Positions 1 through 64,000 of a stretch of 64,000 bases of DNA are shown here, one piece after another. The notes under the pieces were generated by a model. It was not told where the DNA came from and made no database searches. It saw only the letters and a program-made list of their open reading frames with translations. Position numbers and translations under genes: made by a program. Every line of letters starts with the position of its first letter. Position 1 is the stretch's first letter. This stretch comes from a virus, in IMG/VR virus record IMGVR_UViG_3300034071_001262, one strand, 5' to 3'.

Positions 1-2
1 TT

Positions 3-464
3 TCTACTCATTTTGATCCCAATTGGAGCGGAGATATGTACGGAACATGGGCTACTGATCATGAAAAATATAAATCTAATAAACCATTTGAGATACTAAT
101 GCATGGTATGGGTTTGTGTTCTTTTGAAAAGAAAAACTGGCCGGGAATATGTGAACACTTTAAAGGATTTGGTGGAGAAGAAGGATATATAGCAGAAAAA
201 TTTAGAAGAAATGGTGGCAAAAATATATGCTTGCCACAACTTGGATGGGTACATAGATTTGGAAGACCGCTTGGTGTAAAATATCCATTAATACTTGAAG
301 ATAGGATATGGAATTATTTTGTTGGATGGCTAGAATTAACTCAAGATCCAGATCATGAAATGATAAAACAAATTTTCTCATATTTTAAATCAAGAATACC
401 AGAAAGCTCTATAGAAAACATATTTAATTCCGCTCTAAATATAATCAAACTAAAAAATGAATAG
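3..464 (+). CDS. Glycosyltransferase (GT2-like) C-terminal part, 5'-truncated by window edge
   Basis: Frame is open back to position 3. GMGL...F.GFGGEEGYI..KFR..GG...LP..GW.H resembles the GT-A C-terminal 'F.G(W/F)GGED' motif. Confidence 0.6.
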   Translation, partial: STHFDPNWSGDMYGTWATDHEKYKSNKPFEILMHGMGLCSFEKKNWPGICEHFKGFGGEEGYIAEKFRRNGGKNICLPQLGWVHRFGRPLGVKYPLILEDRIWNYFVGWLELTQDPDHEMIKQIFSYFKSRIPESSIENIFNSALNIIKLKNE

Positions 465-1728
465 AAGAAATATATTACAGCTTGGCGCATTGAGTTGTAT
501 TGGTATTAATAATACTAATTATTCAATGTTAATTGCAGATGATAACATTGCTACAGAAGCAAAAGCAAAATCTGTAATTTACATATATTTACCCGGTGGA
601 TTTTCTACCCAAGAAACATTTGATCCTAAACCATTTGCCCCAGCAGAATACAGGGGGCCACTATCATCAATAGATACTTCAATTACTGGAATTAAATTTA
701 GCGAATTATTGAAAGATACTGCCAAGATTGCAGATAAGATAACAGTAATACGATCTATGAACCATAATGAGGCAGCACATGAACGTGGAACACACAATAT
801 GTTTACCGGATGGCGACCATCGCCAGCAATACAATACCCCAGTATTGGTTCTATAGTGGGTCATGAATTAGGTGGAAAAAACAATCTACCACCCTATATT
901 ACAGTACCAAATGTACCTAATGAATTCGCTGGTGCCGGTTATTTAAGTCATTCATATTCTTCTTTTAGTCTTGGTGGAAATCCAGAAGATCCCAATTTTA
1001 AAGTAAGAGATCTAAGATTGCCAGAAGGAATATCGATACAAAGATTTGATAAAAGAAAAAAAATGTTGGAGGTCGTCAATAAAAATTTTGATGCAACACA
1101 AAAATCTGATGCTTTAGTTGCCATGAATTCATTTTATGAAAATGCTTTTGAGCTAATGGATTCTAATGCGGCTATAGAGGCATTTGATTTATCATTAGAA
1201 AAAGATGAAACAAAAGAAACATATGGCAAGAATTCTGCTGGCATGAGGATGTTATTATCAAGAAGGCTAGTAGAAGCTGGAGTAAGATTTATAACAATGA
1301 CATATGGTGGATGGGATCATCATGATAATATTGCTACTAATATGCAAACTCAATTACCACCTTTTGATAAAGCATTTTCAAGTTTAATACTTGATTTAGA
1401 ATCAAGAGGATTATTAGAATCTACATTGGTAGTAGTTGGAACAGAGTTTGGAAGAACACCAAAAATAAATCCAACTGCCGGAAGAGATCATTGGCCCAAG
1501 CTATATAGTGGAATAATGGCTGGTGGCGGTATAAAATCTGGAATAGTATATGGATCTAGCAATGATACGGCCACTGATCCACTAGATAATCCTGTGTCAG
1601 TAGAAGATTGGGCCTCGACTATATATACACTACTTGGTATTAATCCAGAAAAACATATTATGGCTCCCGGCAATAGACCTGTAAAAATAGTAGATGGCGG
1701 AAAACCAATATTAGAAATAATTGTATGA
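457..1728 (+). CDS. DUF1501 family (sulfatase-like fold) protein with Tat signal
   Basis: NRRNILQLG twin-Arg leader; AKSVIYIYLPGG.S..ETFDPKP, ARRLVEAGVRF-like, GGWDHH, EFGRTP and GRDHWP motifs typical of DUF1501. Confidence 0.9.
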   Translation: MNRRNILQLGALSCIGINNTNYSMLIADDNIATEAKAKSVIYIYLPGGFSTQETFDPKPFAPAEYRGPLSSIDTSITGIKFSELLKDTAKIADKITVIRSMNHNEAAHERGTHNMFTGWRPSPAIQYPSIGSIVGHELGGKNNLPPYITVPNVPNEFAGAGYLSHSYSSFSLGGNPEDPNFKVRDLRLPEGISIQRFDKRKKMLEVVNKNFDATQKSDALVAMNSFYENAFELMDSNAAIEAFDLSLEKDETKETYGKNSAGMRMLLSRRLVEAGVRFITMTYGGWDHHDNIATNMQTQLPPFDKAFSSLILDLESRGLLESTLVVVGTEFGRTPKINPTAGRDHWPKLYSGIMAGGGIKSGIVYGSSNDTATDPLDNPVSVEDWASTIYTLLGINPEKHIMAPGNRPVKIVDGGKPILEIIV

Positions 1729-2060
1729 CACTTGTTAGATTCTTAAATACTTTTCTTTGTATATTAGTATTTGCTGGCTTGACATCAAAATATTGTATTG
1801 CGGATGATTTATATATTTTTAGTGCCAAATGGTGTCCTTCCTGTGTTAATTTAAAAAAATTTCTAGATGATAATACAGATCTACATGACATATACAATAT
1901 TGTGATTATCGATATAGATGAATCACCAGATCTAAAAAAACATTTTAAAATTAGAGTTGTGCCAACTACTATCATTCTAAATGATGATTCTTTAGAAGTA
2001 GCAAGAATAACTGGATACGACAATTCTTATCAGAACAGACTAAAAAAATTAATGAAATAA
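1725..2060 (+). CDS. Thioredoxin family protein with signal/anchor
   Basis: FSAKWCPSC active site, VVPT cis-Pro loop, hydrophobic N-terminus. Confidence 0.85.
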   Translation: MTLVRFLNTFLCILVFAGLTSKYCIADDLYIFSAKWCPSCVNLKKFLDDNTDLHDIYNIVIIDIDESPDLKKHFKIRVVPTTIILNDDSLEVARITGYDNSYQNRLKKLMK

Positions 2061-2071
2061 GGGAAAATAAA

Positions 2072-2935
2072 TTGGATATTGAAATCTTTGCTATCAATGA
2101 AACCAAGAAAAATAATCAACCAAAACAACTAGTACTAAATAATAAACAATATAAATTAGCTATTGATAGTTTTAAACACGAAATATCATATTACGAATTA
2201 TCTGCTCAAATACATAAAATAAGTATTGATGATTTACCTAGCCAAGTAAAATCTAGTATTGTTATTATAGTTGATAATACATTTTATGTAGAAGATGATT
2301 ACTTAAATAAGATCATTTCTATTAATAATTTATTAAGAGATGGTGGTATATTCTGTGGCCCAACTAATACACATACACACGCCTCACTTAATAATGGTAT
2401 CCATAAGATAAATCAAAAATATCAAAGATATAATCTTGATAATGGTCATAATGTTATATCAGATCTTACTGAAGAAATACATCTATATCCAGATTTATTA
2501 TACTGTGCCATATCTGGAAGAGCCTATAATGATTTTTCCTATAGGCCAGTAATTTCATATAGACATAAAAATATAAGTAATAAATTATTTATAGCACAAA
2601 TGGCTAATAGATATCGTGTTTATTATTGTAGTACACTGAGTAAAATAAAATATCTAGATGAAATAGATTTTTCAATGGAAAAGATATCTGATTTTTATTA
2701 TGATTCTGGATACCAAGATGGATTATTAGTCAGCAATAAAAACTTAGATGAAAAAAGAAAAGAATTGTGGCATAGATTTGTAGAGTCTCCAGAAATGCTA
2801 GATAATGAAATGCCAAGATGGCTATTAGATTCAAATCCAGACATGGATGGTGATTATTTGGAAAATTTGGTTATATGTAAGTGTAAATATCAAATAGGAT
2901 TTTATGAGGGGATGCTATCTAGAAAACTGATATGA
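2072..2935 (+). CDS. Hypothetical protein, possibly degenerate GT2-like
   Basis: 287-aa ORF with TTG start after a GGGA RBS; IVIIVDN..YVEDDYL...IFCGP is weakly GT-A-like. Confidence 0.4.
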   Translation: MDIEIFAINETKKNNQPKQLVLNNKQYKLAIDSFKHEISYYELSAQIHKISIDDLPSQVKSSIVIIVDNTFYVEDDYLNKIISINNLLRDGGIFCGPTNTHTHASLNNGIHKINQKYQRYNLDNGHNVISDLTEEIHLYPDLLYCAISGRAYNDFSYRPVISYRHKNISNKLFIAQMANRYRVYYCSTLSKIKYLDEIDFSMEKISDFYYDSGYQDGLLVSNKNLDEKRKELWHRFVESPEMLDNEMPRWLLDSNPDMDGDYLENLVICKCKYQIGFYEGMLSRKLI

Positions 2936-3897
2936 TTACAATTGATTTATCTAAGTCATCTGGATTTATACATCATAGATCTGGATGGCAGTTTTGTTTA
3001 AGCCAATTAAAAACACTACACTCACGTAGTGGTATTTTTTGTGATGACTTTATTGAAAGATCTTTTTCTTGGTATTTATACGATCATTTTCGTGGAAAAA
3101 GTATTCATAAAATACCATATAAGCATAAATGGATAGGTTTTTTGCATAACCCGCCAAATATGCCAAATTGGTTTAATTATTTTGATTCCCCAAATGCTAT
3201 ATTGAGTCGTCCAATTTTTCAAGAATCTTTAAAAACATGTAAGCTTTTAATTGTACTATCTAAGTATTTGAAAGAATGGCTTTCGTCGCGTGTTGATGTT
3301 CCAATAATAGATCTTAAGCATCCAACACAGATTCCAAAGTTAAAATGGTGTCCAGATAAATTTATACACCAGCGTTGCAAGCCAGTAATACAACTAGGAT
3401 ATTGGTTAAGAAAATTAGATTCACTACATAAATTAAATATAGGAACAGATTATACAAAAATCTGGCTTCCTAGTTCGTATGATTATACTTTAACTATGCT
3501 CGATGTATACAACAAAACAAATCCAGACGCCCATCAATCTAGATATATGTGGGCTGGAGTATCAATGTTAAAATTTCTAGAAGCCGATCAATTTGATGAA
3601 CTATTAACTAGGGGTGTAGTATTTTTGGATCTATATGATAGTTCTGCTAATAATGCGATCATAGAATCTATGTCTAGAAATACACCAATAATAGTAAATA
3701 AATTACCAGCAGTAGTTGAATATCTTGGTGCTGATTATCCATTATACTTTGATAATCTTTCTGAGGCTGAATCAAAAATAAGAAACACAGATTTAATCAT
3801 CGAAGCCCATGAATATCTAAAAAATATGCCTAAATACTTTTTAAGTGGCAGATATTTTGTCAATGATTTTAAGAAAAAGTTAGAGAATATATTATGA
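2932..3897 (+). CDS. Putative glycosyltransferase (GT-B-like)
   Basis: FLDLYDSSANNAIIESMSRNTPIIVNKLPAVVEYLG is a GT-B C-terminal-type motif; glycan cluster context. Confidence 0.55.
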   Translation: MITIDLSKSSGFIHHRSGWQFCLSQLKTLHSRSGIFCDDFIERSFSWYLYDHFRGKSIHKIPYKHKWIGFLHNPPNMPNWFNYFDSPNAILSRPIFQESLKTCKLLIVLSKYLKEWLSSRVDVPIIDLKHPTQIPKLKWCPDKFIHQRCKPVIQLGYWLRKLDSLHKLNIGTDYTKIWLPSSYDYTLTMLDVYNKTNPDAHQSRYMWAGVSMLKFLEADQFDELLTRGVVFLDLYDSSANNAIIESMSRNTPIIVNKLPAVVEYLGADYPLYFDNLSEAESKIRNTDLIIEAHEYLKNMPKYFLSGRYFVNDFKKKLENIL

Positions 3898-4622
3898 AGT
3901 TAATTTTTTCACCAGTTCCAAGATCTGGTTCAACAGCTTTATGTGAGTATATAGCATATTCATCTGAAAGTACTTTGTCTGTGGAACCATATAATCCAGA
4001 GTGCAATGAAAATAGACAAGTAACATTAAAAGATAAGTTCGAAGAAATACAAACATATGATATTATAAAAATATTAGGCTGGCCTCTAGATATATTAGAT
4101 AATTTTGAAATAATAGATGTGGCTGAAAAGATTATTTTTTTATATAGAGAAAGTGTCTTGGATACTATGCTATCTAATATTGTATCGATGACCTATTCTG
4201 GAGACTATAAAATATACGAAAAGCATAGACTAAAAAATAGTTTTCAAAATGATGTAGCTCAGTCTTTATTAAATGATTTTTATTCTGAAGTAAGACCACC
4301 AATCGACTTAAAAGAATTTGCTGTCTGTTATTTTGATTTCATAAAAAATATTCAATGTTATTACAATTATGTAAAATTTTATCATAGCAATAAAACCTTA
4401 ATAGTGAAATATGAGGATTTATATTCTGAAAATCAATCACTAGAACTAGATAAAATAATGCATTTTTTGAATTTGCAAGCAAAAAATATTGACAGTTTAT
4501 CGCTGATGGACGCATCAAATAAATTAAATAATTATGATACATATAAAAAAATTATACCAAATCTGGATGAAGTGATGAATTGGCATAAATGTTTAAATGA
4601 AAATGAGTGTTTATCAAAATGA
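3894..4622 (+). CDS. Sulfotransferase family protein
   Basis: 5'-PSB loop PRSGST, 3'-PB IIFLYR...S, and VKYEDL. Confidence 0.8.
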   Translation: MKLIFSPVPRSGSTALCEYIAYSSESTLSVEPYNPECNENRQVTLKDKFEEIQTYDIIKILGWPLDILDNFEIIDVAEKIIFLYRESVLDTMLSNIVSMTYSGDYKIYEKHRLKNSFQNDVAQSLLNDFYSEVRPPIDLKEFAVCYFDFIKNIQCYYNYVKFYHSNKTLIVKYEDLYSENQSLELDKIMHFLNLQAKNIDSLSLMDASNKLNNYDTYKKIIPNLDEVMNWHKCLNENECLSK

Positions 4623-5470
4623 AAAACTCAATATATACATCATATGGATTTGGAGTATTGAATAATAAAGAAAATATAGATTGGGTTAACTTGCAAAAAA
4701 ATAAGATGATAGAATATTGCAAGAAACATGGACTTGCTTTTAATGTAATAGATGAAAAAAATAAATTCATGCAAATTATACTCAATAATTTTCAGACAGA
4801 TAAAAAACCTTCTTGTAAAGATTACAGTGTATATACATTAAGTGCAATAGCTGCAATATTGGATTTTTGTGATTCTGGTTATGACAATTTTTATTGGTTA
4901 CATTTAGATATGGCTATTAACTTAGATAATATTAATATCTTTGATATACTTAACATTGATAATAATCACGTTTATTGCTGGTCAAATAAAAAACCAACAC
5001 AAGAAGACAAGATTGGTTGGGCAAATACAAAAATCGAATGGCTAAAATACCTCATATCTAAAATCAATTTATCGCAAGATGAAGAATTTTACACATTATC
5101 TAATGCGTCTCTAATTTTTGCAAACAAACAATCAGCTATGTCGTTTAAGCAAATATTGCTAGAACATCTTGATATATTAAATATCAAAATAGAAACAAAA
5201 TGCATTGAGGAAACTATTTTAGAATTAGTGTATTACATATGTAAAAAGAAAAATTTAAATCTAAACATTAAGGAGTTTTGGGGGGCTAGAAAAACAGGTC
5301 CATATGCCCCAGCACAATTTTATGAAGAGTCATTTGATAATCTCTCCATAGATGAAACTGTAGACAAATATAAGAATGCGATATTTATACATTTTTGGGG
5401 TGAGAGCAAAAAACATATACCAGAATTTTATAGGCGAAAAAATGAAAATAATAATAACACTGTCTGGTAA
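4607..5470 (+). CDS. Putative glycosyltransferase (GT34/GT8-like, GT-A)
   Basis: NKMIEYCKKHG, YWLHLDMAI, C-terminal FIHFWGESK. Confidence 0.55.
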   Translation: MFIKMKNSIYTSYGFGVLNNKENIDWVNLQKNKMIEYCKKHGLAFNVIDEKNKFMQIILNNFQTDKKPSCKDYSVYTLSAIAAILDFCDSGYDNFYWLHLDMAINLDNINIFDILNIDNNHVYCWSNKKPTQEDKIGWANTKIEWLKYLISKINLSQDEEFYTLSNASLIFANKQSAMSFKQILLEHLDILNIKIETKCIEETILELVYYICKKKNLNLNIKEFWGARKTGPYAPAQFYEESFDNLSIDETVDKYKNAIFIHFWGESKKHIPEFYRRKNENNNNTVW

Positions 5471-6275
5471 AAGTGAAAGATTTACTAAAAATGGATATCC
5501 AGAAAAATCATTCATAAAAGTTGTAAATAAATACATGATTGAACATGTAATCAATATGTTTGATGGCATCTCACATGATAATATATATTTGATCACAAAA
5601 AATTGTAATGTTGCTAGTAATAGAATTCTACAAAAACTATTTCCAAAAATAAATATTAATCCAATATCGCCAAATTCAGATGGTCCAGTTGTATCAATAT
5701 TATCGGCAAATTTAGATATCAATCCAGAAGAAGAAATTATTGTAAGCTATTGTGATCTAGTAAGTATCTTTAATTTAGACAAACTAATTTCATATGTTCA
5801 TACAAATAATGCTGATGGATGTATATTGACACACTGTGGATTACATCCGCATAAATTTTACAATACTAATTTTGCACATGTTAGACATGATAGCAATAAT
5901 AATGTATTAGAAATTAAAGAAAAAGGATGTTTTACAGCACATCCAATATTTGAACACGCATCTAATGGAATATATTATTTCAAATCATTCCAAATGATGA
6001 ATCATTATTTTAGAAAATTGATAGAATCTGGCAACAGAGTCAATAATGAATTTTATGTAACAATGCCATATAATTTAATTATTAACGACAATCTAAAGAT
6101 ATTGATGTATGAAACAGAACAATATATATGTCTTGGCACACCAAGAGATGTAGAATTAATAAATGCGTGGAATGATATCATAGTAAAGTCTAATATACAT
6201 CAAGATGAAGATTTAATTATGGTATATAACTATTGGAAGAAAATATTCAATGATAAATTTTATAGCTCCAATTAA
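5442..6275 (+). CDS. Sugar-phosphate nucleotidyltransferase-like protein
   Basis: IIITLSGKSERF..GYP.K, SYCD, EIKEK, GIYYF, NNEFYV, LGTP. Start reset to ATG 5442. Confidence 0.8.
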   Translation: MKIIITLSGKSERFTKNGYPEKSFIKVVNKYMIEHVINMFDGISHDNIYLITKNCNVASNRILQKLFPKININPISPNSDGPVVSILSANLDINPEEEIIVSYCDLVSIFNLDKLISYVHTNNADGCILTHCGLHPHKFYNTNFAHVRHDSNNNVLEIKEKGCFTAHPIFEHASNGIYYFKSFQMMNHYFRKLIESGNRVNNEFYVTMPYNLIINDNLKILMYETEQYICLGTPRDVELINAWNDIIVKSNIHQDEDLIMVYNYWKKIFNDKFYSSN

Positions 6276-7323
6276 TAATCTCGGCTATGGTATAGCTGGA
6301 TATAATCTACTGAAAGAATTATATCAAATAGATAATACAATTGCATTATATCCAATTTCAAGACCAGAAAATATGGATGATACCCATATTATATCTATAA
6401 GTATTAATAATCAACTTTATTTTGATAAACATAGACCGTGTATAAAATTATGGCATCAACATGATTTACAGACCAAAGTTGGTAATGGTACATATTTTGG
6501 TTTTCCAATATTTGAATTAACCAAATTTAATTCTCATGAAATAGTCAGTTTATCTCATTGTGATAAAATTATGGTATGTTCTAACTGGGCAAAAGAAGTC
6601 GTAATGAATAATGTGAATAAATTTGATCAATCAGACATTCATGTAATTCCGCTTGGTGTAGATGCTACTGTATTTAGGCCATGTACACTGCCAAATAAAA
6701 GGTCAACTACAGTCTTTCTCAATTGTGGAAAATGGGAAATTAGAAAAGGTCACGATATTATTGTTGAGTGTTTTAATAGGGCATTTACCTATCATGACGA
6801 TGTAGAACTATGGATGTTATGCGATAATCCTTTTATAGGCGAACAAAATAATGAATGGAAAAGCCTATATAAAAACTCACAGCTGGGTGAAAAAATAAGG
6901 ATAATACCTAGACAGCAAACCCAAAAAGATGTGTATAATATTATGAGGCTCTCAGATTGTGGAATATTTCCATCTAGGGCTGAAGGGTGGAATTTAGAGT
7001 TACTTGAAATGATGTCATGCGGAAAACATGTAATTACTACCAACTATTCTGCACATACAGAGTTTTGCAATAATCAAAATGCCATGCTTATAGATGTCGA
7101 TAATCTAGAGACAGCGTTTGATGGAGTATTTTTTGATGGTAAATGTGGTTTTTGGGCTGAGTTGTCTGATAATCAAAAAGAAGAAACTATAAGTCATATG
7201 AGGCTGGTGCATAAGAAAAAACAGAACGGTGAACTAAATATTAATGTAGATGGTATTCAGACAGCAGAAAAATTTTCATGGCAAAACTCAGCTAAAGGAA
7301 TATTAAATGCAACTCGACTTTAG
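6250..7323 (+). CDS. Glycosyltransferase family 4 (GT-B)
   Basis: PLGVD, GKWEIRKG, PSRAEGWNLELLEMMSCG. Confidence 0.85.
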   Translation: MINFIAPINNLGYGIAGYNLLKELYQIDNTIALYPISRPENMDDTHIISISINNQLYFDKHRPCIKLWHQHDLQTKVGNGTYFGFPIFELTKFNSHEIVSLSHCDKIMVCSNWAKEVVMNNVNKFDQSDIHVIPLGVDATVFRPCTLPNKRSTTVFLNCGKWEIRKGHDIIVECFNRAFTYHDDVELWMLCDNPFIGEQNNEWKSLYKNSQLGEKIRIIPRQQTQKDVYNIMRLSDCGIFPSRAEGWNLELLEMMSCGKHVITTNYSAHTEFCNNQNAMLIDVDNLETAFDGVFFDGKCGFWAELSDNQKEETISHMRLVHKKKQNGELNINVDGIQTAEKFSWQNSAKGILNATRL

Positions 7324-8236
7324 TACTCCATCAAAAATTCTAAAGACGTACAAGGATGGATTCGTCGGTAGCATTTGTGATCCAGAAGATACTGATAAAT
7401 TATTGGGTGAATTAAGACATCCATTATTCGGTGCTGCTGCATATAAATTATATGGAACAGGAAAAGGAAAATTATCTCTTCCATTTAAAAATCTATTAAA
7501 ATTCGATCCTAATTTTGGTCCTTCAGAAAGACAAGTAGTTGGTGATTGTGTCTCACACTCTACTCGTAATGCAATAGATATCACTAGAAGCTGTGAAATT
7601 ATCAATGGAGAAAATGAAGAGTTTGTTGCTCGCGGTGCTACAGAAGGCATATATGGTTCACGCGGACACGGTGGTGAAGGCATGACATGTTCTGGTGCGG
7701 CAAGATTTGTCAAACAAACTGGTGGTGTATTAATTAGACAAAAATATGACAATATTGATTTAACATCATATCAAGGTAAACTTGCATCGTCTTGGGGACG
7801 AAGCGGGCCACCTAAGACGCTTATAGAAGAAGCACAAAAGAGGCCAGTAAGAACAGCCAGTTTAATAACAACCGTAGAAGAGGCCAGAGACGCTCTGGCA
7901 AATGGATATGGCATAAGCGTATGTTCAATGTTTGGATTCAGTTCTCGTAGAGATAAGTATGGTATAGCCGCCCCATCTGGATCTTGGGCGCACGCTATGG
8001 CTTGGATAGCCGCAGATGATACCCATGAAATATATAATGAAACTCTTTTCTTGGTTCAAAATAGTTGGGGAGTTTGGAATAATGGCCCAAAACGACACGA
8101 TCAACCAGATGGAAGTTTTTGGATTAGAGAATCTGTAGCCCGTGATATGTTAGGCTCTAGTGGATCATGGGTGTTTAGTGATGTTGATGGCTTTCCAGCA
8201 AGAAATATAGATTGGACTCTTGATGAGGTATTTTAA
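7307..8236 (+). CDS. Papain-like cysteine protease (peptidase C1)
   Basis: Q..GDCVSH (oxyanion Gln, catalytic Cys), WAHAM (His), QNSWG (Asn), GSFWI. Confidence 0.85.
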   Translation: MQLDFSTPSKILKTYKDGFVGSICDPEDTDKLLGELRHPLFGAAAYKLYGTGKGKLSLPFKNLLKFDPNFGPSERQVVGDCVSHSTRNAIDITRSCEIINGENEEFVARGATEGIYGSRGHGGEGMTCSGAARFVKQTGGVLIRQKYDNIDLTSYQGKLASSWGRSGPPKTLIEEAQKRPVRTASLITTVEEARDALANGYGISVCSMFGFSSRRDKYGIAAPSGSWAHAMAWIAADDTHEIYNETLFLVQNSWGVWNNGPKRHDQPDGSFWIRESVARDMLGSSGSWVFSDVDGFPARNIDWTLDEVF

Positions 8237-8237
8237 T

Positions 8238-8561
8238 ATGAGAAATCTTAAATTTGTAGCTTTATCACTTACATTATTATTGCCATTTATATTTCATGGA
8301 GTAATACAAACTCAAGATTCTAACTTTAGTTCATCAAAAATAAACATAGAAGATCTTGTGTATAGTGCTAATAATGCTTTTAGTAAGGCAGAAAAAGAAA
8401 TATTTGAAATTAAGCCAAAACCAGATGACAATATAATTAGACCAAATCCAGATCCTAAAAAGTGTCCATGCAAAGGAACTGGAAGAATAATACACGGTGA
8501 TGGACATACAACAGAATGTCCATTTCATGGCGCGGGGTTAATAATCAAACAACATCAATAG
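8238..8561 (+). CDS. Membrane-anchored/secreted protein with CxCxGxG...CPxH zinc-finger-like tail
   Basis: Hydrophobic N-terminus; CPCKGTGRIIHGDGHTTECPFH. Confidence 0.55.
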   Translation: MRNLKFVALSLTLLLPFIFHGVIQTQDSNFSSSKINIEDLVYSANNAFSKAEKEIFEIKPKPDDNIIRPNPDPKKCPCKGTGRIIHGDGHTTECPFHGAGLIIKQHQ

Positions 8562-8570
8562 GAGCGAAAA

Positions 8571-8747
8571 ATGAATAAAGTCAAATCTTTACTCACTTCA
8601 AGACGTTTTTGGGTTGCAGCAATTGGTTTAGCAACAGTAGTTTCATCTGAATTATTTGGTGTTCAACTTGATCATGAGCAACTTTTAGCGGTTACCAGTA
8701 TTGTTGTAGCATGGGTAGTTGGAGATACTATTAGAGAGACAAAATGA
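8571..8747 (+). CDS. Holin-like 58-aa membrane protein (absent from ORF track)
   Basis: Hand translation MNKVKSLLTSRRFWVAAIGLATVVSSELFGVQLDHEQLLAVTSIVVAWVVGDTIRETK; AGGAG RBS; two TM segments; SR(K/R)FW motif of small phage holins; ATGA overlap with the next gene. Confidence 0.65.
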   Translation: MNKVKSLLTSRRFWVAAIGLATVVSSELFGVQLDHEQLLAVTSIVVAWVVGDTIRETK

Positions 8748-9061
8748 TGAAAGATATTTTAGGTTTATTAACTCCTACTCAATGGATTGTCTTGGGGTGT
8801 GGTGTATTGATGCTAATACTTGGTTCTAAAGATTATGTAGTATCAAATGTAAAAAGTTTGTTTGATAATAAACAGGAAGTAACACCCAAACCAACTACTA
8901 ATACAGATTTAACATCTATAGTAGCAAAGTGGGAAATATTATCAAATGCCTGTAAACAAGCTAATTTACTTGATGCTTACAATAAATTACAAGAAGTATT
9001 TCCAATGTTGGTATCTGTATATACACTAGAAAAAAATAGGAAAACTATTGATGAAAAGTAA
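8744..9061 (+). CDS. Single-pass membrane protein
   Basis: N-terminal TM WIVLGCGVLMLILG. Confidence 0.6.
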   Translation: MMKDILGLLTPTQWIVLGCGVLMLILGSKDYVVSNVKSLFDNKQEVTPKPTTNTDLTSIVAKWEILSNACKQANLLDAYNKLQEVFPMLVSVYTLEKNRKTIDEK

Positions 9062-9491
9062 TTATTTGCTTATTGCTGGATTAGCTCTGGTGGTTTTTGT
9101 ATTTCTAAGCAAAATATCTGGAGTAGAAAAGGATGTCACTCCAAGCCTTGGTATACAAAAACCAACAGATGCTATAGCACAACAAGTGTCTAAGATCACT
9201 AATATAGTCACAAATGATACTGATAGATTAAACCTAGCAGTGTTTAATAAAGTATTTGCTGATAGAATTATATCATATGATATAGATACGCAAAAATTAA
9301 ATCATTTATACACACTGGCTGGTAAATATTTTTTTGGGGATTCGCTCAAAGATAAATATGCAGATCTTGACATTTTCTTAATCAATAGTATAATAGACAC
9401 GGTTGGAGATAAAAATCATATACTATCTGATAATGAAAAGTTACTACTACAAGAAAAATTCTATGGAATTGCTTGGTACTTGAATAATTGA
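9051..9491 (+). CDS. Membrane-anchored/secreted hypothetical protein
   Basis: N-terminal hydrophobic segment LLIAGLALVVFVFL. Confidence 0.6.
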   Translation: MKSNYLLIAGLALVVFVFLSKISGVEKDVTPSLGIQKPTDAIAQQVSKITNIVTNDTDRLNLAVFNKVFADRIISYDIDTQKLNHLYTLAGKYFFGDSLKDKYADLDIFLINSIIDTVGDKNHILSDNEKLLLQEKFYGIAWYLNN

Positions 9492-9501
9492 AAGGAAAAT
9501 A

Positions 9502-9729
9502 ATGGATATTTTAGGAGCGGCTGAAAGCAGATTACAATCTATTATAGACGAAAATTCTTTTATTATCAATGTCTTAGTTAAAGATCAATCTAAGAATAAT
9601 TCTTTAAATGAATTATTGAATGCTATTAGACAGTATCAAAGTGCGGCATCACAATTAGAAATTGTCAAAAATCTAAAATCACAAGTCCAATATACTACAA
9701 CTAATTCTGATGCAAAAGAACCAACATGA
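9502..9729 (+). CDS. Hypothetical coiled-coil protein
   Basis: AAGGA RBS; operon packing. Confidence 0.55.
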   Translation: MDILGAAESRLQSIIDENSFIINVLVKDQSKNNSLNELLNAIRQYQSAASQLEIVKNLKSQVQYTTTNSDAKEPT

Positions 9730-10094
9730 AAGTAGCATTGACACTAATTGTCGTGCAACAAAATCCTAATGTACAGTATTCGCACGATGATTTTTTCAAA
9801 TTCTTGCTCACAGAAGAAGGTCAATTTCCTAGTAAATATATCTCTACCAAAGATATAACAGATACCGCGAGGGACTTATTTTCTGAATATGTTAGTGTGT
9901 ACTTTGATTGGACTTCAATTGAGTTGATGGACTTTAGAAAAGTAAATACCACAGATTGTGAAGTAGTTTATGCAATAAAATTACCTAATTTGCTTGGTAT
10001 AGAAAAACGTGGAAAATTTGTTTCACACAACAATAAGCCAAATTTCGAAAGTTTTTATGGAAGAATTCTATCAAGAAAATTCAGAATATTCTAA
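9726..10094 (+). CDS. Hypothetical protein
   Basis: ATGA overlap with the previous gene. Confidence 0.55.
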   Translation: MKVALTLIVVQQNPNVQYSHDDFFKFLLTEEGQFPSKYISTKDITDTARDLFSEYVSVYFDWTSIELMDFRKVNTTDCEVVYAIKLPNLLGIEKRGKFVSHNNKPNFESFYGRILSRKFRIF

Positions 10095-10386
10095 GCTAGA
10101 TGTGTTAGCACAACTATCTCTATACATTGAAAAAGAAACTAATGAATTAATGTTTGTTTGTGATTGGGACAATACACAAGATGGGGTAAAATATATATCA
10201 CAGATCATATTTGAGTTAAAGTATGGAGATATTCTAGAAAGAATATTACAACATTTATACTCCCAATGTGTAGAAAATAATAGGCTTGATGAGTTTAATG
10301 AAATCAAGAATAATTTATCACAATTACATAAAAACAAAATATCGAGCAATAATAGTATTGTAGTGCGCCCAAGAGATATCAAATAA
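10057..10386 (+). CDS. Hypothetical protein
   Basis: ORF track; likely ATG at 10057. Confidence 0.5.
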   Translation: MEEFYQENSEYSKLDVLAQLSLYIEKETNELMFVCDWDNTQDGVKYISQIIFELKYGDILERILQHLYSQCVENNRLDEFNEIKNNLSQLHKNKISSNNSIVVRPRDIK

Positions 10387-10407
10387 TTCATCCAGTGAGG
10401 GATAATT

Positions 10408-11031
10408 ATGCACAAAATAAAAAAAATAGCTTGGGAAAGTTGGAATTCTAAAGTAGAAGAATCTTTATCTGATAATGCCCTTAGTGAGGCAAGCGTAAGC
10501 TTGCTAGAAGATTCGGATGACGAGTATCCATTACTTGCACATGATTTGTTATTTCAGAACAAAATAGTTCATACCCCTATGGGTCCATACCCACAAGATT
10601 CTCTATTAAAACCTTCTGATAGATGGGATTGCTGGATCGGACATACAAATTTTGATGTAACAGTTAATATTGCAGAAATAATTGAAAAAATAGAAGGAGT
10701 TGAAGCCTTAAAAATTATGGGTAGATATTCTTTTTTTATAGGGGTTGCTAGACTATTTAATATTAAGCACGTAAGAAAAGATATAGAAAATGCTATCTGT
10801 AATTATACAGAAGAAGAAATATTATCAGATAATGATCTACGACAAACCGTAGATTTGGTCAAGAAACAGTTGCAATCTGTCGATTACTGGTCTATACTAG
10901 TGTCTCCAGACGGTGAAGTAGAATACATAGCTTCTGATAAAATGGATAAAACTTACTTAGACGGACTAAATAAGTTAACGGTTATGAAAAATAAAAAGGG
11001 TGGAATTATCTTAAGAGGTACTAATGGATAA
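10408..11031 (+). CDS. Hypothetical phage protein
   Basis: GAGGG RBS; 207 aa with a conserved-looking CWIGHTNFD...GVEAL...RY core. Confidence 0.6.
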   Translation: MHKIKKIAWESWNSKVEESLSDNALSEASVSLLEDSDDEYPLLAHDLLFQNKIVHTPMGPYPQDSLLKPSDRWDCWIGHTNFDVTVNIAEIIEKIEGVEALKIMGRYSFFIGVARLFNIKHVRKDIENAICNYTEEEILSDNDLRQTVDLVKKQLQSVDYWSILVSPDGEVEYIASDKMDKTYLDGLNKLTVMKNKKGGIILRGTNG

Positions 11032-11485
11032 AAATATTGAAAACTATTTGAAAGACAGCAACATACGTAATATAATAAATTCTGTGTCCAATAAGTTCAT
11101 GTATGCATTAGACCATAATGACATATCTTCTATTGCTATGGTAACATTATGGAAATGCATAGAAAAGTATGACCCAACAAAGGGTGCAAAGTTTACATCT
11201 TATCTATATCAACAGCTTTTATATGCTCTTAAAAATGAACTAAAAAAGAAAAATATAGAATATGCTTCGGACAGCATAGAACAACCAATAAGTTTTTCTA
11301 TTAAGAATGAAGTATTTGACATATTAGAGAGCCTGCCTAGCGGTATGAAAACTCTATTAGAGCAAAGATTTTTTCATAATATGACCATGACTGAAATTGC
11401 TGACGAGAATGGCTATAGTAGAGAAACAGCAAGAAGAAGATTAAAAAAAGCTATTAGGATGTGTAAAAATCTAGTTAAAAGTTAA
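11024..11485 (+). CDS. Minimal sigma70-family RNA polymerase sigma factor (regions 2 and 4)
   Basis: LWKCIEKYDPTKGAKFTSY (region 2.3) and MTMTEIADENGYSRETARRRLKKA (region 4.2 HTH). Confidence 0.85.
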   Translation: MDKNIENYLKDSNIRNIINSVSNKFMYALDHNDISSIAMVTLWKCIEKYDPTKGAKFTSYLYQQLLYALKNELKKKNIEYASDSIEQPISFSIKNEVFDILESLPSGMKTLLEQRFFHNMTMTEIADENGYSRETARRRLKKAIRMCKNLVKS

Positions 11486-11492
11486 TACCATT

Positions 11493-11501
11493 TTGTGTAT
11501 A
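11493..11501 (+). promoter_or_regulatory. Candidate phage late promoter element TTGTGTATA
   Basis: Intergenic; the same 9-mer lies upstream of the minus-strand structural gene (50471-50479). Confidence 0.3.
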
Positions 11502-11571
11502 TAGCTATGGACATGGATTGTATTTAGGATAATTAGGATTATGTTATATTCAAATTACATGGAGCATAATT

Positions 11572-12252
11572 ATGCCAGTTCCTACATCTAAAGCTAATTA
11601 TCTAAAAAATACAACAGGTGGCGCTTATAGTAGTACCAGACAGGGTGGAACTATCCTTGGCAATACTACAACAAGCACTGAAAGAATTACCAAAGCTCTT
11701 GCACTCAAGGATAATGCCACAGAATATACAGATGGCACTTTACCAAGAGTGAAAGATAATGGTCTTAGTCACAATCGTAAACCATACTCTAGTGGCACAT
11801 TTGCCTATAGCGAAGCTGGTAAATATGTAATTGCAGCGAGTAGTGCTACACTATCTGGTGCTGCTAATACTAATATTCTAATTACTGGTAGGGGTGATAA
11901 TACTAGATCTATTGCTCAATTTGAGCATGATTTTGGTGCTACTACTACTAGCTTTATTAGAAGTAATAGATTTGCCAGAAGTGGATATCTCAACAATGGT
12001 ACTAAGCTTCAGTCGCGTAGACTATTCCTTAATGCTGCTGGTACAGCATCTGCTAAACCCACTGCTCTTAATACATTTAGTAGTGGTTATATGTGGAGTC
12101 CAGTTAATGATAATAAAGCTCGTCATATAGATAATGCCGCTAATCCAACCAGAGCAGTTCCCGGTGAACTAGTTATGAAGGTAGACTTCGTAACATTATC
12201 TGTGGCTAGTGGTGGCGACTTCTTCAATTATAAAGCAATAACTGGTATGTGA
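11572..12252 (+). CDS. Probable virion structural protein
   Basis: G/T/S/A/N-rich composition, GGAG RBS, own intergenic leader and downstream hairpin. Confidence 0.55.
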   Translation: MPVPTSKANYLKNTTGGAYSSTRQGGTILGNTTTSTERITKALALKDNATEYTDGTLPRVKDNGLSHNRKPYSSGTFAYSEAGKYVIAASSATLSGAANTNILITGRGDNTRSIAQFEHDFGATTTSFIRSNRFARSGYLNNGTKLQSRRLFLNAAGTASAKPTALNTFSSGYMWSPVNDNKARHIDNAANPTRAVPGELVMKVDFVTLSVASGGDFFNYKAITGM

Positions 12253-12265
12253 TTTATGTTGGTGT

Positions 12266-12296
12266 GACATAGGGGGTATTAAAAGCCCCCTGTGTC
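12266..12296 (+). terminator. GC-rich stem-loop (terminator or mRNA-stabilising hairpin)
   Basis: GACATAGGGGG-N9-CCCCCTGTGTC, 11-bp stem with one G:T pair; no clear U-tract. Confidence 0.55.
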
Positions 12297-12328
12297 TACC
12301 AAAATAATATCCTATAAGGAGTGCTATA

Positions 12329-12661
12329 ATGAACGATGCTTTAAATATTTGGTCACTATTTCACAATATCATAGAAGTACTTGGTATTATATTTATACCA
12401 TTCATTGCTTGGGTTATGTTAACATTGGTTAATCATGGCAAACAAATAATTATTCTTGAAGAAAAAGTCAATGATTCATTAAATAGAAGAATGCTGTCTT
12501 TAGAAGATAGGGTTGTTGGAATGGAAAGCAGACTAGAATCTAAAATAGATGCAATAGAGAAAAATGTAATTGATTGTAAGATATCAATAAATGAAAAGGC
12601 ATCTTCGTTAAATCATATCATACAAAAAATTGAAATACTACTCAATAAAGTAACACACTAA
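12329..12661 (+). CDS. Membrane protein with C-terminal coiled coil
   Basis: TAAGGAG RBS; TM VLGIIFIPFIAWVML followed by heptads. Confidence 0.6.
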   Translation: MNDALNIWSLFHNIIEVLGIIFIPFIAWVMLTLVNHGKQIIILEEKVNDSLNRRMLSLEDRVVGMESRLESKIDAIEKNVIDCKISINEKASSLNHIIQKIEILLNKVTH

Positions 12662-12664
12662 CAT

Positions 12665-12847
12665 ATGATACAAATCTTAGTTAATTCTATTATCAAAGAG
12701 CTTGGAATTAAAAAGAGTTTAGTTGACAAAATCACTACTTTGGCCGATAATGTAAATATCTATCAAAGGGATGATAAGACAGTAATTGAAATAAATCTCA
12801 ATAAGATAACTATCACACTAGAAAAAGATCCATCAGAGAAAGATTAA
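12665..12847 (+). CDS. Hypothetical protein
   Basis: Fills the gap between neighbouring genes. Confidence 0.45.
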   Translation: MIQILVNSIIKELGIKKSLVDKITTLADNVNIYQRDDKTVIEINLNKITITLEKDPSEKD

Positions 12848-12849
12848 AT

Positions 12850-15048
12850 ATGTCACTTAAAGCTCTTATGAATTATACGTTTGTGTCTAAGTACGCTAGA
12901 TGGTGTCCAGAAAAAAAAAGAAGAGAAACTTGGAATGAGGCAGTAGACAGAGTAAAGCAAATGATGATTGACAAATATATTGATCAGTCTAATCCGGCCC
13001 ATAAAGAACTTCAGCAAGAAATTGAATGGGCTTATGAGATGATGAGGAAGAAGAGGGTGCTTGGTTCACAAAGAGCTTTACAATTTGGCGGAAGTCCTAT
13101 CTTTAAACACAACGCTAGAATATATAATTGCATTGCCTCATACGTAGATCGCGTTAGATTCTTCCAAGAGTGCATGTATCTATTACTATGTGGATGTGGT
13201 ACAGGATTCTCAGTACAAAAACACCATATTAATAAACTTCCTAATTTAGTAAAAACTAAATCTGGAAATAAAAAGTTTACTATATCTGATTCAATCGAAG
13301 GATGGTCTGATGCTATTGGAATATTAGTCTCTAGTTATTTTGAAGATACAGACTTATTTCCAGAATATAATGGTAAAAATATAACATTCGATTTTTCTGA
13401 AATTAGACCGGCTGGAGCATTTTTACAATCTAGTGGTGGTAAGGCTCCGGGTCCAGAGCCATTACGCAAAGCCTTAAATAATATTAAAAAACTATTAGAT
13501 AAGAGTATGAAGTCTGGAATAGGAAAATTACTTCCAATAGAAGCATATGATATAGTTATGTATAGTGCTGACGCTGTAATTAGTGGTGGAGTCAGACGTA
13601 GTGCTACTATTTGTGTTTTTAGTCCAGACGATCAAGATATGGCAAAGGCCAAAACTGGTAATTGGTTTATTGAAAATCCACAACGCGGTAGATCAAATAA
13701 CTCAGCATTATTATTGAGAAAAGAAACTACTAAAGAACAATTTAATGAGTTAATGCAATCTGTCAAAGATTTTGGAGAGCCGGGATTTGTATGGTCAGAT
13801 TCAACTGAGTTAATTGTTAATCCTTGTGTTGAAATTGGTATGTGGCCCGTAGATATAGAAACTGGACAAACTGGCTGGCAGGCATGTAACCTAAGTACAA
13901 TCAATTGTGCCAAAGTAAAAACAGAAAATGATTTTTATGATGCATGTAGGGCCGCATCTATAATTGGAACACTACAAGCAGGATTTAATAAATTTGATTA
14001 TTTGGGTTCTGTGTCAGAAAGAATTATCTCAAGAGAAGCACTACTTGGTGTTTCTATGACCGGAATCATGGAACAATATGATATATGTCTTAATGATACC
14101 ATACAAAGCGCTGGAGCAAATATTGTTAGAGATACCAACGCTAAAATAGCTAATATGATAGCAATTAATCAAGCCGCAAGAACTACATGTGTTAAACCAG
14201 AAGGTACATCAAGTTGCATTTTAGGCACATCCAGCGGTATACATCCTCATCATGCTAAAAGATATATTCGTAAGGTCCAAGCAAATAAAATGGAACCAAT
14301 ATATCAATACTTCAAATCAGTTAATCCAAGGGCATGTGAAGATAGTGTATGGTCAAATAATGATAGTGATGATGTCATTTCATTTTGCGTAGAAGTTCCA
14401 GATGGGTCTAAAATAAAAAATCAAATTGACGCCATACAATTATTAGAGCATGTAAAAAATACCCAAAAAAACTGGGTATTAAATGGTACAAACAAGCATT
14501 TATGTACACAACCTTGGCTGGTACATAACGTATCAAATACGATAAATATTAAGCCAGAAGAGTGGTCTATTGTTACTGACTACATATATAATAATAGAGA
14601 ATACTTTTGTGGGATATCATTATTGCCAATTACTGGAGATAAAGATTATCCACAGGCACCATTTACAACAGTTTATACTCCACACGAACAAGTAAAACAT
14701 TATGGAGATGCTTCATTGTTTGTGAGCGGCTTAATAGAAGTGGCATTAGAACTATGGGAAGATAATTTATGGGCCGCTTGTGATTCCTTGCTTGGAATAG
14801 GACAAAAAATCAAGGGATCAGAAAAGAAAGAATTTGCAAATAGATGTAAAAAGTTTGCAGGTAAATATTTTGATGGGGATTTACGAAAATTAACATACTG
14901 TATGAAGGACGTATTTAACTGGAAAGAGTGGGTAGATCTAAATCGTGAATATCAAGATATAGATTTCACCAGCGTCATAGAAGAAACAAACAATACAAAA
15001 GCAGAACAGGAATGGGCTTGTTCTGGCGGAACATGTGAACTAGTATAA
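12850..15048 (+). CDS. nrdJ: Class II (adenosylcobalamin-dependent) ribonucleotide reductase, RTPR-like
   Basis: RRETW.EAVDR, YNC, GGVRRSA, NPCVEI, CNL, TTCVKPEGT, C-terminal ACSGGTCE; no NrdB gene nearby. Confidence 0.88.
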   Translation: MSLKALMNYTFVSKYARWCPEKKRRETWNEAVDRVKQMMIDKYIDQSNPAHKELQQEIEWAYEMMRKKRVLGSQRALQFGGSPIFKHNARIYNCIASYVDRVRFFQECMYLLLCGCGTGFSVQKHHINKLPNLVKTKSGNKKFTISDSIEGWSDAIGILVSSYFEDTDLFPEYNGKNITFDFSEIRPAGAFLQSSGGKAPGPEPLRKALNNIKKLLDKSMKSGIGKLLPIEAYDIVMYSADAVISGGVRRSATICVFSPDDQDMAKAKTGNWFIENPQRGRSNNSALLLRKETTKEQFNELMQSVKDFGEPGFVWSDSTELIVNPCVEIGMWPVDIETGQTGWQACNLSTINCAKVKTENDFYDACRAASIIGTLQAGFNKFDYLGSVSERIISREALLGVSMTGIMEQYDICLNDTIQSAGANIVRDTNAKIANMIAINQAARTTCVKPEGTSSCILGTSSGIHPHHAKRYIRKVQANKMEPIYQYFKSVNPRACEDSVWSNNDSDDVISFCVEVPDGSKIKNQIDAIQLLEHVKNTQKNWVLNGTNKHLCTQPWLVHNVSNTINIKPEEWSIVTDYIYNNREYFCGISLLPITGDKDYPQAPFTTVYTPHEQVKHYGDASLFVSGLIEVALELWEDNLWAACDSLLGIGQKIKGSEKKEFANRCKKFAGKYFDGDLRKLTYCMKDVFNWKEWVDLNREYQDIDFTSVIEETNNTKAEQEWACSGGTCELV

Positions 15049-15063
15049 CATTGGAGACATATT

Positions 15064-15552
15064 ATGTCAATTGATTTAACAACCTTGATAGATTGTTCAG
15101 CTATAAATATATCAAATACTACCTATAATCATAGTATCCATTTTAAGAAGCTAGATAAAAATGCTATAGCTCCATCTAAGGCTAATCATACAGATGCTGG
15201 CTATGATTTATATGCCCTAGAGGATTGCATAATACCATCACAGAATAGATTGATGATTAAAACTGGAATATCTATGGCAATTCCAGATGGCTATGTTGGT
15301 TTAATATGGCCTAGATCTGGATTGGCTGTTAAGCACGGGCTTGATACTATGGCTGGAGTGGTTGATAGTGGTTATCGTGGCGAAGTGTGTGTTGTGTTAC
15401 AAAATCATGGATATGAACCATATAATGTTAAGGCTGGGGATAGAATAGCACAAATATTATTTCAATCTATTTTATCTGTACAAATGATAGAGACTGAGGA
15501 ATTAAATAATTCTGACAGAGGACAGTCTGGTTTTGGCAGTAGCGGAAATTAA
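15064..15552 (+). CDS. dut: Trimeric dUTPase
   Basis: AGYDL, PRSGLA, GVVDSGYRGE, GDRIAQ, RGQSGFGSSG. Confidence 0.95.
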   Translation: MSIDLTTLIDCSAINISNTTYNHSIHFKKLDKNAIAPSKANHTDAGYDLYALEDCIIPSQNRLMIKTGISMAIPDGYVGLIWPRSGLAVKHGLDTMAGVVDSGYRGEVCVVLQNHGYEPYNVKAGDRIAQILFQSILSVQMIETEELNNSDRGQSGFGSSGN

Positions 15553-15554
15553 AT

Positions 15555-16652
15555 ATGTCTCAAAATAGAGTTTTCTATGCCTGTCAGGCTGTACTGTATA
15601 GAAAACGAAATACTAAATCTGGTGGAACTTATGCATACTTAGATGGCGCTCAGTCAGTTGGCGTAAGTAGCACTAGCGAATCTTCATCTATAGTAGACAT
15701 TGGTAGATTTCAAAGAAGGTTTCGTTTTGAAAATAAGAACCGTACTCATGAAATTAATATTTCTAGAATAATACCAAGGGGTGGACAATTATTCTACTAT
15801 GATGAAAGTTCTAGTACTAATTATAATCAGTGTCATCTACTATCTAATACAAATCTAGGATGTCAAGGATCAGACACATATACTAATAGTAGTGGATTAA
15901 AAAATTATGATATTATAATAGTATATGGAGAAGATGATGTATCTTTAATACAAGATAGTGCAACACTGACAAAAGTGTCATATAAAAATTGCCTACTAAC
16001 AAATATATCATATGATATTGGTGTTGATCAAATCACAGAAACAATTACACTTATTAGTAATATTGTAAAATATGATGATGGCGATATTGATGCTTTACCC
16101 GATTCAGCTCAAGATGGAGATATTCTAAAAAGACAGCATATTAAAATGTCTTCTACTATCTTGCCAGAAGAAGCCAATCAAATTTTTAAATTGAATAGTC
16201 CACTATCTATAGACAATAAAGATGTATTTGGTTTACAGTCAATACAAATTGAAGCTACAATAGATTATACAGAACTAAATGATATTGGTATTTGGAGAGG
16301 GGCAAATGATGAAACAGATGTCAATCTCTGGAAGTTTGTGAACTTACCAATCAGTATAACCTGTTCATTGGTAGGTGTTATTAGAAGTATATACCTATAT
16401 CAAGATATATTGCGCTTAGATAAAACATTCGAAGAAAACAAACAAATAAAAATTGTAGCTGATGCTTTAGGCAGTCAATATTTTGTGTGGGATTTAGGGA
16501 CGAAAAACTACCTAGATAATATCTCTACTTCTGGTGGAGATACCGGTGGAGGTAATGTGGAACTAACACTGTCATATAAAAATGATTATAGTGATTTAGT
16601 ACAATACAAAGGTGCTACTATTCGTTCAATCTCAAACACTGGGCCATATTAA
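15555..16652 (+). CDS. Hypothetical, possibly tail-tube-like structural protein with internal duplication
   Basis: Beta-rich pattern; GAQSVGVSS...DIG and GLQSIQIEA...DIG repeated halves. Confidence 0.45.
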   Translation: MSQNRVFYACQAVLYRKRNTKSGGTYAYLDGAQSVGVSSTSESSSIVDIGRFQRRFRFENKNRTHEINISRIIPRGGQLFYYDESSSTNYNQCHLLSNTNLGCQGSDTYTNSSGLKNYDIIIVYGEDDVSLIQDSATLTKVSYKNCLLTNISYDIGVDQITETITLISNIVKYDDGDIDALPDSAQDGDILKRQHIKMSSTILPEEANQIFKLNSPLSIDNKDVFGLQSIQIEATIDYTELNDIGIWRGANDETDVNLWKFVNLPISITCSLVGVIRSIYLYQDILRLDKTFEENKQIKIVADALGSQYFVWDLGTKNYLDNISTSGGDTGGGNVELTLSYKNDYSDLVQYKGATIRSISNTGPY

Positions 16653-16653
16653 A

Positions 16654-17325
16654 ATGAGAAAAAAAAGAACAACAGATTCTAATAAAGAAAAAAAGCCACC
16701 ATTAAGAAAAGTATTCAAACCTAAAACACAAAATCAAGTAGACTATATTAGAACAATGTCTGAATGCGATATAACTTTTTGCGTAGGACCAGCTGGTAGT
16801 GGTAAAACAGCTGTGGCCGTTGGATTGGCATGTGAATATTTACTAACTAATAGAATTGAGAAAATTATTATTACTAGACCTGTTGTAGAATCTGGTCGTG
16901 GTTTAGGATATTTGCCGGGAACATTAACAGAAAAGGTATTACCATACTTAATACCCACGTTGGAAGAAATGAAACTATATTTAAGTACTGACACATTTAA
17001 TAATTACAAGAATACCAATGCCATAGAATTATGTCCACTAGAATATATGAGAGGAAGAAATTTTCATAATTCATTTATGATATTAGATGAAGCACAAAAT
17101 GCTACATATGAACAGATAAAAATGTTCTTAACAAGAATTGGAACACAATCTAAAGCGGTAATTAATGGCGATATCACACAAACGGATTTGAACGAACAGT
17201 CTGACGGCGGTTTAGATGACTGCATAGAAAGACTTAGGGGCGTTGAAGGTGTTGGGATATGTAAACTATCATCAGAGGATATTGTAAGAAATAAAATTAT
17301 TGCTAGAATTATTGCCAGACTTTAG
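16654..17325 (+). CDS. phoH: PhoH family ATPase
   Basis: GPAGSGKT, RPVVE, LGYLPG, YMRGR, LDEAQN, GDITQTD. Confidence 0.95.
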   Translation: MRKKRTTDSNKEKKPPLRKVFKPKTQNQVDYIRTMSECDITFCVGPAGSGKTAVAVGLACEYLLTNRIEKIIITRPVVESGRGLGYLPGTLTEKVLPYLIPTLEEMKLYLSTDTFNNYKNTNAIELCPLEYMRGRNFHNSFMILDEAQNATYEQIKMFLTRIGTQSKAVINGDITQTDLNEQSDGGLDDCIERLRGVEGVGICKLSSEDIVRNKIIARIIARL

Positions 17326-17392
17326 TATGTTGTGTGTTTTTTGATTATGATCTATCTATAATGAAGGACAAAGGAAGGTTACGGAGAGCTAT

Positions 17393-17734
17393 ATGCCAAC
17401 ATACGATTTTGAGTGTGAGCCATGTGCGTTTTATATAGAAATTAAACAGGGATTTAATGATCCCTCTACTCATACTTGCCCAATCTGTGGAAAAGAAACA
17501 TTAGTTAAAGTTTTTATTAATCCACCAGCAATCATGATAAGGGGAGAACCTGTAACAATTGCACAACTAGCAGATAGAAATACCCAAAAAATGGGAAAAT
17601 ATGAGTTACAAGATAAGAATGCTAAAAATAATATTCATCAAGCATCAGAAATCACAGAACAACGTAAACTTAATAGAAGAATTAATAAAATGACCCAACA
17701 AGAAAAAGTACGTTGGATTAAAGATGGTGACTGA
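17393..17734 (+). CDS. FmdB family zinc-ribbon protein
   Basis: MPTYDFECEPC...CPICG; GGAG RBS. Confidence 0.8.
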   Translation: MPTYDFECEPCAFYIEIKQGFNDPSTHTCPICGKETLVKVFINPPAIMIRGEPVTIAQLADRNTQKMGKYELQDKNAKNNIHQASEITEQRKLNRRINKMTQQEKVRWIKDGD

Positions 17735-17964
17735 TGAATCATAATTTGAGTAATAGAAAAGAACACCCACATCATGTCACTATTACAATGAAAATTGATA
17801 TTAGAAAGATATTACCAGATGGAACGCTTGATCAACAAGTATTAGGAAATAAACTTCTATCTGATTATGGTATATCAAATAAAGCACAATTTTATTTTTC
17901 TGCCGTGTCAGAGGCAGAAGCAATTAAATATCTTAAACAAAAATTGGAGAGATTAAATGGCTAG
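17734..17964 (+). CDS. Hypothetical protein
   Basis: TGATG coupling. Confidence 0.55.
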   Translation: MNHNLSNRKEHPHHVTITMKIDIRKILPDGTLDQQVLGNKLLSDYGISNKAQFYFSAVSEAEAIKYLKQKLERLNG

Positions 17965-18298
17965 GTGGGAAAATGAAGATGTAAGTGATCTAAATTTACC
18001 AGATCCAGTACATCTTGTCAGGACTTTCTTTGACAAAAACGCCAAAGAGACTAATAATGAAGAAGTAGCATTCGCCAAAAAAACAATTAATGACGATAAA
18101 GAATTATATTATATTAAATATGCGCGTGGAGAGATTATAGATCCACATCATATAGATAGTAGCATACGCAATACTACATATCCAAAAATATTCAAAAAGG
18201 TTAATAAACAGGCATTCGATTCATATATAAAATTTCTTCAAACAAAAAATCGTTTATACTTTACAATGGCAAGAAGAATAGTAATGGAGCAAATATAA
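17957..18298 (+). CDS. Hypothetical phage protein
   Basis: GGAG RBS; overlap with the previous gene. Confidence 0.6.
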   Translation: MARWENEDVSDLNLPDPVHLVRTFFDKNAKETNNEEVAFAKKTINDDKELYYIKYARGEIIDPHHIDSSIRNTTYPKIFKKVNKQAFDSYIKFLQTKNRLYFTMARRIVMEQI

Positions 18299-18612
18299 TG
18301 AGAAAAGGACCACTATCTAAAGCAGATAAAGAATTTATTGACGCTAATAGATCTAATATGACACTAGTTGAACTAGCCTCTAAATTACAAAGATCAGATA
18401 AGGTTGTTGAGACATATTTGAAAACACTTACTCCTACAACTGATACCAATAATGGTGGTTCAGATATAAATCTATACGCAAGAAACAAAGAGCGTGGTGT
18501 AGTTGTTATGACAGAATCTGCTTCAATGTCAGCGGATGAAAAAAAGACTAAATTAGATGTATACTCATCTAGAAAATATAGAGATGTAATTCATAAAATT
18601 CGGGAGGATTGA
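18298..18612 (+). CDS. Hypothetical protein with N-terminal HTH/Myb-like segment
   Basis: KGPLSKADKEFI...MTLVELASKLQRS. Confidence 0.55.
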   Translation: MRKGPLSKADKEFIDANRSNMTLVELASKLQRSDKVVETYLKTLTPTTDTNNGGSDINLYARNKERGVVVMTESASMSADEKKTKLDVYSSRKYRDVIHKIRED

Positions 18613-18613
18613 T

Positions 18614-19120
18614 ATGATTTGCAAAAGTATAGATGGATACATGGAAAAATTATGCTATCATGATCTTATGATCAGTTGGCAAATTACTCTTAATGATGGC
18701 ACAAAAGCTTATGGAGATTATGACAGAGAAGGATTTGATAATCCTTGGATTAGACTTAAAAGATATTGTGCAGAGAATGATGTATATCCAGTAAAGGTGG
18801 AATTACATATGTTTGGTGCGCCTCATGAGATTTTCTTTGAAGATGAAGAAGGTCTAGATGGCGTGTTTGTTATGCGTGGCATGGCTAAAGATCAAGCAAT
18901 GGATGGAAGTCATTCACAGTCTTTTCAAACAATAACAGTTGGACTTTTAAGAGATGACTGTTCTTGTATAGATGTTGCAAAATATACTTGGCCTATTAGT
19001 CAGTTTGAAAAAAGACATAGTACTAGAGTATTGACAGAAGAAAATGTTGCAAGCATGTTATTTAAAAATGGATCAAAAAAACGAGAACATCCAGAAATAC
19101 AAAAGTTGCTCAACGGGTGA
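18614..19120 (+). CDS. Hypothetical phage protein
   Basis: GGAGG RBS; 168 aa. Confidence 0.6.
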   Translation: MICKSIDGYMEKLCYHDLMISWQITLNDGTKAYGDYDREGFDNPWIRLKRYCAENDVYPVKVELHMFGAPHEIFFEDEEGLDGVFVMRGMAKDQAMDGSHSQSFQTITVGLLRDDCSCIDVAKYTWPISQFEKRHSTRVLTEENVASMLFKNGSKKREHPEIQKLLNG

Positions 19121-19547
19121 ACCCTGTACCGCAGCACAATATATAGCTGAATTGGTGTGTATTAGGAAAAGAGAAAAAGATAATACTGGTAATCTAGAAT
19201 ATAAATTTTGGAATAAATCGCAAAAGGACGAGTATCAGATACAAATCCGAGTTGCCAATAAATTAATAAATAAATATTCAATAGAAGCAGTATTACATTA
19301 TTTAAATACGGCACACGGTAAAAAAACATACTCGTTAGGTTTTTTACATTCATCTAAAAAATTTGTATTGATTTCTAAATATGTTGAAGATTATATTAAA
19401 ATCAGTTTTGAAATAACAGAAGCTGAAAAACAAAAACCAAAAAAGACTCTTGACACAGCAAACATTGACAAATTAGAATATACAACCAGACCAAAAAATT
19501 TAAAAACTACACTCTTGAATAAGATTAGGAAAGCACAAAATGGCTAA
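19068..19547 (+). CDS. Hypothetical phage protein
   Basis: ORF track; likely ATG at 19068. Confidence 0.55.
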   Translation: MDQKNENIQKYKSCSTGEPCTAAQYIAELVCIRKREKDNTGNLEYKFWNKSQKDEYQIQIRVANKLINKYSIEAVLHYLNTAHGKKTYSLGFLHSSKKFVLISKYVEDYIKISFEITEAEKQKPKKTLDTANIDKLEYTTRPKNLKTTLLNKIRKAQNG

Positions 19548-20619
19548 AGAAAAAGATCCAGAATATCTTACAAAGATTCTAAAACAGTATGGTAATATTA
19601 TATCTAATGGTCAGCAGATCCTAGAGGAAAAACGTAACTACAAAGTTATATCTGTGAGTCCAGCCATAGATATTGCTTTAGGTGGAGGTATTCGTGAAGG
19701 AACTTGGCTCACACTTACTGGAGATCCAAAAAGCGGTAAGACAACAACTGCAATGCAAATAGCATCTAATTGCCAAAAGGAGGGAAGACCGGTTATATAT
19801 TTAGATGTTGAGGGCAGATTGAAAGATATGAACTTTGAAGTAAGAGATTTAGATGCCTCAAAAATGAAAATTATACATCCAGAAGATAAACCACTACCAG
19901 CAGAGGATTTTTTAGATGTGGCACATAAGTTAATGAGTCATCCAGATTATCATGGTGCGGTACTTATTATAGATTCTATATCCTCATTAATGCCAGCAAA
20001 AGAATTAGATGGAGATATGACCCCCGGTAGGGCTGGATTACCAAAGATTCTATCTATCTTTACTAAAAAGATGGGTCAGCTCTTACCAAGACAACGTGGC
20101 TTAATAATAGCAATTACACACTTCATAGCAAACACAGCTGGATTTGGTGCCACTAAAATGGCTGATGGTGGTACAAAAATTCAATATCAAGCAGATACAA
20201 GAATGGAAATCAAGAGTGGTGGAGAAAAGCTATCCGCTGTAACTCCTTGGACTAATAATAATCAAGAAAGAATTGGTCAGGTTGTGAACTGGAAAATTTT
20301 ATGTTCATCGATGGGGCCACCCGGTGGACAAGTACAAAGTTGGATTAGATATGGTCATGGAATTGATAAAGTGCAAGAGGTATTGATTCTTGCTCTGGAT
20401 CTTGGTATGATAGATAAGGCCGGTGCATGGATGACATGTTCCTTTATGGGGCAGCATAAAGACTTAATTAAGAAGATAAAACCAGATTTGGATATCGAAG
20501 ATAGCGAAGCGATAGAAAAGGCTTTTAAGTTTCAAGGACAAGATAACCTATATCAATTTTTAGTATCTAATCCAGAAGTAGTGTCAATATTGGAAAATAA
20601 TATTAAGTGTGTGATATGA
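19540..20619 (+). CDS. recA: RecA/UvsX-like recombinase
   Basis: SPAIDIALGGG, Walker A GDPKSGKTT, YLDVE, Walker B LIIDSISSL, GIDK. Confidence 0.9.
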   Translation: MAKEKDPEYLTKILKQYGNIISNGQQILEEKRNYKVISVSPAIDIALGGGIREGTWLTLTGDPKSGKTTTAMQIASNCQKEGRPVIYLDVEGRLKDMNFEVRDLDASKMKIIHPEDKPLPAEDFLDVAHKLMSHPDYHGAVLIIDSISSLMPAKELDGDMTPGRAGLPKILSIFTKKMGQLLPRQRGLIIAITHFIANTAGFGATKMADGGTKIQYQADTRMEIKSGGEKLSAVTPWTNNNQERIGQVVNWKILCSSMGPPGGQVQSWIRYGHGIDKVQEVLILALDLGMIDKAGAWMTCSFMGQHKDLIKKIKPDLDIEDSEAIEKAFKFQGQDNLYQFLVSNPEVVSILENNIKCVI

Positions 20620-21020
20620 ACATATTAGGACTAGATGGTAAAAACTATAGTTGGAACCCGTCTGCAAATCAAGCAGACACAGAAAATAGATCATCATTAC
20701 ATATGATGGCAAAAGACTTATTGAATGAACTATTTCCACATGATAGAGTTTTAGAAGAGGTATCTTTACCCGGAAGTAAGACAAAGTACAGAAACACTGT
20801 ATTGAGAGCCGATTTTTTCATACCAAATAGAAATTTGATCATAGAAGTTCATGGAGAGCAGCATTACAAATTCAATAAATTCTTCTTCAAAAACAAGTTA
20901 CATTTTTATCGTGCAAAAGCCAGAGATAATGATAAAAGAGAGTGGTGTGATATTAATTCCATCAAGTTAGTTGAACTAAATTATAATGAGGATATAAATG
21001 AATGGAGAAGAAAGATTTGA
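20616..21020 (+). CDS. DUF559/Vsr-like endonuclease
   Basis: RADFFIP...IIEVHGEQHY...RDNDKREWC. Confidence 0.7.
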   Translation: MNILGLDGKNYSWNPSANQADTENRSSLHMMAKDLLNELFPHDRVLEEVSLPGSKTKYRNTVLRADFFIPNRNLIIEVHGEQHYKFNKFFFKNKLHFYRAKARDNDKREWCDINSIKLVELNYNEDINEWRRKI

Positions 21021-21468
21021 AGTATTCAAATCTTCTATTGAAGATTGGATTAATTTGCATGGCATTCAAGCTGTCAAACCTAATCCCGCGATAGATGAAA
21101 TATTGAATATTGGTAGGGATCAACTCAGAAAATTAACTCATAATCAATGCCTAGAGTATGCATATGAATTATATGCATATAGTGAATATTTAGATAGTTT
21201 ATTGTGCAAAGAGCAAATTGCCTTCGATTGGGCTGATGATAGCATATGGTATGTGATTGCAGACAAGATAGATCAGTACGGAGATAAATATACAAAATGG
21301 CAAGAGAAGTACTTTAAAGCAGTTAAGGAAAATCCATTAGCAACACAAATTGTTAAAGTAAAAACTTATTCTAGTGCTAGAATCAAGGTATTACAAAATA
21401 AAATCAGCACTATCAAAAAGATGTCAGAAATATTATCTAGTTTAGCTAAGAGGAAATATAATGAATAA
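20998..21468 (+). CDS. Helical protein, possible UvsY-like recombination mediator
   Basis: All-helical 156 aa downstream of RecA; call is positional. Confidence 0.35.
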   Translation: MNGEERFEVFKSSIEDWINLHGIQAVKPNPAIDEILNIGRDQLRKLTHNQCLEYAYELYAYSEYLDSLLCKEQIAFDWADDSIWYVIADKIDQYGDKYTKWQEKYFKAVKENPLATQIVKVKTYSSARIKVLQNKISTIKKMSEILSSLAKRKYNE

Positions 21469-21862
21469 AACAGAACACATAAAGAACCTATTAAAAAAAG
21501 CAATAGAAACAAATGACGAAGAACTAATTGCACTAGCAAGTTCTTTAATGTCTGAACAAGACATAGCAGCACCAATAGAGAAAAAAGACGACAATAATGA
21601 ATTCATCTTCACTATGCCAAAATCACAGAATGACAACAAAAGAGGGGTGCCTGTAAATGCCATCAAGAAACGTGTAAATACGTTTCAAGATGATGGAATA
21701 GAAGCCAAAGATATTACTACACCAGATATAAAGCCAACAGAAAGAAAGCGACCAAGGTTTCAACCAATATATCAAACTTGTCAAAAGTGCAATAAATCAA
21801 TTCAGACTCATCCAACACATAAAAGAGATTTCTTTATCTGCGATAGATGTATAGGTAAATAA
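21461..21862 (+). CDS. Hypothetical protein with C-terminal zinc finger
   Basis: CQKC...CDRC. Confidence 0.6.
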   Translation: MNKTEHIKNLLKKAIETNDEELIALASSLMSEQDIAAPIEKKDDNNEFIFTMPKSQNDNKRGVPVNAIKKRVNTFQDDGIEAKDITTPDIKPTERKRPRFQPIYQTCQKCNKSIQTHPTHKRDFFICDRCIGK

Positions 21863-23322
21863 TGCAAAAGAAAAGCTTGCTAGAAAATGCTGCATCTGAA
21901 AGAGCCGTATTGGCTGGATTATGCCAATATGGCTTAGATGTGTATCTCAATATAGACTTTGTTGATACCGACCATTTTCATAATAGCACCAATCAACTTA
22001 TATTCAGTTGCTTAAAGGCCATAATAAACAATAATATCAAAGTTGATTTAACATCAATTCTATCTGCCGCTAGTGATCTAGGTATTTCTGAAAAGATTAA
22101 TACTAAAGATGAAATAGGTTTCATTAGATCATTATTTAATTTCCCTATTCATAAAGAAAATGTTTCCATACATGCAGCTAAAATCGCTAAATTAAAATTA
22201 GCTAGAGATCTAAAGCAAACTCTTAAAGTTTGCTCTGAGAGACTAGAGACTATAAACGGTGAAGAAGATATCATGGATATGATATCTAGTATAGAAGAGC
22301 CAATATTAGATGCAACGTCTAGTATTTATCAATCATCTAATAAGTCTACTGAAATCATAGGATCAAATATAGAAGAGTATATTACATACCTATGCGACAA
22401 TCCATCAGATTTTGCAGGTATTCCAACAGGCTTTAGTAGATATGATTTAGCCATAGGTGGTGGCTTGCGTAGAAAATGCGTAGATTTAATTGCCGCCAGA
22501 CCAAAAATTGGTAAATCAATGTTTGGTGATGCTGTAGCTTTAAATGTATCCAAAGGACTTAAAATACCAGTTCTTATGCTCGATACTGAAATGTCAAAGG
22601 AAGATCATCTCAATCGCATGATAGCAAATTTGAGCGGTGTAGAAATTAATAAGATATCTACTGGAAAATTTGGACAATGTGAATTAGATAAAGAGAAGGT
22701 ATATAAGGCAGCAGAAGAACTTAAAAGTATTCCATATCACTACATCAGTATTGCTGGTCAGCCATTTGAAAATATAATATCAATCATGAGAAAATGGATA
22801 TATCAATATGTAGGATTTAATGAGGATGGCTCTACTAAAGACTGTTTAATAATATATGACTATCTAAAATTAATGGGATCAGAAACAATAAACAATTCTA
22901 TGCAAGAATATCAAGTTCTTGGTTTTCAAATTACTAAACTACATAATTTTTGCGTAAAGTATGATGTACCATGCCTTAGTTTTGTACAATTAAATAGAGA
23001 TGGTATTACTAAGGAATCTACAGATGTAGTTTCTGGATCAGATAGATTAATTTGGCTATGTACAAGTTTCTCAATATTCAAGCTAAAATCAGATGAAGAA
23101 ATTGCTGAAGATAGGCAAGAAAATGGAAATCGTAAACTTGTACCAATCGTGTCAAGGCATGGTGGAGGACTAGATGATGGCGATTATATTAGCATGAAGA
23201 TGTTTGGCTCTATTGGTAAAATAGAAGAAGGCAAGACTAGAAACGAAATACATCAAAAGGCAAAAAATAAACAAGAAGGATTTGAGATCGATGGAGAAAT
23301 TGACTCAGAAACAGATATATAG
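21862..23322 (+). CDS. dnaB: Replicative DNA helicase
   Basis: ERAVL, GIPTGF, AARPKIGKS, DTEM, IYDYLKL, VQLNR. Confidence 0.93.
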   Translation: MQKKSLLENAASERAVLAGLCQYGLDVYLNIDFVDTDHFHNSTNQLIFSCLKAIINNNIKVDLTSILSAASDLGISEKINTKDEIGFIRSLFNFPIHKENVSIHAAKIAKLKLARDLKQTLKVCSERLETINGEEDIMDMISSIEEPILDATSSIYQSSNKSTEIIGSNIEEYITYLCDNPSDFAGIPTGFSRYDLAIGGGLRRKCVDLIAARPKIGKSMFGDAVALNVSKGLKIPVLMLDTEMSKEDHLNRMIANLSGVEINKISTGKFGQCELDKEKVYKAAEELKSIPYHYISIAGQPFENIISIMRKWIYQYVGFNEDGSTKDCLIIYDYLKLMGSETINNSMQEYQVLGFQITKLHNFCVKYDVPCLSFVQLNRDGITKESTDVVSGSDRLIWLCTSFSIFKLKSDEEIAEDRQENGNRKLVPIVSRHGGGLDDGDYISMKMFGSIGKIEEGKTRNEIHQKAKNKQEGFEIDGEIDSETDI

Positions 23323-24331
23323 TATCTGTGTTAAATTGATAGACAATATTCCCAAAATATTGAATACATTTCAAATTGACTACATAGAATATCCAAATAG
23401 ATTTTCATTTCCTTGTCCTGTGCATGGTGGTGATAATCCAGAGGGATGCAGTTTGTTTGTTGATGGCGATTCAGCTAAAGGTAATTGGAGATGCTGGACA
23501 CATAATTGTCAAGAAGAATATACTAGTAATATTTTTGGATTTGTTAGAGGGGCTATGTCTCACACACGAAGAAAAAAAATCTCATTAAATGAAACTCTAT
23601 CATTTTGTGAAAATATACTTGGCACAAAATTGAACCACTCTGATATAGAAATACCAACCAAAAATTTAGACATACTAGAAGTCTTTACAAAAAAACCACA
23701 AGATATAGGTAGTGAATTATCTAGATCACAAGTTAGATTAAAACTAGATATACCATGCAAATACTTTATCAATAGAGGATTTCTACCAGAAACGTTAAAC
23801 ACATTTGATGTTGGTATTTGTAAAGAAAAAAATAAACCTATGTCTGGCAGATCTGTAGTACCAATATATGATCAATCATATAAATATGTTGGATGTGCTG
23901 GTAGAGCATTGAACAATGATTTGCAACCTAAGTGGTTATACAGTAAAGGCTTTAAAAAAGCTGTGTTATATGGTATGCATATAGCTAAATATGATATATT
24001 ACAAACTGGTAACATAATTTTGGTAGAAGGTCAGGGTGATGTATGGAGGATGCACGAAGCTGGATATAAACAAACAGTAGGTATTTTTGGTTCCAGTATC
24101 AGTGATGATCAACTATTACTAATGGAAAATAGTGGAGCATGTAATGTAATTATATTAACGGACTCAGATGATGCTGGTGATATGGCCTATAAACAGATAG
24201 TCAAAAAATGCGGTCGTAGATTTAATTATTATCGACCACGAATTTCAGCCAAAGATGCTGGCGATATGAAAATATCAGATCTACAGAAAGAACTAGCACC
24301 CCAACTAAAAGGAGTAATTGATGCAAACTAG
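23291..24331 (+). CDS. dnaG: DNA primase (CHC2 zinc finger plus TOPRIM)
   Basis: CPVH...WRCWTHNC, GRAL...PKW, LVEGQGD, DSDDAG, KDAGD. Confidence 0.9.
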   Translation: MEKLTQKQIYSICVKLIDNIPKILNTFQIDYIEYPNRFSFPCPVHGGDNPEGCSLFVDGDSAKGNWRCWTHNCQEEYTSNIFGFVRGAMSHTRRKKISLNETLSFCENILGTKLNHSDIEIPTKNLDILEVFTKKPQDIGSELSRSQVRLKLDIPCKYFINRGFLPETLNTFDVGICKEKNKPMSGRSVVPIYDQSYKYVGCAGRALNNDLQPKWLYSKGFKKAVLYGMHIAKYDILQTGNIILVEGQGDVWRMHEAGYKQTVGIFGSSISDDQLLLMENSGACNVIILTDSDDAGDMAYKQIVKKCGRRFNYYRPRISAKDAGDMKISDLQKELAPQLKGVIDAN

Positions 24332-25205
24332 AATTTTAGCTTTTGCTGGTCATAAACAGGCTGGAAAAACCACATGTTCTAATTTTTTACATGGCTATCA
24401 ACTTAGGGCTAATGGCGTGATTGATGGATTTGATATTACTACAGATGGAAAGCTAGTTATAAAAACGGCCATCATAGACGATGACGGCAAAGAGAAAGAA
24501 GGATTGGGATTATTAGAGACTAACAGATTAGATGCAGAGTTTGCAGAGTGGGCGGTATATAATATGTGGCCGTTCATTAAGAACTATTCATTTGCCACTC
24601 CGCTCAAAGATATTTGCATTGGTCTATTTGGTTTGCAACAAGAAAATATATATGGCAATAATTCCATGAAGAATGCGAATACATTCTATAGATGGGAAGA
24701 TATGCCATCTGTTATTACAGATAAAGATTTACTTACCAATCCAGAAATAAAGAAATTAGTAGATAGTGGAATATTACATTACCATCAAAAAGGCAAGATG
24801 ACACACAGAGAATTTTTACAATTCTTTGGCACAGATATATGTAGGAAAATATATGAAGATATTTGGTATAGTAGATTATTGAATGACATTAATCATGAAC
24901 AACCATTAGTAGCAATTGTAGATGATTGTAGATTTATCAATGAAGTGAATGCTATACAGAATGCTGGTGGTAAAGTGATATATTTAACTAGAAATTTATA
25001 TGACGATAGTCATAGTAGCGAAGCGGAACTAAAGGAGTGTAATCATTTTGATGCAACTATAGATAATCAAGATTTATCTATACACGAAACCAATATTAAG
25101 CTTATTGAAATATTAGATAGCTGGGGTTGGCTAGGTAAAGAAATAATACCAAATAATAAATCAATGCTACAAAAGGTTGGTGGCATACATAAAATAAAGG
25201 AATAA
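24321..25205 (+). CDS. Deoxynucleoside monophosphate kinase
   Basis: GHKQAGKTT, SFATPLK, REFLQFFGTD, DCRFINE, HSSE (T4 gp1-like pattern). Confidence 0.85.
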   Translation: MQTRILAFAGHKQAGKTTCSNFLHGYQLRANGVIDGFDITTDGKLVIKTAIIDDDGKEKEGLGLLETNRLDAEFAEWAVYNMWPFIKNYSFATPLKDICIGLFGLQQENIYGNNSMKNANTFYRWEDMPSVITDKDLLTNPEIKKLVDSGILHYHQKGKMTHREFLQFFGTDICRKIYEDIWYSRLLNDINHEQPLVAIVDDCRFINEVNAIQNAGGKVIYLTRNLYDDSHSSEAELKECNHFDATIDNQDLSIHETNIKLIEILDSWGWLGKEIIPNNKSMLQKVGGIHKIKE

Positions 25206-25206
25206 A

Positions 25207-26229
25207 ATGATTATTACATATATTCGATCATCGAGCTATAACAATTATGAATATTGTCAGATGCAGTATTTTATTACATATGTTTTGGGACATCAAAGCA
25301 TATCTGGAAAGAAAGCACAGCTTGGTACGATTGTACATAAGGTTATGGAATGTTTAGCTAAATGCAAACAGGCATTACAATCCAGTAGTACAAAAAAATC
25401 TTTATCTATTAATGATGACGCGATTGGAGATCTGTCATTTACTGCCAACTCTTTATTTACTAAGTCTTTTGTAGATAAGCTTATTAGTAAAAGCTATGAT
25501 CATTACACAAGTAAATGCACTCATGACTATCATTCAGCAGATCTTGCTTTCTGTAAAGACTTAGTTAAAACAGCGTTAGAATATAATGATGGACAATTTG
25601 ATCCACGTAATAGAAAAATTATTGCCGCAGAACCACAATTTGATATTCCAATAGAAACTGGATGGGCTAAATACGAATATAAATTACCAAATGGTAAAAT
25701 TGTTAAAGGTCAATTAGCTATTAAGGGTACTATTGATCTTGTAACAGAAGTAGATAAAGATGTGATAGAAATCATAGATTGGAAAACAGGAAAAAGACTT
25801 AATTGGGCAACAGGGGAAGAAAAAACATATGATAAATTATGTCAAGACCCACAGCTGATGTTATATAATTATGCCACATCTAAACTTTTTCCAGAATATA
25901 AACAATCAATTATGTCTATCTTCTTTATTAAAGACGGTGGACCATTTAGTATGTGTTTTGATGAACAGGATCAAAATAATTTCTTGTCCATGCTAGAATC
26001 TAGATATAAGCAAATTCAACATAATGATTTTCCTAAGCCTATTTCTAATGATAGATCTAATTTTAAATGTACTAAATTATGTCACTTCTATAAGAACAAT
26101 TGGCCGGGAACAAATAAACCAATGTGCAATTATGTTGAAGATCATTTAAGAGCTTTTGGATATGATGAAACAATAGAAAAATGCACTAATGATAATTTTG
26201 ATATAGGATATTATTCAGCGCCGGGTTAA
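25207..26229 (+). CDS. PD-(D/E)XK (Cas4/RecB-like) exonuclease
   Basis: YC..Y, GTIVH, KGTIDL...IIDWKTG, QLMLY, C-terminal CTKLC...C cysteines. Confidence 0.85.
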   Translation: MIITYIRSSSYNNYEYCQMQYFITYVLGHQSISGKKAQLGTIVHKVMECLAKCKQALQSSSTKKSLSINDDAIGDLSFTANSLFTKSFVDKLISKSYDHYTSKCTHDYHSADLAFCKDLVKTALEYNDGQFDPRNRKIIAAEPQFDIPIETGWAKYEYKLPNGKIVKGQLAIKGTIDLVTEVDKDVIEIIDWKTGKRLNWATGEEKTYDKLCQDPQLMLYNYATSKLFPEYKQSIMSIFFIKDGGPFSMCFDEQDQNNFLSMLESRYKQIQHNDFPKPISNDRSNFKCTKLCHFYKNNWPGTNKPMCNYVEDHLRAFGYDETIEKCTNDNFDIGYYSAPG

Positions 26230-26231
26230 TT

Positions 26232-26714
26232 ATGTTAGAAGTAAAAATTACAGAACAGATGAAAGAGCGAGCTTTTCAAAAGGCCAAAGATATGGGTAAA
26301 TTGGTTAATTCTATCACTAATGGTGATGGTAATTTGGCTGGATTTTTAGGAGAAGAAATAGCCAATTCTGTTATTAATGGCACGATTAATAATACTTATG
26401 ATTATGATATAATTAAAGAAGGAAAAAAATATGACGTAAAAACAAAAAGATGTACAAGTAAACCAAAAGAATATTACGAATGTTCGATAGCGGCATATAA
26501 TACTAAACAAAAATGTGACACATATGTATTCGTGCGAATAGAATACAAAAATAATAACTGGGGTAGGGCTTGGATTCTAGGATATTTTCCTAAAACAGAA
26601 TATTTTCAAAAGGCAAGATTTCTAAAACAGGGGGATATAGACCATAGTAATGGCTTTATTGTAAAAGCTAACTGTTATAATATGGCAATCAAGGATCTTA
26701 AACAATATGGCTGA
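26232..26714 (+). CDS. Putative restriction-fold nuclease / conserved phage protein
   Basis: GFLGE...YDYDII...YDVKTK pattern. Confidence 0.5.
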   Translation: MLEVKITEQMKERAFQKAKDMGKLVNSITNGDGNLAGFLGEEIANSVINGTINNTYDYDIIKEGKKYDVKTKRCTSKPKEYYECSIAAYNTKQKCDTYVFVRIEYKNNNWGRAWILGYFPKTEYFQKARFLKQGDIDHSNGFIVKANCYNMAIKDLKQYG

Positions 26715-27615
26715 ATTACTCGACTTACATAAAGAATTTCATCTTGGTAATATGTTTACATATAACGTTGGAAAAAAATTAGCCAACTTATTATGTAATA
26801 AATTCAGAGTAATTCTAAAGTATGATAATGCAGAATTGCCAATATTTAATGATGATTTACTAAATATTGAAATAGCGACCTCAAGAGAAACACACTCTAT
26901 ACCTAATAATTTTTTTAGAGATGATGTTTACGCTATTTTTCAAAACTATTTTATGCTAGATAGATGGGAATATCCTATATATAATCCACTAGCATATCCA
27001 ATGCCAATAGGAACATTTGTCGATTTTGATCAGTTGAAATCTATAGAAATCAAACCGATTCCAGAAAGGAAATATGATTTTTCTTTTGTGGGGCAAATAC
27101 CACACACTGGTACTAGAGATTCTTTTAAAAGAAATATAGAACAATTAATATTAAAAACTGGCAAGAAGTTTAAATATGTATTAGAATTTACTAATGGTTT
27201 TAATAATGGACTATCACATACAGAATATGTTGAGCTATTAAACGACTCAAAAATAGCATTGTGTCCACCCGGCGCTTATAGCTTAGAAACATTTAGATTT
27301 TTTGAATGCATTAAAATGGGCGCAATTCCAATGGTTGAAAGATTGCCCAAGCTGTGGTATTATGAGAATGCACCATTCTTCAAGTGTAGGTGGCACGAAT
27401 TAGATTTTTATTTATCAACATCTTTGAATTATCTAAATAGCACTATATCCAGAAACACATTTGAAAAATTAGCTATATATAATATGAACATACTAGATGA
27501 GCAACAACTCGCACTACATTTATATAAAGTATTACAAAATAGAAATAATATAGATAAAACAATTATACAATCAGAAATACAAAAAATAAGAAGAGAGCTA
27601 GAACAATATGTCTAA
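26707..27615 (+). CDS. Exostosin-like (GT47) glycosyltransferase
   Basis: YDFSFVGQ...R, SKIALCPPG..SLETFRFFECIKMGAIP. Confidence 0.75.
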   Translation: MAELLDLHKEFHLGNMFTYNVGKKLANLLCNKFRVILKYDNAELPIFNDDLLNIEIATSRETHSIPNNFFRDDVYAIFQNYFMLDRWEYPIYNPLAYPMPIGTFVDFDQLKSIEIKPIPERKYDFSFVGQIPHTGTRDSFKRNIEQLILKTGKKFKYVLEFTNGFNNGLSHTEYVELLNDSKIALCPPGAYSLETFRFFECIKMGAIPMVERLPKLWYYENAPFFKCRWHELDFYLSTSLNYLNSTISRNTFEKLAIYNMNILDEQQLALHLYKVLQNRNNIDKTIIQSEIQKIRRELEQYV

Positions 27616-29203
27616 TATTGCATTAAATTGTAAAACACATTTTAGTTTACTAAATGGCTTATCACAATGTGACGACTTAGCAAAGAGATGTAATGAGTAT
27701 GGATATGATGGCTGTGTTATAGCAGATAAAAAAACCATATCTGGAGCAATAGAGTTTCATCAAGCCTGTAAAAAAAACAACATTAAACCAATTATAGGAT
27801 GTGATTTTGGCGAATTTATATTGATTGCAAAAAATAAATCTGGATGGTTTGAACTAATGAGAATAGTTTCAGATATTGATCATATCATGCTAGAGGATAT
27901 TGCTAAAACCAACAATATATTATGTATGTCTAACGATCTAAATATAGAAAAAATTTTTCTAGACAATTTTATTCAATGTAATATAAAGCAATATGCTATC
28001 TACTATGTAGATCAAAAGGACGTAGAGTGTCATCGTATTTTGTTATGTGCGGATCAGAAAACAACATTGCCAAATATAAAGAAAAAGATCAGAAACAATG
28101 AAGAATTTGAGCATATGGAATTTTTTACTAGAAATGATTTCTACTTAACTATTCCGCCAAGTGATACTATTTATCAATCAATTTCTGATAAGTTAAACAT
28201 ATTATGCGAGTCATATGATATAACAGAAAAACCACGACTACCAAAATTTCAATGCCCAAATGATATTAATGAAAATGATTATTTGAGGCAGTTATGTAGA
28301 ATTGGGTGGATGGATAGATTAATCAAAACTGGTAAAATATTGAATGAAGATAAAAAGACGGAATATACTAATAGAATAAAACATGAACTGGATGTAATAC
28401 TAAATGCAAATCTCGCCGGATATTTTCTAATTGTGCAAGATATAGTCAATGAAGTCAAGCGTAGAGGATGGTTAGCTGGTCCCGGTAGAGGTTCAGCCGC
28501 AGGGTGTCTGGTATCGTTTCTAGTAGGAATTACAGATGTGGACCCAATCCAACATGGTCTACTTTTTGAAAGATTCTACAACGAAGGTAGAAACACTAAA
28601 GACCACATCTCGTTACCAGATATTGATGTCGATGTACCAGCTGAATATAGAGATAACATTATTGACTATATCAAAACAAAATATGGACATGAAAATGTAT
28701 CTCAAATGATTACATTCGGTAGACTACAAGGTAGAGCAGCATTAAAAGAGGTTTTAAGGATTAATGATGCCGTGTCATTTGCTGAAATGAATGAGATAAC
28801 TAAAAGAATACCAAACGAGGCAGAAATCTCTGATCAGCTAGAATTAATGGGTGAAAAATCTATCATTAATTGGGCATTAGATAATGACGCTGAATCATTA
28901 AAGAATTGGTGCTATAAAAACGAAAATGGCACATTAGAAGGACCGCTAGCAGATATATTTAAACAGGCAATCGACATTGAGGGTACTAATAAGTCGCAAG
29001 GCAAACATGCGGCTGGAGTATTAATCTCTCAACAAAAACTTCTAGATATATGTCCAATGGTTAAAGACAAAAACGATCAAATGATAGCCGCATTTGAAAT
29101 GAACGATTTAGAAAGCCAAGGACATATCAAGTTCGATATTCTTGGAATTGATTTATTAAGTAAGATCATGGAGATTATTGGAGACGAAAATGACAATAAC
29201 TAA
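27608..29203 (+). CDS. dnaE: DNA polymerase III alpha, N-terminal part (degenerate PHP plus palm/thumb)
   Basis: THFSLLNG, GPGRGSAAG, LLFERF, PDIDVD, HAAG, KFDILG, then a stop. Confidence 0.92.
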   Translation: MSNIALNCKTHFSLLNGLSQCDDLAKRCNEYGYDGCVIADKKTISGAIEFHQACKKNNIKPIIGCDFGEFILIAKNKSGWFELMRIVSDIDHIMLEDIAKTNNILCMSNDLNIEKIFLDNFIQCNIKQYAIYYVDQKDVECHRILLCADQKTTLPNIKKKIRNNEEFEHMEFFTRNDFYLTIPPSDTIYQSISDKLNILCESYDITEKPRLPKFQCPNDINENDYLRQLCRIGWMDRLIKTGKILNEDKKTEYTNRIKHELDVILNANLAGYFLIVQDIVNEVKRRGWLAGPGRGSAAGCLVSFLVGITDVDPIQHGLLFERFYNEGRNTKDHISLPDIDVDVPAEYRDNIIDYIKTKYGHENVSQMITFGRLQGRAALKEVLRINDAVSFAEMNEITKRIPNEAEISDQLELMGEKSIINWALDNDAESLKNWCYKNENGTLEGPLADIFKQAIDIEGTNKSQGKHAAGVLISQQKLLDICPMVKDKNDQMIAAFEMNDLESQGHIKFDILGIDLLSKIMEIIGDENDNN

Positions 29204-29426
29204 GCAAGATATTAAAGCTGTTGTTTTTGCTGGATGCGCTGTAGATTGTGGTGGTGTGTCTATATGTAACATAGAAAATCATCTCAAGAACAAATTGATA
29301 TCCAGAGCAGCAAAGTACCAAGTTTGGTCAGATAAGCATCATTGTTATAATATGTATCATAATATTGATGAAGCTGTAGATAAATTTTTTGCATTAACCA
29401 GAGGAAAACTGAATGGCAAATCATAG
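29190..29426 (+). CDS. Small hypothetical protein between the dnaE halves
   Basis: GGAG RBS before ATG 29190; overlaps both neighbours. Confidence 0.55.
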   Translation: MTITKQDIKAVVFAGCAVDCGGVSICNIENHLKNKLISRAAKYQVWSDKHHCYNMYHNIDEAVDKFFALTRGKLNGKS

Positions 29427-30102
29427 AGATTATATTGTGTTCGACTTTGAAACTGGTGGCGCTGATCCAAATACATGTCAACCCACACAGATAGCCGCAG
29501 TAGCCATACATGCGAAGAAGTTGGAACTACAACCAAATGGAGTCTTTAATAGTGAAATTAGACCAATAATTGACGATGAAGAAGCTATTAAAGCTGGAGT
29601 AGGACCGCTTGAGGATAAGGCATTAGAGATTACCAGAAAAAATAGAGACACTTTAGCCAAAGCACCGCTACCAAAAGTTGTATGGAAAAAATTTGCAGAA
29701 TTCTGTAATCAATACAATTTTAAGAAAACATCATATACCGCACCAGTAGCTGTTGGCTATAATATCATTGGATATGATATGGTTATCGTAGATCGCTTAT
29801 GTAAACAATATGGACCATTTGATAAAATCAAAAATGAGCAAAAGATCTTTAATCCAATATTCAAGATAGATCTAATGAATCATATATATTGCTGGTTTGA
29901 AAATAATCACGATGTAAAAGGTTATAACATGGATTATTTAAGAGATTATTTCGGAATATCTTCAGAAAATTCACATGACGCCTTACAAGACGTTAAAGAT
30001 ACAGCAAATATACTGATAAAATTTCTAAAGCTACAGCGTAATCTATTAAAGAAAATCAAGTTTGAAAAAGCCTTTGCAAATAGCGAACTCTATATACAAT
30101 AG
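29413..30102 (+). CDS. dnaQ: DEDDh 3'-5' exonuclease (Pol III epsilon-like)
   Basis: ExoI VFDFETGG, ExoII GYN...YD, ExoIII HDALQD. Confidence 0.85.
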   Translation: MANHRDYIVFDFETGGADPNTCQPTQIAAVAIHAKKLELQPNGVFNSEIRPIIDDEEAIKAGVGPLEDKALEITRKNRDTLAKAPLPKVVWKKFAEFCNQYNFKKTSYTAPVAVGYNIIGYDMVIVDRLCKQYGPFDKIKNEQKIFNPIFKIDLMNHIYCWFENNHDVKGYNMDYLRDYFGISSENSHDALQDVKDTANILIKFLKLQRNLLKKIKFEKAFANSELYIQ

Positions 30103-30111
30103 ACAATTAAC

Positions 30112-31659
30112 ATGAAAACATTTAACATAAATGATTTTGATGACGACGAGGTTTGGGATTTGATTTGTACTGGAAAAACCAAAGGAGTTTTTCAATTAGA
30201 ATCTAATCTTGGACGACATTGGGCTAAACAGCTAAAACCTAGAAACCTATCAGAACTTGCAGCTTTGATTAGTTTAATTAGACCGGGATGTCTAAAGGCG
30301 TATGTAGATGGCAAATCTATGACGCAACATTATATTGATAGAAAACATGCCAAAGACCCAGTAACATATCCTCATGACTCATTGGAGTCAATTTTAAGTG
30401 AGACATATGGTGTATTGGTATATCAAGAACAATCCATGATGATTGCACAAAAACTAGCAGGATTTTCACTAAAAGAAGCGGATTCACTGCGTAAAGCGAT
30501 TGGCAAGAAAAATGCAGCACTCATGAATGAAGTCAAAGAACAATTTATTCAAGGATCAGAAAAACTAAATATAGTCACGAAAGAGTCAGCAGAAGAAATT
30601 TTCTCTTGGATAGAAAAATCTAATAGATATGCATTTAATAAATCACATGCAGTCTCCTATGCTATCAATGCGTATTGGAGTGCGTATTGTAAAAAATGGA
30701 AACCACTAAGCTTCTATAAAACTTACCTAAATCATGCACATAGAAAGCCAGACTCACAAAAAGAAATAAAGGAATTAATCACTGATGCAAAATCAAACGA
30801 TATAGATGTATATCCACCAAGGCTAGATAATCTATATACAGATTTCACAATCAAGAATGGTAAGATATTTTTTGGCTTAAATCATATTAAAAATGTTGGA
30901 GAAGCAGAGTGCAAAAAAATCCAAGAAATCAAATATAATCATGATATAACTAGATATACATGGCTAGATTGTTTGATAAATATTATTCATAGATACAACC
31001 TTAATAAGAGATCCGTTATAGCTTTAATATCTGCTGGAGCATTTAATGGTAAATATAATCTAGAACATAGAAAAAAGATGTTATATGAATATGATAGTTG
31101 GAAATTACTTTCTAATAGAGAGCAAGATCATATAGCTAATAATTATGCTGGTAAAAAATCACTACATGACTGTATAATAGACTTATTATCAACACTAAAA
31201 ATAGTACAAAGTAGACAGCAAATCGTATTAGATATTAGTAATTCACTGAAAAATCCAATGTACAACTTGGAAGATTCAATCGTAACTATAGCCGAAGAAG
31301 AATCGAAATATTTTGGATGTTCTTTAACATGCAATAAGACAGATGCTTCTGACCAATTTCTTGCTGCTAATATGTGCAAAGATATATCCAATGGCTTGAT
31401 AACAGGTAAGGCAAATATAGTAGTGAGTATTAACTCTGTTCGTCAATACAAAACAAAAAAGGGTAAAAATCCCGGTCAGATAATGGCTTTTTTGTGTGCT
31501 GAAGACAGTAGTGGAATGCTAGACTCTATTACCATTTTTCCAGAGACTTATTCAGAATATAAAGATTTATTGACAGAAGGCAATACAGTATATATTAATG
31601 GAGAAATCTCTAAAAAGGAAAACACATCATTAATTGTAAATAAAGTTACACAAGTTTGA
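30112..31659 (+). CDS. dnaE: DNA polymerase III alpha, C-terminal part (fingers, HhH, OB)
   Basis: GVFQLES, LIRPG, TYGVLVYQEQ, AD.LRKAIGKK, YAFNKSHA, GL..IKNVG, MAF...ED.SG OB fold. Confidence 0.92.
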   Translation: MKTFNINDFDDDEVWDLICTGKTKGVFQLESNLGRHWAKQLKPRNLSELAALISLIRPGCLKAYVDGKSMTQHYIDRKHAKDPVTYPHDSLESILSETYGVLVYQEQSMMIAQKLAGFSLKEADSLRKAIGKKNAALMNEVKEQFIQGSEKLNIVTKESAEEIFSWIEKSNRYAFNKSHAVSYAINAYWSAYCKKWKPLSFYKTYLNHAHRKPDSQKEIKELITDAKSNDIDVYPPRLDNLYTDFTIKNGKIFFGLNHIKNVGEAECKKIQEIKYNHDITRYTWLDCLINIIHRYNLNKRSVIALISAGAFNGKYNLEHRKKMLYEYDSWKLLSNREQDHIANNYAGKKSLHDCIIDLLSTLKIVQSRQQIVLDISNSLKNPMYNLEDSIVTIAEEESKYFGCSLTCNKTDASDQFLAANMCKDISNGLITGKANIVVSINSVRQYKTKKGKNPGQIMAFLCAEDSSGMLDSITIFPETYSEYKDLLTEGNTVYINGEISKKENTSLIVNKVTQV

Positions 31660-31673
31660 GGATTATAGATCAT

Positions 31674-31970
31674 ATGAATAAGTGTCATTTTCTTGGTAGG
31701 TTTGTAGATACGCCACAATTGCAAACAAATGATTTTGCAAAATTCACTAGATTTCTTCTAGAAATAGAAGAATATAGAAAAGATAAAGATGGAAACAAGC
31801 GTAAAAGAAAAGATATATTAGAATTTGAAGCATGGGATAGTGCTGCAATAGCGATTACCACTCAATCAATGGCTAATGACTATATAGTAGTAGAGGCCGT
31901 AGCTAGAAAAGAAAATAATAATACTGTTTTTAGAATCACAACATTTAAAATATTTGTAAATCAAAATTGA
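31674..31970 (+). CDS. ssb: Single-stranded DNA-binding protein (short, no acidic tail)
   Basis: MNKCHFLGRF..PQL...EAWD..A OB-fold pattern. Confidence 0.7.
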   Translation: MNKCHFLGRFVDTPQLQTNDFAKFTRFLLEIEEYRKDKDGNKRKRKDILEFEAWDSAAIAITTQSMANDYIVVEAVARKENNNTVFRITTFKIFVNQN

Positions 31971-31971
31971 T

Positions 31972-33609
31972 ATGAAAAAGAAAGTTTTATTCTTATCAGA
32001 AGCTCCGTGGTATAGCACTGGATATTCTGTATATGGAAATCAAGTCCTAAAAAGACTAGTACAAAATCCATCTTTAGATGTTGCACAAATAGCTATATAC
32101 GCCTCTTCAGATGACCCACATGTCAAAGATTTTCCTTGGAAAATTTATGGCAATAAACCATCAAGTAATCATCCACAATATAAGACTTATCAAGTAAGTC
32201 CTAGCGCTCAATTTGGGGATTTTTCTTTTAATGAAGTATTATTAGATTTTAATCCACATTTTGTATTAGATATTAGGGATTGGTGGATGATTGAGTTTCA
32301 GCAAAGATCGCCGTTTAGAAATTTTTTCAAGTGGGCAATAATGCCAACTGTTGATGCTGAACCACAAAATAATCAATGGATTAATACATATGAATCAGCA
32401 GATGCTGTTTTTACATATTCAGAATTTGGTAGAGATGTACTATTAAATCAGTGTGATAATATTAAGTTTTTAGACATTGCATCTCCAGCAGCAAGTGAAT
32501 GTTTTACTCCTGTTGCTAACAAGGCACAACATAAATCACAATGCGGTTTAAGACCAGATTCATTGATATTTGGCACCGTCATGCGTAATCAAAAAAGAAA
32601 ACTTTATCCAGACTTGTTTGAATCATTTAGAGAATTTCTAAATCTATCAAATAGAAATGATGTATTTTTATATTGCCATACATATTATCCAGATATCGGA
32701 TGGAATATACCAGAATTATTAGACACGTATTCTTTATCTAACAGGGTATTATTTACATACAAATGTAAAAAATGTGGTAAAATTACTACTGATTTTTTTC
32801 AAGATGCTATGCAGTTTTGTAAGTCGTGTGGTAATTTTACTAATGCGTTGGTTGGTATTGGCAATAGCATTACAGAAAAAGAATTAGCTAAAATCTATAA
32901 TATATTTGATGTATATATACAATATGCAAATAGTGAGGGTTTTGGTATGCCGCAATTAGAAGCAGCATACTGTGGTTTACCAGTTGTTTCTATATATTAT
33001 TCAGCAATGAAGTCTGTCATTGATAATATCGGAGGTATAGGTGTAAATCCAATTGCGTTTAGTAAAGAATGCGAAACCGGTTGCAATAGAGCTATTCCAA
33101 ACAATCAAGAGTTTATTGATATATTATTAAGGCTATCAGAAAAAACTCAAGATGAATTAAAAAATATAGGTACTAGCGTATGCAATAAAGCAAGAAAAGC
33201 ATATAGTTGGGACCAGACAGCAAATAAGTGGATGGACTATATATTAAATACAGAAATTATACCAGAGCATCTTTCTTGGAAATCACCATCAAAATTATTT
33301 AGTCCAGCACATGCTATTCCAGAACAGTTGACTACATCTTTAGATAAGGTTAATTTCATTTTTAATAACGTATTGGGAAAACCAGAATGGATTGGCGGAT
33401 ATCTTTGGAGAAGAGTATTAAGAGATTGTAGTTTTGGATATAGGTGTGAAAATCTTGAGCATGATTTTTACTTTAATGAATCGCATATACAATCATATAG
33501 TACTGTTAAACCATTTTCTATAGATGAAGCCATGAAAGAAATGACAAATTTTAGACTACAAATGAATCATTGGGAACAGGCCAGATTGGAAAAATTTAAA
33601 ATATCATGA
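31972..33609 (+). CDS. GT4 glycosyltransferase with inserted zinc ribbon
   Basis: STGY, RNQKRK, SEGFGMPQLEAAYCG; CKKC-x13-CKSC insertion. Confidence 0.85.
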   Translation: MKKKVLFLSEAPWYSTGYSVYGNQVLKRLVQNPSLDVAQIAIYASSDDPHVKDFPWKIYGNKPSSNHPQYKTYQVSPSAQFGDFSFNEVLLDFNPHFVLDIRDWWMIEFQQRSPFRNFFKWAIMPTVDAEPQNNQWINTYESADAVFTYSEFGRDVLLNQCDNIKFLDIASPAASECFTPVANKAQHKSQCGLRPDSLIFGTVMRNQKRKLYPDLFESFREFLNLSNRNDVFLYCHTYYPDIGWNIPELLDTYSLSNRVLFTYKCKKCGKITTDFFQDAMQFCKSCGNFTNALVGIGNSITEKELAKIYNIFDVYIQYANSEGFGMPQLEAAYCGLPVVSIYYSAMKSVIDNIGGIGVNPIAFSKECETGCNRAIPNNQEFIDILLRLSEKTQDELKNIGTSVCNKARKAYSWDQTANKWMDYILNTEIIPEHLSWKSPSKLFSPAHAIPEQLTTSLDKVNFIFNNVLGKPEWIGGYLWRRVLRDCSFGYRCENLEHDFYFNESHIQSYSTVKPFSIDEAMKEMTNFRLQMNHWEQARLEKFKIS

Positions 33610-34694
33610 AAGTTTTATATATAGGTAACTATAGAGATGGTAGTGGCTGGTCTGATGCCTGTATTAACAATATTTTGGCAATGGACAAAATAGGTATTGA
33701 TGTTGTGCCAAGATGTGTCTCGTATTCTGTGCAACATGGAAATCCACCAGAGAAGATTTTAGAACTAGAAAAAAAATCAAGTTATAATTGCGATATATGT
33801 ATTCAGCATGTTTTACCAGATTCATATGTATATGATTCTACATATAAAAAAAATATAGGATTTTTAGCCGTAGAAAGCTCTAATTTTAAAGATACTGCAT
33901 GGCAACATCATGCAAATTTATTAGATGAAATATGGGTGCCTAGTTTATATTCTAAGGCGGCATGTAGAAGAAGTGGTATTACTGTTCCTATTCATGTGGT
34001 TCCACATTCTTTAGATATAAATCAATATCTAAATGCACAATTTACAAAAAAAATTGTAGAATTAGAGAATACTTTTAATTTTCTATTTATTGGCGAGTTT
34101 ATTGAAAGAAAGAATATATCAGCTTTAATAAAAGCATTTCATACTGAATTTGATATGACAGAGCCTGTCAATCTTATGATTAAAACATCTAGGCAGAACA
34201 TTGACTATATCAATAATTATAGTGAATCAATAAAAAGAGGGCTTAAAATTAGAACCTCATATAAAAAAGAAATCATCATTTGTGGTAAGCTTAATAAAAA
34301 TGATTATCTTTCTGTAATAAAACAGTGCCATTGTTTTGTAATGCCAAGTAGGGCAGAGGGATTTTGTATACCAGCTTTAGAAGCTATGGCCCTTGGATTA
34401 CCAGTAATACATGCTAGTAATACTGGAATGGATGATTTTAGTTATGGCATAAAAGTAATGTCAAGAACTACACCATGCTTTGGGGCGGTTGATACAATTC
34501 CATTTTTGGACAATGCGCATAGTGATTGGTCAGAAATAGATATAAGATCTCTAATGATAGCTATGAGAAACTATTATATGAAATGGAATACAGTAGAAGC
34601 AAAAAATGATACACATAATGCCATAGAAAAAGCTAAGTTATATAGTCATCAGTCTGTTGGCACAACAATAAAGGATTTATTAAATGATTGCTAG
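33606..34694 (+). CDS. GT4 glycosyltransferase
   Basis: ERKN, PSRAEGFCIPALEAMALG. Confidence 0.85.
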   Translation: MKVLYIGNYRDGSGWSDACINNILAMDKIGIDVVPRCVSYSVQHGNPPEKILELEKKSSYNCDICIQHVLPDSYVYDSTYKKNIGFLAVESSNFKDTAWQHHANLLDEIWVPSLYSKAACRRSGITVPIHVVPHSLDINQYLNAQFTKKIVELENTFNFLFIGEFIERKNISALIKAFHTEFDMTEPVNLMIKTSRQNIDYINNYSESIKRGLKIRTSYKKEIIICGKLNKNDYLSVIKQCHCFVMPSRAEGFCIPALEAMALGLPVIHASNTGMDDFSYGIKVMSRTTPCFGAVDTIPFLDNAHSDWSEIDIRSLMIAMRNYYMKWNTVEAKNDTHNAIEKAKLYSHQSVGTTIKDLLNDC

Positions 34695-35709
34695 TGCAAT
34701 TCCAAAAAACATAAAAGCAATACTAAAACATCCACAGCGTGAAGATAAGCTAAATATTCTTACATTTACCACGCATGAAAGATATGAACAAAATTTATCA
34801 AAAACTGGTCATAATTTCTATGCTTTAAATTATGGCAAATCTTGGGATAAAGACTATGGAGTAATTCCAGAAAATTACAACATCATAAATGAAGTACCGC
34901 CATATTTAGACATAGATATAGTTTTATCACACACATCCTGTGATAGATTACAATATGCTCACGACACATTATCTAACACTAAAAATGCTGGATTGTCAAT
35001 GTTGGCTATACCAATCCTAAGACATACACATGTTCTTCCAGATATAAGAATGGATGTAGAACAACAAAAATCTATATTTCAAAATATACCAGTATTTGCA
35101 AATTCTTTTATATCTGATTACAGCAGAAAGAAATGGGGCTATAATGAATCTAATTCTAATGTAGTTGAACATGGTGTGGATACAGATTTTTGGTTTCCAA
35201 CAAAAGATAAGCGAGATAACGTATGTTTATCCGTTGTAAATGATTGGCCCAATAGAGATTGGTGCTGTGGTTTTAATTTATGGAGAGAGACATCATACGG
35301 ATTACCAGTTCGCGTATATGGTAAAAGTGCCGGTTTTTCTCAACCAGCAGAATCAGTAGAACACTTAAGAGATATATATTCTTCATCTATGATTTTTTAT
35401 AATACATCCATACATTCGCCAGTTCCGACAGTGTTATTAGAAGCAATGGCTTGTGGTTGTGCCATAGTATCAACTGCTAATTGTATGATACCAGAAATCA
35501 TTACACACAAGTATGATGGCTTAATATCAAATGATCCATCAGAACTTAGATCGTTTTTAGAATTGTTATTAAACAACAATGATTTAGCTCGTCAAATCGG
35601 AGATAATGCAAGAAAAACCATACTAGAAAAGTTCAACCTAAACAGGTTTTGTGATAACTGGAACAATCTACTATATACAACTATAGAACGTTACAAGGGA
35701 AAAATATGA
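34684..35709 (+). CDS. GT4 glycosyltransferase
   Basis: HGVD, SPVPTVLLEAMACG, DGLI, IG.NAR. Confidence 0.85.
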   Translation: MIASAIPKNIKAILKHPQREDKLNILTFTTHERYEQNLSKTGHNFYALNYGKSWDKDYGVIPENYNIINEVPPYLDIDIVLSHTSCDRLQYAHDTLSNTKNAGLSMLAIPILRHTHVLPDIRMDVEQQKSIFQNIPVFANSFISDYSRKKWGYNESNSNVVEHGVDTDFWFPTKDKRDNVCLSVVNDWPNRDWCCGFNLWRETSYGLPVRVYGKSAGFSQPAESVEHLRDIYSSSMIFYNTSIHSPVPTVLLEAMACGCAIVSTANCMIPEIITHKYDGLISNDPSELRSFLELLLNNNDLARQIGDNARKTILEKFNLNRFCDNWNNLLYTTIERYKGKI

Positions 35710-36125
35710 AGATTTTTTTATCAAATCATAAGCCAAGTATAGATAACTATATATGGATTAATAATCTATCACAGCTAAATGATTCAGTTTTACCATCAGA
35801 AGCTACCGAAATTATTTGTGAAGATTTTTTGTCATCATTTGCTATAAATGAACAACAAGAACTACTTAATAAAATAACTGAAAAATTGAGACTTAATTCT
35901 AAACTAATAATATCAGAAGTTGACTGTGGTTTAATAACAAAGAGATTTTATTTGGAAGAAATTAATTTGGATGAATTAAATGAAAAAATGTTTAGCGGGA
36001 AAAGAAAAAGTATTTTATCGGTTCATGAGATTATAAAAAATCTACCAGATAAATTACAAGTAAATAATAAACACTTCCAGTATAATGAGTGTAAGATCAT
36101 TTTGACATGCAGGAGGCACAAATGA
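35706..36125 (+). CDS. Hypothetical, degenerate methyltransferase-like
   Basis: ATEIICEDFLSSF...LLNKITEKLRLNSKLII resembles the C-terminal half of class I SAM methyltransferases; no GxG motif. Confidence 0.35.
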   Translation: MKIFLSNHKPSIDNYIWINNLSQLNDSVLPSEATEIICEDFLSSFAINEQQELLNKITEKLRLNSKLIISEVDCGLITKRFYLEEINLDELNEKMFSGKRKSILSVHEIIKNLPDKLQVNNKHFQYNECKIILTCRRHK

Positions 36126-36916
36126 ATATCAATACAAAATGTAATGGATGCGTGTTTAGTGTTTATGAAAATAACATACAGATATCATGCAAGCTAGATA
36201 GACATAATAAATTAACATATGATACGCACGATGAAGAGGGGGCTTTTATCTTAAATAGATTTTGTAGCACATATCGTCCACAAAATTGGCTAGAGGAATT
36301 GTCTGTACAAGAAAGCGAAAATATAGTTTCAACTGTCTTACGAGAGATTATCCCGTGTGTAGGATTTTTTGTTTTGTTAAAAACAGATTCTTTGGATGCT
36401 ATGAGTAAATTAGAAAGCACTATAAAAGACATAAAGAATCAATCTTTTGCTGCCAGATATGTTGTAGTATCAACAGATAAAGTAGAATACAATGAAGGCA
36501 TACAAGAGCTGTTATGTAAATATTTTGATTTTGATACCACTAATCATCATATTGTACAATTAATACAACAGCCATCATCAATGCCATTTATTATAGACGA
36601 ATGTTTCAAACATGCAAAAAATGGGTGGGCATATGTGTGTGAGTCTGGAGAATCAATAGATAATAAGCTAATTGAAAAAATCCATAAACGAGTTAATTTA
36701 GATCTAAAACGTCTTAGTGTTGTCAAGCCATATAAAGAACCACTTAATGGTTTATTATTTCAAACAGCTTTATTCAAATTTCTCCACGGAAACACCGTGA
36801 AATTGTTTAAAGATGATGTTGTAGATAATAGAGAATTTCTAGATAAAGTGGCTAATGCCGCAATTAAAAGTGATCCAGACACATTTATCACATGGGAACA
36901 ATTCAATGAATCCTAA
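36122..36916 (+). CDS. Cys-rich N-domain plus degenerate GT2-like protein
   Basis: CNGCVF...C...FC, then LESTIKDIKNQS. Confidence 0.4.
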   Translation: MNINTKCNGCVFSVYENNIQISCKLDRHNKLTYDTHDEEGAFILNRFCSTYRPQNWLEELSVQESENIVSTVLREIIPCVGFFVLLKTDSLDAMSKLESTIKDIKNQSFAARYVVVSTDKVEYNEGIQELLCKYFDFDTTNHHIVQLIQQPSSMPFIIDECFKHAKNGWAYVCESGESIDNKLIEKIHKRVNLDLKRLSVVKPYKEPLNGLLFQTALFKFLHGNTVKLFKDDVVDNREFLDKVANAAIKSDPDTFITWEQFNES

Positions 36917-37682
36917 TGTAGCTATTATTATTACTAACTATAATTATGGTAAATATGTTATACAAGCAATAAATAGCGCCACTAATCAAGATTACGCTGG
37001 TAACTTGCGTGTATATGTTTTAGATGATGGATCTAGTGATGACTCTTGGGAAAAAATTTCGAATATCACAGATCACCAATATTGTGCAACAATAAATGAA
37101 CCCTATTATTCTGGCCCAATTGACCACAGACAAAAGGATAATATTTATGCTTTTAGGATTAATAATTCTGGAGCAAGTACTGGCAGAAATGTAGCTATAT
37201 GGCAGTCATGGGATTGGGCTGAAATTTTTGGTATATTAGATGCTGATGATGCCTATTTTGAAAATAAGGTGTCTATCTTGGTAGAAAAATTAATTGAATA
37301 CGAAGAAGTAGGAGTGGCATACGCTGATTATAATAATGTATATTCAGGTTATCGTAAAACAGAATTTAAAGAATCATATAGTAGAGATATATTGTTAAAT
37401 CGCTGTATAGTGCATAGCAACTCCCTTATTAAAAAATCAAAAATAGAGTCTGTCATACTTCCAAATAAAGAAATTTTTGATTCTAGGTTACATGGCGCAG
37501 CTAGCAAGGGATTTATAGGATGTACTGAAGATTATGACTTATGGTTAAGATTATCTAAGGTTTGTATTTTCACGCACGTTCCAAAAATATTAGCCATTGC
37601 TAATCAAACTGGACAAAATCAATCATATAAAATGACATCAGAAATCTTTAAAGAAAACGCTAAAATATTAAGTAGCAGATAA
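36906..37682 (+). CDS. GT2 glycosyltransferase
   Basis: IIITNYNY, DDGSSD, GRN, LDADD, EDYDLWLR. Confidence 0.9.
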   Translation: MNPNVAIIITNYNYGKYVIQAINSATNQDYAGNLRVYVLDDGSSDDSWEKISNITDHQYCATINEPYYSGPIDHRQKDNIYAFRINNSGASTGRNVAIWQSWDWAEIFGILDADDAYFENKVSILVEKLIEYEEVGVAYADYNNVYSGYRKTEFKESYSRDILLNRCIVHSNSLIKKSKIESVILPNKEIFDSRLHGAASKGFIGCTEDYDLWLRLSKVCIFTHVPKILAIANQTGQNQSYKMTSEIFKENAKILSSR

Positions 37683-38404
37683 TGAATAGATTTACAACTA
37701 ATATTACTAAGATAAGAATTAATCCTAAAACTTCTAAGAAGACAAGCAATATTAGTATCATCATGCTTTGTGCTGGAGTTGGATTAAGAATTAAATCATA
37801 TGAGCCTCGTAGTATTCTGAAAATAAAAAATAAAACACTACTAGAACATCAAATAGACATACTAAATACTGTATTTGATTGTCCAGAAATTATTTGCGTA
37901 GTTGGATACGACGCCCAAAAAATCATCAAAAAAAATTACAATGTCAGAATTGTGGAAAACCAATTATATGAAACCACAAACGCAGCTGAAAGTTTAAGAC
38001 TAGCCTTTAATAATACATTAAATGACAACATACTATTTCTACATGGTGATTTATTCTTTAATAAAGAAACATTTAATGTCAAGTATAATAAATCCTTTAT
38101 ATTAGTAGATAGCAATAAAAGATTTAACAATAGTGAAGTTGGTGTAACAATATGTAGTGACACCAACAAGGCTAGTATTTTATCGTATGGATTAAATACT
38201 AAATGGTGTCAGATCGCATACTTAACTGGTAAAGAAACAAAAATAGCTAAAAATTTATTCCAAAAATTTGAAACAACACATAAAAAAATGTTGTGTTTTG
38301 AATTATTAAATGAGATGATAAATACTGGAGCTTGTTTTGAATGTCATGAGCCTAACAATATGAGCATAACAGAAATAGATAGAATAAAGGATATTGATAT
38401 ATGA
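37682..38404 (+). CDS. NTP transferase (LicC/cytidylyltransferase-like)
   Basis: LCAGVGLRIKSYEP..L, VVGY, N..YETTN, GDL, EID..KD. Confidence 0.75.
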   Translation: MNRFTTNITKIRINPKTSKKTSNISIIMLCAGVGLRIKSYEPRSILKIKNKTLLEHQIDILNTVFDCPEIICVVGYDAQKIIKKNYNVRIVENQLYETTNAAESLRLAFNNTLNDNILFLHGDLFFNKETFNVKYNKSFILVDSNKRFNNSEVGVTICSDTNKASILSYGLNTKWCQIAYLTGKETKIAKNLFQKFETTHKKMLCFELLNEMINTGACFECHEPNNMSITEIDRIKDIDI

Positions 38405-39438
38405 AAGTATTGATAGCGAGTGATGGTGTACATGCTCATTTTTTTGAACGAGCAGCTTGGGCAAACGCATTTAATGCGTGTGGTATACAATCGATATTGT
38501 GGGATTGTAAAAAAATACCAGCATTTGATATATTTGATACATATGAACCAGATATTTTTTTAGGACAGACATATAATTTAGAACCAGCTTTGATTAAATG
38601 TATCTATGAAAGACCACATTTAAAAGTGGCTTTACGTGCTGGAGATTGGGGAGATCAAGAATCTATAGTTGATAAATCGCAGTATAATATTTTATACTGC
38701 TCATCGTCAGAAAAACAGATTTTGCAGAAATTAAAAGATGAGACAGGAAAACCAGATTTTGTATATATTCATTATGATGAAACATCAATAAATATTACCC
38801 ATAATCATTTTAGATCTATTGGCATTGAACCTAAATCAGTAATGATGAGCGCGGACATAATGATGTATTCTAATGCACAGTATGATCCCAAACTAGATTG
38901 TGATATAGCGTTTGTTGGTGGCTATTGGCCCTATAAGGGTTTAGTAATCAATCAGTATCTATTTCCATTAATGAACGATGTTGGTAAATATAATATTAAA
39001 ATCTTTGGAAATCAAGTATGGCCCTCAAATCAATATTGTGGTATGATAAGTGACACAGAAGTAAAGAATCTCTTTGTATCTGCGAAAATTTGTCCAAATT
39101 TAAGCGAGCCACATGCACATGCGTTTGGTATAGATGTCAATGAGAGAATTTTCAAGATTTTATTTGCTGGCGGATTTTGTATATCTGATTATGTAGATTC
39201 ATATAAATTATTTGGTGATGGTTTGATTATGGCTAAAACACCAGACGAATTTCAAAACAAAATAGAATATTATCTAAATCATCCGTCAGAAAGAATAAAG
39301 GTTGCTAATATTGGACAATCAATAGTAAAAAAATATCACACATCTTTTGATAGAATAGCACAAATCATGCATTATTTTAATATGCCACAAATTGCAAATC
39401 TTATTCTTACAAAAAAATTGGAGATAATAAATGTCTAA
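38401..39438 (+). CDS. CgeB-like glycosyltransferase
   Basis: DIAFVGG, AKICPN, VNERIFKILFAGGFCISD, YYL.HP.ER. Confidence 0.75.
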   Translation: MKVLIASDGVHAHFFERAAWANAFNACGIQSILWDCKKIPAFDIFDTYEPDIFLGQTYNLEPALIKCIYERPHLKVALRAGDWGDQESIVDKSQYNILYCSSSEKQILQKLKDETGKPDFVYIHYDETSINITHNHFRSIGIEPKSVMMSADIMMYSNAQYDPKLDCDIAFVGGYWPYKGLVINQYLFPLMNDVGKYNIKIFGNQVWPSNQYCGMISDTEVKNLFVSAKICPNLSEPHAHAFGIDVNERIFKILFAGGFCISDYVDSYKLFGDGLIMAKTPDEFQNKIEYYLNHPSERIKVANIGQSIVKKYHTSFDRIAQIMHYFNMPQIANLILTKKLEIINV

Positions 39439-40390
39439 AAAAGTATTAGTAACTGGAGCAAATGGATTTCTTGGCACTGCTGTAATTAAAAAACTATCAG
39501 AAGAAACTAAATACGATATACTTCCAGCAAATGGAAAAGCGAAGTGGGATCTAACAAATAAGAAATATGTTGATTGTATGTTGGCTCATTATCAACCAGA
39601 TATTGTTGTACACTTGGCGGCAAGAGTTGGGGGTATTCAAGCAAATAAAGAAAATCCGGGTTTATTCTTTTATGAAAATTTAATAATGGGTGTTAATTTA
39701 ATAGAAGCCTGTAGACAATATGACAAGTTAGAAAATTTCGTAATGGCCGGAACAGTATGCGCATATCCCAAATTTACTCCAGTTCCATTTAATGAAGATG
39801 ATATATGGAATGGTTTTCCAGAAGAAACCAATGCTCCATACGGGATAGCAAAAAAAACATTAATGCAAATGCTTATAGCGTATAAACAACAATATAATTT
39901 TAATTGTGTCAATTTAATTCCAGTAAATATGTATGGACCAAATGATAATTTTGATCCAAGAATTAGTCATGTTATACCAGCTCTTATCTTGAAATATAAG
40001 CGAGCAATAATCAAAAAAGAAGATGTAGTAGAAATATGGGGTACTGGTAACGCTAGTAGAGAATTTTTATATGTAGATGATTGTGCAGAAGCCATAGTAA
40101 AATCCATTACGGCTAATGTGTCTCCAGAACCTATTAATATAGGAACTGGTAATGAAATTAATATTAGAGATCTGGCATCGCTTATTGGAAAAGAAATGGG
40201 ATATACTGGAAGCATACAATTTAATTCAAATTTTCCAGATGGACAACCAAGGAGATGTTTAGATACTAACAGGGCGAAGTCGTTGCTGGGCTTTCAAGCC
40301 AAAACATCCTTTATGGATGGTATAAAATATACCGTTGAGTGGTTTAATCAAAATGAGGGTAGATTTAATGATTACATCAATAATTTTTAG
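39431..40390 (+). CDS. fcl: GDP-L-fucose synthase / ColC-like epimerase-reductase
   Basis: GANGFLG, AARVGGIQAN, GTVCAYP, YGIAK, NMYGPNDNF, SHVIPAL, REFLYVDD, PDGQPRR. Confidence 0.92.
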   Translation: MSKKVLVTGANGFLGTAVIKKLSEETKYDILPANGKAKWDLTNKKYVDCMLAHYQPDIVVHLAARVGGIQANKENPGLFFYENLIMGVNLIEACRQYDKLENFVMAGTVCAYPKFTPVPFNEDDIWNGFPEETNAPYGIAKKTLMQMLIAYKQQYNFNCVNLIPVNMYGPNDNFDPRISHVIPALILKYKRAIIKKEDVVEIWGTGNASREFLYVDDCAEAIVKSITANVSPEPINIGTGNEINIRDLASLIGKEMGYTGSIQFNSNFPDGQPRRCLDTNRAKSLLGFQAKTSFMDGIKYTVEWFNQNEGRFNDYINNF

Positions 40391-41219
40391 TAAAAATCGC
40401 CCACTACAATTAGATCTATGCATTAAATCAATTAAAAGAAATTTTCTTGATTGTAATCAAATATTAGTTTTAGAAAAATATGATGATAATTATAGTAAGA
40501 TGCTTGATATATTAAGCAATGAACATCAAGATATAAATATTTTTCAACAAACGTCTTCTATATACCATGACTGTTTAGACCTATGTAAAAATGCCGTTAA
40601 CCAGTATATCTGTTTATTTACAGATGATGATATTGTATATAAAAATACAAACCACATAATATGTGATCAAATATTTAATCATGAAGAATTTTGTACTATA
40701 TCATTAAGACTAGGTTTGAATACAATTAAAAGAGAACACTTACATGAAGTAATTGATGATATTCCGAGAATTTGTTTTGAAACTACAGATTATTTATTAA
40801 TCCCAAAAACAGCTTATAACTATGGTTCTTATTGGAGTTATTCACATTCTTTAGATGGTCATATTTTTCGTAAAGCCGATCTAATTCAAATATTTGATGA
40901 ATTGTCTTATTTAGATAAGAAATATCACTTTAAACAATCTCCAAACGAATTAGAAACACAAATGCAAAGATATTGGGCAGTCACACCAAATATTATTGTT
41001 TGTCAAAAAAATAGCACAGTAGTTAATAGTCCAAATAATAGAATACAAAATACTCATCTATCAAATAAAGCTGGATCATATTTTAACTATAGTCCAGAAA
41101 AATTATCTACTCTATACAAGAATGGATATAGAATACAACTTAGTACATTAAATTTTGATAACATTGATTGTCCACATAAAGAAATTGATATATTGAGCGA
41201 CATAAACTATGATATATGA
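40368..41219 (+). CDS. Putative GT-A glycosyltransferase
   Basis: IIFSKNRPLQL, FTDDD, SLRLG, SLDGHIF. Confidence 0.6.
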   Translation: MITSIIFSKNRPLQLDLCIKSIKRNFLDCNQILVLEKYDDNYSKMLDILSNEHQDINIFQQTSSIYHDCLDLCKNAVNQYICLFTDDDIVYKNTNHIICDQIFNHEEFCTISLRLGLNTIKREHLHEVIDDIPRICFETTDYLLIPKTAYNYGSYWSYSHSLDGHIFRKADLIQIFDELSYLDKKYHFKQSPNELETQMQRYWAVTPNIIVCQKNSTVVNSPNNRIQNTHLSNKAGSYFNYSPEKLSTLYKNGYRIQLSTLNFDNIDCPHKEIDILSDINYDI

Positions 41220-41916
41220 TGCTATAATTTTATCACATCCAAAAGACTATAACAAGATTTCATTTTGTCTAGATTCTTTACGTAATCTAGATCCATCTCC
41301 GATGCATACATATCTGGTTACTCCAGATGCTGTTTCTATTGATGGACTAATATCAATTAGCGATAAAGAAGCAATAAACGTAGATATTGAACAAATACAT
41401 TATAAAAGACCAAACTGGATTTATCAACAGCTAATTAAGTTATATCAAGATTTTACAGCAAATAATATCTACATGTGCATAGATAGTGATGTTATTTTTA
41501 ATCGTCCAATACATTTTACTGGAAAAACATTCTTTATCAGCGATAGGGCGCAGCATCATGAACCATATTTCAATTTTATGAAATCATATTTTGGAATAAC
41601 TGAGTGGGCTAATCATACTTTTATTAATGACTTCATGATATTTGACAAACAGCTTTGTAGAATAATGCTACCAGAAATAAATAGATTTGTCGAACACTTA
41701 AATACCTATCTGTCCGATGATAGATATTTATTTTCTGAATTTGAAACATATGGTAATTTTGTGGCTCATAACTTTAGTGGGATGTATACATTTAGATTGA
41801 CAAAGACTAAAACTCTTGGTAAATATACTTCATGGGATACACAAGAATTAATAATTGCTAAAGAGCTATGTAAAACACTTCCAATAGACTTATTTACTGT
41901 ACACACTTGGACATAG
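41209..41916 (+). CDS. Putative GT-A glycosyltransferase
   Basis: WIYQQLIKL, IDSD, FSEFETYG. Confidence 0.6.
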   Translation: MIYDAIILSHPKDYNKISFCLDSLRNLDPSPMHTYLVTPDAVSIDGLISISDKEAINVDIEQIHYKRPNWIYQQLIKLYQDFTANNIYMCIDSDVIFNRPIHFTGKTFFISDRAQHHEPYFNFMKSYFGITEWANHTFINDFMIFDKQLCRIMLPEINRFVEHLNTYLSDDRYLFSEFETYGNFVAHNFSGMYTFRLTKTKTLGKYTSWDTQELIIAKELCKTLPIDLFTVHTWT

Positions 41917-41917
41917 C

Positions 41918-42763
41918 ATGAAACTCATAAATACATTCATATCAGACAAAAACGATGTTCCAGATTATGTTGCACTATCTTTAGAACAAGCTAGACATTT
42001 TAATCCAGAAATTGAGATTTATTTTATTTGTAAATATAAACAAGAATTTTTTGATAAGTTAAATATTAAGTGGGTTGATCAAGAGTCACTAGCTGAAGGG
42101 CAAACACTAAAAAGATTTAATCAAGTATGTTCATTTAGGCGTCATGGCACACCAAATACTACATATCCTAGTCCAGATTTGTTTTGGCATAGAACGGCTG
42201 AAAGAATATTCTATATATTAGAACTAATGCTAAGAGATACAATGGATGAAGTATTCCATTTTGAGAATGATGTTTTAATATACCATGATTTAAAAGATGT
42301 AGAAGTTTCTCAAAATGTAATTATTACACCAATGTCATTAACACATACAACATTTGCATTTTCATATTTTCCAACGCCAGCAAAGTTGTTTGATTTATGT
42401 TCGTATTTTATTATGTTGTTAGAACATGGGGAGCAAAATTTATTATCGTTTGGCTATGATCATATTAGTGAAATGTCACTATTAAATATGGCCCTAAGAA
42501 ACAATTTAGTTAAATGTTTTCCAATATTTCAAAATTATAATGGTTTTATATATGATCCGGGTTCTTATGGTCAGTATTTAGGTGGCACAAATAATGGTCA
42601 TGGGGCTGGTTTTGTAGATCCATCACATTATATAGGGCAAAAAATTCTACTAAATGAAATACATCCAGTATTTGATGTTAAGCCATATACGGAACATAAT
42701 CCTATTTTCAATCTACATATACATAGTAAAAATTTGGGACAATTTATATGCAAGACTACATAG
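41918..42763 (+). CDS. Putative glycosyltransferase
   Basis: FW..TAER, HFENDVL, YDPGSYGQYLGG, NLHIHSK. Confidence 0.55.
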   Translation: MKLINTFISDKNDVPDYVALSLEQARHFNPEIEIYFICKYKQEFFDKLNIKWVDQESLAEGQTLKRFNQVCSFRRHGTPNTTYPSPDLFWHRTAERIFYILELMLRDTMDEVFHFENDVLIYHDLKDVEVSQNVIITPMSLTHTTFAFSYFPTPAKLFDLCSYFIMLLEHGEQNLLSFGYDHISEMSLLNMALRNNLVKCFPIFQNYNGFIYDPGSYGQYLGGTNNGHGAGFVDPSHYIGQKILLNEIHPVFDVKPYTEHNPIFNLHIHSKNLGQFICKTT

Positions 42764-43524
42764 ATGGGAATGGTTTTAAAAAAGTCTGTGAATGTACTTG
42801 GCAAGATGCAATCCCAAATAAGGATAAAGTAATTATTTATGCTAATACGCACGAATATCAACAAGCATTGAATAGAATAGCGCAATATACAAATATAAAA
42901 TTTATATTAGTGACACATAATAGTGACCATTCTATTGAACGCACAGATATACCAATTAACTTAATTAAGTGGTACGGTACAAATGTTAACTATGTCCATG
43001 AAAAGATCTCACCTATTCCAATAGGATTAGAAAATGAGCATTGGCATCCTAATAAAAGAAACTTAATTAATAAAGCAATATATAGCAAACAAGAGAGAAA
43101 AAATAGAATTTTTGCACAATTTAATCCAGATACTTTTCCATCCGAAAGATATAATCTTTGTTACGATATTTGGATGAAAAAAATAAATGCTGATATGTAT
43201 AGATGTATAAATGGTATAGCATTTGATTCATATGTTAATAATTTATGCACATATAAATATTGCCTATGCCCACGCGGAAATGGCATAGATACGCATAGAG
43301 TATGGGAAGCTCTATATCTTGGATGTATACCAATAGTAAAAAAACATATAACACATTTTTTTAATGAAAAGCTACCAATAGTTTATATAGACGATTGGAA
43401 AGAAGTAACAGAGGATTTTTTAAAAAATATAATTGACAATTTTGATTATTCGCTATTTAAATCTAAAACATTAACAATGACATACTGGAAAGAAAGAATT
43501 TTAAATGAGGCAAATCAAGATTAA
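42748..43524 (+). CDS. Exostosin-like (GT47) protein
   Basis: THNSD, PIPIGL, YKYCLCPRGNGIDTHRVWEALYLGCIP. Confidence 0.75.
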   Translation: MQDYIDGNGFKKVCECTWQDAIPNKDKVIIYANTHEYQQALNRIAQYTNIKFILVTHNSDHSIERTDIPINLIKWYGTNVNYVHEKISPIPIGLENEHWHPNKRNLINKAIYSKQERKNRIFAQFNPDTFPSERYNLCYDIWMKKINADMYRCINGIAFDSYVNNLCTYKYCLCPRGNGIDTHRVWEALYLGCIPIVKKHITHFFNEKLPIVYIDDWKEVTEDFLKNIIDNFDYSLFKSKTLTMTYWKERILNEANQD

Positions 43525-44422
43525 TTTTTATAATATGTGGGGAGGATTTTTCCCTCATGATAATCTTATCACCAACACACTAAAATTAAAGTATGATGTT
43601 ATTGCTAACTTACAAAACGAAACTCCAGATATCGTTATATGCCAAAATACAGAAAGTGTAGCGGCTAAAAATGTTACTAGAGCATTTAGGGGTAAATCTA
43701 AAATTATTCACTGGTATGTAGAGTCACTGGATAGAATTGGAGATCCAAATTATACAGAATGTGATTTTTCTATAACATCATGCAAGTTTAACCATGACAA
43801 AAATATAAGAATACCATTATGGTCTATGTATATAGATTGGTTTAATAACCAATATCATCCCGGTAGAAATCAAGCCTATTTAGTTAGCCCCAAAAAACTA
43901 ATAACGCCAAAAGAAAAACAAACAAAAGATAAATTTTGTTCAGCTTTAACAAATAATTCTTTAGGATATCGTGCTACAGCTTATCCACAATTCATAAATT
44001 TTGCAACCTCAAAGGGTCTATTGGTAGAAAGCCGTGGCAATTTTTGTCAAACCTGCCCAAAACTGAATGGGGACGAAAAAGATAAAATAGATTTTATAAA
44101 GAATTTTAAATTTCATTTAACATATGATAATAGTGATTTACCGGGATGGATTACAGAAAAATTAATACACCCAATGTCTGAGGGGTCAATACCAATTTAT
44201 TGGGGCGGAATTGATGTAGAAGAAGAGTTTAATAAAGATGGGTTTATACATGTGAGAAGGTTTGATAATCTAGATGAAGTGCATGATCGTGTTTTTCAGA
44301 TATACAAAAATGAAGAATTATTCTACGATATACAAACACAACCATGTTTTCCAGATAATAAAATACCAGAATGTGCCACTCCAGAATTTATACTCTCTAA
44401 ATTAGAAACGATTGTAGAATGA
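43505..44422 (+). CDS. GT10 alpha-1,3/4-fucosyltransferase-like
   Basis: KFCS...N, K..FIKNFKF.LTYDNS..PGWITEKL...IPIYWG (alpha-1,3 FucT motif). Confidence 0.85.
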   Translation: MRQIKINFYNMWGGFFPHDNLITNTLKLKYDVIANLQNETPDIVICQNTESVAAKNVTRAFRGKSKIIHWYVESLDRIGDPNYTECDFSITSCKFNHDKNIRIPLWSMYIDWFNNQYHPGRNQAYLVSPKKLITPKEKQTKDKFCSALTNNSLGYRATAYPQFINFATSKGLLVESRGNFCQTCPKLNGDEKDKIDFIKNFKFHLTYDNSDLPGWITEKLIHPMSEGSIPIYWGGIDVEEEFNKDGFIHVRRFDNLDEVHDRVFQIYKNEELFYDIQTQPCFPDNKIPECATPEFILSKLETIVE

Positions 44423-45594
44423 ATAAACCAATAAAATTGTGTTCAGATATTATAGACAAATATGATATACAAAAGTTGGCGTTTTGGCTTCAAAACATGC
44501 CACAGCTAACAAAGGGCGAACAAACAATTAAGTTTGAAAAAGAATTTTCTGAATTTATTGGATGTGAACATTCTATCTATTGTAATTCTGGTTCTTCTGC
44601 GAATCTATTAATAGTTTCTGGTTTACTCCAATCTGGAATGTTAAAAAATGACAAAATAATAGTTCCACAAATTTCATGGTCTACAACAGTTTTTCCAGCA
44701 ATGCAGCTTGGATTGATTCCAATACTGTGTGACTGTGATATGCATAACCTTGGCATTGACATAGAAGATCTAGAAAGAATTATTAAAGAAGAAAATCCAG
44801 CAGCAATTATGCTAGTACATGTGCTTGGTTTAAATTCTAATATTCAAAAGATTATTGATCTATGCAACGAAAAAAATATATTAATAATTGAGGATACATG
44901 TGAAAGCCTTGGCTCTGAGGTAAATAGTAAAAAGCTTGGATCTTTTGGATTAGCTTCATCTTTCTCATTTTATTTTGGGCATCACATATCAACAATTGAA
45001 GGCGGAATGGTATGTACAAACAATAAAGACCTAGCAAATATTATAAAAATGATTAGAAGTCATGGATGGGATAGGGACTTAGACAGCAACACAAAAGCTT
45101 TCTATAGAGCATCTAATAATATACCAGAAAATTCTATATCATCATTATATACATTTTATCATATGGGATTTAATTTAAGATCAACTGATCTACAGGCGTT
45201 TATTGGAATTAACCAAATGGATAAAATATCAGACATAGTAACAAAGAGGCAGAAAAATTATTTTCAATATGTAAATTGTATTCGAAAAGACTTATGGAAG
45301 CCAATAGCCACAAAAGATCAAAATGTTATATCGAATATGGGATACCCGCTAATTGTAAAAAATAAAGATATAATGTATCAAATATTTAAAACAAATAATA
45401 TAGAATGTAGGCCACTAATATCTGGAAGCATGGGAACACAGCCAGCTTGGAAAAAAAAGTATAAAGAGTATAAGAGCAAAAATTCAAATTTGATTGATAA
45501 TTATGGTATGTACTTGCCTAATCATCAAGATTTGACCGAAAAAGATATACATAAAATATGCAATCTAATAAACGAGTACGGAAATAATGTCTGA
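44419..45594 (+). CDS. DegT/DnrJ family PLP enzyme, ColD-like GDP-4-keto-6-deoxy-D-mannose 3-dehydratase
   Basis: NSGSSAN, EDTCESLG, SFYFGHHISTIEGG (His at the usual PLP-Lys position), RSHGW, GFNLR. Confidence 0.8.
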   Translation: MNKPIKLCSDIIDKYDIQKLAFWLQNMPQLTKGEQTIKFEKEFSEFIGCEHSIYCNSGSSANLLIVSGLLQSGMLKNDKIIVPQISWSTTVFPAMQLGLIPILCDCDMHNLGIDIEDLERIIKEENPAAIMLVHVLGLNSNIQKIIDLCNEKNILIIEDTCESLGSEVNSKKLGSFGLASSFSFYFGHHISTIEGGMVCTNNKDLANIIKMIRSHGWDRDLDSNTKAFYRASNNIPENSISSLYTFYHMGFNLRSTDLQAFIGINQMDKISDIVTKRQKNYFQYVNCIRKDLWKPIATKDQNVISNMGYPLIVKNKDIMYQIFKTNNIECRPLISGSMGTQPAWKKKYKEYKSKNSNLIDNYGMYLPNHQDLTEKDIHKICNLINEYGNNV

Positions 45595-46402
45595 AATAAT
45601 TAATCTAATTGATAAAAATCCAGACTCTCATGTATACCAAAAGGCGGCAGAGATACTTTCCAAACAATTACAAGATGATTTTTCTTTTGTCTTACAGGTT
45701 TGGAGTGATGCAACGCCAAAAACAAAACATAAAAAGATATTAATACTAACATCAGACGAAACACATAAAATACCACAACAGATTAATGATCCAGATGTTG
45801 CTTATATTTTTAAACAATATATACCAATGTCAAATTATCGTGATGTTAATTCTGTAGAAAATATACCACGGATATTTGCCCTGCCATTGTGTGAGTTAAA
45901 TGGATTTACCGATTTTAGCAAAAATATACATGATAGGGAGTACGATTGGTGCTGGATGGGCCAATATGACCCATACAGAAGGACAGATTTTAAAAATGCT
46001 ATAGAGATAGCCAAGACTTTAAATGGTGTCAAATACAAGGAATTATGGTACAATGGATGGAATAATGGGGCTAAAATAGAAGACTATTGTGCGATAATGA
46101 ATAATACCAAAATAGCACTTGTTCCAACCGGATCGGCTAGTTTTGAAACATTTAGGTTTTTTGAAGCTATGATGTGTGGGTGTGTTGTTTTATCTGTTCC
46201 ACAGCCAAATGTTGACTTTTATAATACTGCCCCATTTATACCAATAAATAACTGGGTTAATGAAATATCGGATACTATTAGATCTGTTCTTAATAAAAAG
46301 AACTTAATGTCCACAATATCTATGTCTGGAAGAAAATGGCATAACTATTATTGCTCTCCCGAAGGTTTGTCTAACTATATGCTGGAGAAGATCAATGCTT
46401 AA
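45587..46402 (+). CDS. Exostosin-like (GT47) glycosyltransferase
   Basis: YDWCWMGQ, KIALVPTG..SFETFRFFEAMMCG; paralog of 26707. Confidence 0.75.
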   Translation: MSEIINLIDKNPDSHVYQKAAEILSKQLQDDFSFVLQVWSDATPKTKHKKILILTSDETHKIPQQINDPDVAYIFKQYIPMSNYRDVNSVENIPRIFALPLCELNGFTDFSKNIHDREYDWCWMGQYDPYRRTDFKNAIEIAKTLNGVKYKELWYNGWNNGAKIEDYCAIMNNTKIALVPTGSASFETFRFFEAMMCGCVVLSVPQPNVDFYNTAPFIPINNWVNEISDTIRSVLNKKNLMSTISMSGRKWHNYYCSPEGLSNYMLEKINA

Positions 46403-47078
46403 AACTCACATATTGCACTATCAAAAATTAACAGATAGAAAAAAACACATAGAGGACCAGCTTGAAAAACAAAATATACAAGACTATAGTTTTATAACAG
46501 ATTTTGACAAAGAACAACTAACAAAAGATATAATTGATAAATATTATATTAATGATAAGGCCACAACTGACAAGCACTCAAATGTAACGCTCAAACATAG
46601 CATGTCCCCATATTCTGTGTATAGGGAGCTTTCGTTAGCATCAATATCTCTATGTATTAAGCATATAAAATCATTAGAATTGTTTCTTGAAAGCGATTAC
46701 GATGAATTACTAGTTCTTGAAGATGATTGTAATTTTTATGAAAATAGTATTACATTAAATGATGTTATATCTGATGCTCCAAGCGATTGGGACATAATAT
46801 TTATAGGCGGCGCTTTTAGTCACAATATATTACCGGTTAAGCAAATATTTAATGGGTATATCTTGTCAGGGCATCCAGCAACTAATACAACATCATCACT
46901 AATATATAATAAGAAATCAGCACAAAAAACATTAGATACAATAGTGCCATTTGCTTTACCGATTGATTGGCATCTAAATCATATTTTTCATTTAAACAAT
47001 TTTAATGTTTATCACACTTATCCATATTTATGTAATCAACTCAGCAACATATCGTTTAGCGGTACGATAGAAAGGTAA
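46395..47078 (+). CDS. GT25 family glycosyltransferase
   Basis: DRK, L.IKH, LVLEDD, WDIIFIG, PIDW. Confidence 0.8.
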   Translation: MLKTHILHYQKLTDRKKHIEDQLEKQNIQDYSFITDFDKEQLTKDIIDKYYINDKATTDKHSNVTLKHSMSPYSVYRELSLASISLCIKHIKSLELFLESDYDELLVLEDDCNFYENSITLNDVISDAPSDWDIIFIGGAFSHNILPVKQIFNGYILSGHPATNTTSSLIYNKKSAQKTLDTIVPFALPIDWHLNHIFHLNNFNVYHTYPYLCNQLSNISFSGTIER

Positions 47079-47083
47079 TTATT

Positions 47084-47557
47084 ATGAACATAGCGGCTAT
47101 TGTTGACAACCTTGGGCCATCACAAAAGTCATTTTATCTCATAAAAGAATTTAATAAAACATTATCACAAAATGATTTATGTGTATCGGTTTTCTTTAAA
47201 AGAGCTTCTGTTCCAGTAATACCAGCTATGTTTTCATGCAAAAGCGTATCATTTTTGTCTGGATATCACCATACGGCAATTGCTACAACTATAGATGAAG
47301 CTAGTATTTTATTAAAATCTAATAATAATGCAAATAAATTTTTATACTTATGGAATCTAGAATGGTTAACGTATCCATCAAAATATTCCGCTATAACAAA
47401 TATATTACGTGATTCAAGATTAAAAATCATTGCCCGTAGTGAGTCACATGAGGCTATGATATACAATTTTTGCAATAAGAAAACAGTAGGAATTGTTGAC
47501 AACTGGAATGTTAGTCAGTTACTTTCTCTTACTCAACAGGATTATTCTAATGTCTGA
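47084..47557 (+). CDS. Hypothetical (GT N-domain-like) protein
   Basis: IATT, KFLYLWNLEW, IARS..H; cluster context. Confidence 0.45.
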   Translation: MNIAAIVDNLGPSQKSFYLIKEFNKTLSQNDLCVSVFFKRASVPVIPAMFSCKSVSFLSGYHHTAIATTIDEASILLKSNNNANKFLYLWNLEWLTYPSKYSAITNILRDSRLKIIARSESHEAMIYNFCNKKTVGIVDNWNVSQLLSLTQQDYSNV

Positions 47558-48332
47558 TCTAAACGAAGAATATATTGTAGAACAATACGTTATTAAAAAT
47601 AAGAGTACGTGTAGTATAGCAAAAGAATTAAATACTTATCCAAAGAAAATTGAACGTATTCTCAAAAAGAACGGACAACAATTACGAGATAAATCTGAAG
47701 CTCAATCATTAGCTCTAAAAAGCGGTAGAATAAAACATCCCACTAGAGGAAAAAAAAGAACAGAACAAGAAAAAGATAAGATTGGCATAGCAATAAGACA
47801 AAACTGGAAAGAGATGCCAAAATCCAAAAAAGATGATTTTTGTTCACAGGTTAAAAAACGATGGGATGAAATGTCGGCTATTAAAAAAAGAGAACTACAA
47901 GAGATGGCTGGACGAGCATTGCGTCAGGCATCAATTGAAGGATCTAAGGCGGAAAAAATATTGAGAATTAAATTAGAAAAACTTGGTTATGATATTATGT
48001 TGCACAAGAATAATCTCATACCGGGAGATTTTGAAATAGATTTGTTTTTGCCACAACTTCGCACTATAATAGAGATAGATGGGCCACAGCATTTTCTTCC
48101 ATTATGGGGCGAAGATAAGCTTCAAAAAATTATTAAATCTGATGAAAGAAAAAATGGTTTATTGTTAACACATGGATATTGTGTTATTAGAATAAAATAT
48201 CTTTGTAAACATATGACAAGATCTATTGGTAATAAGTTGTGCAAATTGGTATTAGATCACATATCCAGTATTGAAAATAAGTTTCCACCTAAAGGTCAAA
48301 GATTTATTGAATTGGAGATAAATAATGAGTGA
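47550..48332 (+). CDS. Free-standing homing-endonuclease-like protein (HTH, NUMOD3-like, DUF559/Vsr-like nuclease)
   Basis: STCSIAKELNT HTH; HPTRGKKRTEQEKDKI; EIDLFLP...IEIDGPQH...DERKN..L..GY.VIRI. Confidence 0.7.
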   Translation: MSDLNEEYIVEQYVIKNKSTCSIAKELNTYPKKIERILKKNGQQLRDKSEAQSLALKSGRIKHPTRGKKRTEQEKDKIGIAIRQNWKEMPKSKKDDFCSQVKKRWDEMSAIKKRELQEMAGRALRQASIEGSKAEKILRIKLEKLGYDIMLHKNNLIPGDFEIDLFLPQLRTIIEIDGPQHFLPLWGEDKLQKIIKSDERKNGLLLTHGYCVIRIKYLCKHMTRSIGNKLCKLVLDHISSIENKFPPKGQRFIELEINNE

Positions 48333-49077
48333 ACAGTTTTTTGACATAGAAGAACAAACTAATGATACATTAGAAAAAGAAAGAGATAATATACCATCTT
48401 ATGGCTCACAAGAATGGCATGACTATATTATGTCGAAGTTTGAAACTAAAGAATTAATAGATGGTAACCCAACTTGTGCCGGATTAAGAAGGGTAGCGGA
48501 AGATGTGCTTGGTAGCATTGTTATCAGTAGACCGGTGCAGATTTTTCCATCTTTAGATCCCAATGGACCGGGAAGAGCCACTGTGGTGTTTGAAGTAGTA
48601 TTTGATTGGATGAATTCTGGAAATATGAGAACATATTCTGATGTAGCTGATGTTTGGCATGGAAATACGGATGATTTATTTTGCGCCCATCCTGTGGCAA
48701 CAGCAAGCACTAGGGCTGAAGGTAGAGCATTAAGAAAAGCTTTAAAGATTAGATGTTTGTCAGCGGAAGAACTTACTAGAAAGAAAGATGTTGAATCTAT
48801 AGTAAGAGAGACAATAAATTCAAGCAAAACTATTGATGGGGAGTGGCAAGAAGAAGACTCTATTAGCAATCCCCAAATAAATTTTATTGACACTAAGTGT
48901 AAACAATTAGATATTAATGTATTGAAGTTTATTAATTCTGGATCAGAACAATATGATTCAATTAATAGTGTTAGCAAGAAAACGGGTATCCGTATGCTAT
49001 CAACATTGAATGAATATCAAAACAAGAAACGCAAAATCTCAGAAGAGATTGCGGGGTATGATCCAAACTGGAGGTAA
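48325..49077 (+). CDS. Possible Rad52/Sak-like single-strand annealing protein
   Basis: ATVVFEV...YSDVAD...VATASTRAEGRALRKAL..R..SAEEL pattern. Confidence 0.5.
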   Translation: MSEQFFDIEEQTNDTLEKERDNIPSYGSQEWHDYIMSKFETKELIDGNPTCAGLRRVAEDVLGSIVISRPVQIFPSLDPNGPGRATVVFEVVFDWMNSGNMRTYSDVADVWHGNTDDLFCAHPVATASTRAEGRALRKALKIRCLSAEELTRKKDVESIVRETINSSKTIDGEWQEEDSISNPQINFIDTKCKQLDINVLKFINSGSEQYDSINSVSKKTGIRMLSTLNEYQNKKRKISEEIAGYDPNWR

Positions 49078-49079
49078 AA

Positions 49080-49409
49080 ATGAAGATTACAAAGACCATC
49101 GGAAATCTCACAATAGATATTGAAAGAGAAACACAGAAGGAAATTTTCAAAGATTTAGCAACATTTGAAGAAGTGTTTGGCGAAAATGTTTGTGGTAAGT
49201 GTTCTTCTGAAAATTTAAGATATGTTGTTAGAGAAAACGATGGTAATGAATATTATGAATTGAGATGTATGGATTGTGGTGCCAAATTAGCTTTTGGTGT
49301 CCATAAAAAGGGTGGCGGATTGTTCCCACGAAGGAAGGACGCAGAAGGTAATTATTTACCAGATAAGGGATGGCAAAAGTGGGATGGTAAATCCAAAACC
49401 ACTAAGTGA
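49080..49409 (+). CDS. Zinc-ribbon hypothetical protein
   Basis: GGAGG RBS; CGKC...CMDC. Confidence 0.65.
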   Translation: MKITKTIGNLTIDIERETQKEIFKDLATFEEVFGENVCGKCSSENLRYVVRENDGNEYYELRCMDCGAKLAFGVHKKGGGLFPRRKDAEGNYLPDKGWQKWDGKSKTTK

Positions 49410-49447
49410 AAAAAGAAAACCCCGCCTTTTGAGCGGGGTTTTTTATT
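49409..49447. terminator. Bidirectional intrinsic terminator
   Basis: AAAACCCCGC-CTTTTGA-GCGGGGTTTT with A and T tracts, between convergent operons. Confidence 0.9.
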
Positions 49448-49466
49448 ACACAGTATATAGAGAATA

Positions 49467-50432
49467 TTAGAGATATTCTAATGAGATATATAATCCGTAC
49501 TGCTCTTTGCTTCCGATAGAGAGAGGAGAAGCAGAAAGAGCGACGGCCCATGTATGGTGAGTATCTACACCAGTGCCACCATATGTCTTTGGCCTGTTAG
49601 ATCCTGTAGATCCATCACCAAAACTATTAATAGCACCCAACATTGTTGTTTGATTACTACTATTAGTAACATACTGTGTCCACTTGGGCCAGATCTGACC
49701 CTCTGCACCAGCTACTTGACTTCTTTGTAATAACTTTTGACCACTACCGGGGCTATTAGCTAATGGCACAACAATACCTGTACCACCCACTGTGGTATAA
49801 GAGCCAGCAATGCCAGCAGCGGATAATCTTGAGTCACCATTTACGTTTGTACCAGCTGCGCCATTTCTAAATACTTCACCAGAACTATTGGTGTAGTAGT
49901 TTTGTGAGACAAACTGCGTGGGCCAAGCCTCGCCCCACCAGAAAGCATCACCACTACCAACAACAATAGAAGAACCAGTGCCACCCTGAGTGTTAAATGC
50001 GCTGCCATTATGATTAATAATTTCTGCTACTTTAGTATTTACGCCACTAGCAGGATAATTGATGTTGCTTCTATCATATATGCGAAGCTGAACATTTTGA
50101 GTTTTCACGGCAGATGAATGGCTAAATTCAATACCAAGTGTAGCTTGATAAGACTTAATACCAGATAGACCACATGTGAATTCAGAGCTACCAAACTCAT
50201 CAACGGTTGTCATACCGCTTGGATATACGTTTGGTATATATTTTATATTGTTTGTGGCATTTTTATAGACACTACCATCTGCGTTAGCAACATAGGTATT
50301 GTCTTGATAAGAGCCTATTTGTACAGATGAACCAGCTGATGTGCCATAAAAAGCCAAACCAGATCCACTTAGGGTATAAAGGCTTGGCACCATATTTGCC
50401 CCGCCAATTACTTGAAATCTAATATCTGCCAT
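49467..50432 (-). CDS. Probable virion structural protein
   Basis: G/S/T/N-rich, TAAGGAG RBS, last gene before the terminator. Confidence 0.6.
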   Translation of the reverse strand: MADIRFQVIGGANMVPSLYTLSGSGLAFYGTSAGSSVQIGSYQDNTYVANADGSVYKNATNNIKYIPNVYPSGMTTVDEFGSSEFTCGLSGIKSYQATLGIEFSHSSAVKTQNVQLRIYDRSNINYPASGVNTKVAEIINHNGSAFNTQGGTGSSIVVGSGDAFWWGEAWPTQFVSQNYYTNSSGEVFRNGAAGTNVNGDSRLSAAGIAGSYTTVGGTGIVVPLANSPGSGQKLLQRSQVAGAEGQIWPKWTQYVTNSSNQTTMLGAINSFGDGSTGSNRPKTYGGTGVDTHHTWAVALSASPLSIGSKEQYGLYISLEYL

Positions 50433-50470
50433 GTTTAATAGTCTCCTTAAATGAGATTAATCTAGTATTG

Positions 50471-50479
50471 TATACACAA
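50471..50479 (-). promoter_or_regulatory. Candidate late promoter TTGTGTATA
   Basis: Intergenic, 38 nt upstream of ATG 50432; identical to 11493-11501. Confidence 0.3.
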
Positions 50480-50482
50480 TTT

Positions 50483-50797
50483 TTATTTGATATTTGCATT
50501 TTTTTTAGCTCTTTTTATAGCTAATTTTATGATAATACGTGCTATTATTTCTATAAATGGAAGTCCACGTTTTGTAGCCTCTTCTTTAAGCCATCCTACA
50601 ATTGTATCAATATTTTTTTCACACCAGTTTGTACCAAGATCATCCATGAGTTTAGCTCGATTTAAACAAGAACAATTACCAGTAATTTTAATATAAAAAG
50701 GCCATCTTAAAAGTAGTTTTTTTAATTCTGTGCCGGGAAACTCAAAGACATTTTGTGTTGGTGGAATTAATGGTGGTATCATTGGTGGTGTTGTCAT
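50483..50797 (-). CDS. Small Cys-containing tail-module protein
   Basis: PGTELKKLL...CSC..RA..MD..G..WC; AAGG RBS. Confidence 0.6.
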   Translation of the reverse strand: MTTPPMIPPLIPPTQNVFEFPGTELKKLLLRWPFYIKITGNCSCLNRAKLMDDLGTNWCEKNIDTIVGWLKEEATKRGLPFIEIIARIIIKLAIKRAKKNANIK

Positions 50798-50817
50798 AGA
50801 TACAATACCTTTCTTGA

Positions 50818-51360
50818 TTAAGAAGAAAATGTAGCACTACTATTTAAACTATCACACAAAAATATAGCATTTACCATACCATTTGCATTGTTAGTTGTTT
50901 TATGCGCCCAAACAAAACCTAATAAACTATCAGTTGTATCTTCTGTTATTGTAAGACGAAATCTAGAATTCGTCCCCCTTTGCCCGTCTGCCCTGAATAT
51001 CTCATCAGAATATTGATTATATTCTCCTTGTCTATATGCGCTAGAAGGCCGAGCCAAATCAAGAATCACAGATTCAGCATATCCAACAACAGAATATATA
51101 TGTGATTCACCCCGTTCCATTGCTGAAGATAGCACAATAATTTTCTTTGGTTTTTTCCCATCAAAAGTAAGTGAAACACTAGATGGATCGTTACCTGTTT
51201 GCCATCGCCCTTGCCAAAATCCATTTGGTACTCCATCATAAGTCCCATATCTAATAATAGATCCAGTAATAGAAATTTTTAAACCGGGCCATCCCGAGTT
51301 TTCAGCTCCATTCAAAATATCGATCAATTTACAACCTCCAGTACAACAACAATATATCAT
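50818..51360 (-). CDS. Tail-associated protein with N-terminal CCC motif
   Basis: MIYCCCTGGC; AAGGA RBS. Confidence 0.55.
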   Translation of the reverse strand: MIYCCCTGGCKLIDILNGAENSGWPGLKISITGSIIRYGTYDGVPNGFWQGRWQTGNDPSSVSLTFDGKKPKKIIVLSSAMERGESHIYSVVGYAESVILDLARPSSAYRQGEYNQYSDEIFRADGQRGTNSRFRLTITEDTTDSLLGFVWAHKTTNNANGMVNAIFLCDSLNSSATFSS

Positions 51361-51377
51361 TAGTTTCCTTTTATTTA

Positions 51378-54300
51378 TTAATATGGTGTGTTAGATGTAT
51401 TACTATCATCACAATCTGGTATAGCCGCTATTAAATAGTAAGTATTACCAATTTTTACATATATGGCACTTCCTTGCGAAACATTAGTCCAAGGATTTAA
51501 AACAATATCTATAGTGCCTTTACTGCTTGGTGGCCCACCACCGACTCTTGTTACACTTTTATTTTGTCCTTTTGCCCACTTACCCGAAAAATTACCTATA
51601 TAAATACTATCATATTGTTGTACAGAAATAATATAGTATTGATTACCAATCTTTGTAAAGGCACAGACTTGATTGCTAGCACCGGGTTCTCCTATTTCGT
51701 CATAAATAAGATTTATTGCTTGCACTTCGGAGTCTTCTGGATTTGGCTGTGGATGGGTTTGAGTAACTGTTACACTATTGCCCTTTTTCCATGAACTATT
51801 GAAAGTACCAAATCTAGTAGATGGTTCATTATCGGCAGATATTAAATAATACTCATCATCTATTTTTGTAAAACTACACCAATGCTGTTTAGTACCATCA
51901 ATGCCTACTTCATTAAAAATTTTATTTAGCACAGTATAATCTGGTCCATCATCGCCCGGCTCTGGATATACCTGTGTTACTTCCTTTTCTTCATTTATTC
52001 TCCATTTGTCACCAAAATATCCTATTCTTAATTCAGAACCAGTTTCTTCTGCTGCGACTAATAAATATTTATCTGATTCACCTTGACCCAAATCATCTCC
52101 ATGAGCGGGGGCTAGTCTAACAAAATGACAATAATTTGGTGTATTATTTCCAGAGGAACCAAGTTTTTCATAGATCAAATTTTCAACATTGAATTCGGTA
52201 TTTCCACCGATCTGTCTAGGAGTGGTAACTGTAACTGTTTTAAATTCATTTTTTTTCCACTCACCAGTGAATGTGCCAAAATAATTTTCATTTCTTGGCT
52301 GTATAGAAATAAGATCATATCTATCATCTATTTTAGTAAAACAACAATAATTACGAACACCACCAAATTCTCCAGCCCTATCAAAAACTCCATTTCTAAC
52401 TTCTACTGGTTGTTGATCTTGTGGATCTGGTTGTGGATATAATTGAAAAACTGCTAATGTTTGCCCACGTTTAGCTTCCCCTGTAAAATAACCAAAAAAT
52501 ATTTGATTAGTTTGTTGTTCAACAGAAACTAAATAATAAGTATCTTCTATTTTAGTAAATGAACATGTAGTTTGTTGGTTATTTGGTTTATGGATATCTG
52601 ATTCATAGAGTAGATTTCTAACGGTTACCTCTTCCTTGCCTTCTTCTGGATCTGGCTTAGTTTGTCTTACTGTTTTATCTTCATTTAATTTCCACTTACC
52701 ACTAAAGTAGCCAAAAAATAATGGCGATGATTCTTCTTCTGCTGCTACTAATAAATATCGATCCGGTTCAGTAAGTCCAAGATTGCTTCCGTATGCTGGT
52801 GCTAATTTTATGAAATAACAATATCTAGGTTTATCATCTTGTGACGATCCTATTGTGGTATAAATAAGATTTTCTACTTCATATGTATCATTTGCAGCGT
52901 CCGGTCTTGGTACAACAACTTTAACAGATTTTTTTTCCGTTTTTTTCCACTCTCCGGTAAATGTACCAAAGTAATGTTGATTACGCTGCTGTATAGATAT
53001 TAACTCATACTTATCACCTATTTTAGTATATGAGCAATAATTTTTGATTCCATCTACTTCACCTGCGCGATCAAAAAGATTATTTTCAACAGTAACAGAT
53101 CCATCCTCTGGATCTGGCTCTGGATATAACTGAAAGACTTCTAATGGCACACCACGTTTAGCATCGTTAGTAAAATAACCAATATACATTTCGGGTTGCT
53201 GTTCAACTGATACTAAATAATATTCATCTTCTATCTTTGTAAAGGAACATGTTGTTTGTTCGTTTTCGGGTTTGTGTATATCCTTTTCAAAAAGTATATT
53301 TTTTACTTCTACTTCTTCTTTGCCCGGTTCTGGCTCTGGCTTGGTTTGTCTAACAGTTTTGGTATCGTTTAATTCCCATTTACCACTAAAATATCCATAA
53401 AGCACTTCAGACGCTTTTTGTTCTACGGAAATAAGATAATATCTTTCTTGTTCTGGAACATATATAAAAGAACAAGTGGTACGTTCTTCTTTTACTCCAA
53501 CGCTCTCAAATAAGTTATTATATACTTGAACTTCTTCTTTACCCTGTTCTGGTTCTGGAATTGTTTGTCTAACAGTTTTTAAATCCAGCTTTTTCCAATC
53601 ATCATCAAAATATCCAAAATAAACCACAAATTTACTTGTGGCCCATAGAAGCACCCACTCATAGTTAATTCTTGCACAAATTACAAATATTTTTTCTTCT
53701 TCTATTTCTTTATCTGATATGGTTAGTTCAAAATTTTTATCTCTATTTATACATTGAATTTCTTCTCCTAAGTCGCTAGTAAGTTGACCATTAATCCTTC
53801 TTAGAACTTTTACTTTAAATGTGGTGCCTGCTAATACACCATTAGGAGGTCTAATTCTTTGTTGTAATACACCATATACTAATTGATATCCACCGGTCCA
53901 TATTTGTCTTTCATCATCCCACATTACGTGTAATGGTCCTGTTTTCCATGATGATCTTTGATTAACAAGGCTAGGATTAAAATCTGTACCATTAGTCGTG
54001 GGAACGGGCATACCGGCAATATCATATCCCCATCCAGAAAGAATTAATGGAGATCTTAGCCCCTGTGTCTTAATTTGACTTATTGAAGATCTATTTGAAT
54101 TTTTTTTGATATTGAAATCAACCGATGGAGCATGAACAACTAAATTATAGTCACAATTAGCTATAAAATTACTACCATTATCACCAAATATAACCGGAAA
54201 ATAAGGATTTAGTTCTAATATAGTTGGACCAACTGACTCATTATTAAACATTCCTTTTTCGAAACTTGGAGTTAGTGGTTGTGCAAAACCGGGACCGGGA

Positions 54301-54431
54301 GCAGAACTACCTTTGATAATATTGATTGGAGTAAATATCTGCTCCATAGAGCATCCAGCAGAATATTCTAAATTTTGAGCCATTACATATGACCCAGCTT
54401 TTGCTGTTGATGAATTAATCTCTATTGGCAT
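51378..54431 (-). CDS. Tail/baseplate protein with ten tandem ~70-84-aa repeats
   Basis: Repeat unit G.F.G.W....K.V.Q..P......V.N..F.......C.F.KI...Y.L.S. Confidence 0.7.
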   Translation of the reverse strand: MPIEINSSTAKAGSYVMAQNLEYSAGCSMEQIFTPINIIKGSSAPGPGFAQPLTPSFEKGMFNNESVGPTILELNPYFPVIFGDNGSNFIANCDYNLVVHAPSVDFNIKKNSNRSSISQIKTQGLRSPLILSGWGYDIAGMPVPTTNGTDFNPSLVNQRSSWKTGPLHVMWDDERQIWTGGYQLVYGVLQQRIRPPNGVLAGTTFKVKVLRRINGQLTSDLGEEIQCINRDKNFELTISDKEIEEEKIFVICARINYEWVLLWATSKFVVYFGYFDDDWKKLDLKTVRQTIPEPEQGKEEVQVYNNLFESVGVKEERTTCSFIYVPEQERYYLISVEQKASEVLYGYFSGKWELNDTKTVRQTKPEPEPGKEEVEVKNILFEKDIHKPENEQTTCSFTKIEDEYYLVSVEQQPEMYIGYFTNDAKRGVPLEVFQLYPEPDPEDGSVTVENNLFDRAGEVDGIKNYCSYTKIGDKYELISIQQRNQHYFGTFTGEWKKTEKKSVKVVVPRPDAANDTYEVENLIYTTIGSSQDDKPRYCYFIKLAPAYGSNLGLTEPDRYLLVAAEEESSPLFFGYFSGKWKLNEDKTVRQTKPDPEEGKEEVTVRNLLYESDIHKPNNQQTTCSFTKIEDTYYLVSVEQQTNQIFFGYFTGEAKRGQTLAVFQLYPQPDPQDQQPVEVRNGVFDRAGEFGGVRNYCCFTKIDDRYDLISIQPRNENYFGTFTGEWKKNEFKTVTVTTPRQIGGNTEFNVENLIYEKLGSSGNNTPNYCHFVRLAPAHGDDLGQGESDKYLLVAAEETGSELRIGYFGDKWRINEEKEVTQVYPEPGDDGPDYTVLNKIFNEVGIDGTKQHWCSFTKIDDEYYLISADNEPSTRFGTFNSSWKKGNSVTVTQTHPQPNPEDSEVQAINLIYDEIGEPGASNQVCAFTKIGNQYYIISVQQYDSIYIGNFSGKWAKGQNKSVTRVGGGPPSSKGTIDIVLNPWTNVSQGSAIYVKIGNTYYLIAAIPDCDDSNTSNTPY
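51400..53630 (-). repeat. Coding tandem repeat array (10 units; three-unit duplication with 684-nt period)
   Basis: The GYFSGKW motifs of repeats 2 and 5 start at 53396 and 52712. Confidence 0.8.
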
Positions 54432-56773
54432 TATATTCCTCCAAGCGTTTCATTCATGTAGCTGTGAATCATAACTGGAGATTCTGATTGTGCATTATCT
54501 CTGTTCTTAAAAGAATCCCCCAGTTCTGATTTTTCAAACTTTATTTTAGGTAATGGTCTTTTTTCTATTTGTGATCTATTGCGCTGAGATAAAGCTAAAT
54601 TACCCTTATATATTTTAGCAATTCTATCAATATTTGCACTAGAAATTCTACCAAATTGACTAGTCCAACTACTGAATTTATATGTCACAGTTTCTCCACC
54701 GGGATCGGCCTTAATATCTATGCCAGAAATATATGCACTACCAGCTATTTGATCTGCAAGATTAAAAGTTGGCCGACCAACCACTTGCACACTACCAGTT
54801 TCTAATGGTACTGCTTGACTTGTTCCAGTTGTGGCTTTAGCAAAACCAACTAAATCCAAAGTATCGTAACCACCAAATGTTTCTGGTTTTAATGACTCAT
54901 CCATTACTATTTCCGACTTGCCCACTGCTCCACCTTCCCAAGCCCACCACGGACCCCAAGAATAAATATTACTTTGTTGTGGTATGCCAATTAAAGTTGG
55001 ATGCGCCATAGCTGGAGGAATAGACATATGTAAGTTGTTTCCTCCAGATGTCAAATATGAGTTTGGATTTAGCCATACCCCAAAAAATTTATATACTAAT
55101 ACTCCTATACCAAAATCAGCAGTAGTTAATCCATCATAATATGGCACTTGAGCGCCAGACTTGACTATAACATATGGATATCCACCAATATAATATAATT
55201 CTTTTTCTGGCCCACCTTTTGTAGTAGCTATACCACCATCAAGAGATGATGCCCATTCTCCACCAAAACCGCTATAATCATATAAAGAATTTTGAGGCCA
55301 TTCAGATACGCCCCTTAATCTTCCTTCTCCATCATAAAAAGCAATATCATTATATGGCACATCTGGATGAAAAGCGCTATCAACTATATCCCAAGCGGCT
55401 TCATACTGTATATCATCCTGTATATATCTAATTTGTTGATCTAATCTTAAGGGCATAAGAAACATTTGACCATAAAAATTACTTGCTACTTTGCTAACAG
55501 CAGCAAATATTAAATCAGATTGTTCTTGTAAATCTCTAAGTAATCTTTTTTGGGTCGAAGATAAACTTGTTGGTTCAGCGTCAGAAGAAACAAATCGATT
55601 GCCTCTCATTAAGTTAACTATTTGGGCTGTGACTTCTGCCTTACCTATCCAAGGAGCAGATGAAACGGTGTTGTACCCATTGCGCTCTCTGCCGGAGATA
55701 GTTTCAAACATTTTGAATGTTTCCCAAGTCTCTTTGCCCCCTGTAGCCATTCTCAATTCAAATAAAGTTGCCATATAACCAGCCTCTCCACTGTATTCAT
55801 CTAATGCTATTGGTATTGGAAAATCTGGATTACCATAGGCTGTTGGAGTAGTGACACCGGGAGTATATATATATTGTCCATTAGACAACTTTCCCCATAA
55901 TGGTATACTATTATACATATCATGTGGCACCCATCTAGAAACTGGGCCACCTATTACTAACTTCTGTGTAACTGGTAGTGCAAATTCTTCACCTACATCA
56001 CCAGACACAAGATTGGTGGCGTTTAAAACTAAGTCTGCTACTTCGCCACGACCAGAACTAGTAGATCTATTAATAGTTCTAAGACGGATTTGTGGCTTAG
56101 AAATCACATTATTGGCACCAGTTCCAAGTAATTCTACAAAATAATCTAAACCGGCCGCTTCACAGCACTCAGTTATAATAGATGCTAAACTTTGTACTGG
56201 CCCTTTTATTCTATAGTTTACACCATCAAATGCACTTATTATTTGAGATATATCTAATCCATAAGAATAAGATCCAAATACTGCTTTATTCCTATTCATT
56301 AATTCTTGCAAAGTAGTTAACAAGCTATATGCTGGAAATCCAGAACTATTAACATAAGAATTACCAAATCCATTTCTAGACTCTACTTCACCATAAACAT
56401 TGTATACGTTGCGTATTTGATCAGTAAATAATTTACCATCTTCTGGTGCATATCTATTATTGGCCCCAACTACTCGGCCATTAAAGTCATCTAATATTAC
56501 TTGAATACCATCTAGTAATTTTGCTGGAGACTCTATAATAACATCATAAAAACGACCAGAAATACTGCCTCTATATGTATATCTTTGAAATATTCCTCCA
56601 AAATAAAATGCACCATGTTGTATAAATACAGGTGTTCCCACTTCAGGTAAAGAAATAAAAATATGATTATCTGGATCTTCTACTACTGTCATTTGACATG
56701 AACCACCCTCGCCGCCCCAAGCGACTGAAGAGCTTATCTCGCTAACTAATGCACCAAACATTGTTATAGCCAT
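54431..56773 (-). CDS. Putative tail/baseplate hub-like protein
   Basis: N-terminal FGA.VS.ISSS..WG..G.C..TVVED...FYFGGI pattern typical of hub/tail proteins; structural module context. Confidence 0.5.
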   Translation of the reverse strand: MAITMFGALVSEISSSVAWGGEGGSCQMTVVEDPDNHIFISLPEVGTPVFIQHGAFYFGGIFQRYTYRGSISGRFYDVIIESPAKLLDGIQVILDDFNGRVVGANNRYAPEDGKLFTDQIRNVYNVYGEVESRNGFGNSYVNSSGFPAYSLLTTLQELMNRNKAVFGSYSYGLDISQIISAFDGVNYRIKGPVQSLASIITECCEAAGLDYFVELLGTGANNVISKPQIRLRTINRSTSSGRGEVADLVLNATNLVSGDVGEEFALPVTQKLVIGGPVSRWVPHDMYNSIPLWGKLSNGQYIYTPGVTTPTAYGNPDFPIPIALDEYSGEAGYMATLFELRMATGGKETWETFKMFETISGRERNGYNTVSSAPWIGKAEVTAQIVNLMRGNRFVSSDAEPTSLSSTQKRLLRDLQEQSDLIFAAVSKVASNFYGQMFLMPLRLDQQIRYIQDDIQYEAAWDIVDSAFHPDVPYNDIAFYDGEGRLRGVSEWPQNSLYDYSGFGGEWASSLDGGIATTKGGPEKELYYIGGYPYVIVKSGAQVPYYDGLTTADFGIGVLVYKFFGVWLNPNSYLTSGGNNLHMSIPPAMAHPTLIGIPQQSNIYSWGPWWAWEGGAVGKSEIVMDESLKPETFGGYDTLDLVGFAKATTGTSQAVPLETGSVQVVGRPTFNLADQIAGSAYISGIDIKADPGGETVTYKFSSWTSQFGRISSANIDRIAKIYKGNLALSQRNRSQIEKRPLPKIKFEKSELGDSFKNRDNAQSESPVMIHSYMNETLGGI

Positions 56774-56774
56774 A

Positions 56775-58364
56775 TTAACTTGTCCATTCTATATTTATAC
56801 TGTATGCTCCAGTTATTGGATTAAATGATTCAGAATTTGTAGAAATTAATCCAACACCACTTAAAAAACCTTTCACTGCTAATCTTCCATTTGCAAGAGT
56901 TCTTTTATTCGGTTTTAATATTATATCTATAGTCACATTTTTTTTCATCTCTTTACCGGTAGTAAATGTTTGAATAACTGGACCATTTGGTCTACCAATA
57001 ATTGGTATAATCGCCACTGGTTTTGCTTCTCCGTATGGATTGTCATATGTTTCTGTAATATTTTCAGATTGAACATAGTCTGGATCACATAAAAATTTAT
57101 CAGCAATATATGTAACAGACCAAGTAATAGTTCCATTGTTTCTATTATGACTTACACTAGTTTGTTGTTTATTATTTTTTACCTCATAAGCACTTGGTAT
57201 TAGATTGCCACTTATTCCACTATTATCGTAAGCAGATTGTGCCAAGTTAAATGCCTTACTCATATTTTTATTAATAATATTTTTCGCATTTAAATATGCA
57301 TTATTTTTTTTCTCAGTAATATTGTATGTATTTAATCCAGTAATTTCTCCACTAACTTCTATAGTTGGAGCATTTGAATTTTGATTAAAATCCACACTAG
57401 ATTGAAACGACTGTAAGCATGTACTACTATCTAATGCTAATATCCAAGTGTCTGTAACTGTACATGAGCCATTTGGTATATCTGTATTAGAATTTCTAGA
57501 ATGATTGAATGTTCTATATCTTTGTTGATTGTTTAAATCTGGTACAATTTTTTCTGAACTACCTTCAGAATTCATTTTAATTGGTTGAAATTTTATATCA
57601 TCATTTTCTATTGTGATCGAATTAATATGTTCATCAATTTTAGTATCTGTTTCTATTATATTTAAAATTCTCTTTTCGATCCAGTTTGATGCACTCCTCC
57701 AAGAATCTTTGGATAAAATGCCATTAACATATTTTTTAATTCCTGTAGCAGATAATGTTCTAGATATTGTATATGTTTTACATGCTTGATTTGATATATC
57801 ATCGTATTCATAAGAGAATTGACCTTCATTAAGATCAAATGTCCATGATTCACCGACGCTTGACAATGAGTCTGTTGGCAAAGCATGGTCATTAAAATTA
57901 TATGCCTCAAATGTAAAAGAATATTCTGTATAATGCAAACCAGAAGATTCTTCTGTCGCTTCTGGAATTTCTATATTGGTTAGTCTAGCATCATGAAATT
58001 GTAAAACATTATCAGTACCATCATATAATTCAATATCTAATGTACCCAATCCAGACATAGGCCATTTACTTCTATTAGATTGTAACTTAATTACTTGTTC
58101 GCCTATAATCTTTGATTGTCTGCCTCCCTTTACTAATATATCTGTAGCATCACTGGGTTTCATAGTGGCATATCCAGTGATATTAATGGTGTATTTTGAA
58201 TTCAAATATGATCCATCATCGGCAAAAATATCTTCTCTCGATATTGAATATGATGGAAATGGACCATATCCGCCAACCTCCATAGCACTAAAACTGGAAT
58301 CTTTACCGCCTATCACTAATTCTTCATTAATATCTGGATGATGTGAATAAAATTTAATTGCCAT
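56775..58364 (-). CDS. Putative tail structural protein (paralog of 58374-60035)
   Basis: Shares GP.P.YSISRED.F..DG.Y.N.K..INITG.AT and ES.NP.TGAY with its neighbour. Confidence 0.6.
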   Translation of the reverse strand: MAIKFYSHHPDINEELVIGGKDSSFSAMEVGGYGPFPSYSISREDIFADDGSYLNSKYTINITGYATMKPSDATDILVKGGRQSKIIGEQVIKLQSNRSKWPMSGLGTLDIELYDGTDNVLQFHDARLTNIEIPEATEESSGLHYTEYSFTFEAYNFNDHALPTDSLSSVGESWTFDLNEGQFSYEYDDISNQACKTYTISRTLSATGIKKYVNGILSKDSWRSASNWIEKRILNIIETDTKIDEHINSITIENDDIKFQPIKMNSEGSSEKIVPDLNNQQRYRTFNHSRNSNTDIPNGSCTVTDTWILALDSSTCLQSFQSSVDFNQNSNAPTIEVSGEITGLNTYNITEKKNNAYLNAKNIINKNMSKAFNLAQSAYDNSGISGNLIPSAYEVKNNKQQTSVSHNRNNGTITWSVTYIADKFLCDPDYVQSENITETYDNPYGEAKPVAIIPIIGRPNGPVIQTFTTGKEMKKNVTIDIILKPNKRTLANGRLAVKGFLSGVGLISTNSESFNPITGAYSINIEWTS

Positions 58365-58373
58365 CTTGTATTC

Positions 58374-60035
58374 CTAAATATAGGTTTTTTCCAGTGTAAA
58401 ATTATATGCACCAGTTTTTGGATTCCAAGATTCTGTAGATGCTGTTATCGTTGGAGGACTATTGCTAAGTTGTGTAATTGATGGCTCATCATACGCTGTT
58501 CTACCATCTGGTTTGTTTGCCCTGCTATTAAAATCCATTACTAAATCAACAGACACACTCCATTTGCGTTCTATGGTTGTATTTGGATTATAGATAAATG
58601 GACCGCCACTTACAATTTGTATCACGGATGGTGAATCATGATAACGCTCCCCCGCATCTCCTCCCCAATCATTTTGAAACGTAAATTGTACATTTTTAGA
58701 AATTGCACCAGTAATTGTTTCAGCATCACTAAATGATAAATTCCAACTAATTACTCCATTAACTTTATCATGAGTAACTTGAAAAGATATTGGCTGAGTT
58801 TGTAATGTGCCTGTTTGAGTGCCAGCTGCATTAAAATCCCCATATTTCTCTTCTAGAAATTGACCAACCTTGCTTTGAAGAATATTTCCAATTTGATCTG
58901 CAAGTATAGAATTATATTCTGATAGTGCATTATCATACTTATCACTATTTTGTATATTAGTGCTAGCAACCTCACTAAGACCAACAATAGTTCCATTGGC
59001 ATTAACAGTTACATTAATATCATCAATAGAATTATCTATACTGACACTAATATCAGAAATAGCTTTAATATTATCTAAGGATACTAACCAAGTATCAGTA
59101 ACAGAATAAGAACCAGCACCTATATCACTACTAACAGATCTGATATGATTTCTAGCTTTATATCCGCTTAAATCAAAAAAGGATGTATTATTGTTTTCAT
59201 TCATATAGAATGCATTAAATTGATTTATTATTGCATCTGATTTATTATTATCAAATATATCTCTAGTAATTGTTTTGTTTGGATCTAGATCGTTGGTTAA
59301 TGTTCTATCTAGTCTTTCTTTTACCCATAAAACAGCTTGACGCCAAGCATATCCATTATTTTTATCTAGATCATTACCATCATATTTTGTAACACCAACA
59401 GCGCTCAAAGTATGAGTTAGCGTGTAAGTTGTATGCTGGTCATCTCCAATAAAATTTCTACCAAAAAATGCTACTTCACTACTATTTGGAGATAATTCCC
59501 AAGTTTCTTCTGCCGATGTTAAACAGTATTCTGATTTAGCTGGCGATACCGGTGCATTAGAAGCACTTGATTGACTAGCATCTTCATATGCTTCAAAAAC
59601 AAAATTATATTCTAGATATTGTGTGCCAGCACTTTCCTCATTTTGAACTGGTAATTCTATTGAAATTATTTTGGCATCATTAAAAATTAGACCACCAGAT
59701 AAACCACCATATGGAGTAATTTGTAGTTTGCCATATCCCATCATTGGTGAATTCTTATTTGACAATAACAATTTTACCGCTTCACCAGCTAAACTAGCTT
59801 GACGCGATCCTTTGGTTTGTAAATCTGACTTGCTATAAGATGCTAATGTGGCTGTTCCGGTAATATTGATATTGAATTTTGTATTCATATATGTTCCATC
59901 ACCAGTGAATAAATCTTCACGGGATATGGAATATTGTGGCATTGGGCCAATTACACCAGTTGATGCACCACCTAAAGCGGATTGTCCACCTATCAATATT
60001 GTTTGATTTGTATCATGCGATATAAATGTAATCAT
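58374..60035 (-). CDS. Putative tail structural protein (paralog of 56775-58364)
   Basis: Same shared motifs as the neighbouring paralog. Confidence 0.6.
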   Translation of the reverse strand: MITFISHDTNQTILIGGQSALGGASTGVIGPMPQYSISREDLFTGDGTYMNTKFNINITGTATLASYSKSDLQTKGSRQASLAGEAVKLLLSNKNSPMMGYGKLQITPYGGLSGGLIFNDAKIISIELPVQNEESAGTQYLEYNFVFEAYEDASQSSASNAPVSPAKSEYCLTSAEETWELSPNSSEVAFFGRNFIGDDQHTTYTLTHTLSAVGVTKYDGNDLDKNNGYAWRQAVLWVKERLDRTLTNDLDPNKTITRDIFDNNKSDAIINQFNAFYMNENNNTSFFDLSGYKARNHIRSVSSDIGAGSYSVTDTWLVSLDNIKAISDISVSIDNSIDDINVTVNANGTIVGLSEVASTNIQNSDKYDNALSEYNSILADQIGNILQSKVGQFLEEKYGDFNAAGTQTGTLQTQPISFQVTHDKVNGVISWNLSFSDAETITGAISKNVQFTFQNDWGGDAGERYHDSPSVIQIVSGGPFIYNPNTTIERKWSVSVDLVMDFNSRANKPDGRTAYDEPSITQLSNSPPTITASTESWNPKTGAYNFTLEKTYI

Positions 60036-60038
60036 ATA

Positions 60039-63000
60039 TTACTCTAAATAACCTCTAGTAGTTAGTGTGGTCAGATTGCTTTGTGGTTGTTCAATGTATA
60101 ACGAAAAAGTTCCAGTAGATGGTGTTGGTCCTAATACACACAAATCAGTAGATCCACTACCATAAAATGCTCCACTAATTGCTGTAGTAATTGTAGAAGT
60201 TGGATTTAAATCCTTAATAAATAGTCCTAGCGCATTAGCAGTTGGTCTTTCCATATAAAGCGACATACCACTAGCATTCGCAATACTGCCAACAACATTT
60301 AGTGTTTGATATTTTTCAGAGGCAAAAAATGAGCCTGCATCATTGTTACCAGTAATTGTTGTTATTAAATATCCAGAATGTATGTATGCGCCATCTTCTG
60401 AGATTTCTGGAATTGGTGCAGAAATAAATATGGTGGCATCTGTGTTTAAGTATTCACGATCTGGACCGTTTATATATAACGAATGAGAATCAAATGTGTC
60501 ATAAACAGACGATGGTCTAGCGTTGATGTGCAGAGTATTGCCTACTGCCTTATATTCAGATCCAGAGGAAACTACAAAACTGTCAATAAATATTGATGTT
60601 GCATTATTGGCGTATGCGTCTTTGCCAATAAATAGTGGTGTTGTTCTATATATGTCGCCAAGTATAGCGCCGCTAGTACTAAAGAACATGCCGCTATTAT
60701 TAATTATATCATATCCAACAATAACTGTATTTATACCAGTGGCTCTATTGATATGCCCGGTTACAATTAAACTAGCTGAATTATTGTCCATAAATATTCC
60801 ACTAGTTGTTAGTGTTGTATTTATGGTTGCGTTAGTATATCCTCTAGTATACAATTTAGCTGTATTAGTGCGTATATTTTGTCCATAAGTATTTAAATTA
60901 ATACCAGACGCGCTATTAATTGCTGATGATGTCCATAATGTAGTATTGATGTTATATATATCTTTACCAGTAATATTGGTTGTAAATTCATCAGAATTAA
61001 TTTGTATTTGCGAACTAATATATAGGGTGGTTGCGTTGTCGTTGACATATTCTATATGTAATGGCATATCGCCCAAGCCAAAATTACTAGCAGCTACTAA
61101 ACTTAATCCACTAGATATAATTTCTTTACCATAAATGCTAGTTAATAAAGTATCATTTAGTATCTCATGTGATAGTGTTTGTAATGTTAAAGTGTTGTTT
61201 TTTGCCGGTGGACCGCCAATAAATAATGTAAATCCAATTGGCTGAACATCCATTATAAATACTTTTTGTAAATCAAATGTGAAATTAGAATTATCGCTAC
61301 GTGTTCTAAATTCTCTTACTAGGCCCAGCTTTCTAGTTGAATTACCAAAATTTAGCCTCTTCATAGATAATACATGCTGAGATCTGGTTGTTATTGATGG
61401 GTTGATCAATACTGGATCATATGGTTTAGTTTCGTTTTCTATGTTGGCTCTAGCTTCATTAAGAGTAGTATATTCTGATTGAGTATAAGCTAAACTAGCA
61501 ACTAATGTTGAGCCATTTGACAAATTATGTATCAATCCATTGCCAGCAGAAGAATTGGAAAAAGTTATCGGTGTATTTTTATCTATAAGTACTATATATG
61601 AGCCAAAATTATTTTGACTATTTAATGTATAACCAAGCGGCAAAGAAATATCATTAATAGAATACTGATCTAATAGAGCGATATTAGAGCCTTCAATATT
61701 AAATAAATAAACTTTTCCACCATTAATCTCATTAGAGCCAGAGCCACCGGGTTCAGATATCGCGGTATTACCATCCATGTAATCAAAATCAAAACCAAAT
61801 AAGCAATATTCTTTATCTTCGATTCCCGAACTAGTATAGTTATTTAGATTTGCTATCACATTGGAAGATGTATTGCCTTTACCATACATGGCACCAACAT
61901 AATTCCAAGTAGAAGATCCAGTTGGAAGACGATATATATAAACTGCACCAATCGCATTTGGATTATGTGGTTGTGTTAATGTATTAAATACAAATGGGTC
62001 AAATAATTGTGCGCCAATCAACATAATATGACTGTCAGAACGATATTCATTATATATCTTTAATGGAATACCAAAACCAGCTTTCTTTCTAGAATCAGAA
62101 ATATATGGTGAATTATTTGTATTTGTATAATATTGAACATCTGGATGTTCTGCATAATCTATAACTACTTGTAATGAACTATAATTTTCGCTAGCTAACA
62201 ATCTACAAATTTGCCCCCATTGTCCATTATGTCTTTCGAAATATAAATCATCTTGACAGAATGCAAGATTGTATGCTGCGGAATATTTGCTTTGATCGTT
62301 TCCACTTTCTTGTAGAATATAATAATGATAATGATCTACATAATAAGTTGTTTGACCTACAAATGATGTAACATTAGATGTTCCTGTCTGTAAATCAGAC
62401 AGTTTGAATAATATAATTACATTGAACGTTTTTGTTTCATTCGTGGTTCCAACACTATAATACAGTCTTACTCGTAAAGAAATTGCACAAGTATTAAAAT
62501 CAGAAATCTTCAAATCGTTAACGACTATAGAAGATAAAGAATCATCAATGTTAGAATTAGAAAACACACCAGAGAAATATGACTTTAATTGTCTTCTAAT
62601 AGTAACAAATGAATCACCAAATGGTAAATCAGTTATACCATTTTTACCATATAATGAATCTGATGCTTCCGATGTGCCGGGAACAACTTTTGCCAAGCCC
62701 ATGCTAATTTTAGATATAAATTGTACATTCTTGTTATCTACTATTTTATAGATATCTATATCTGCGATATCTTCATTTTTACTTCCGAGAACAAAATATC
62801 TGCCATTAGAATCATATATATCGCGTTTTAATAAGTGATTCAACTGCCCAAAATTTGTTATAGATTCGTCACGATAAAATGCTCTTGTTGCATTATTATC
62901 AACATCACTGATCTGTGTAATGTATGCCGCATTATTACTTTCTAGTAACTTATTTTGTGAACCGAGATATACATTTGTCGCAGAAATCGATTTTGTTTTT

Positions 63001-63998
63001 TGTAAAAATTGATTACTACTAGTTAAAGAAACTCTGGTTAATGAGTTTGTAGTTGTAGAGCTATTATTATATGTTAAGGTTGTGGCATAGGTTTCTGGTA
63101 AATGGGAAATGTCTACAATAGATTCATTTCTTTGTAGATTAAAATTGTTTTCTCCATTATTAATATTGTTTGCAGAGTCTATAAAACCATCAATATATAA
63201 TGTGGTTTGATGATTAATGGGTCTTTCAGTATCTATAATTGCTAATGTAGTGTGTTTAGATTCTGCTTCAAACTGTGTACCTATAAACAGTGGTGCGTCT
63301 GTAGTTATAACCTCGATTGTTGGAGTAAATGATAAAGTAAATGATTGATTAACAAATTGCGCGCCCTCAACATTTAATGTATGAATATCTGTTACTGGTC
63401 TATTCATAACCAAAGTTGTAGCATTATTTTGTGATGTAACACCATTAACAATTAAATTCGCAACACCAAAATCATAATCTAAACCACGAGTCACAAGTCT
63501 AAATGTATTGTTGCTATACGCCAAACCGCGAGTATTTAAAGGTATACTTGATGGTGCTAAAACTGGTCCAAGAACCACTAATGGAATTTGTCCAGTGCCT
63601 AATGGTTGAAAAGTAAGCGTGAGACTATTATCAATGTCTGGAGTAGTAATTGATAATGGCATAATAGCCGATGGAGCAACTTCATATGTAAATAATGACA
63701 TAAACTCAAAATTTGGTGCCTCAATATTAAGAGTAATGCCAGTTTGTATAAATGGTTGACCAATAAATAATGAAAAGGCTGTTGGTGTATTAATTTTTTG
63801 CAAACCATTTACATATAATGTGGTTTCTAATCGCTTTGATTTATCTTTGATAAACAGAGTTGTCGCAGAAATCTCTTGTTTTAATGCGCCAATATATAAT
63901 GGTAAATAATCCAAGTCAAGAATATCCATAGACCCAAGTAAATTATTTGCACCAATATAAGCAGATCCAAGAACACCGCTGATGCTATTATAAGTTTG
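60039..63998 (-). CDS. Large fibre/adhesin-like virion protein with FG-GAP-like propeller, 5'-truncated
   Basis: Frame stays open past ATG 63929 to the window end; short L.L.I.G beta repeats flank FG...LIGA...GAVYIY / FG...ISEPG...GKVYLF blades. Confidence 0.6.
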   Translation of the reverse strand, partial: QTYNSISGVLGSAYIGANNLLGSMDILDLDYLPLYIGALKQEISATTLFIKDKSKRLETTLYVNGLQKINTPTAFSLFIGQPFIQTGITLNIEAPNFEFMSLFTYEVAPSAIMPLSITTPDIDNSLTLTFQPLGTGQIPLVVLGPVLAPSSIPLNTRGLAYSNNTFRLVTRGLDYDFGVANLIVNGVTSQNNATTLVMNRPVTDIHTLNVEGAQFVNQSFTLSFTPTIEVITTDAPLFIGTQFEAESKHTTLAIIDTERPINHQTTLYIDGFIDSANNINNGENNFNLQRNESIVDISHLPETYATTLTYNNSSTTTNSLTRVSLTSSNQFLQKTKSISATNVYLGSQNKLLESNNAAYITQISDVDNNATRAFYRDESITNFGQLNHLLKRDIYDSNGRYFVLGSKNEDIADIDIYKIVDNKNVQFISKISMGLAKVVPGTSEASDSLYGKNGITDLPFGDSFVTIRRQLKSYFSGVFSNSNIDDSLSSIVVNDLKISDFNTCAISLRVRLYYSVGTTNETKTFNVIILFKLSDLQTGTSNVTSFVGQTTYYVDHYHYYILQESGNDQSKYSAAYNLAFCQDDLYFERHNGQWGQICRLLASENYSSLQVVIDYAEHPDVQYYTNTNNSPYISDSRKKAGFGIPLKIYNEYRSDSHIMLIGAQLFDPFVFNTLTQPHNPNAIGAVYIYRLPTGSSTWNYVGAMYGKGNTSSNVIANLNNYTSSGIEDKEYCLFGFDFDYMDGNTAISEPGGSGSNEINGGKVYLFNIEGSNIALLDQYSINDISLPLGYTLNSQNNFGSYIVLIDKNTPITFSNSSAGNGLIHNLSNGSTLVASLAYTQSEYTTLNEARANIENETKPYDPVLINPSITTRSQHVLSMKRLNFGNSTRKLGLVREFRTRSDNSNFTFDLQKVFIMDVQPIGFTLFIGGPPAKNNTLTLQTLSHEILNDTLLTSIYGKEIISSGLSLVAASNFGLGDMPLHIEYVNDNATTLYISSQIQINSDEFTTNITGKDIYNINTTLWTSSAINSASGINLNTYGQNIRTNTAKLYTRGYTNATINTTLTTSGIFMDNNSASLIVTGHINRATGINTVIVGYDIINNSGMFFSTSGAILGDIYRTTPLFIGKDAYANNATSIFIDSFVVSSGSEYKAVGNTLHINARPSSVYDTFDSHSLYINGPDREYLNTDATIFISAPIPEISEDGAYIHSGYLITTITGNNDAGSFFASEKYQTLNVVGSIANASGMSLYMERPTANALGLFIKDLNPTSTITTAISGAFYGSGSTDLCVLGPTPSTGTFSLYIEQPQSNLTTLTTRGYLE

Positions 63999-64000
63999 TA

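Follow-up and report, generated by a model that had tools for sequence, protein, structure and literature searches.

To our knowledge, characterised C-family replicases are all either single chains or chains rejoined by inteins. In the cyanobacterial split DnaE (Synechocystis, Nostoc punctiforme), two genes that lie far apart encode products that are both needed for one enzyme, and these carry the intein halves IntN and IntC and are trans-spliced between the Y and the C of YCFNKSH, within the fingers. The PolB of Methanothermobacter is also split, and is intein-less. One paper (PMC2677866) cites the NrdA of Aeh1 as split by mobE, and the gp43 polymerase as split in Aeromonas T4-like phages, both without an intein. 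The 'fractured genes' of marine metagenomes include three dnaE loci (Dassa et al. 2009, PMC2677866), which are phage-like and keep the pieces in one operon with a gene between them, a fractured gene being defined by a split intein and a free-standing homing endonuclease. In group 2.2 jumbo phages a minimal Pol III alpha has been predicted to be split in two proteins (Iyer et al. 2021, PMC7824862); this is a nucleotidyltransferase core without PHP, HhH and OB domains, encoded by distant genes beside a family B replicase. Finally, in Bacillus phage Jayan (PQ299153) a DnaE-like polymerase occupies two ORFs, of 410 and 634 aa, that flank one of 76 aa, and 'DNA polymerase' is annotated twice.

We analysed a stretch of 64,000 nucleotides (hereafter the window; IMG/VR record IMGVR_UViG_3300034071_001262) from an uncultured marine phage whose genome is about 148 kb long; the contig of 82.8 kb represents about 54% of this. 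It holds a full-length DnaE split within one operon, with the following genes:

27608..29203, plus strand: dnaE N-half (531 aa), with PHP (degenerate, shortened), palm and thumb, ending in the palm-fingers loop
29190..29426, plus strand: small conserved gene (78 aa), overlapping the end of the N-half gene and the beginning of the exonuclease gene
29413..30102, plus strand: DEDDh (DnaQ/epsilon-like) 3'-5' exonuclease (229 aa; RNase_T, phrog_192)
30112..31659, plus strand: dnaE C-half (515 aa), with fingers, HhH and C-terminal OB fold
31656..31970, plus strand: small SSB-like OB-fold gene directly 3' of the C-half, the conserved fifth member of the module

A two-piece DnaE without an intein is a variation on the known "genes in pieces", though this one differs from each described case. 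Compared with the cyanobacterial enzyme it has no intein, is cut about 190 residues earlier, and has its pieces in one operon. Its junction has neither of the two elements that define a fractured gene, and its gap holds genes for the proofreader and for a small conserved protein, not for a homing endonuclease. The fractured arrangement itself is seen in relatives of this clade (L005, L051, L058, L104) at a second site, between FNK and SH. Like Aeh1 NrdA, gp43 and Methanothermobacter PolB, the enzyme proposed here would be an essential replication enzyme made as two polypeptides from adjacent genes and reassembled non-covalently; however, the known cases belong to class I RNR or family B, with a homing endonuclease or nothing as the insert, whereas the window polymerase is family C, is broken where the palm meets the fingers, encodes its own proofreader in the gap, and is conserved over a very large clade. 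Unlike the polymerase of the jumbo phages, it is the only one found on its contig. The break in Jayan lies just before PDIDVD, inside the palm, with the exonuclease gene downstream of the halves instead of between them, and identity to the window proteins is about 30%. In the literature we found no paper describing this intein-less DnaE split with an exonuclease between the halves.

Judged by its palm Asp residues, and by fingers, HhH and OB fold in DnaE order, the polymerase is a DnaE-type member of the C family, with ORFs of 531 and 515 aa in place of the single polypeptide of about 1100-1200 aa that is the rule for DnaE. The N-half matches PHP at residues 6-91 (E 6.2e-16; PF02811, 59.6 bits, first half of the domain only) and the full DNA_pol3_alpha model (PF07733) at 225-513 (E 1.3e-72, 245 bits). 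The C-half matches DNA_pol3_finger (PF17657) at residues 8-151 (E 8.3e-48, 162 bits) and HHH_6 (PF14579; E 2.6e-11, 44 bits), with a weak match for the OB fold, under the Pfam cut-off of 27 (E 3.7e-4, 20.8 bits). All three catalytic Asp residues, which in E. coli DnaE are D401, D403 and D555, lie in the N-half as D338, D340 and D510; the motifs that hold them (PDIDVD and KFD) align to those of Thermus aquaticus (Taq) and E. coli Pol III alpha, and the residues are invariant among 16 relatives. The dNTP/template motifs RKAIGKK and YAFNKSH are in the C-half.

The two halves are separated by 908 nt, occupied by the small gene and the exonuclease, with the C-half starting 9 nt past the exonuclease stop. 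The N-half ends 18 aa past KFDILG; it aligns with Taq Pol III alpha up to residue 627 and has 12 further residues, and the C-half aligns from residue 650 (650-945, PDB alignment) after 8 residues of its own. There are therefore about 20 junction residues compared to about 22 in Taq, so that no sequence was lost at the break, and an alignment with relatives shows a clean cut in the window clade with no residues missing or extra. The N-half followed by the C-half fits solved DnaE structures without a gap. In an AF2 model of an unsplit relative, P0122, which is confident (pLDDT 89, pTM 0.82), the break falls in a coil (533-542) between helices 521-532 and 543-551, so that in the model the cut site is a loop of about 10 residues joining the last palm helix to the first fingers helix. 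An earlier note, made from the DNA alone, had described DnaE as two ORFs (27608-29203 and 30112-31659) with the three catalytic Asp on the first, almost nothing missing between them, and a 78-aa ORF and a DEDDh exonuclease overlapping or closely spaced in the gap, a description that coordinates, Pfam content, PDB alignments and invariant residues bear out.

Though split inteins ligate the DnaE of cyanobacteria and the marine 'fractured' dnaE (PMC2677866), and relatives of this clade contain genuine inteins, as well as a split intein, at other places in dnaE, it is very improbable that the halves here are rejoined, whether by trans-splicing through a cryptic split intein, by RNA splicing or by translational bypass of the 0.9-kb insert. 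The junction has only some 20 residues, all aligned to the native linker, leaving no room for IntN (about 100 aa) or IntC (about 35 aa). A scan of both halves with the Hint and Intein_splicing Pfam models found nothing at E<=0.01, yet it does pick up the inteins of the relatives, and the C-half start is not followed by Cys, Ser or Thr. The absence of intein ends reported in the earlier note thus holds, as does its finding that the cyanobacterial split-intein site is intact (YAFNKSH). Rfam gave no group I or II intron in 27000-32200, the sole match (Chlorobi-RRM) being at chance level (E 0.85). The insert itself consists of two genes under purifying selection, and among relatives the intervening DNA ranges in length from 0.9 kb to over 3 kb.

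The earlier note suggested looking for the same gene order in related phages, and IMG/VR contains 526 relatives, the best 80 of which all have the order N-small-exo-C-ssb at 54-95% identity. N-halves of 518-552 aa form more than 120 clusters at 90% identity, and identical proteins are found on 65-84 independent contigs from NCBI, JGI, ENA and Logan, the longest of 147,684 bp. The values of dN/dS are 0.01-0.12 over the N-half, small gene, exonuclease and C-half (more than 10 pairs; N-half 0.01-0.12, exonuclease 0.01-0.05, C-half 0.01-0.09), which is strong purifying selection and not the relaxed selection that the note had named as evidence against its reading. Median gene spacing is -4, -4 and -8 nt (53 loci), and a search for terminators between the module genes found none. 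In some relatives unrelated cargo genes (0.3-2.3 kb) lie between the halves, a tolerance that marks the halves as independent genes. The arrangement is far beyond chance, and by these comparisons the split DnaE is conserved and evidently functional.

Frameshift errors often split long essential genes in metagenome assemblies (10.64898/2026.04.03.716430), and one could consider the locus a misassembly, or a broken dnaE being lost. This is refuted by the shared order, seen across that whole range of identity, by the recurrence of the arrangement in independent contigs from four sources, and by purifying selection on both halves with all catalytic residues retained; moreover the halves are separated by two complete genes, with no frameshift. 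The central claim of the earlier note, a natural, intein-less split C-family replicase, is upheld by the same conserved order and selection and by the invariant catalytic residues. We found no PolA or PolB on the 82.8-kb contig, nor a second polymerase, clamp or clamp loader, which could lie elsewhere as the contig is only about 54% complete.

The most likely reading of these sequences is an obligate two-piece replicase with a separate proofreader. We think it likely that the window encodes a functional phage replication operon in which DnaE alpha is made as two polypeptides that assemble non-covalently. The N-half would give the palm with the three catalytic Asp, the thumb and a catalytically dead PHP, and the C-half the fingers with the nucleotide- and template-binding motifs, the HhH and the OB fold; with the catalytic Asp on one protein and the fingers on the other, the active site would be composite and each half alone inactive. 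By analogy with E. coli epsilon and alpha, the conserved C-terminal tail probably anchors the exonuclease to the inactive PHP. The stop/start overlaps would couple translation of all four genes from N-half to C-half, and this coupling should help to keep the parts in balanced amounts; an obvious Shine-Dalgarno sequence for the C-half was looked for in the window and none was found. An intein-less two-piece DnaE conserved so strongly and so widely would show that Pol III alpha can have its palm and fingers provided in trans, the catalytic Asp being on one protein and the nucleotide-binding fingers on another, and the palm-fingers break would be a natural split point for engineering. The split phages and their unsplit sisters would also offer a tractable system for studying how an essential gene can be broken or re-fused without a dead intermediate. 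For annotation, half-size 'DNA polymerase III alpha' calls from aquatic viromes are genuine genes rather than fragments.

The E. coli Pol III core (alpha-epsilon-theta) similarly combines an inactive-PHP DnaE with a separate DEDDh exonuclease that has a tail beyond the catalytic domain, and both systems have a small third product (about 76-78 aa), though E. coli alpha is one polypeptide and window alpha is two. The window exonuclease matches RNase_T with 44.9 bits (PF00929, cut-off 24), and it also matches phrog_192, 'DNA polymerase exonuclease subunit'. Residues D11, E13, D122, H188 and D193 (Exo I DxE, Exo II D, Exo III H-x4-D) are invariant in 35 relatives, and the tail of about 25 aa is conserved, with R209, F217 and F221 invariant. 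On these motifs it is a DnaQ/epsilon-type DEDDh 3'-5' exonuclease, as the earlier note had it; however, the idea that it was inserted at the split is not supported, since unsplit relatives hold the small gene-exonuclease pair immediately upstream of an intact dnaE, and the split and unsplit forms differ by a swap of two adjacent blocks.

The nine-ligand PHP domain is active in many DnaE1 and inactive in E. coli. In the window it is still recognisable, though at least six of the nine metal ligands are replaced (N7, K9, N16, K41, A130 and Y132 for H, H, D, H, D and H of bacterial DnaE) and about 90 residues are deleted, confirming the lack of metal-binding His residues that the note had described. 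By sequence, the window DnaE belongs to the family and, like that of E. coli, has a dead PHP. The note had further proposed that the embedded DnaQ replaces PHP proofreading. As a consequence of the split this is not supported, since the unsplit sister lineage (P0122/P0123) shows identical decay and the same shortening of about 90 aa, so that the decay is older than the split, and relatives with a fully liganded PHP (P0125, P0132, L101, split620) likewise have an adjacent exonuclease gene.

The small ORF most likely extends over 29190-29426 (78 aa), its ATG preceded at 6 nt by GGAG, and has an alternative TTG start at 29178; the length of 78 aa is also that of public gene calls on 84 contigs. 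It is conserved in at least 58 loci (G15, C26, YQV43-45, A62 and F66 invariant), a profile search reaches 154 representative clusters, and the pairs with an informative dS give a dN/dS of about 0.02-0.13. Neither Pfam nor PHROG gave a family at E<=0.01, including theta (HolE), P1 HOT and any nuclease family. The AF2 model (pLDDT 79) is alpha/beta, with a helix, four strands and a helix, and has no Foldseek match at E<=0.001; the best VIA match, to YkuJ (Z = 5.7), is not a convincing one. The protein shows no likeness to theta or P1 HOT in sequence, nor in its predicted fold, which does not appear to be a three-helix bundle, and the gene is absent beside dnaE in two lineages (unsplit P0121-3 and split N-exo-C) and is therefore dispensable. 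The theta-like role proposed for it is therefore not supported.

On the DnaE tree at least four split lineages (split531, N-exo-C, split620 and L101) are interleaved with unsplit ones, which implies that the state changed several times at one loop; on this phylogeny the split is not a singular event, and several lineages use the same loop. A single clade of all split N-halves is rejected by the AU test (p ~1e-43), and the exonuclease trees match the DnaE trees, so no cassette moved between split lineages. The window clade has as its sister the unsplit P0121-3 (support 99-100), in which the exonuclease lies immediately upstream of dnaE, and in the unsplit group that follows the order is small-exo-dnaE-ssb, the small gene there being a homologue (tblastn E 9e-10, 4e-8). 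The P0125 group, also unsplit, has the exonuclease directly upstream of dnaE as well, and in the unsplit P0176 group, which is the sister of split620, it is downstream, after ssb and a glycosyltransferase gene. L101 and split620 have a common C-half leader with an F-x-CGC motif, and other split lineages have tails and leaders that differ from the clean cut of the window clade. L101 branches deeply; its branch is long and its position uncertain.

These observations can be read in two ways. One, which we hold tentatively and as nearly evenly balanced, is that the split is derived in the window lineage, an ancestor with small-exo-dnaE-ssb having swapped the 5' half of dnaE with small-exo, for instance by tandem duplication of small-exo-N and loss of the redundant copies, and that the same loop was hit independently in other lineages. 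The two unsplit groups nearest to the window, the differing junctions, the AU test and the agreement of the trees are consistent with this, though it requires four independent entries of the exonuclease into the same loop, duplication intermediates are not seen, and the parsimony count is tied with that of the second reading. In this second, a possible if somewhat doubtful one, split N-(small)-exo-C is ancestral to the phage superclade and the unsplit forms are secondary re-fusions in three lineages. It would account for one gene order and one loop in four split lineages, L101 included, for the varied place of the exonuclease in unsplit lineages, and for the leader common to L101 and split620 even though the unsplit P0176 group is sister to the latter. 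However, it needs one gain and three precise in-frame re-fusions, each relocating a presumed-essential exonuclease gene, the exo-dnaE adjacency must arise twice independently, junction anatomies vary between the split lineages, and the position of L101 is uncertain.

It is improbable that invasion by a homing endonuclease made the break, as in Aeh1 nrdA and T4-like gene 43, and carried the exonuclease and small gene along. Intein-less splits made by such enzymes are documented (PMC2677866), and an Endonuclease VII/HNH-type gene lies between the exonuclease and C-half in some relatives (L020 and similar loci). Yet there is no endonuclease gene between the halves in the window, where the intervening ORFs are the DEDDh exonuclease and the 78-aa protein, nor in most relatives; Endonuclease VII is one of many sporadic cargo genes, with methyltransferases and sugar enzymes, and the intervening genes are long-standing neighbours of the polymerase.

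A broader interpretation, and in our view a rather unlikely one, is that the palm-fingers loop is a uniquely permissive breakpoint, with at least three to four switches between one-piece and two-piece forms and the proofreader gene between the halves in every two-piece form. If true, this would point to selection for assembling a core of N-half, exonuclease and C-half, with or without the small protein, co-translationally and in stoichiometric amounts, rather than to historical accident, and would be a natural experiment in dismantling and reassembling an essential polymerase without inteins. The SSB-like gene matches the Pfam SSB family just below its cut-off of 26 (E 4.4e-5, 23.9 bits); it lies 3' of the C-half in nearly all relatives, and 3' of the intact dnaE in L094, L095 and L099.

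The DnaE (DNA polymerase III alpha) of this phage is encoded by two ORFs of 531 and 515 residues, which gene annotation places within the replication module of the window. The window has a GC content of about 32%, and up to about 49 kb almost every gene is on the plus strand; it comes from a viral IMG/VR contig of 82.8 kb, about 54% complete by CheckV's estimate. The genes of the module are as follows.

21862-23322: DnaB-like helicase
23282-24331: DnaG/Toprim primase
between the primase and the dnaE N-half: a dNMP kinase, then a PD-(D/E)XK nuclease, a 160-aa ORF (orf160) and a GT47-like glycosyltransferase
27608-29203, plus strand: dnaE N-half, PHP domain and a complete Pfam DNA_pol3_alpha (palm/thumb) model
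ATG at 29190, plus strand: small ORF of 78 aa; this start is the most likely, with GGAG 6 nt upstream and public gene calls in agreement
29413-30102, plus strand: DEDDh exonuclease, all five DEDDh residues present
30112-31659, plus strand: dnaE C-half, Pfam fingers and HhH domains, with OB matched weakly
31656-31970, plus strand: small SSB-like gene (ssb)

This Pfam content bears out the earlier reading of the two ORFs as one DnaE, and against PHROG 405, a family of full-length phage DnaE, the N-half matches positions 246-609 and the C-half 627-1064. When compared with solved structures, the N-half can be aligned to Taq alpha through residue 627 (E. coli 564) and continues for 12 further residues, while the C-half starts 8 residues ahead of Taq 650 (E. 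coli 591). The suggestion that almost nothing is lost at the split thus holds, and no part is in fact missing, since some 20 junction residues here stand for 22-26 in the Taq and E. coli proteins. The N-half contains the catalytic motifs PDIDVD and KFD, as had been noted from the sequence, and the C-half contains the finger motifs RKAIGKK and YAFNKSH; the active site is therefore common to both proteins. In an AF2 model of an unsplit relative, P0122 (pLDDT 89, pTM 0.82), the break maps to a predicted 10-residue coil (533-542) that joins the final helix of the palm (521-532) to the opening helix of the fingers (543-551). Within the window's clade the N-half ends 2-3 residues past ..KIMEI, the window's own tail being about 8 residues longer, and the C-half begins M..FNINDF.

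Misassembly is excluded because the same proteins recur in NCBI, JGI, ENA and Logan data: proteins identical to those of the window are found on 65 contigs for the C-half, 77 for the exonuclease and 84 for the small protein, the longest contig being 147,684 bp. In the protein database there are more than 120 N-half clusters (at 90% identity); their lengths all lie within 518-552 aa, and they share 57-99% identity with the window's N-half. Among 526 IMG/VR relatives, nearly all of the best 80 loci have the order N-half, small gene, exonuclease, C-half, ssb. Purifying selection acts on both dnaE halves, as on the small gene and exonuclease, with Nei-Gojobori dN/dS values of 0.01-0.12 (more than 10 pairs). 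Across 53 non-redundant loci the median spacings between genes are -4, -4 and -8 nt and the majority of junctions overlap, a signature of translational coupling. No terminator was found between the genes of the module, and a scan for promoters and terminators gave nothing exceeding the shuffled background. Between the window (26232-30102) and a 95%-identical locus, L002, synonymous divergence falls from 0.57 in orf160 to 0.20 in the N-half, 0.02 in the small gene and 0 at the start of the exonuclease, which suggests recent recombination inside the module.

The split had been described as intein-less, and neither half matches a Hint or intein family in scans that detect the true inteins of relatives. 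There is also no room for an intein, because in alignment the sequence of an unsplit relative runs on through the junction residues of the window's clade. An Rfam scan found no intron in the locus. The dnaE halves behave as ordinary independent genes. In relatives, unrelated cargo genes stretch the gap between them to more than 3 kb, occupying the slots between N-half and small gene, small gene and exonuclease, or exonuclease and C-half (L020:9477-9878, L026:9464-10201, L033:7023-7667, L053, L061, L073:2175-3002, L079:6838-9039 and L042). This cargo includes Endo VII/HNH, FkbM and class-24 methyltransferases, other methyltransferases, a formyltransferase, UDP-glucose dehydrogenase, GT2, sugar epimerases (dTDP-sugar epimerase/reductase genes among them) and an HTH protein.

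Inteins do occur elsewhere in the dnaE of relatives. Some have a second break in the C-part at FNK|SH, three residues past the cyanobacterial intein site (L005:9502-10900, L051:4049-5400, L058:10405-11800, L104:7424-8668), where a true split intein (IntN beginning CLSP.., IntC ending ..SN) is accompanied by a free-standing DUF559/Vsr-like and NUMOD3 endonuclease gene; Dassa et al. 2009 described this layout as the “fractured gene”. In relatives from the split clade, L005 for example, dnaE is accordingly in three pieces, with one junction containing an intein and one without. At RPG|C60 the C-half can also contain a mini-intein (CISGDT...VVHN|C) some 173 aa long (L004:5351-5878, L005:8689-9207), and LAGLIDADG inteins are present in N-half relatives of about 1000 aa (P0140, P0141); the window has neither of these.

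The closest precedents include the cyanobacterial split-intein DnaE, the fractured genes that Dassa et al. reported in 2009 (PMC2677866), and two splits without inteins that their paper cites, in Aeh1 NrdA and T4-like gp43. Some jumbo phages are predicted to have a split Pol III module that is minimal and dispersed (PMC7824862). The DnaE-like gene of Bacillus phage Jayan (L007, PQ299153; 3545-6952) consists of two ORFs (410 and 634 aa) separated by one of 76 aa, but is broken elsewhere, directly ahead of the PDIDVD motif, unlike the palm-fingers site of the window. The window arrangement is a further case of the known “genes in pieces” without inteins, though in none of the closest precedents is a C-family replicase of full length broken at the palm-fingers loop around its own proofreader gene, and full-text literature searches found no description of a full-length DnaE so split.

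The view that the exonuclease was inserted at the split is not supported by comparison with unsplit relatives. The unsplit sister lineage (P0121-P0123) has the order orf160, exonuclease, dnaE, and the next unsplit group orf160, small gene, exonuclease, dnaE, ssb, where the small gene is a homologue of the one in the window (tblastn E 9e-10 and 4e-8). What separates the split from the unsplit arrangement is an exchange of places between two neighbouring blocks, the small gene with the exonuclease and the 5′ half of dnaE.

It had also been proposed that the PHP domain has lost its metal-binding residues and that the embedded DnaQ replaces its proofreading. The loss of ligands stands: the metal-ligand positions are N7, K9, N16, K41, A130 and Y132, and the domain is some 90 residues shorter than bacterial PHP. 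P0122 and P0123, in the unsplit sister lineage, show the same decay, so that PHP decay predates the split of the window's clade and is independent of it. Association of the exonuclease with dnaE is older still; P0125, P0132, P0135 and the locus L101 have a fully liganded PHP, yet the exonuclease lies next to dnaE there too. The five DEDDh residues are invariant in 35 relatives and the C-terminal tail of the exonuclease is conserved.

For the small ORF, the label “theta-like” is not supported: it has no match in Pfam, PHROGs, Foldseek PDB, VIA-wide or the ESM Atlas, its AF2 model (alpha/beta, pLDDT 79) has no convincing structural neighbour, and two lineages lack it near dnaE. A profile search puts it in a family with some 154 representative clusters, almost all of short proteins (35-148 aa), two distant members lying on contigs of about 1 kb, too short for gene context.

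Wider sampling revealed further split lineages. A second very large group (split620) has N-halves of 610-624 aa with PHP intact and the order N-half, small gene, exonuclease, C-half, ssb (L096-L098). Its small protein (59-65 aa) was ruled out as a detectable homologue of the window's (hmmsearch E>0.7). The split620 C-half starts with some 25 additional residues, a leader in which an F-x-CGC motif occurs (L096:8770-8850, L097, L098), and the unrelated small protein of these loci contains ..SCC.. (L096:7878-8075); these cysteines might form a putative shared metal site clamping the subunits. The same CGC leader opens the C-half of a third, deep-branching lineage, L101 (6241-6330), where the N-half (617 aa) is followed by a small gene of the window family, a UDG and, with other genes intervening, the exonuclease and the C-half. 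A fourth, large lineage (L107-L123, for instance L113:5031-8864) has an N-half of about 527 aa, exonuclease and C-half with no small gene, and has its own junction tails, ..KLMKIKELINE* and MIDxKDxKxW.

When the N-part and N+C trees, built from quick searches, are rooted with bacterial DnaE, split lineages are interleaved with unsplit ones. Split620 groups with the unsplit P0163/P0176 group (support 99) and the window's clade with the unsplit P0121-P0123 (99-100); the latter pair, the unsplit P0124-P0154 group and the fourth lineage fall together (100), and L101, on a long branch, is in a basal trichotomy. A search of IMG/VR with P0163 gave no match. A single clade of split620 and window-clade N-halves is rejected by the AU test (delta lnL 230, p ~1e-43), with the groups named after the tree was seen. 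Passage of an exonuclease cassette between split lineages is ruled out because the exonuclease trees mirror those of DnaE. Taken together, the interleaved tree, the rejected clade and the mirrored exonuclease trees mean that there were at least three or four changes of the split state, each of them at this one loop, and the wider sampling overturned a single derived split as its history.

Parsimony is tied between four gains and one gain with three re-fusions. An old split is somewhat favoured by gene order, which is uniform among split forms, whereas unsplit ones vary in where the exonuclease lies (upstream, or downstream past ssb and a glycosyltransferase gene). A recent cut is somewhat favoured by the window's clade, whose junction is clean-cut and whose sister is unsplit. 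We speculate that duplication followed by loss is a plausible route for the block swap in either direction without a dead intermediate; forward, this would be a tandem duplication of small gene, exonuclease and N-half with subsequent loss of the redundant copies. No intermediates of this path were seen.

A single polycistronic message with coupled translation could supply balanced amounts of N-half, small protein, exonuclease and C-half, and the two halves would re-form the extensive DnaE palm-fingers interface non-covalently. The exonuclease would act as proofreader, probably tethered through its conserved tail to the dead PHP, by analogy with epsilon of E. coli (PMC3664792, PMC2528190).

No clamp (PF00712), clamp loader (PF13177), PolA or PolB was found on the 82.8-kb, roughly 54%-complete contig, and any statement that DnaE is the only polymerase, or that there is no clamp, holds for those 82.8 kb alone. 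There is no known cultured relative, because megablast of the locus against GenBank phages gave no match and tblastn at most about 31% identity. On the minus strand, 49467-63929 holds seven ORFs of 321-1296 aa, five of them above 500 aa and presumably structural; none has a PHROG family at E<=0.001, which fits a phage group without cultured relatives. The GT47-like gene (26707-27615) overlaps the start of the dnaE N-half, and directly 3′ of ssb begins an extended series of genes for glycosyltransferases and nucleotide-sugar enzymes (31972-47557). The order DnaB, primase, dNMP kinase, PD-(D/E)XK nuclease, dnaE module, ssb and glycosyltransferase cluster is kept in all lineages examined, marine and freshwater, on contigs of 130-170 kb.

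Follow-up and report, generated by a model that had tools for sequence, protein, structure and literature searches.

Soluble enzymes for sugar transfer and activation in a 15-kb operon of an uncultured ~147-kb phage, with a possible role in glycosylation of phage proteins

The uncultured ~147-kb phage represented by IMGVR_UViG_3300034071_001262 carries a 15-kb operon (hereafter, the island) of soluble sugar-transfer and sugar-activation enzymes. In the window, the 64,000-nucleotide stretch of DNA analyzed here, seventeen ORFs lie back to back on the plus strand at positions 31972–47078, and every junction overlaps or leaves at most 5 nt. The reading we favor, tentatively and with slightly less than even confidence, is that the island is a phage-autonomous assembly line for cytoplasmic glycosylation of phage proteins. 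Thirteen of the seventeen ORFs have Pfam-supported sugar-enzyme domains: three GT4, a GT2, two CgeB-like, a GT47, a GT10, a GT25, a DUF6492, a nucleotidyltransferase, an Fcl-like reductase, and a ColD-type 3-dehydratase. The initial annotation of this DNA had described a packed one-strand array of seventeen genes reaching 47557. The packing and the glycosyltransferase (GT) families, nucleotidyltransferase, and reductase it named are borne out, but the seventeen genes end at 47078; counting to 47557 brings in an eighteenth ORF (47084, 157 aa) that carries no sugar-related signal.

The borders of the island are conserved. Directly 5′ of it, the SSB gene (31656–31970) marks the junction with the replisome genes; the assignment comes from PF00436 on the homologous ORF at the equivalent position in three related contigs (L027, L028, and L042), and the position is kept in all relatives. 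Its orientation and translational coupling tie the island to SSB and DnaE, not to virion genes. To its right lie conserved 157-aa, HNH/homing-endonuclease-like, 250-aa, and 109-aa ORFs (47084–49409, plus strand; the ORF at 47493 matches PHROG 559 HNH endonuclease at 3e-8), whose homologues border the island even in the distant L017, L019, and G007 and which are probably not glycan enzymes. A bidirectional intrinsic terminator (49416–49442), with an 11-bp stem of 6 GC pairs and A and T runs on either side, separates the plus-strand array from the convergent tail-fiber operon and is common to both.

The first ten genes form a syntenic core in more than ten uncultured viral contigs and a 155-kb contig, a lineage-wide feature across a deeply diverged lineage. 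It opens with a 545-aa GT4 (31972–33609; Pfam Glycos_transf_1), hereafter GT545, and continues with two further GT4 genes (33606–35709; starts at 33606 and 34684, 362 and 341 aa, Glycos_transf_1 at 3e-17 and 1.2e-14) whose syntenic homologues are 26–64% identical. Two ORFs of 139 and 269 aa follow (35706–36916), conserved in eight relatives and without a match in Pfam, NCBIfam, PHROG, or PDB profiles; the 269-aa product carries N-terminal Cys residues that are invariant. The core then encodes a GT2 (36855–37682; Glycos_transf_2, 2.3e-14; 42–71% identity in relatives), a MobA/IspD-like sugar(-phosphate) nucleotidyltransferase (37682–38404; NTP_transf_3, 1.1e-10; in NCBIfam, weak GlmU/IspD-type matches only), a CgeB-like GT-B glycosyltransferase (38401–39438; Glyco_trans_1_2, 3.9e-18), and an Fcl/ColC-like GDP-4-keto-6-deoxymannose epimerase/reductase (39431–40390; Pfam Epimerase) that belongs to the core in most relatives. 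The last core gene (40335–41219) has no PDB match; an invariant DD pair (D97/D98 in alignment A4) within a TDDD stretch makes its product a possible GT-A candidate. Several ORFs had earlier been called GT-A-like, which is unproven for those at 35706, 36107, 40335, and 41918 because none has a family match; these four and 47084 return nothing from Pfam, NCBIfam, or PHROGs.

An inserted four-Cys zinc ribbon sets GT545 apart, as does its helical C-terminal extension. C265, C268, C283, and C286 are invariant in alignment A1, together with the EX7E region. The AlphaFold2 model (pLDDT 86) has as its top PDB fold the chlorovirus NY-2A glycosyltransferase 3oy2 (TMt 0.79), and structure comparison also places the small-molecule GTs MshA, BshA, and GlgM among the near GT4 folds. 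GT545 occurs in every related locus at 34–69% identity and has 2,178 cluster-level metagenomic relatives; it was found in no isolate genome, and its matches in genome collections are confined to metagenome-assembled genomes of unrelated phyla. This distribution suggests that the gene family belongs to phages and was not recently captured from a host. GT545 is a candidate for the initiating enzyme of the island.

Downstream of the core, the island is variable. Its last seven ORFs (41209–47078) start at 41209 (DUF6492), 41918 (no family), 42748 (GT47-like; Exostosin_GT47/RXYLT1_C), 43505 (GT10 fucosyltransferase-like; GT10 and FucT_N), 44419 (ColD-type 3-dehydratase; DegT family), 45587 (CgeB/GT47-like; Glyco_trans_1_2/RXYLT1_C), and 46395 (GT25, from Pfam). 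Most of them are retained by one relative only, G005, which replaces GT10, ColD, and Fcl; G001–G003 carry ~8 kb of unrelated sugar genes instead. Across the relatives, the replacements comprise FkbM methyltransferases, GT8, GT11, GT29, NeuB, UDP-Glc dehydrogenase, and others.

The phage encodes a complete deoxyhexose donor route. The gene at 44419, first described as a PLP dehydratase, can be refined to a ColD-type PMP 3-dehydratase: its best PDB matches are ColD/WbdK (2gms, E 1.7e-57; 3gr9), and its GHH aligns with the SHH of ColD, so that the catalytic His, identified through the H188N mutant entry 3b8x, replaces the PLP-binding Lys. The neighboring GT10, fucosyltransferase-like by its Pfam domains, is a candidate colitosyl- or fucosyltransferase. 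The reductase at 39431 matches GDP-L-fucose synthase 8du0 (E 9e-65), is 61–67% identical to its relatives, and scores 292 bits against NCBIfam Fcl, under the 500-bit equivalog cut-off. Relatives without ColD also conserve this reductase, so it may be a fucose synthase; it may serve fucose, colitose, or both. No GMD gene lies within the 82.8-kb record itself. We extended the phage by walking overlapping contigs with 99.97–100% identical overlaps, which brought coverage to ~135 of ~147 kb, and found GMD in contig L050 (3507–4505, 332 aa; 1n7g at 9.4e-95, 1db3 at 1.3e-88), assigned to the same phage by 99.99% identical overlaps. The gene stands at the head of the late operon, as the third called gene co-oriented with terminase on the late strand, and completes the GDP-fucose/colitose route. 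Walking also recovered a pair of GalE-like and GT25 genes. The bacterial GDP-L-colitose pathway (ManC, GMD, ColD, ColC) of O-antigen loci, for example that of E. coli O55, shares GMD, ColD, and an Fcl/ColC-type reductase with the phage. In the phage these genes lie apart from one another, GMD being part of the late operon and ColD of the variable cassette, and they have no Wzx/Wzy context.

Sugar genes also occur elsewhere in the window. A GT47/RXYLT1-like glycosyltransferase (26707–27615, plus strand; RXYLT1_C, 7.8e-9), already recognized as GT47 in the initial annotation, is a paralogue of 45587 and lies between a PD-(D/E)XK nuclease and a split DnaE, a position kept in 11 relatives. A second cluster had been proposed at 1–7323. 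Its sugar genes hold up at 3894 (Sulfotransfer_1, 3.5e-5), 5376 (NTP_transf_3/NTP_transferase), and 6250 (Glyco_trans_1_4, 2.4e-15), which with one ORF without a family make up 3894–7323 on the plus strand, and more weakly for a GT2/GtrB-like ORF (3–464, plus strand), the 3′ part of a 289-aa frame starting 405 nt upstream of the window (PHROG 22739 at 5.5e-4; a weak PF00535 match on the identical gene in L042–L045). The same stretch also contains DUF1501, thioredoxin, and three ORFs without a family, and is a glycan cluster only in part. The estimate that a third of the window is glycobiology comes down to ~25% for ORFs with sugar-related Pfam support, or ~31% when embedded ORFs without a family are included.

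The phage has no recognizable export machinery in the stretches covered. A hydropathy scan detected no ORF with more than two transmembrane (TM) segments in the 82.8-kb record, and in ~135 of ~147 kb of the phage no multi-pass membrane gene was found, the tape measure being the one product with TM segments in the part reached by walking. In G007, a complete 152-kb mosaic relative, the scan picked out just an 82-aa ORF with three TM segments and a 304-aa ORF with two. No scanned ORF matched Bac_transf or Glycos_transf_4, the Pfam families of WecA/WbaP-type priming phosphoglycosyl transferases (PGT), and neither the ~135 kb covered nor G007 contains a flippase, ABC exporter, polymerase, or chain-length regulator. 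A captured O-antigen or capsule locus is therefore rejected, as had been argued from the window, given that no Wzx/Wzy/ABC/PGT-like multi-pass protein is found in the window, flanks, walked loci, or G007; nor do export genes lie just outside the window in any of these stretches. Soluble viral GTs and sugar-nucleotide enzymes without an exporter are the combination expected of virion glycosylation, and the proposed cytoplasmic synthesis agrees with a system that is soluble and, with its own GMD, largely self-sufficient.

The acceptors suggested at the outset, the products of 11572, 49467, and 60039, show no outstanding Ser/Thr-rich tract. Those of 49467 and 11572 nowhere reach the threshold of 50% Ser/Thr over 20 aa; the remaining one, the 3187-aa ORF, shows a single weak stretch at 60%. 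Nine late-strand tail proteins, a set that includes 49467 and 60039 but not 11572, lack a Ser/Thr-tract signal and sequon-like enrichment (motif z-scores: SG 0.9, TG 1.1, DS 0.0, NxS/T 0.9) and count against glycosylation of phage proteins. The sole strong poly-Thr tract in the phage is the (Thr7-Ala-Ala-Pro)×3 stalk of a 276-aa fiber protein encoded just outside the window, ~33 kb from the island on the early/middle strand. By eye, this protein has no hydrophobic N-terminal segment; its C-domain resembles the cyanophage Pam3 fiber (VIA, Z 14.2, rmsd 2.7 Å over 156 aa) and the Bxb1 tail tip (Z 10.6). Its homologues retain Thr-rich linkers that differ in length and sequence. It is a better candidate acceptor than the three products named before; against it stand the distance and strand of its gene and the fact that Thr-rich linkers do not always carry sugars.

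We infer that the enzymes act as one pathway, in which soluble GTs would attach sugars singly to an acceptor already in the cytoplasm. Phage GMD would convert GDP-mannose, and the Fcl-like reductase would then yield GDP-L-fucose or, together with ColD, GDP-L-colitose; two nucleotidyltransferases and the GalE-like epimerase would provide other donors. The ten core genes, with GT545 leading, may make a conserved inner glycan, to which the swappable distal cassette (here GT47, GT10, ColD, and GT25) would add strain-specific outer sugars. The likeliest acceptors would be the phage's own particle proteins, foremost fibers such as the poly-Thr-stalk protein. No exporter would be needed because the glycan would exit the cell on the virion at lysis.

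A serious rival, though we consider it less likely, is remodeling of the host envelope, in which the soluble GTs act at the inner membrane face on host lipid-linked intermediates (undecaprenyl-PP-glycans, lipid A-core) and a host flippase, ligase, or exporter displays a new surface glycan that blocks superinfection or adsorption of progeny to debris. The enzymes belong to families that assemble LPS and O-antigen (GT4 with a WaaG-like fold, GT25, GT10, GT2). These families also make LPS cores on lipids and need no TM segments to do so, a point that weighs against glycosylation of phage proteins; colitose is a classic O-antigen sugar, and the phage encodes exported proteins (three Tat-type DUF1501, thioredoxin, and a prepilin-like protein). 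There is also a precedent in the lytic aquatic cyanophage P-SSM2, whose 24 'LPS' genes in two large clusters, including sugar epimerases, transferases, and synthases, were interpreted likewise (Sullivan et al. 2005, PMC1079782), and whose Fcl homologue is 40% identical to 39431. Those clusters, however, are accessory and missing from the sister phage P-SSM4 (PMC1079782), as is usual for surface-conversion genes, whereas the first ten genes of the island remain syntenic over a deeply diverged lineage unrelated to P-SSM2 (DnaE replisome versus T4-like). Remodeling would further require at least ten phage GTs all to suit host acceptors, with no priming transferase of the phage's own, and sits poorly with a GMD beside terminase in the late operon and with the absence of GT545 from isolate genomes.

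Other acceptors in the cytoplasm have also to be weighed. Two observations count against glycosylation of phage proteins: the coupling of the island to SSB and DnaE, and the joint passage of GT545 and the replisome module into G007, a genome with unrelated head and packaging genes. The island's place straight after SSB and DnaE, the further GT between nuclease and DnaE, and a T4-gp1-like dNMP kinase would suit hypermodification of DNA, in which GT545 and its partners glycosylate replicated phage DNA to evade restriction and CRISPR. Phage GTs that place mono- to trisaccharides on DNA are kin to LPS and teichoic-acid enzymes (bioRxiv 10.1101/2023.12.21.572611), and the known systems (T4 α/β-GT; TET-dependent 5hmC glycans; 5hoC arabinosylation, PMC13326640) likewise keep soluble GTs beside replication genes. 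Every recognized route nevertheless requires a hydroxylated base, and this phage has ThyX with dCMP deaminase and dUTPase. PF00303 (ThyA family) and PF00145 (C5-methyltransferase) are absent from G000, G006, and the complete G007, in searches whose positive controls worked; PF12851 (Tet_JBP) gave no match either, though its control also gave no signal anywhere. Known DNA glycans have at most three sugars, against at least 12 GTs in the phage. Since no ThyA-type or C5-methylase gene was found, we regard DNA, the alternative acceptor in the initial annotation, as very improbable. That the phage, in taking over its host, glycosylates host proteins or small molecules, or produces an oligosaccharide in free or storage form, seems improbable to a lesser degree. 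In favor are the solubility of all the enzymes, a TcdA/TcdB-like GT domain in relatives, and small-molecule enzymes among the near GT4 folds, but a dozen GT families, rare-sugar synthesis, and a strain-variable periphery typify surface-exposed glycans under diversifying selection rather than metabolism or takeover.

Glycosylation of phage proteins would have few counterparts. Autonomous glycosylation of a virus's own proteins in the infected cell has so far been demonstrated, to our knowledge, in mycobacteriophages and giant viruses only. The capsid glycans of chlorovirus PBCV-1, made with virus-encoded GMD/GMER and soluble GTs, combine a conserved core with strain-variable decoration, and Megavirinae have fibril glycan clusters. 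The phage resembles these viruses in its own soluble GTs, its GDP-6-deoxyhexose enzymes (GMD and the Fcl/GMER homologue), the lack of an exporter, and the chlorovirus GT4 fold closest to GT545, and the earlier analogy with giant viruses fits its conserved core and variable periphery. It differs in being a tailed bacteriophage of the bacterial cytoplasm, with no sequence orthology beyond shared families. Mycobacteriophage systems, as far as we know, comprise just a few GTs, located in the structural operon, and lack a sugar-nucleotide pathway, in contrast to the at least 12 GTs, complete deoxyhexose route, and sulfotransferase found here, joined to a replication operon. Both encode their own GTs. 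Those of mycobacteriophages act in the cytoplasm on the phage's capsid and tail-tube proteins (Freeman et al. 2023, as described in PMC12619734), and those of the island may have a similar role.

In its fullest form, which we hold as possible but somewhat doubtful, the proposal is that a widespread, uncultured lineage of ~150-kb phages builds a complex, strain-variable oligosaccharide on its own fibers or particle with its own soluble cytoplasmic enzymes, comprising at least ten linkages, 6-deoxy or 3,6-dideoxy sugars, and possibly sulfate. If true, glycosylation of the chlorovirus and mimivirus kind would have an equivalent among bacteriophages, its inner core conserved and its outer cassette exchangeable.

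The window corresponds to G000:C1:10384-74383 within an 82.8-kb viral record, and nearly all genes between 12850 and 49409 lie on its plus strand. Ahead of the sugar-gene island, the gene order is nucleotide metabolism (RNR, dUTPase, PhoH), RecA, DnaB, primase, a T4-gp1-like dNMP kinase, a PD-(D/E)XK nuclease, a GT47-like gene, DnaE split around an exonuclease gene, and SSB, and the island begins directly 3' of SSB. The split DnaE (27608-31659) consists of two ORFs separated by an 82-aa ORF and the exonuclease gene, which is of the DEDDh type; this layout is kept in all relatives. From 31972 to 47078, the ORFs overlap or abut, with a largest gap of 5 nt, which bears out the initial annotation of 17 contiguous glycan genes. 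Pfam supports 13 of the 17: three GT4, a GT2, an NTP_transf_3, two Glyco_trans_1_2 (CgeB-like), an Fcl-like SDR, a DUF6492, an Exostosin_GT47/RXYLT1_C, a GT10 with a FucT N-domain, a DegT-family enzyme, and a GT25. Four ORFs within the array, together with 47084, had no match in Pfam, NCBIfam, PHROGs, or profile-versus-PDB searches. Past the island, the array continues through four conserved non-sugar genes up to a hairpin at 49416-49442 (11-bp stem flanked by A and T runs). This strong terminator acts in both directions, sits in a 57-nt convergent gap, and is common to the convergent tail-gene operon. The conserved right flank also holds an HNH/homing-endonuclease-like ORF (47493-48332), found even in distant relatives. 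Sigma-70 promoter-like sites occur at background level in the island, and the window shows no excess of TTGTGTA, a proposed late-promoter motif (10 found, 14 expected). A second cluster had been proposed at 1-7323; it does contain a sulfotransferase, an NTP-transferase, a GT4, and a weak GT2/GtrB-like ORF, but it is looser than the island and interspersed with DUF1501, thioredoxin, and three unknown ORFs.

The first gene of the island (31972-33609), a 545-aa Zn-ribbon GT4 that we call GT545, marks a widespread lineage. Searches with GT545 recovered 14 IMG/VR loci (34-69% identity). Its cluster representatives number 2,178, and Tara, ENA, and JGI metagenomes account for many of them, with contigs reaching 155 kb. 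In a tblastn matrix, the replisome genes and the island core (31972-41219) are collinear in more than ten contigs at 40-70% identity, and a 155-kb JGI contig has the identical replisome and core order. The distal part behaves differently: it is mostly retained in G005, but with GT10, ColD, and Fcl replaced, and it gives way to ~8 kb of unrelated genes in G001-G003. Forty-two ORFs from the variable parts match FkbM and other methyltransferases, GT2, GT4, GT8, GT11, GT29, GT47, GT32-like and TcdA/B-like domains, NeuB, UDP-glucose dehydrogenase, formyltransferase, DegT, PIG-L, and SDRs. One relative carries a GT29-type sialyltransferase domain (1.5e-18), from a chiefly eukaryotic family, and NeuB (1.4e-41), seen among the pooled ORFs of L019 and L022-L026; the variable parts of others hold GT11, a TcdA/TcdB-like GT domain, and four FkbM methyltransferases. 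In the distant L017, L019, and G007, the island is reduced to the Zn-ribbon GT4 and a few genes between unchanged flanks. The collinear core and the differing distal genes thus make the island a module of the whole lineage, conserved at its core and hypervariable at its periphery.

No member of the lineage was found among the isolated phages of INPHARED. In a collection of 185,579 species genomes, GT545 homologues occurred only in MAGs of unrelated phyla, archaea included (L051-L067), labeled Flavobacteriales, SAR202, Verrucomicrobiales, Phycisphaerales, Paceibacteria, Promethearchaeota, Thermoplasmatales, and others. The simplest explanation for these occurrences is mis-binning of phage contigs, and the family looks viral; some of the contigs measure 150-176 kb and are probably whole phage genomes. 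The labels point to no particular host. Among cellular DUF1501 clusters, the nearest are planctomycetal, a host lead only.

In the GT545 alignment, four invariant Cys residues form a ribbon that is inserted in the C-terminal Rossmann domain, and the GT4 EX7E region is present. The AF2 model (pLDDT 86) adopts a standard GT-B fold whose nearest solved structure is the chlorovirus NY-2A GT4 (3oy2, TMt 0.79), followed by MshA, PimB', BshA, GlgM, and WaaG; these neighbors are generic GT4 enzymes and give no hint of the acceptor. A sequence likeness to streptococcal GtfA/Gtf1 (E 0.007) was discarded, being confined to the nucleotide-binding motif. The LAGLIDADG_3 domain of a 912-aa homologue (P0021, 67% identity) suggests that an intein or a homing endonuclease has inserted there. 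Elements of this sort typically sit in conserved, important genes.

The sugar-nucleotide enzymes point to a GDP-deoxyhexose pathway. The DegT-family enzyme is nearest to ColD/WbdK, the GDP-4-keto-6-deoxymannose 3-dehydratase (2gms, 1.7e-57), and retains the His that substitutes for the usual PLP lysine, a residue identified from an H188N mutant entry. The gene at 39431 encodes an Fcl/ColC-type epimerase-reductase (8du0, 9e-65) that scores under the NCBIfam equivalog cut-off. The 82.8-kb record contains no GMD. We extended the phage beyond the record by exact-protein look-ups followed by overlap comparison; all overlaps were 99.97-100% identical at the DNA level, so the walked loci belong to the same phage. 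Identical copies of its sequence recur in dozens of assemblies. On the late strand, the genes start in the order sigma-like, 263 aa, GMD, HNH, ERCC4, and large terminase. The 332-aa GMD (L050:3507-4505, ~100.5-101.5 kb in window coordinates; 1n7g, 9.4e-95; 1db3, 1.3e-88) is thus the third called gene co-oriented with the terminase. Some 28 kb upstream of the window, the walk also reached a GalE-like SDR and another GT25-like gene. With GMD, ColD, the reductase, and GT10 all encoded, the phage set is sufficient for GDP-L-fucose, GDP-L-colitose, or both. Because the reductase is kept in relatives without ColD, gene content makes fucose the likelier core sugar, and colitose would be a strain-specific addition. 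A full-text literature search on phage and colitose listed no paper that seemed to describe a phage-encoded colitose route, and the one encoded here may be the first known.

Export machinery was sought well beyond the island. A hydropathy scan of all ORFs in the 82.8-kb record found none with more than two TM segments, and in the walked loci, which bring the coverage to ~135 of the phage's ~147 kb and leave ~12 kb of early region, the 2619-aa tape measure (five segments) was the sole exception. The 152,429-bp G007, a relative rated 100% complete, has just an 82-aa 3-TM ORF and a 304-aa 2-TM ORF. No scanned ORF matched the Bac_transf, Glycos_transf_4, Wzx, or Wzy families. Exporter genes close outside the window, a possibility left by the initial annotation, were therefore not found in the stretches seen, and the soluble, exporter-free, giant-virus-like architecture that it described holds over the same stretches.

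Where the glycan is placed is a separate matter. Glycosylation of phage DNA by the island enzymes is very improbable. All characterized phage DNA glycans require 5hmC, 5hmU, or 5hoC, supplied by ThyA homologues or by a methyltransferase with TET, and comprise three sugars at most (bioRxiv 10.1101/2023.12.21.572611). This phage relies instead on ThyX, with dCMP deaminase and dUTPase, and ThyA-family and C5-methylase matches are absent from G000, G006, and the complete G007 in searches whose controls worked; the initial proposal of DNA as an acceptor is weakened accordingly. Tet_JBP also had no match in these three genomes, although its control gave none anywhere. Remodeling of the host envelope carries more weight but still seems unlikely to us. 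The GT families and colitose are characteristic of LPS, LPS-type GTs require no TM segments, and the 24 'LPS' genes of P-SSM2 were read in this way (PMC1079782). Against it, the syntenic core is kept in a deeply diverged lineage and has no priming enzyme, unlike known conversion modules.

Glycosylation of virion proteins calls for an acceptor, and those first named for it do not stand up: Ser/Thr-rich tracts are absent from the products of 11572 and 49467, the 3187-aa ORF has one weak stretch, and they are merely Ser/Thr/Asn-rich beta-type proteins. Atlas and PDB searches with 49467 returned nothing past 'viral hypothetical'. In shuffle tests on nine late-strand tail proteins, SG, TG, DS, NxS/T, and all Ser/Thr di- and tripeptides were not enriched. 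The tract scan gave one striking case, a 276-aa plus-strand ORF (L001:8664-9494) located 889-1719 nt upstream of the window start. It has no hydrophobic N-terminal segment, and a (Thr7-Ala-Ala-Pro)x3 stalk follows its short N-terminal segment; homologues have a Thr/Pro- or Thr/Ala-rich linker of differing length and sequence, and then a conserved Gly-rich domain. The model of this C-terminal domain (pLDDT 80-98) resembles the cyanophage Pam3 fiber (VIA Z 14.2, rmsd 2.7 Å over 156 residues, 26% identity) and the Bxb1 tail-tip protein (Z 10.6), and the domain is fused to fn3/Ig modules in other proteins. Lacking a hydrophobic N-terminus and bearing a fiber-type domain, the protein appears to be a fiber with a mucin-like stalk made in the cytoplasm. 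We regard it as the best acceptor candidate, which should replace those named before. G007 encodes six proteins with tracts of this kind, one beside its fiber genes, and the position of GMD in the late operon fits glycan synthesis during assembly. Three observations speak against virion proteins as the target: the island is tied to the replication operon, the fiber gene lies apart from it, and in G007, with its unrelated head genes, GT545 accompanies the replisome.

G007 has the replisome, GT545, flank genes, and fiber pieces in common with this phage but no detectable TerL, MCP, or GMD homologues; being mosaic, it was rejected as a stand-in for a complete genome of the lineage. The 158-aa gene 3' of the fiber gene is 97% identical between L001:9497-9973 and G007:85497-85973, compared with 35-58% for the replisome proteins and unrelated head genes; this disparity suggests a recent exchange of the fiber cassette, and the 158-aa product may be a fiber chaperone. 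Two G007 proteins (G007:77354-81520; L037:17354-18931, L038:57-1520) join Thr/Pro-rich linkers with FGE-sulfatase domains, and this phage has three DUF1501 genes and a sulfotransferase, which together indicate a sulfate/sulfatase theme.

Overall, the initial observation is borne out and extended, and its interpretation is partly supported. To our knowledge, the large sugar-gene clusters of aquatic phages have remained putative 'LPS genes' since 2005. Cyanophage clusters are not conserved within a lineage, whereas this island is. We know of experimental demonstrations of phage virion glycosylation only in a few mycobacteriophages, with small GT sets. Those systems (Freeman et al. 2023, as summarized in PMC12619734) are much smaller and less self-sufficient than this island. 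An exchangeable periphery around a conserved ten-gene core, a GDP-deoxyhexose route, no exporter where examined, and an acceptor candidate make an old question testable by co-expression. The lineage's GDP-deoxyhexose route is complete, with its first enzyme in the late operon. If the host envelope is the target, the island would be the largest known phage program for rewriting the host surface in lytic growth. If the particle is the target, phages would carry strain-specific glycans on their surface, with possible effects on adsorption, aggregation, grazing, and immune recognition, and work on rare sugars would gain a set of soluble GTs from the island.
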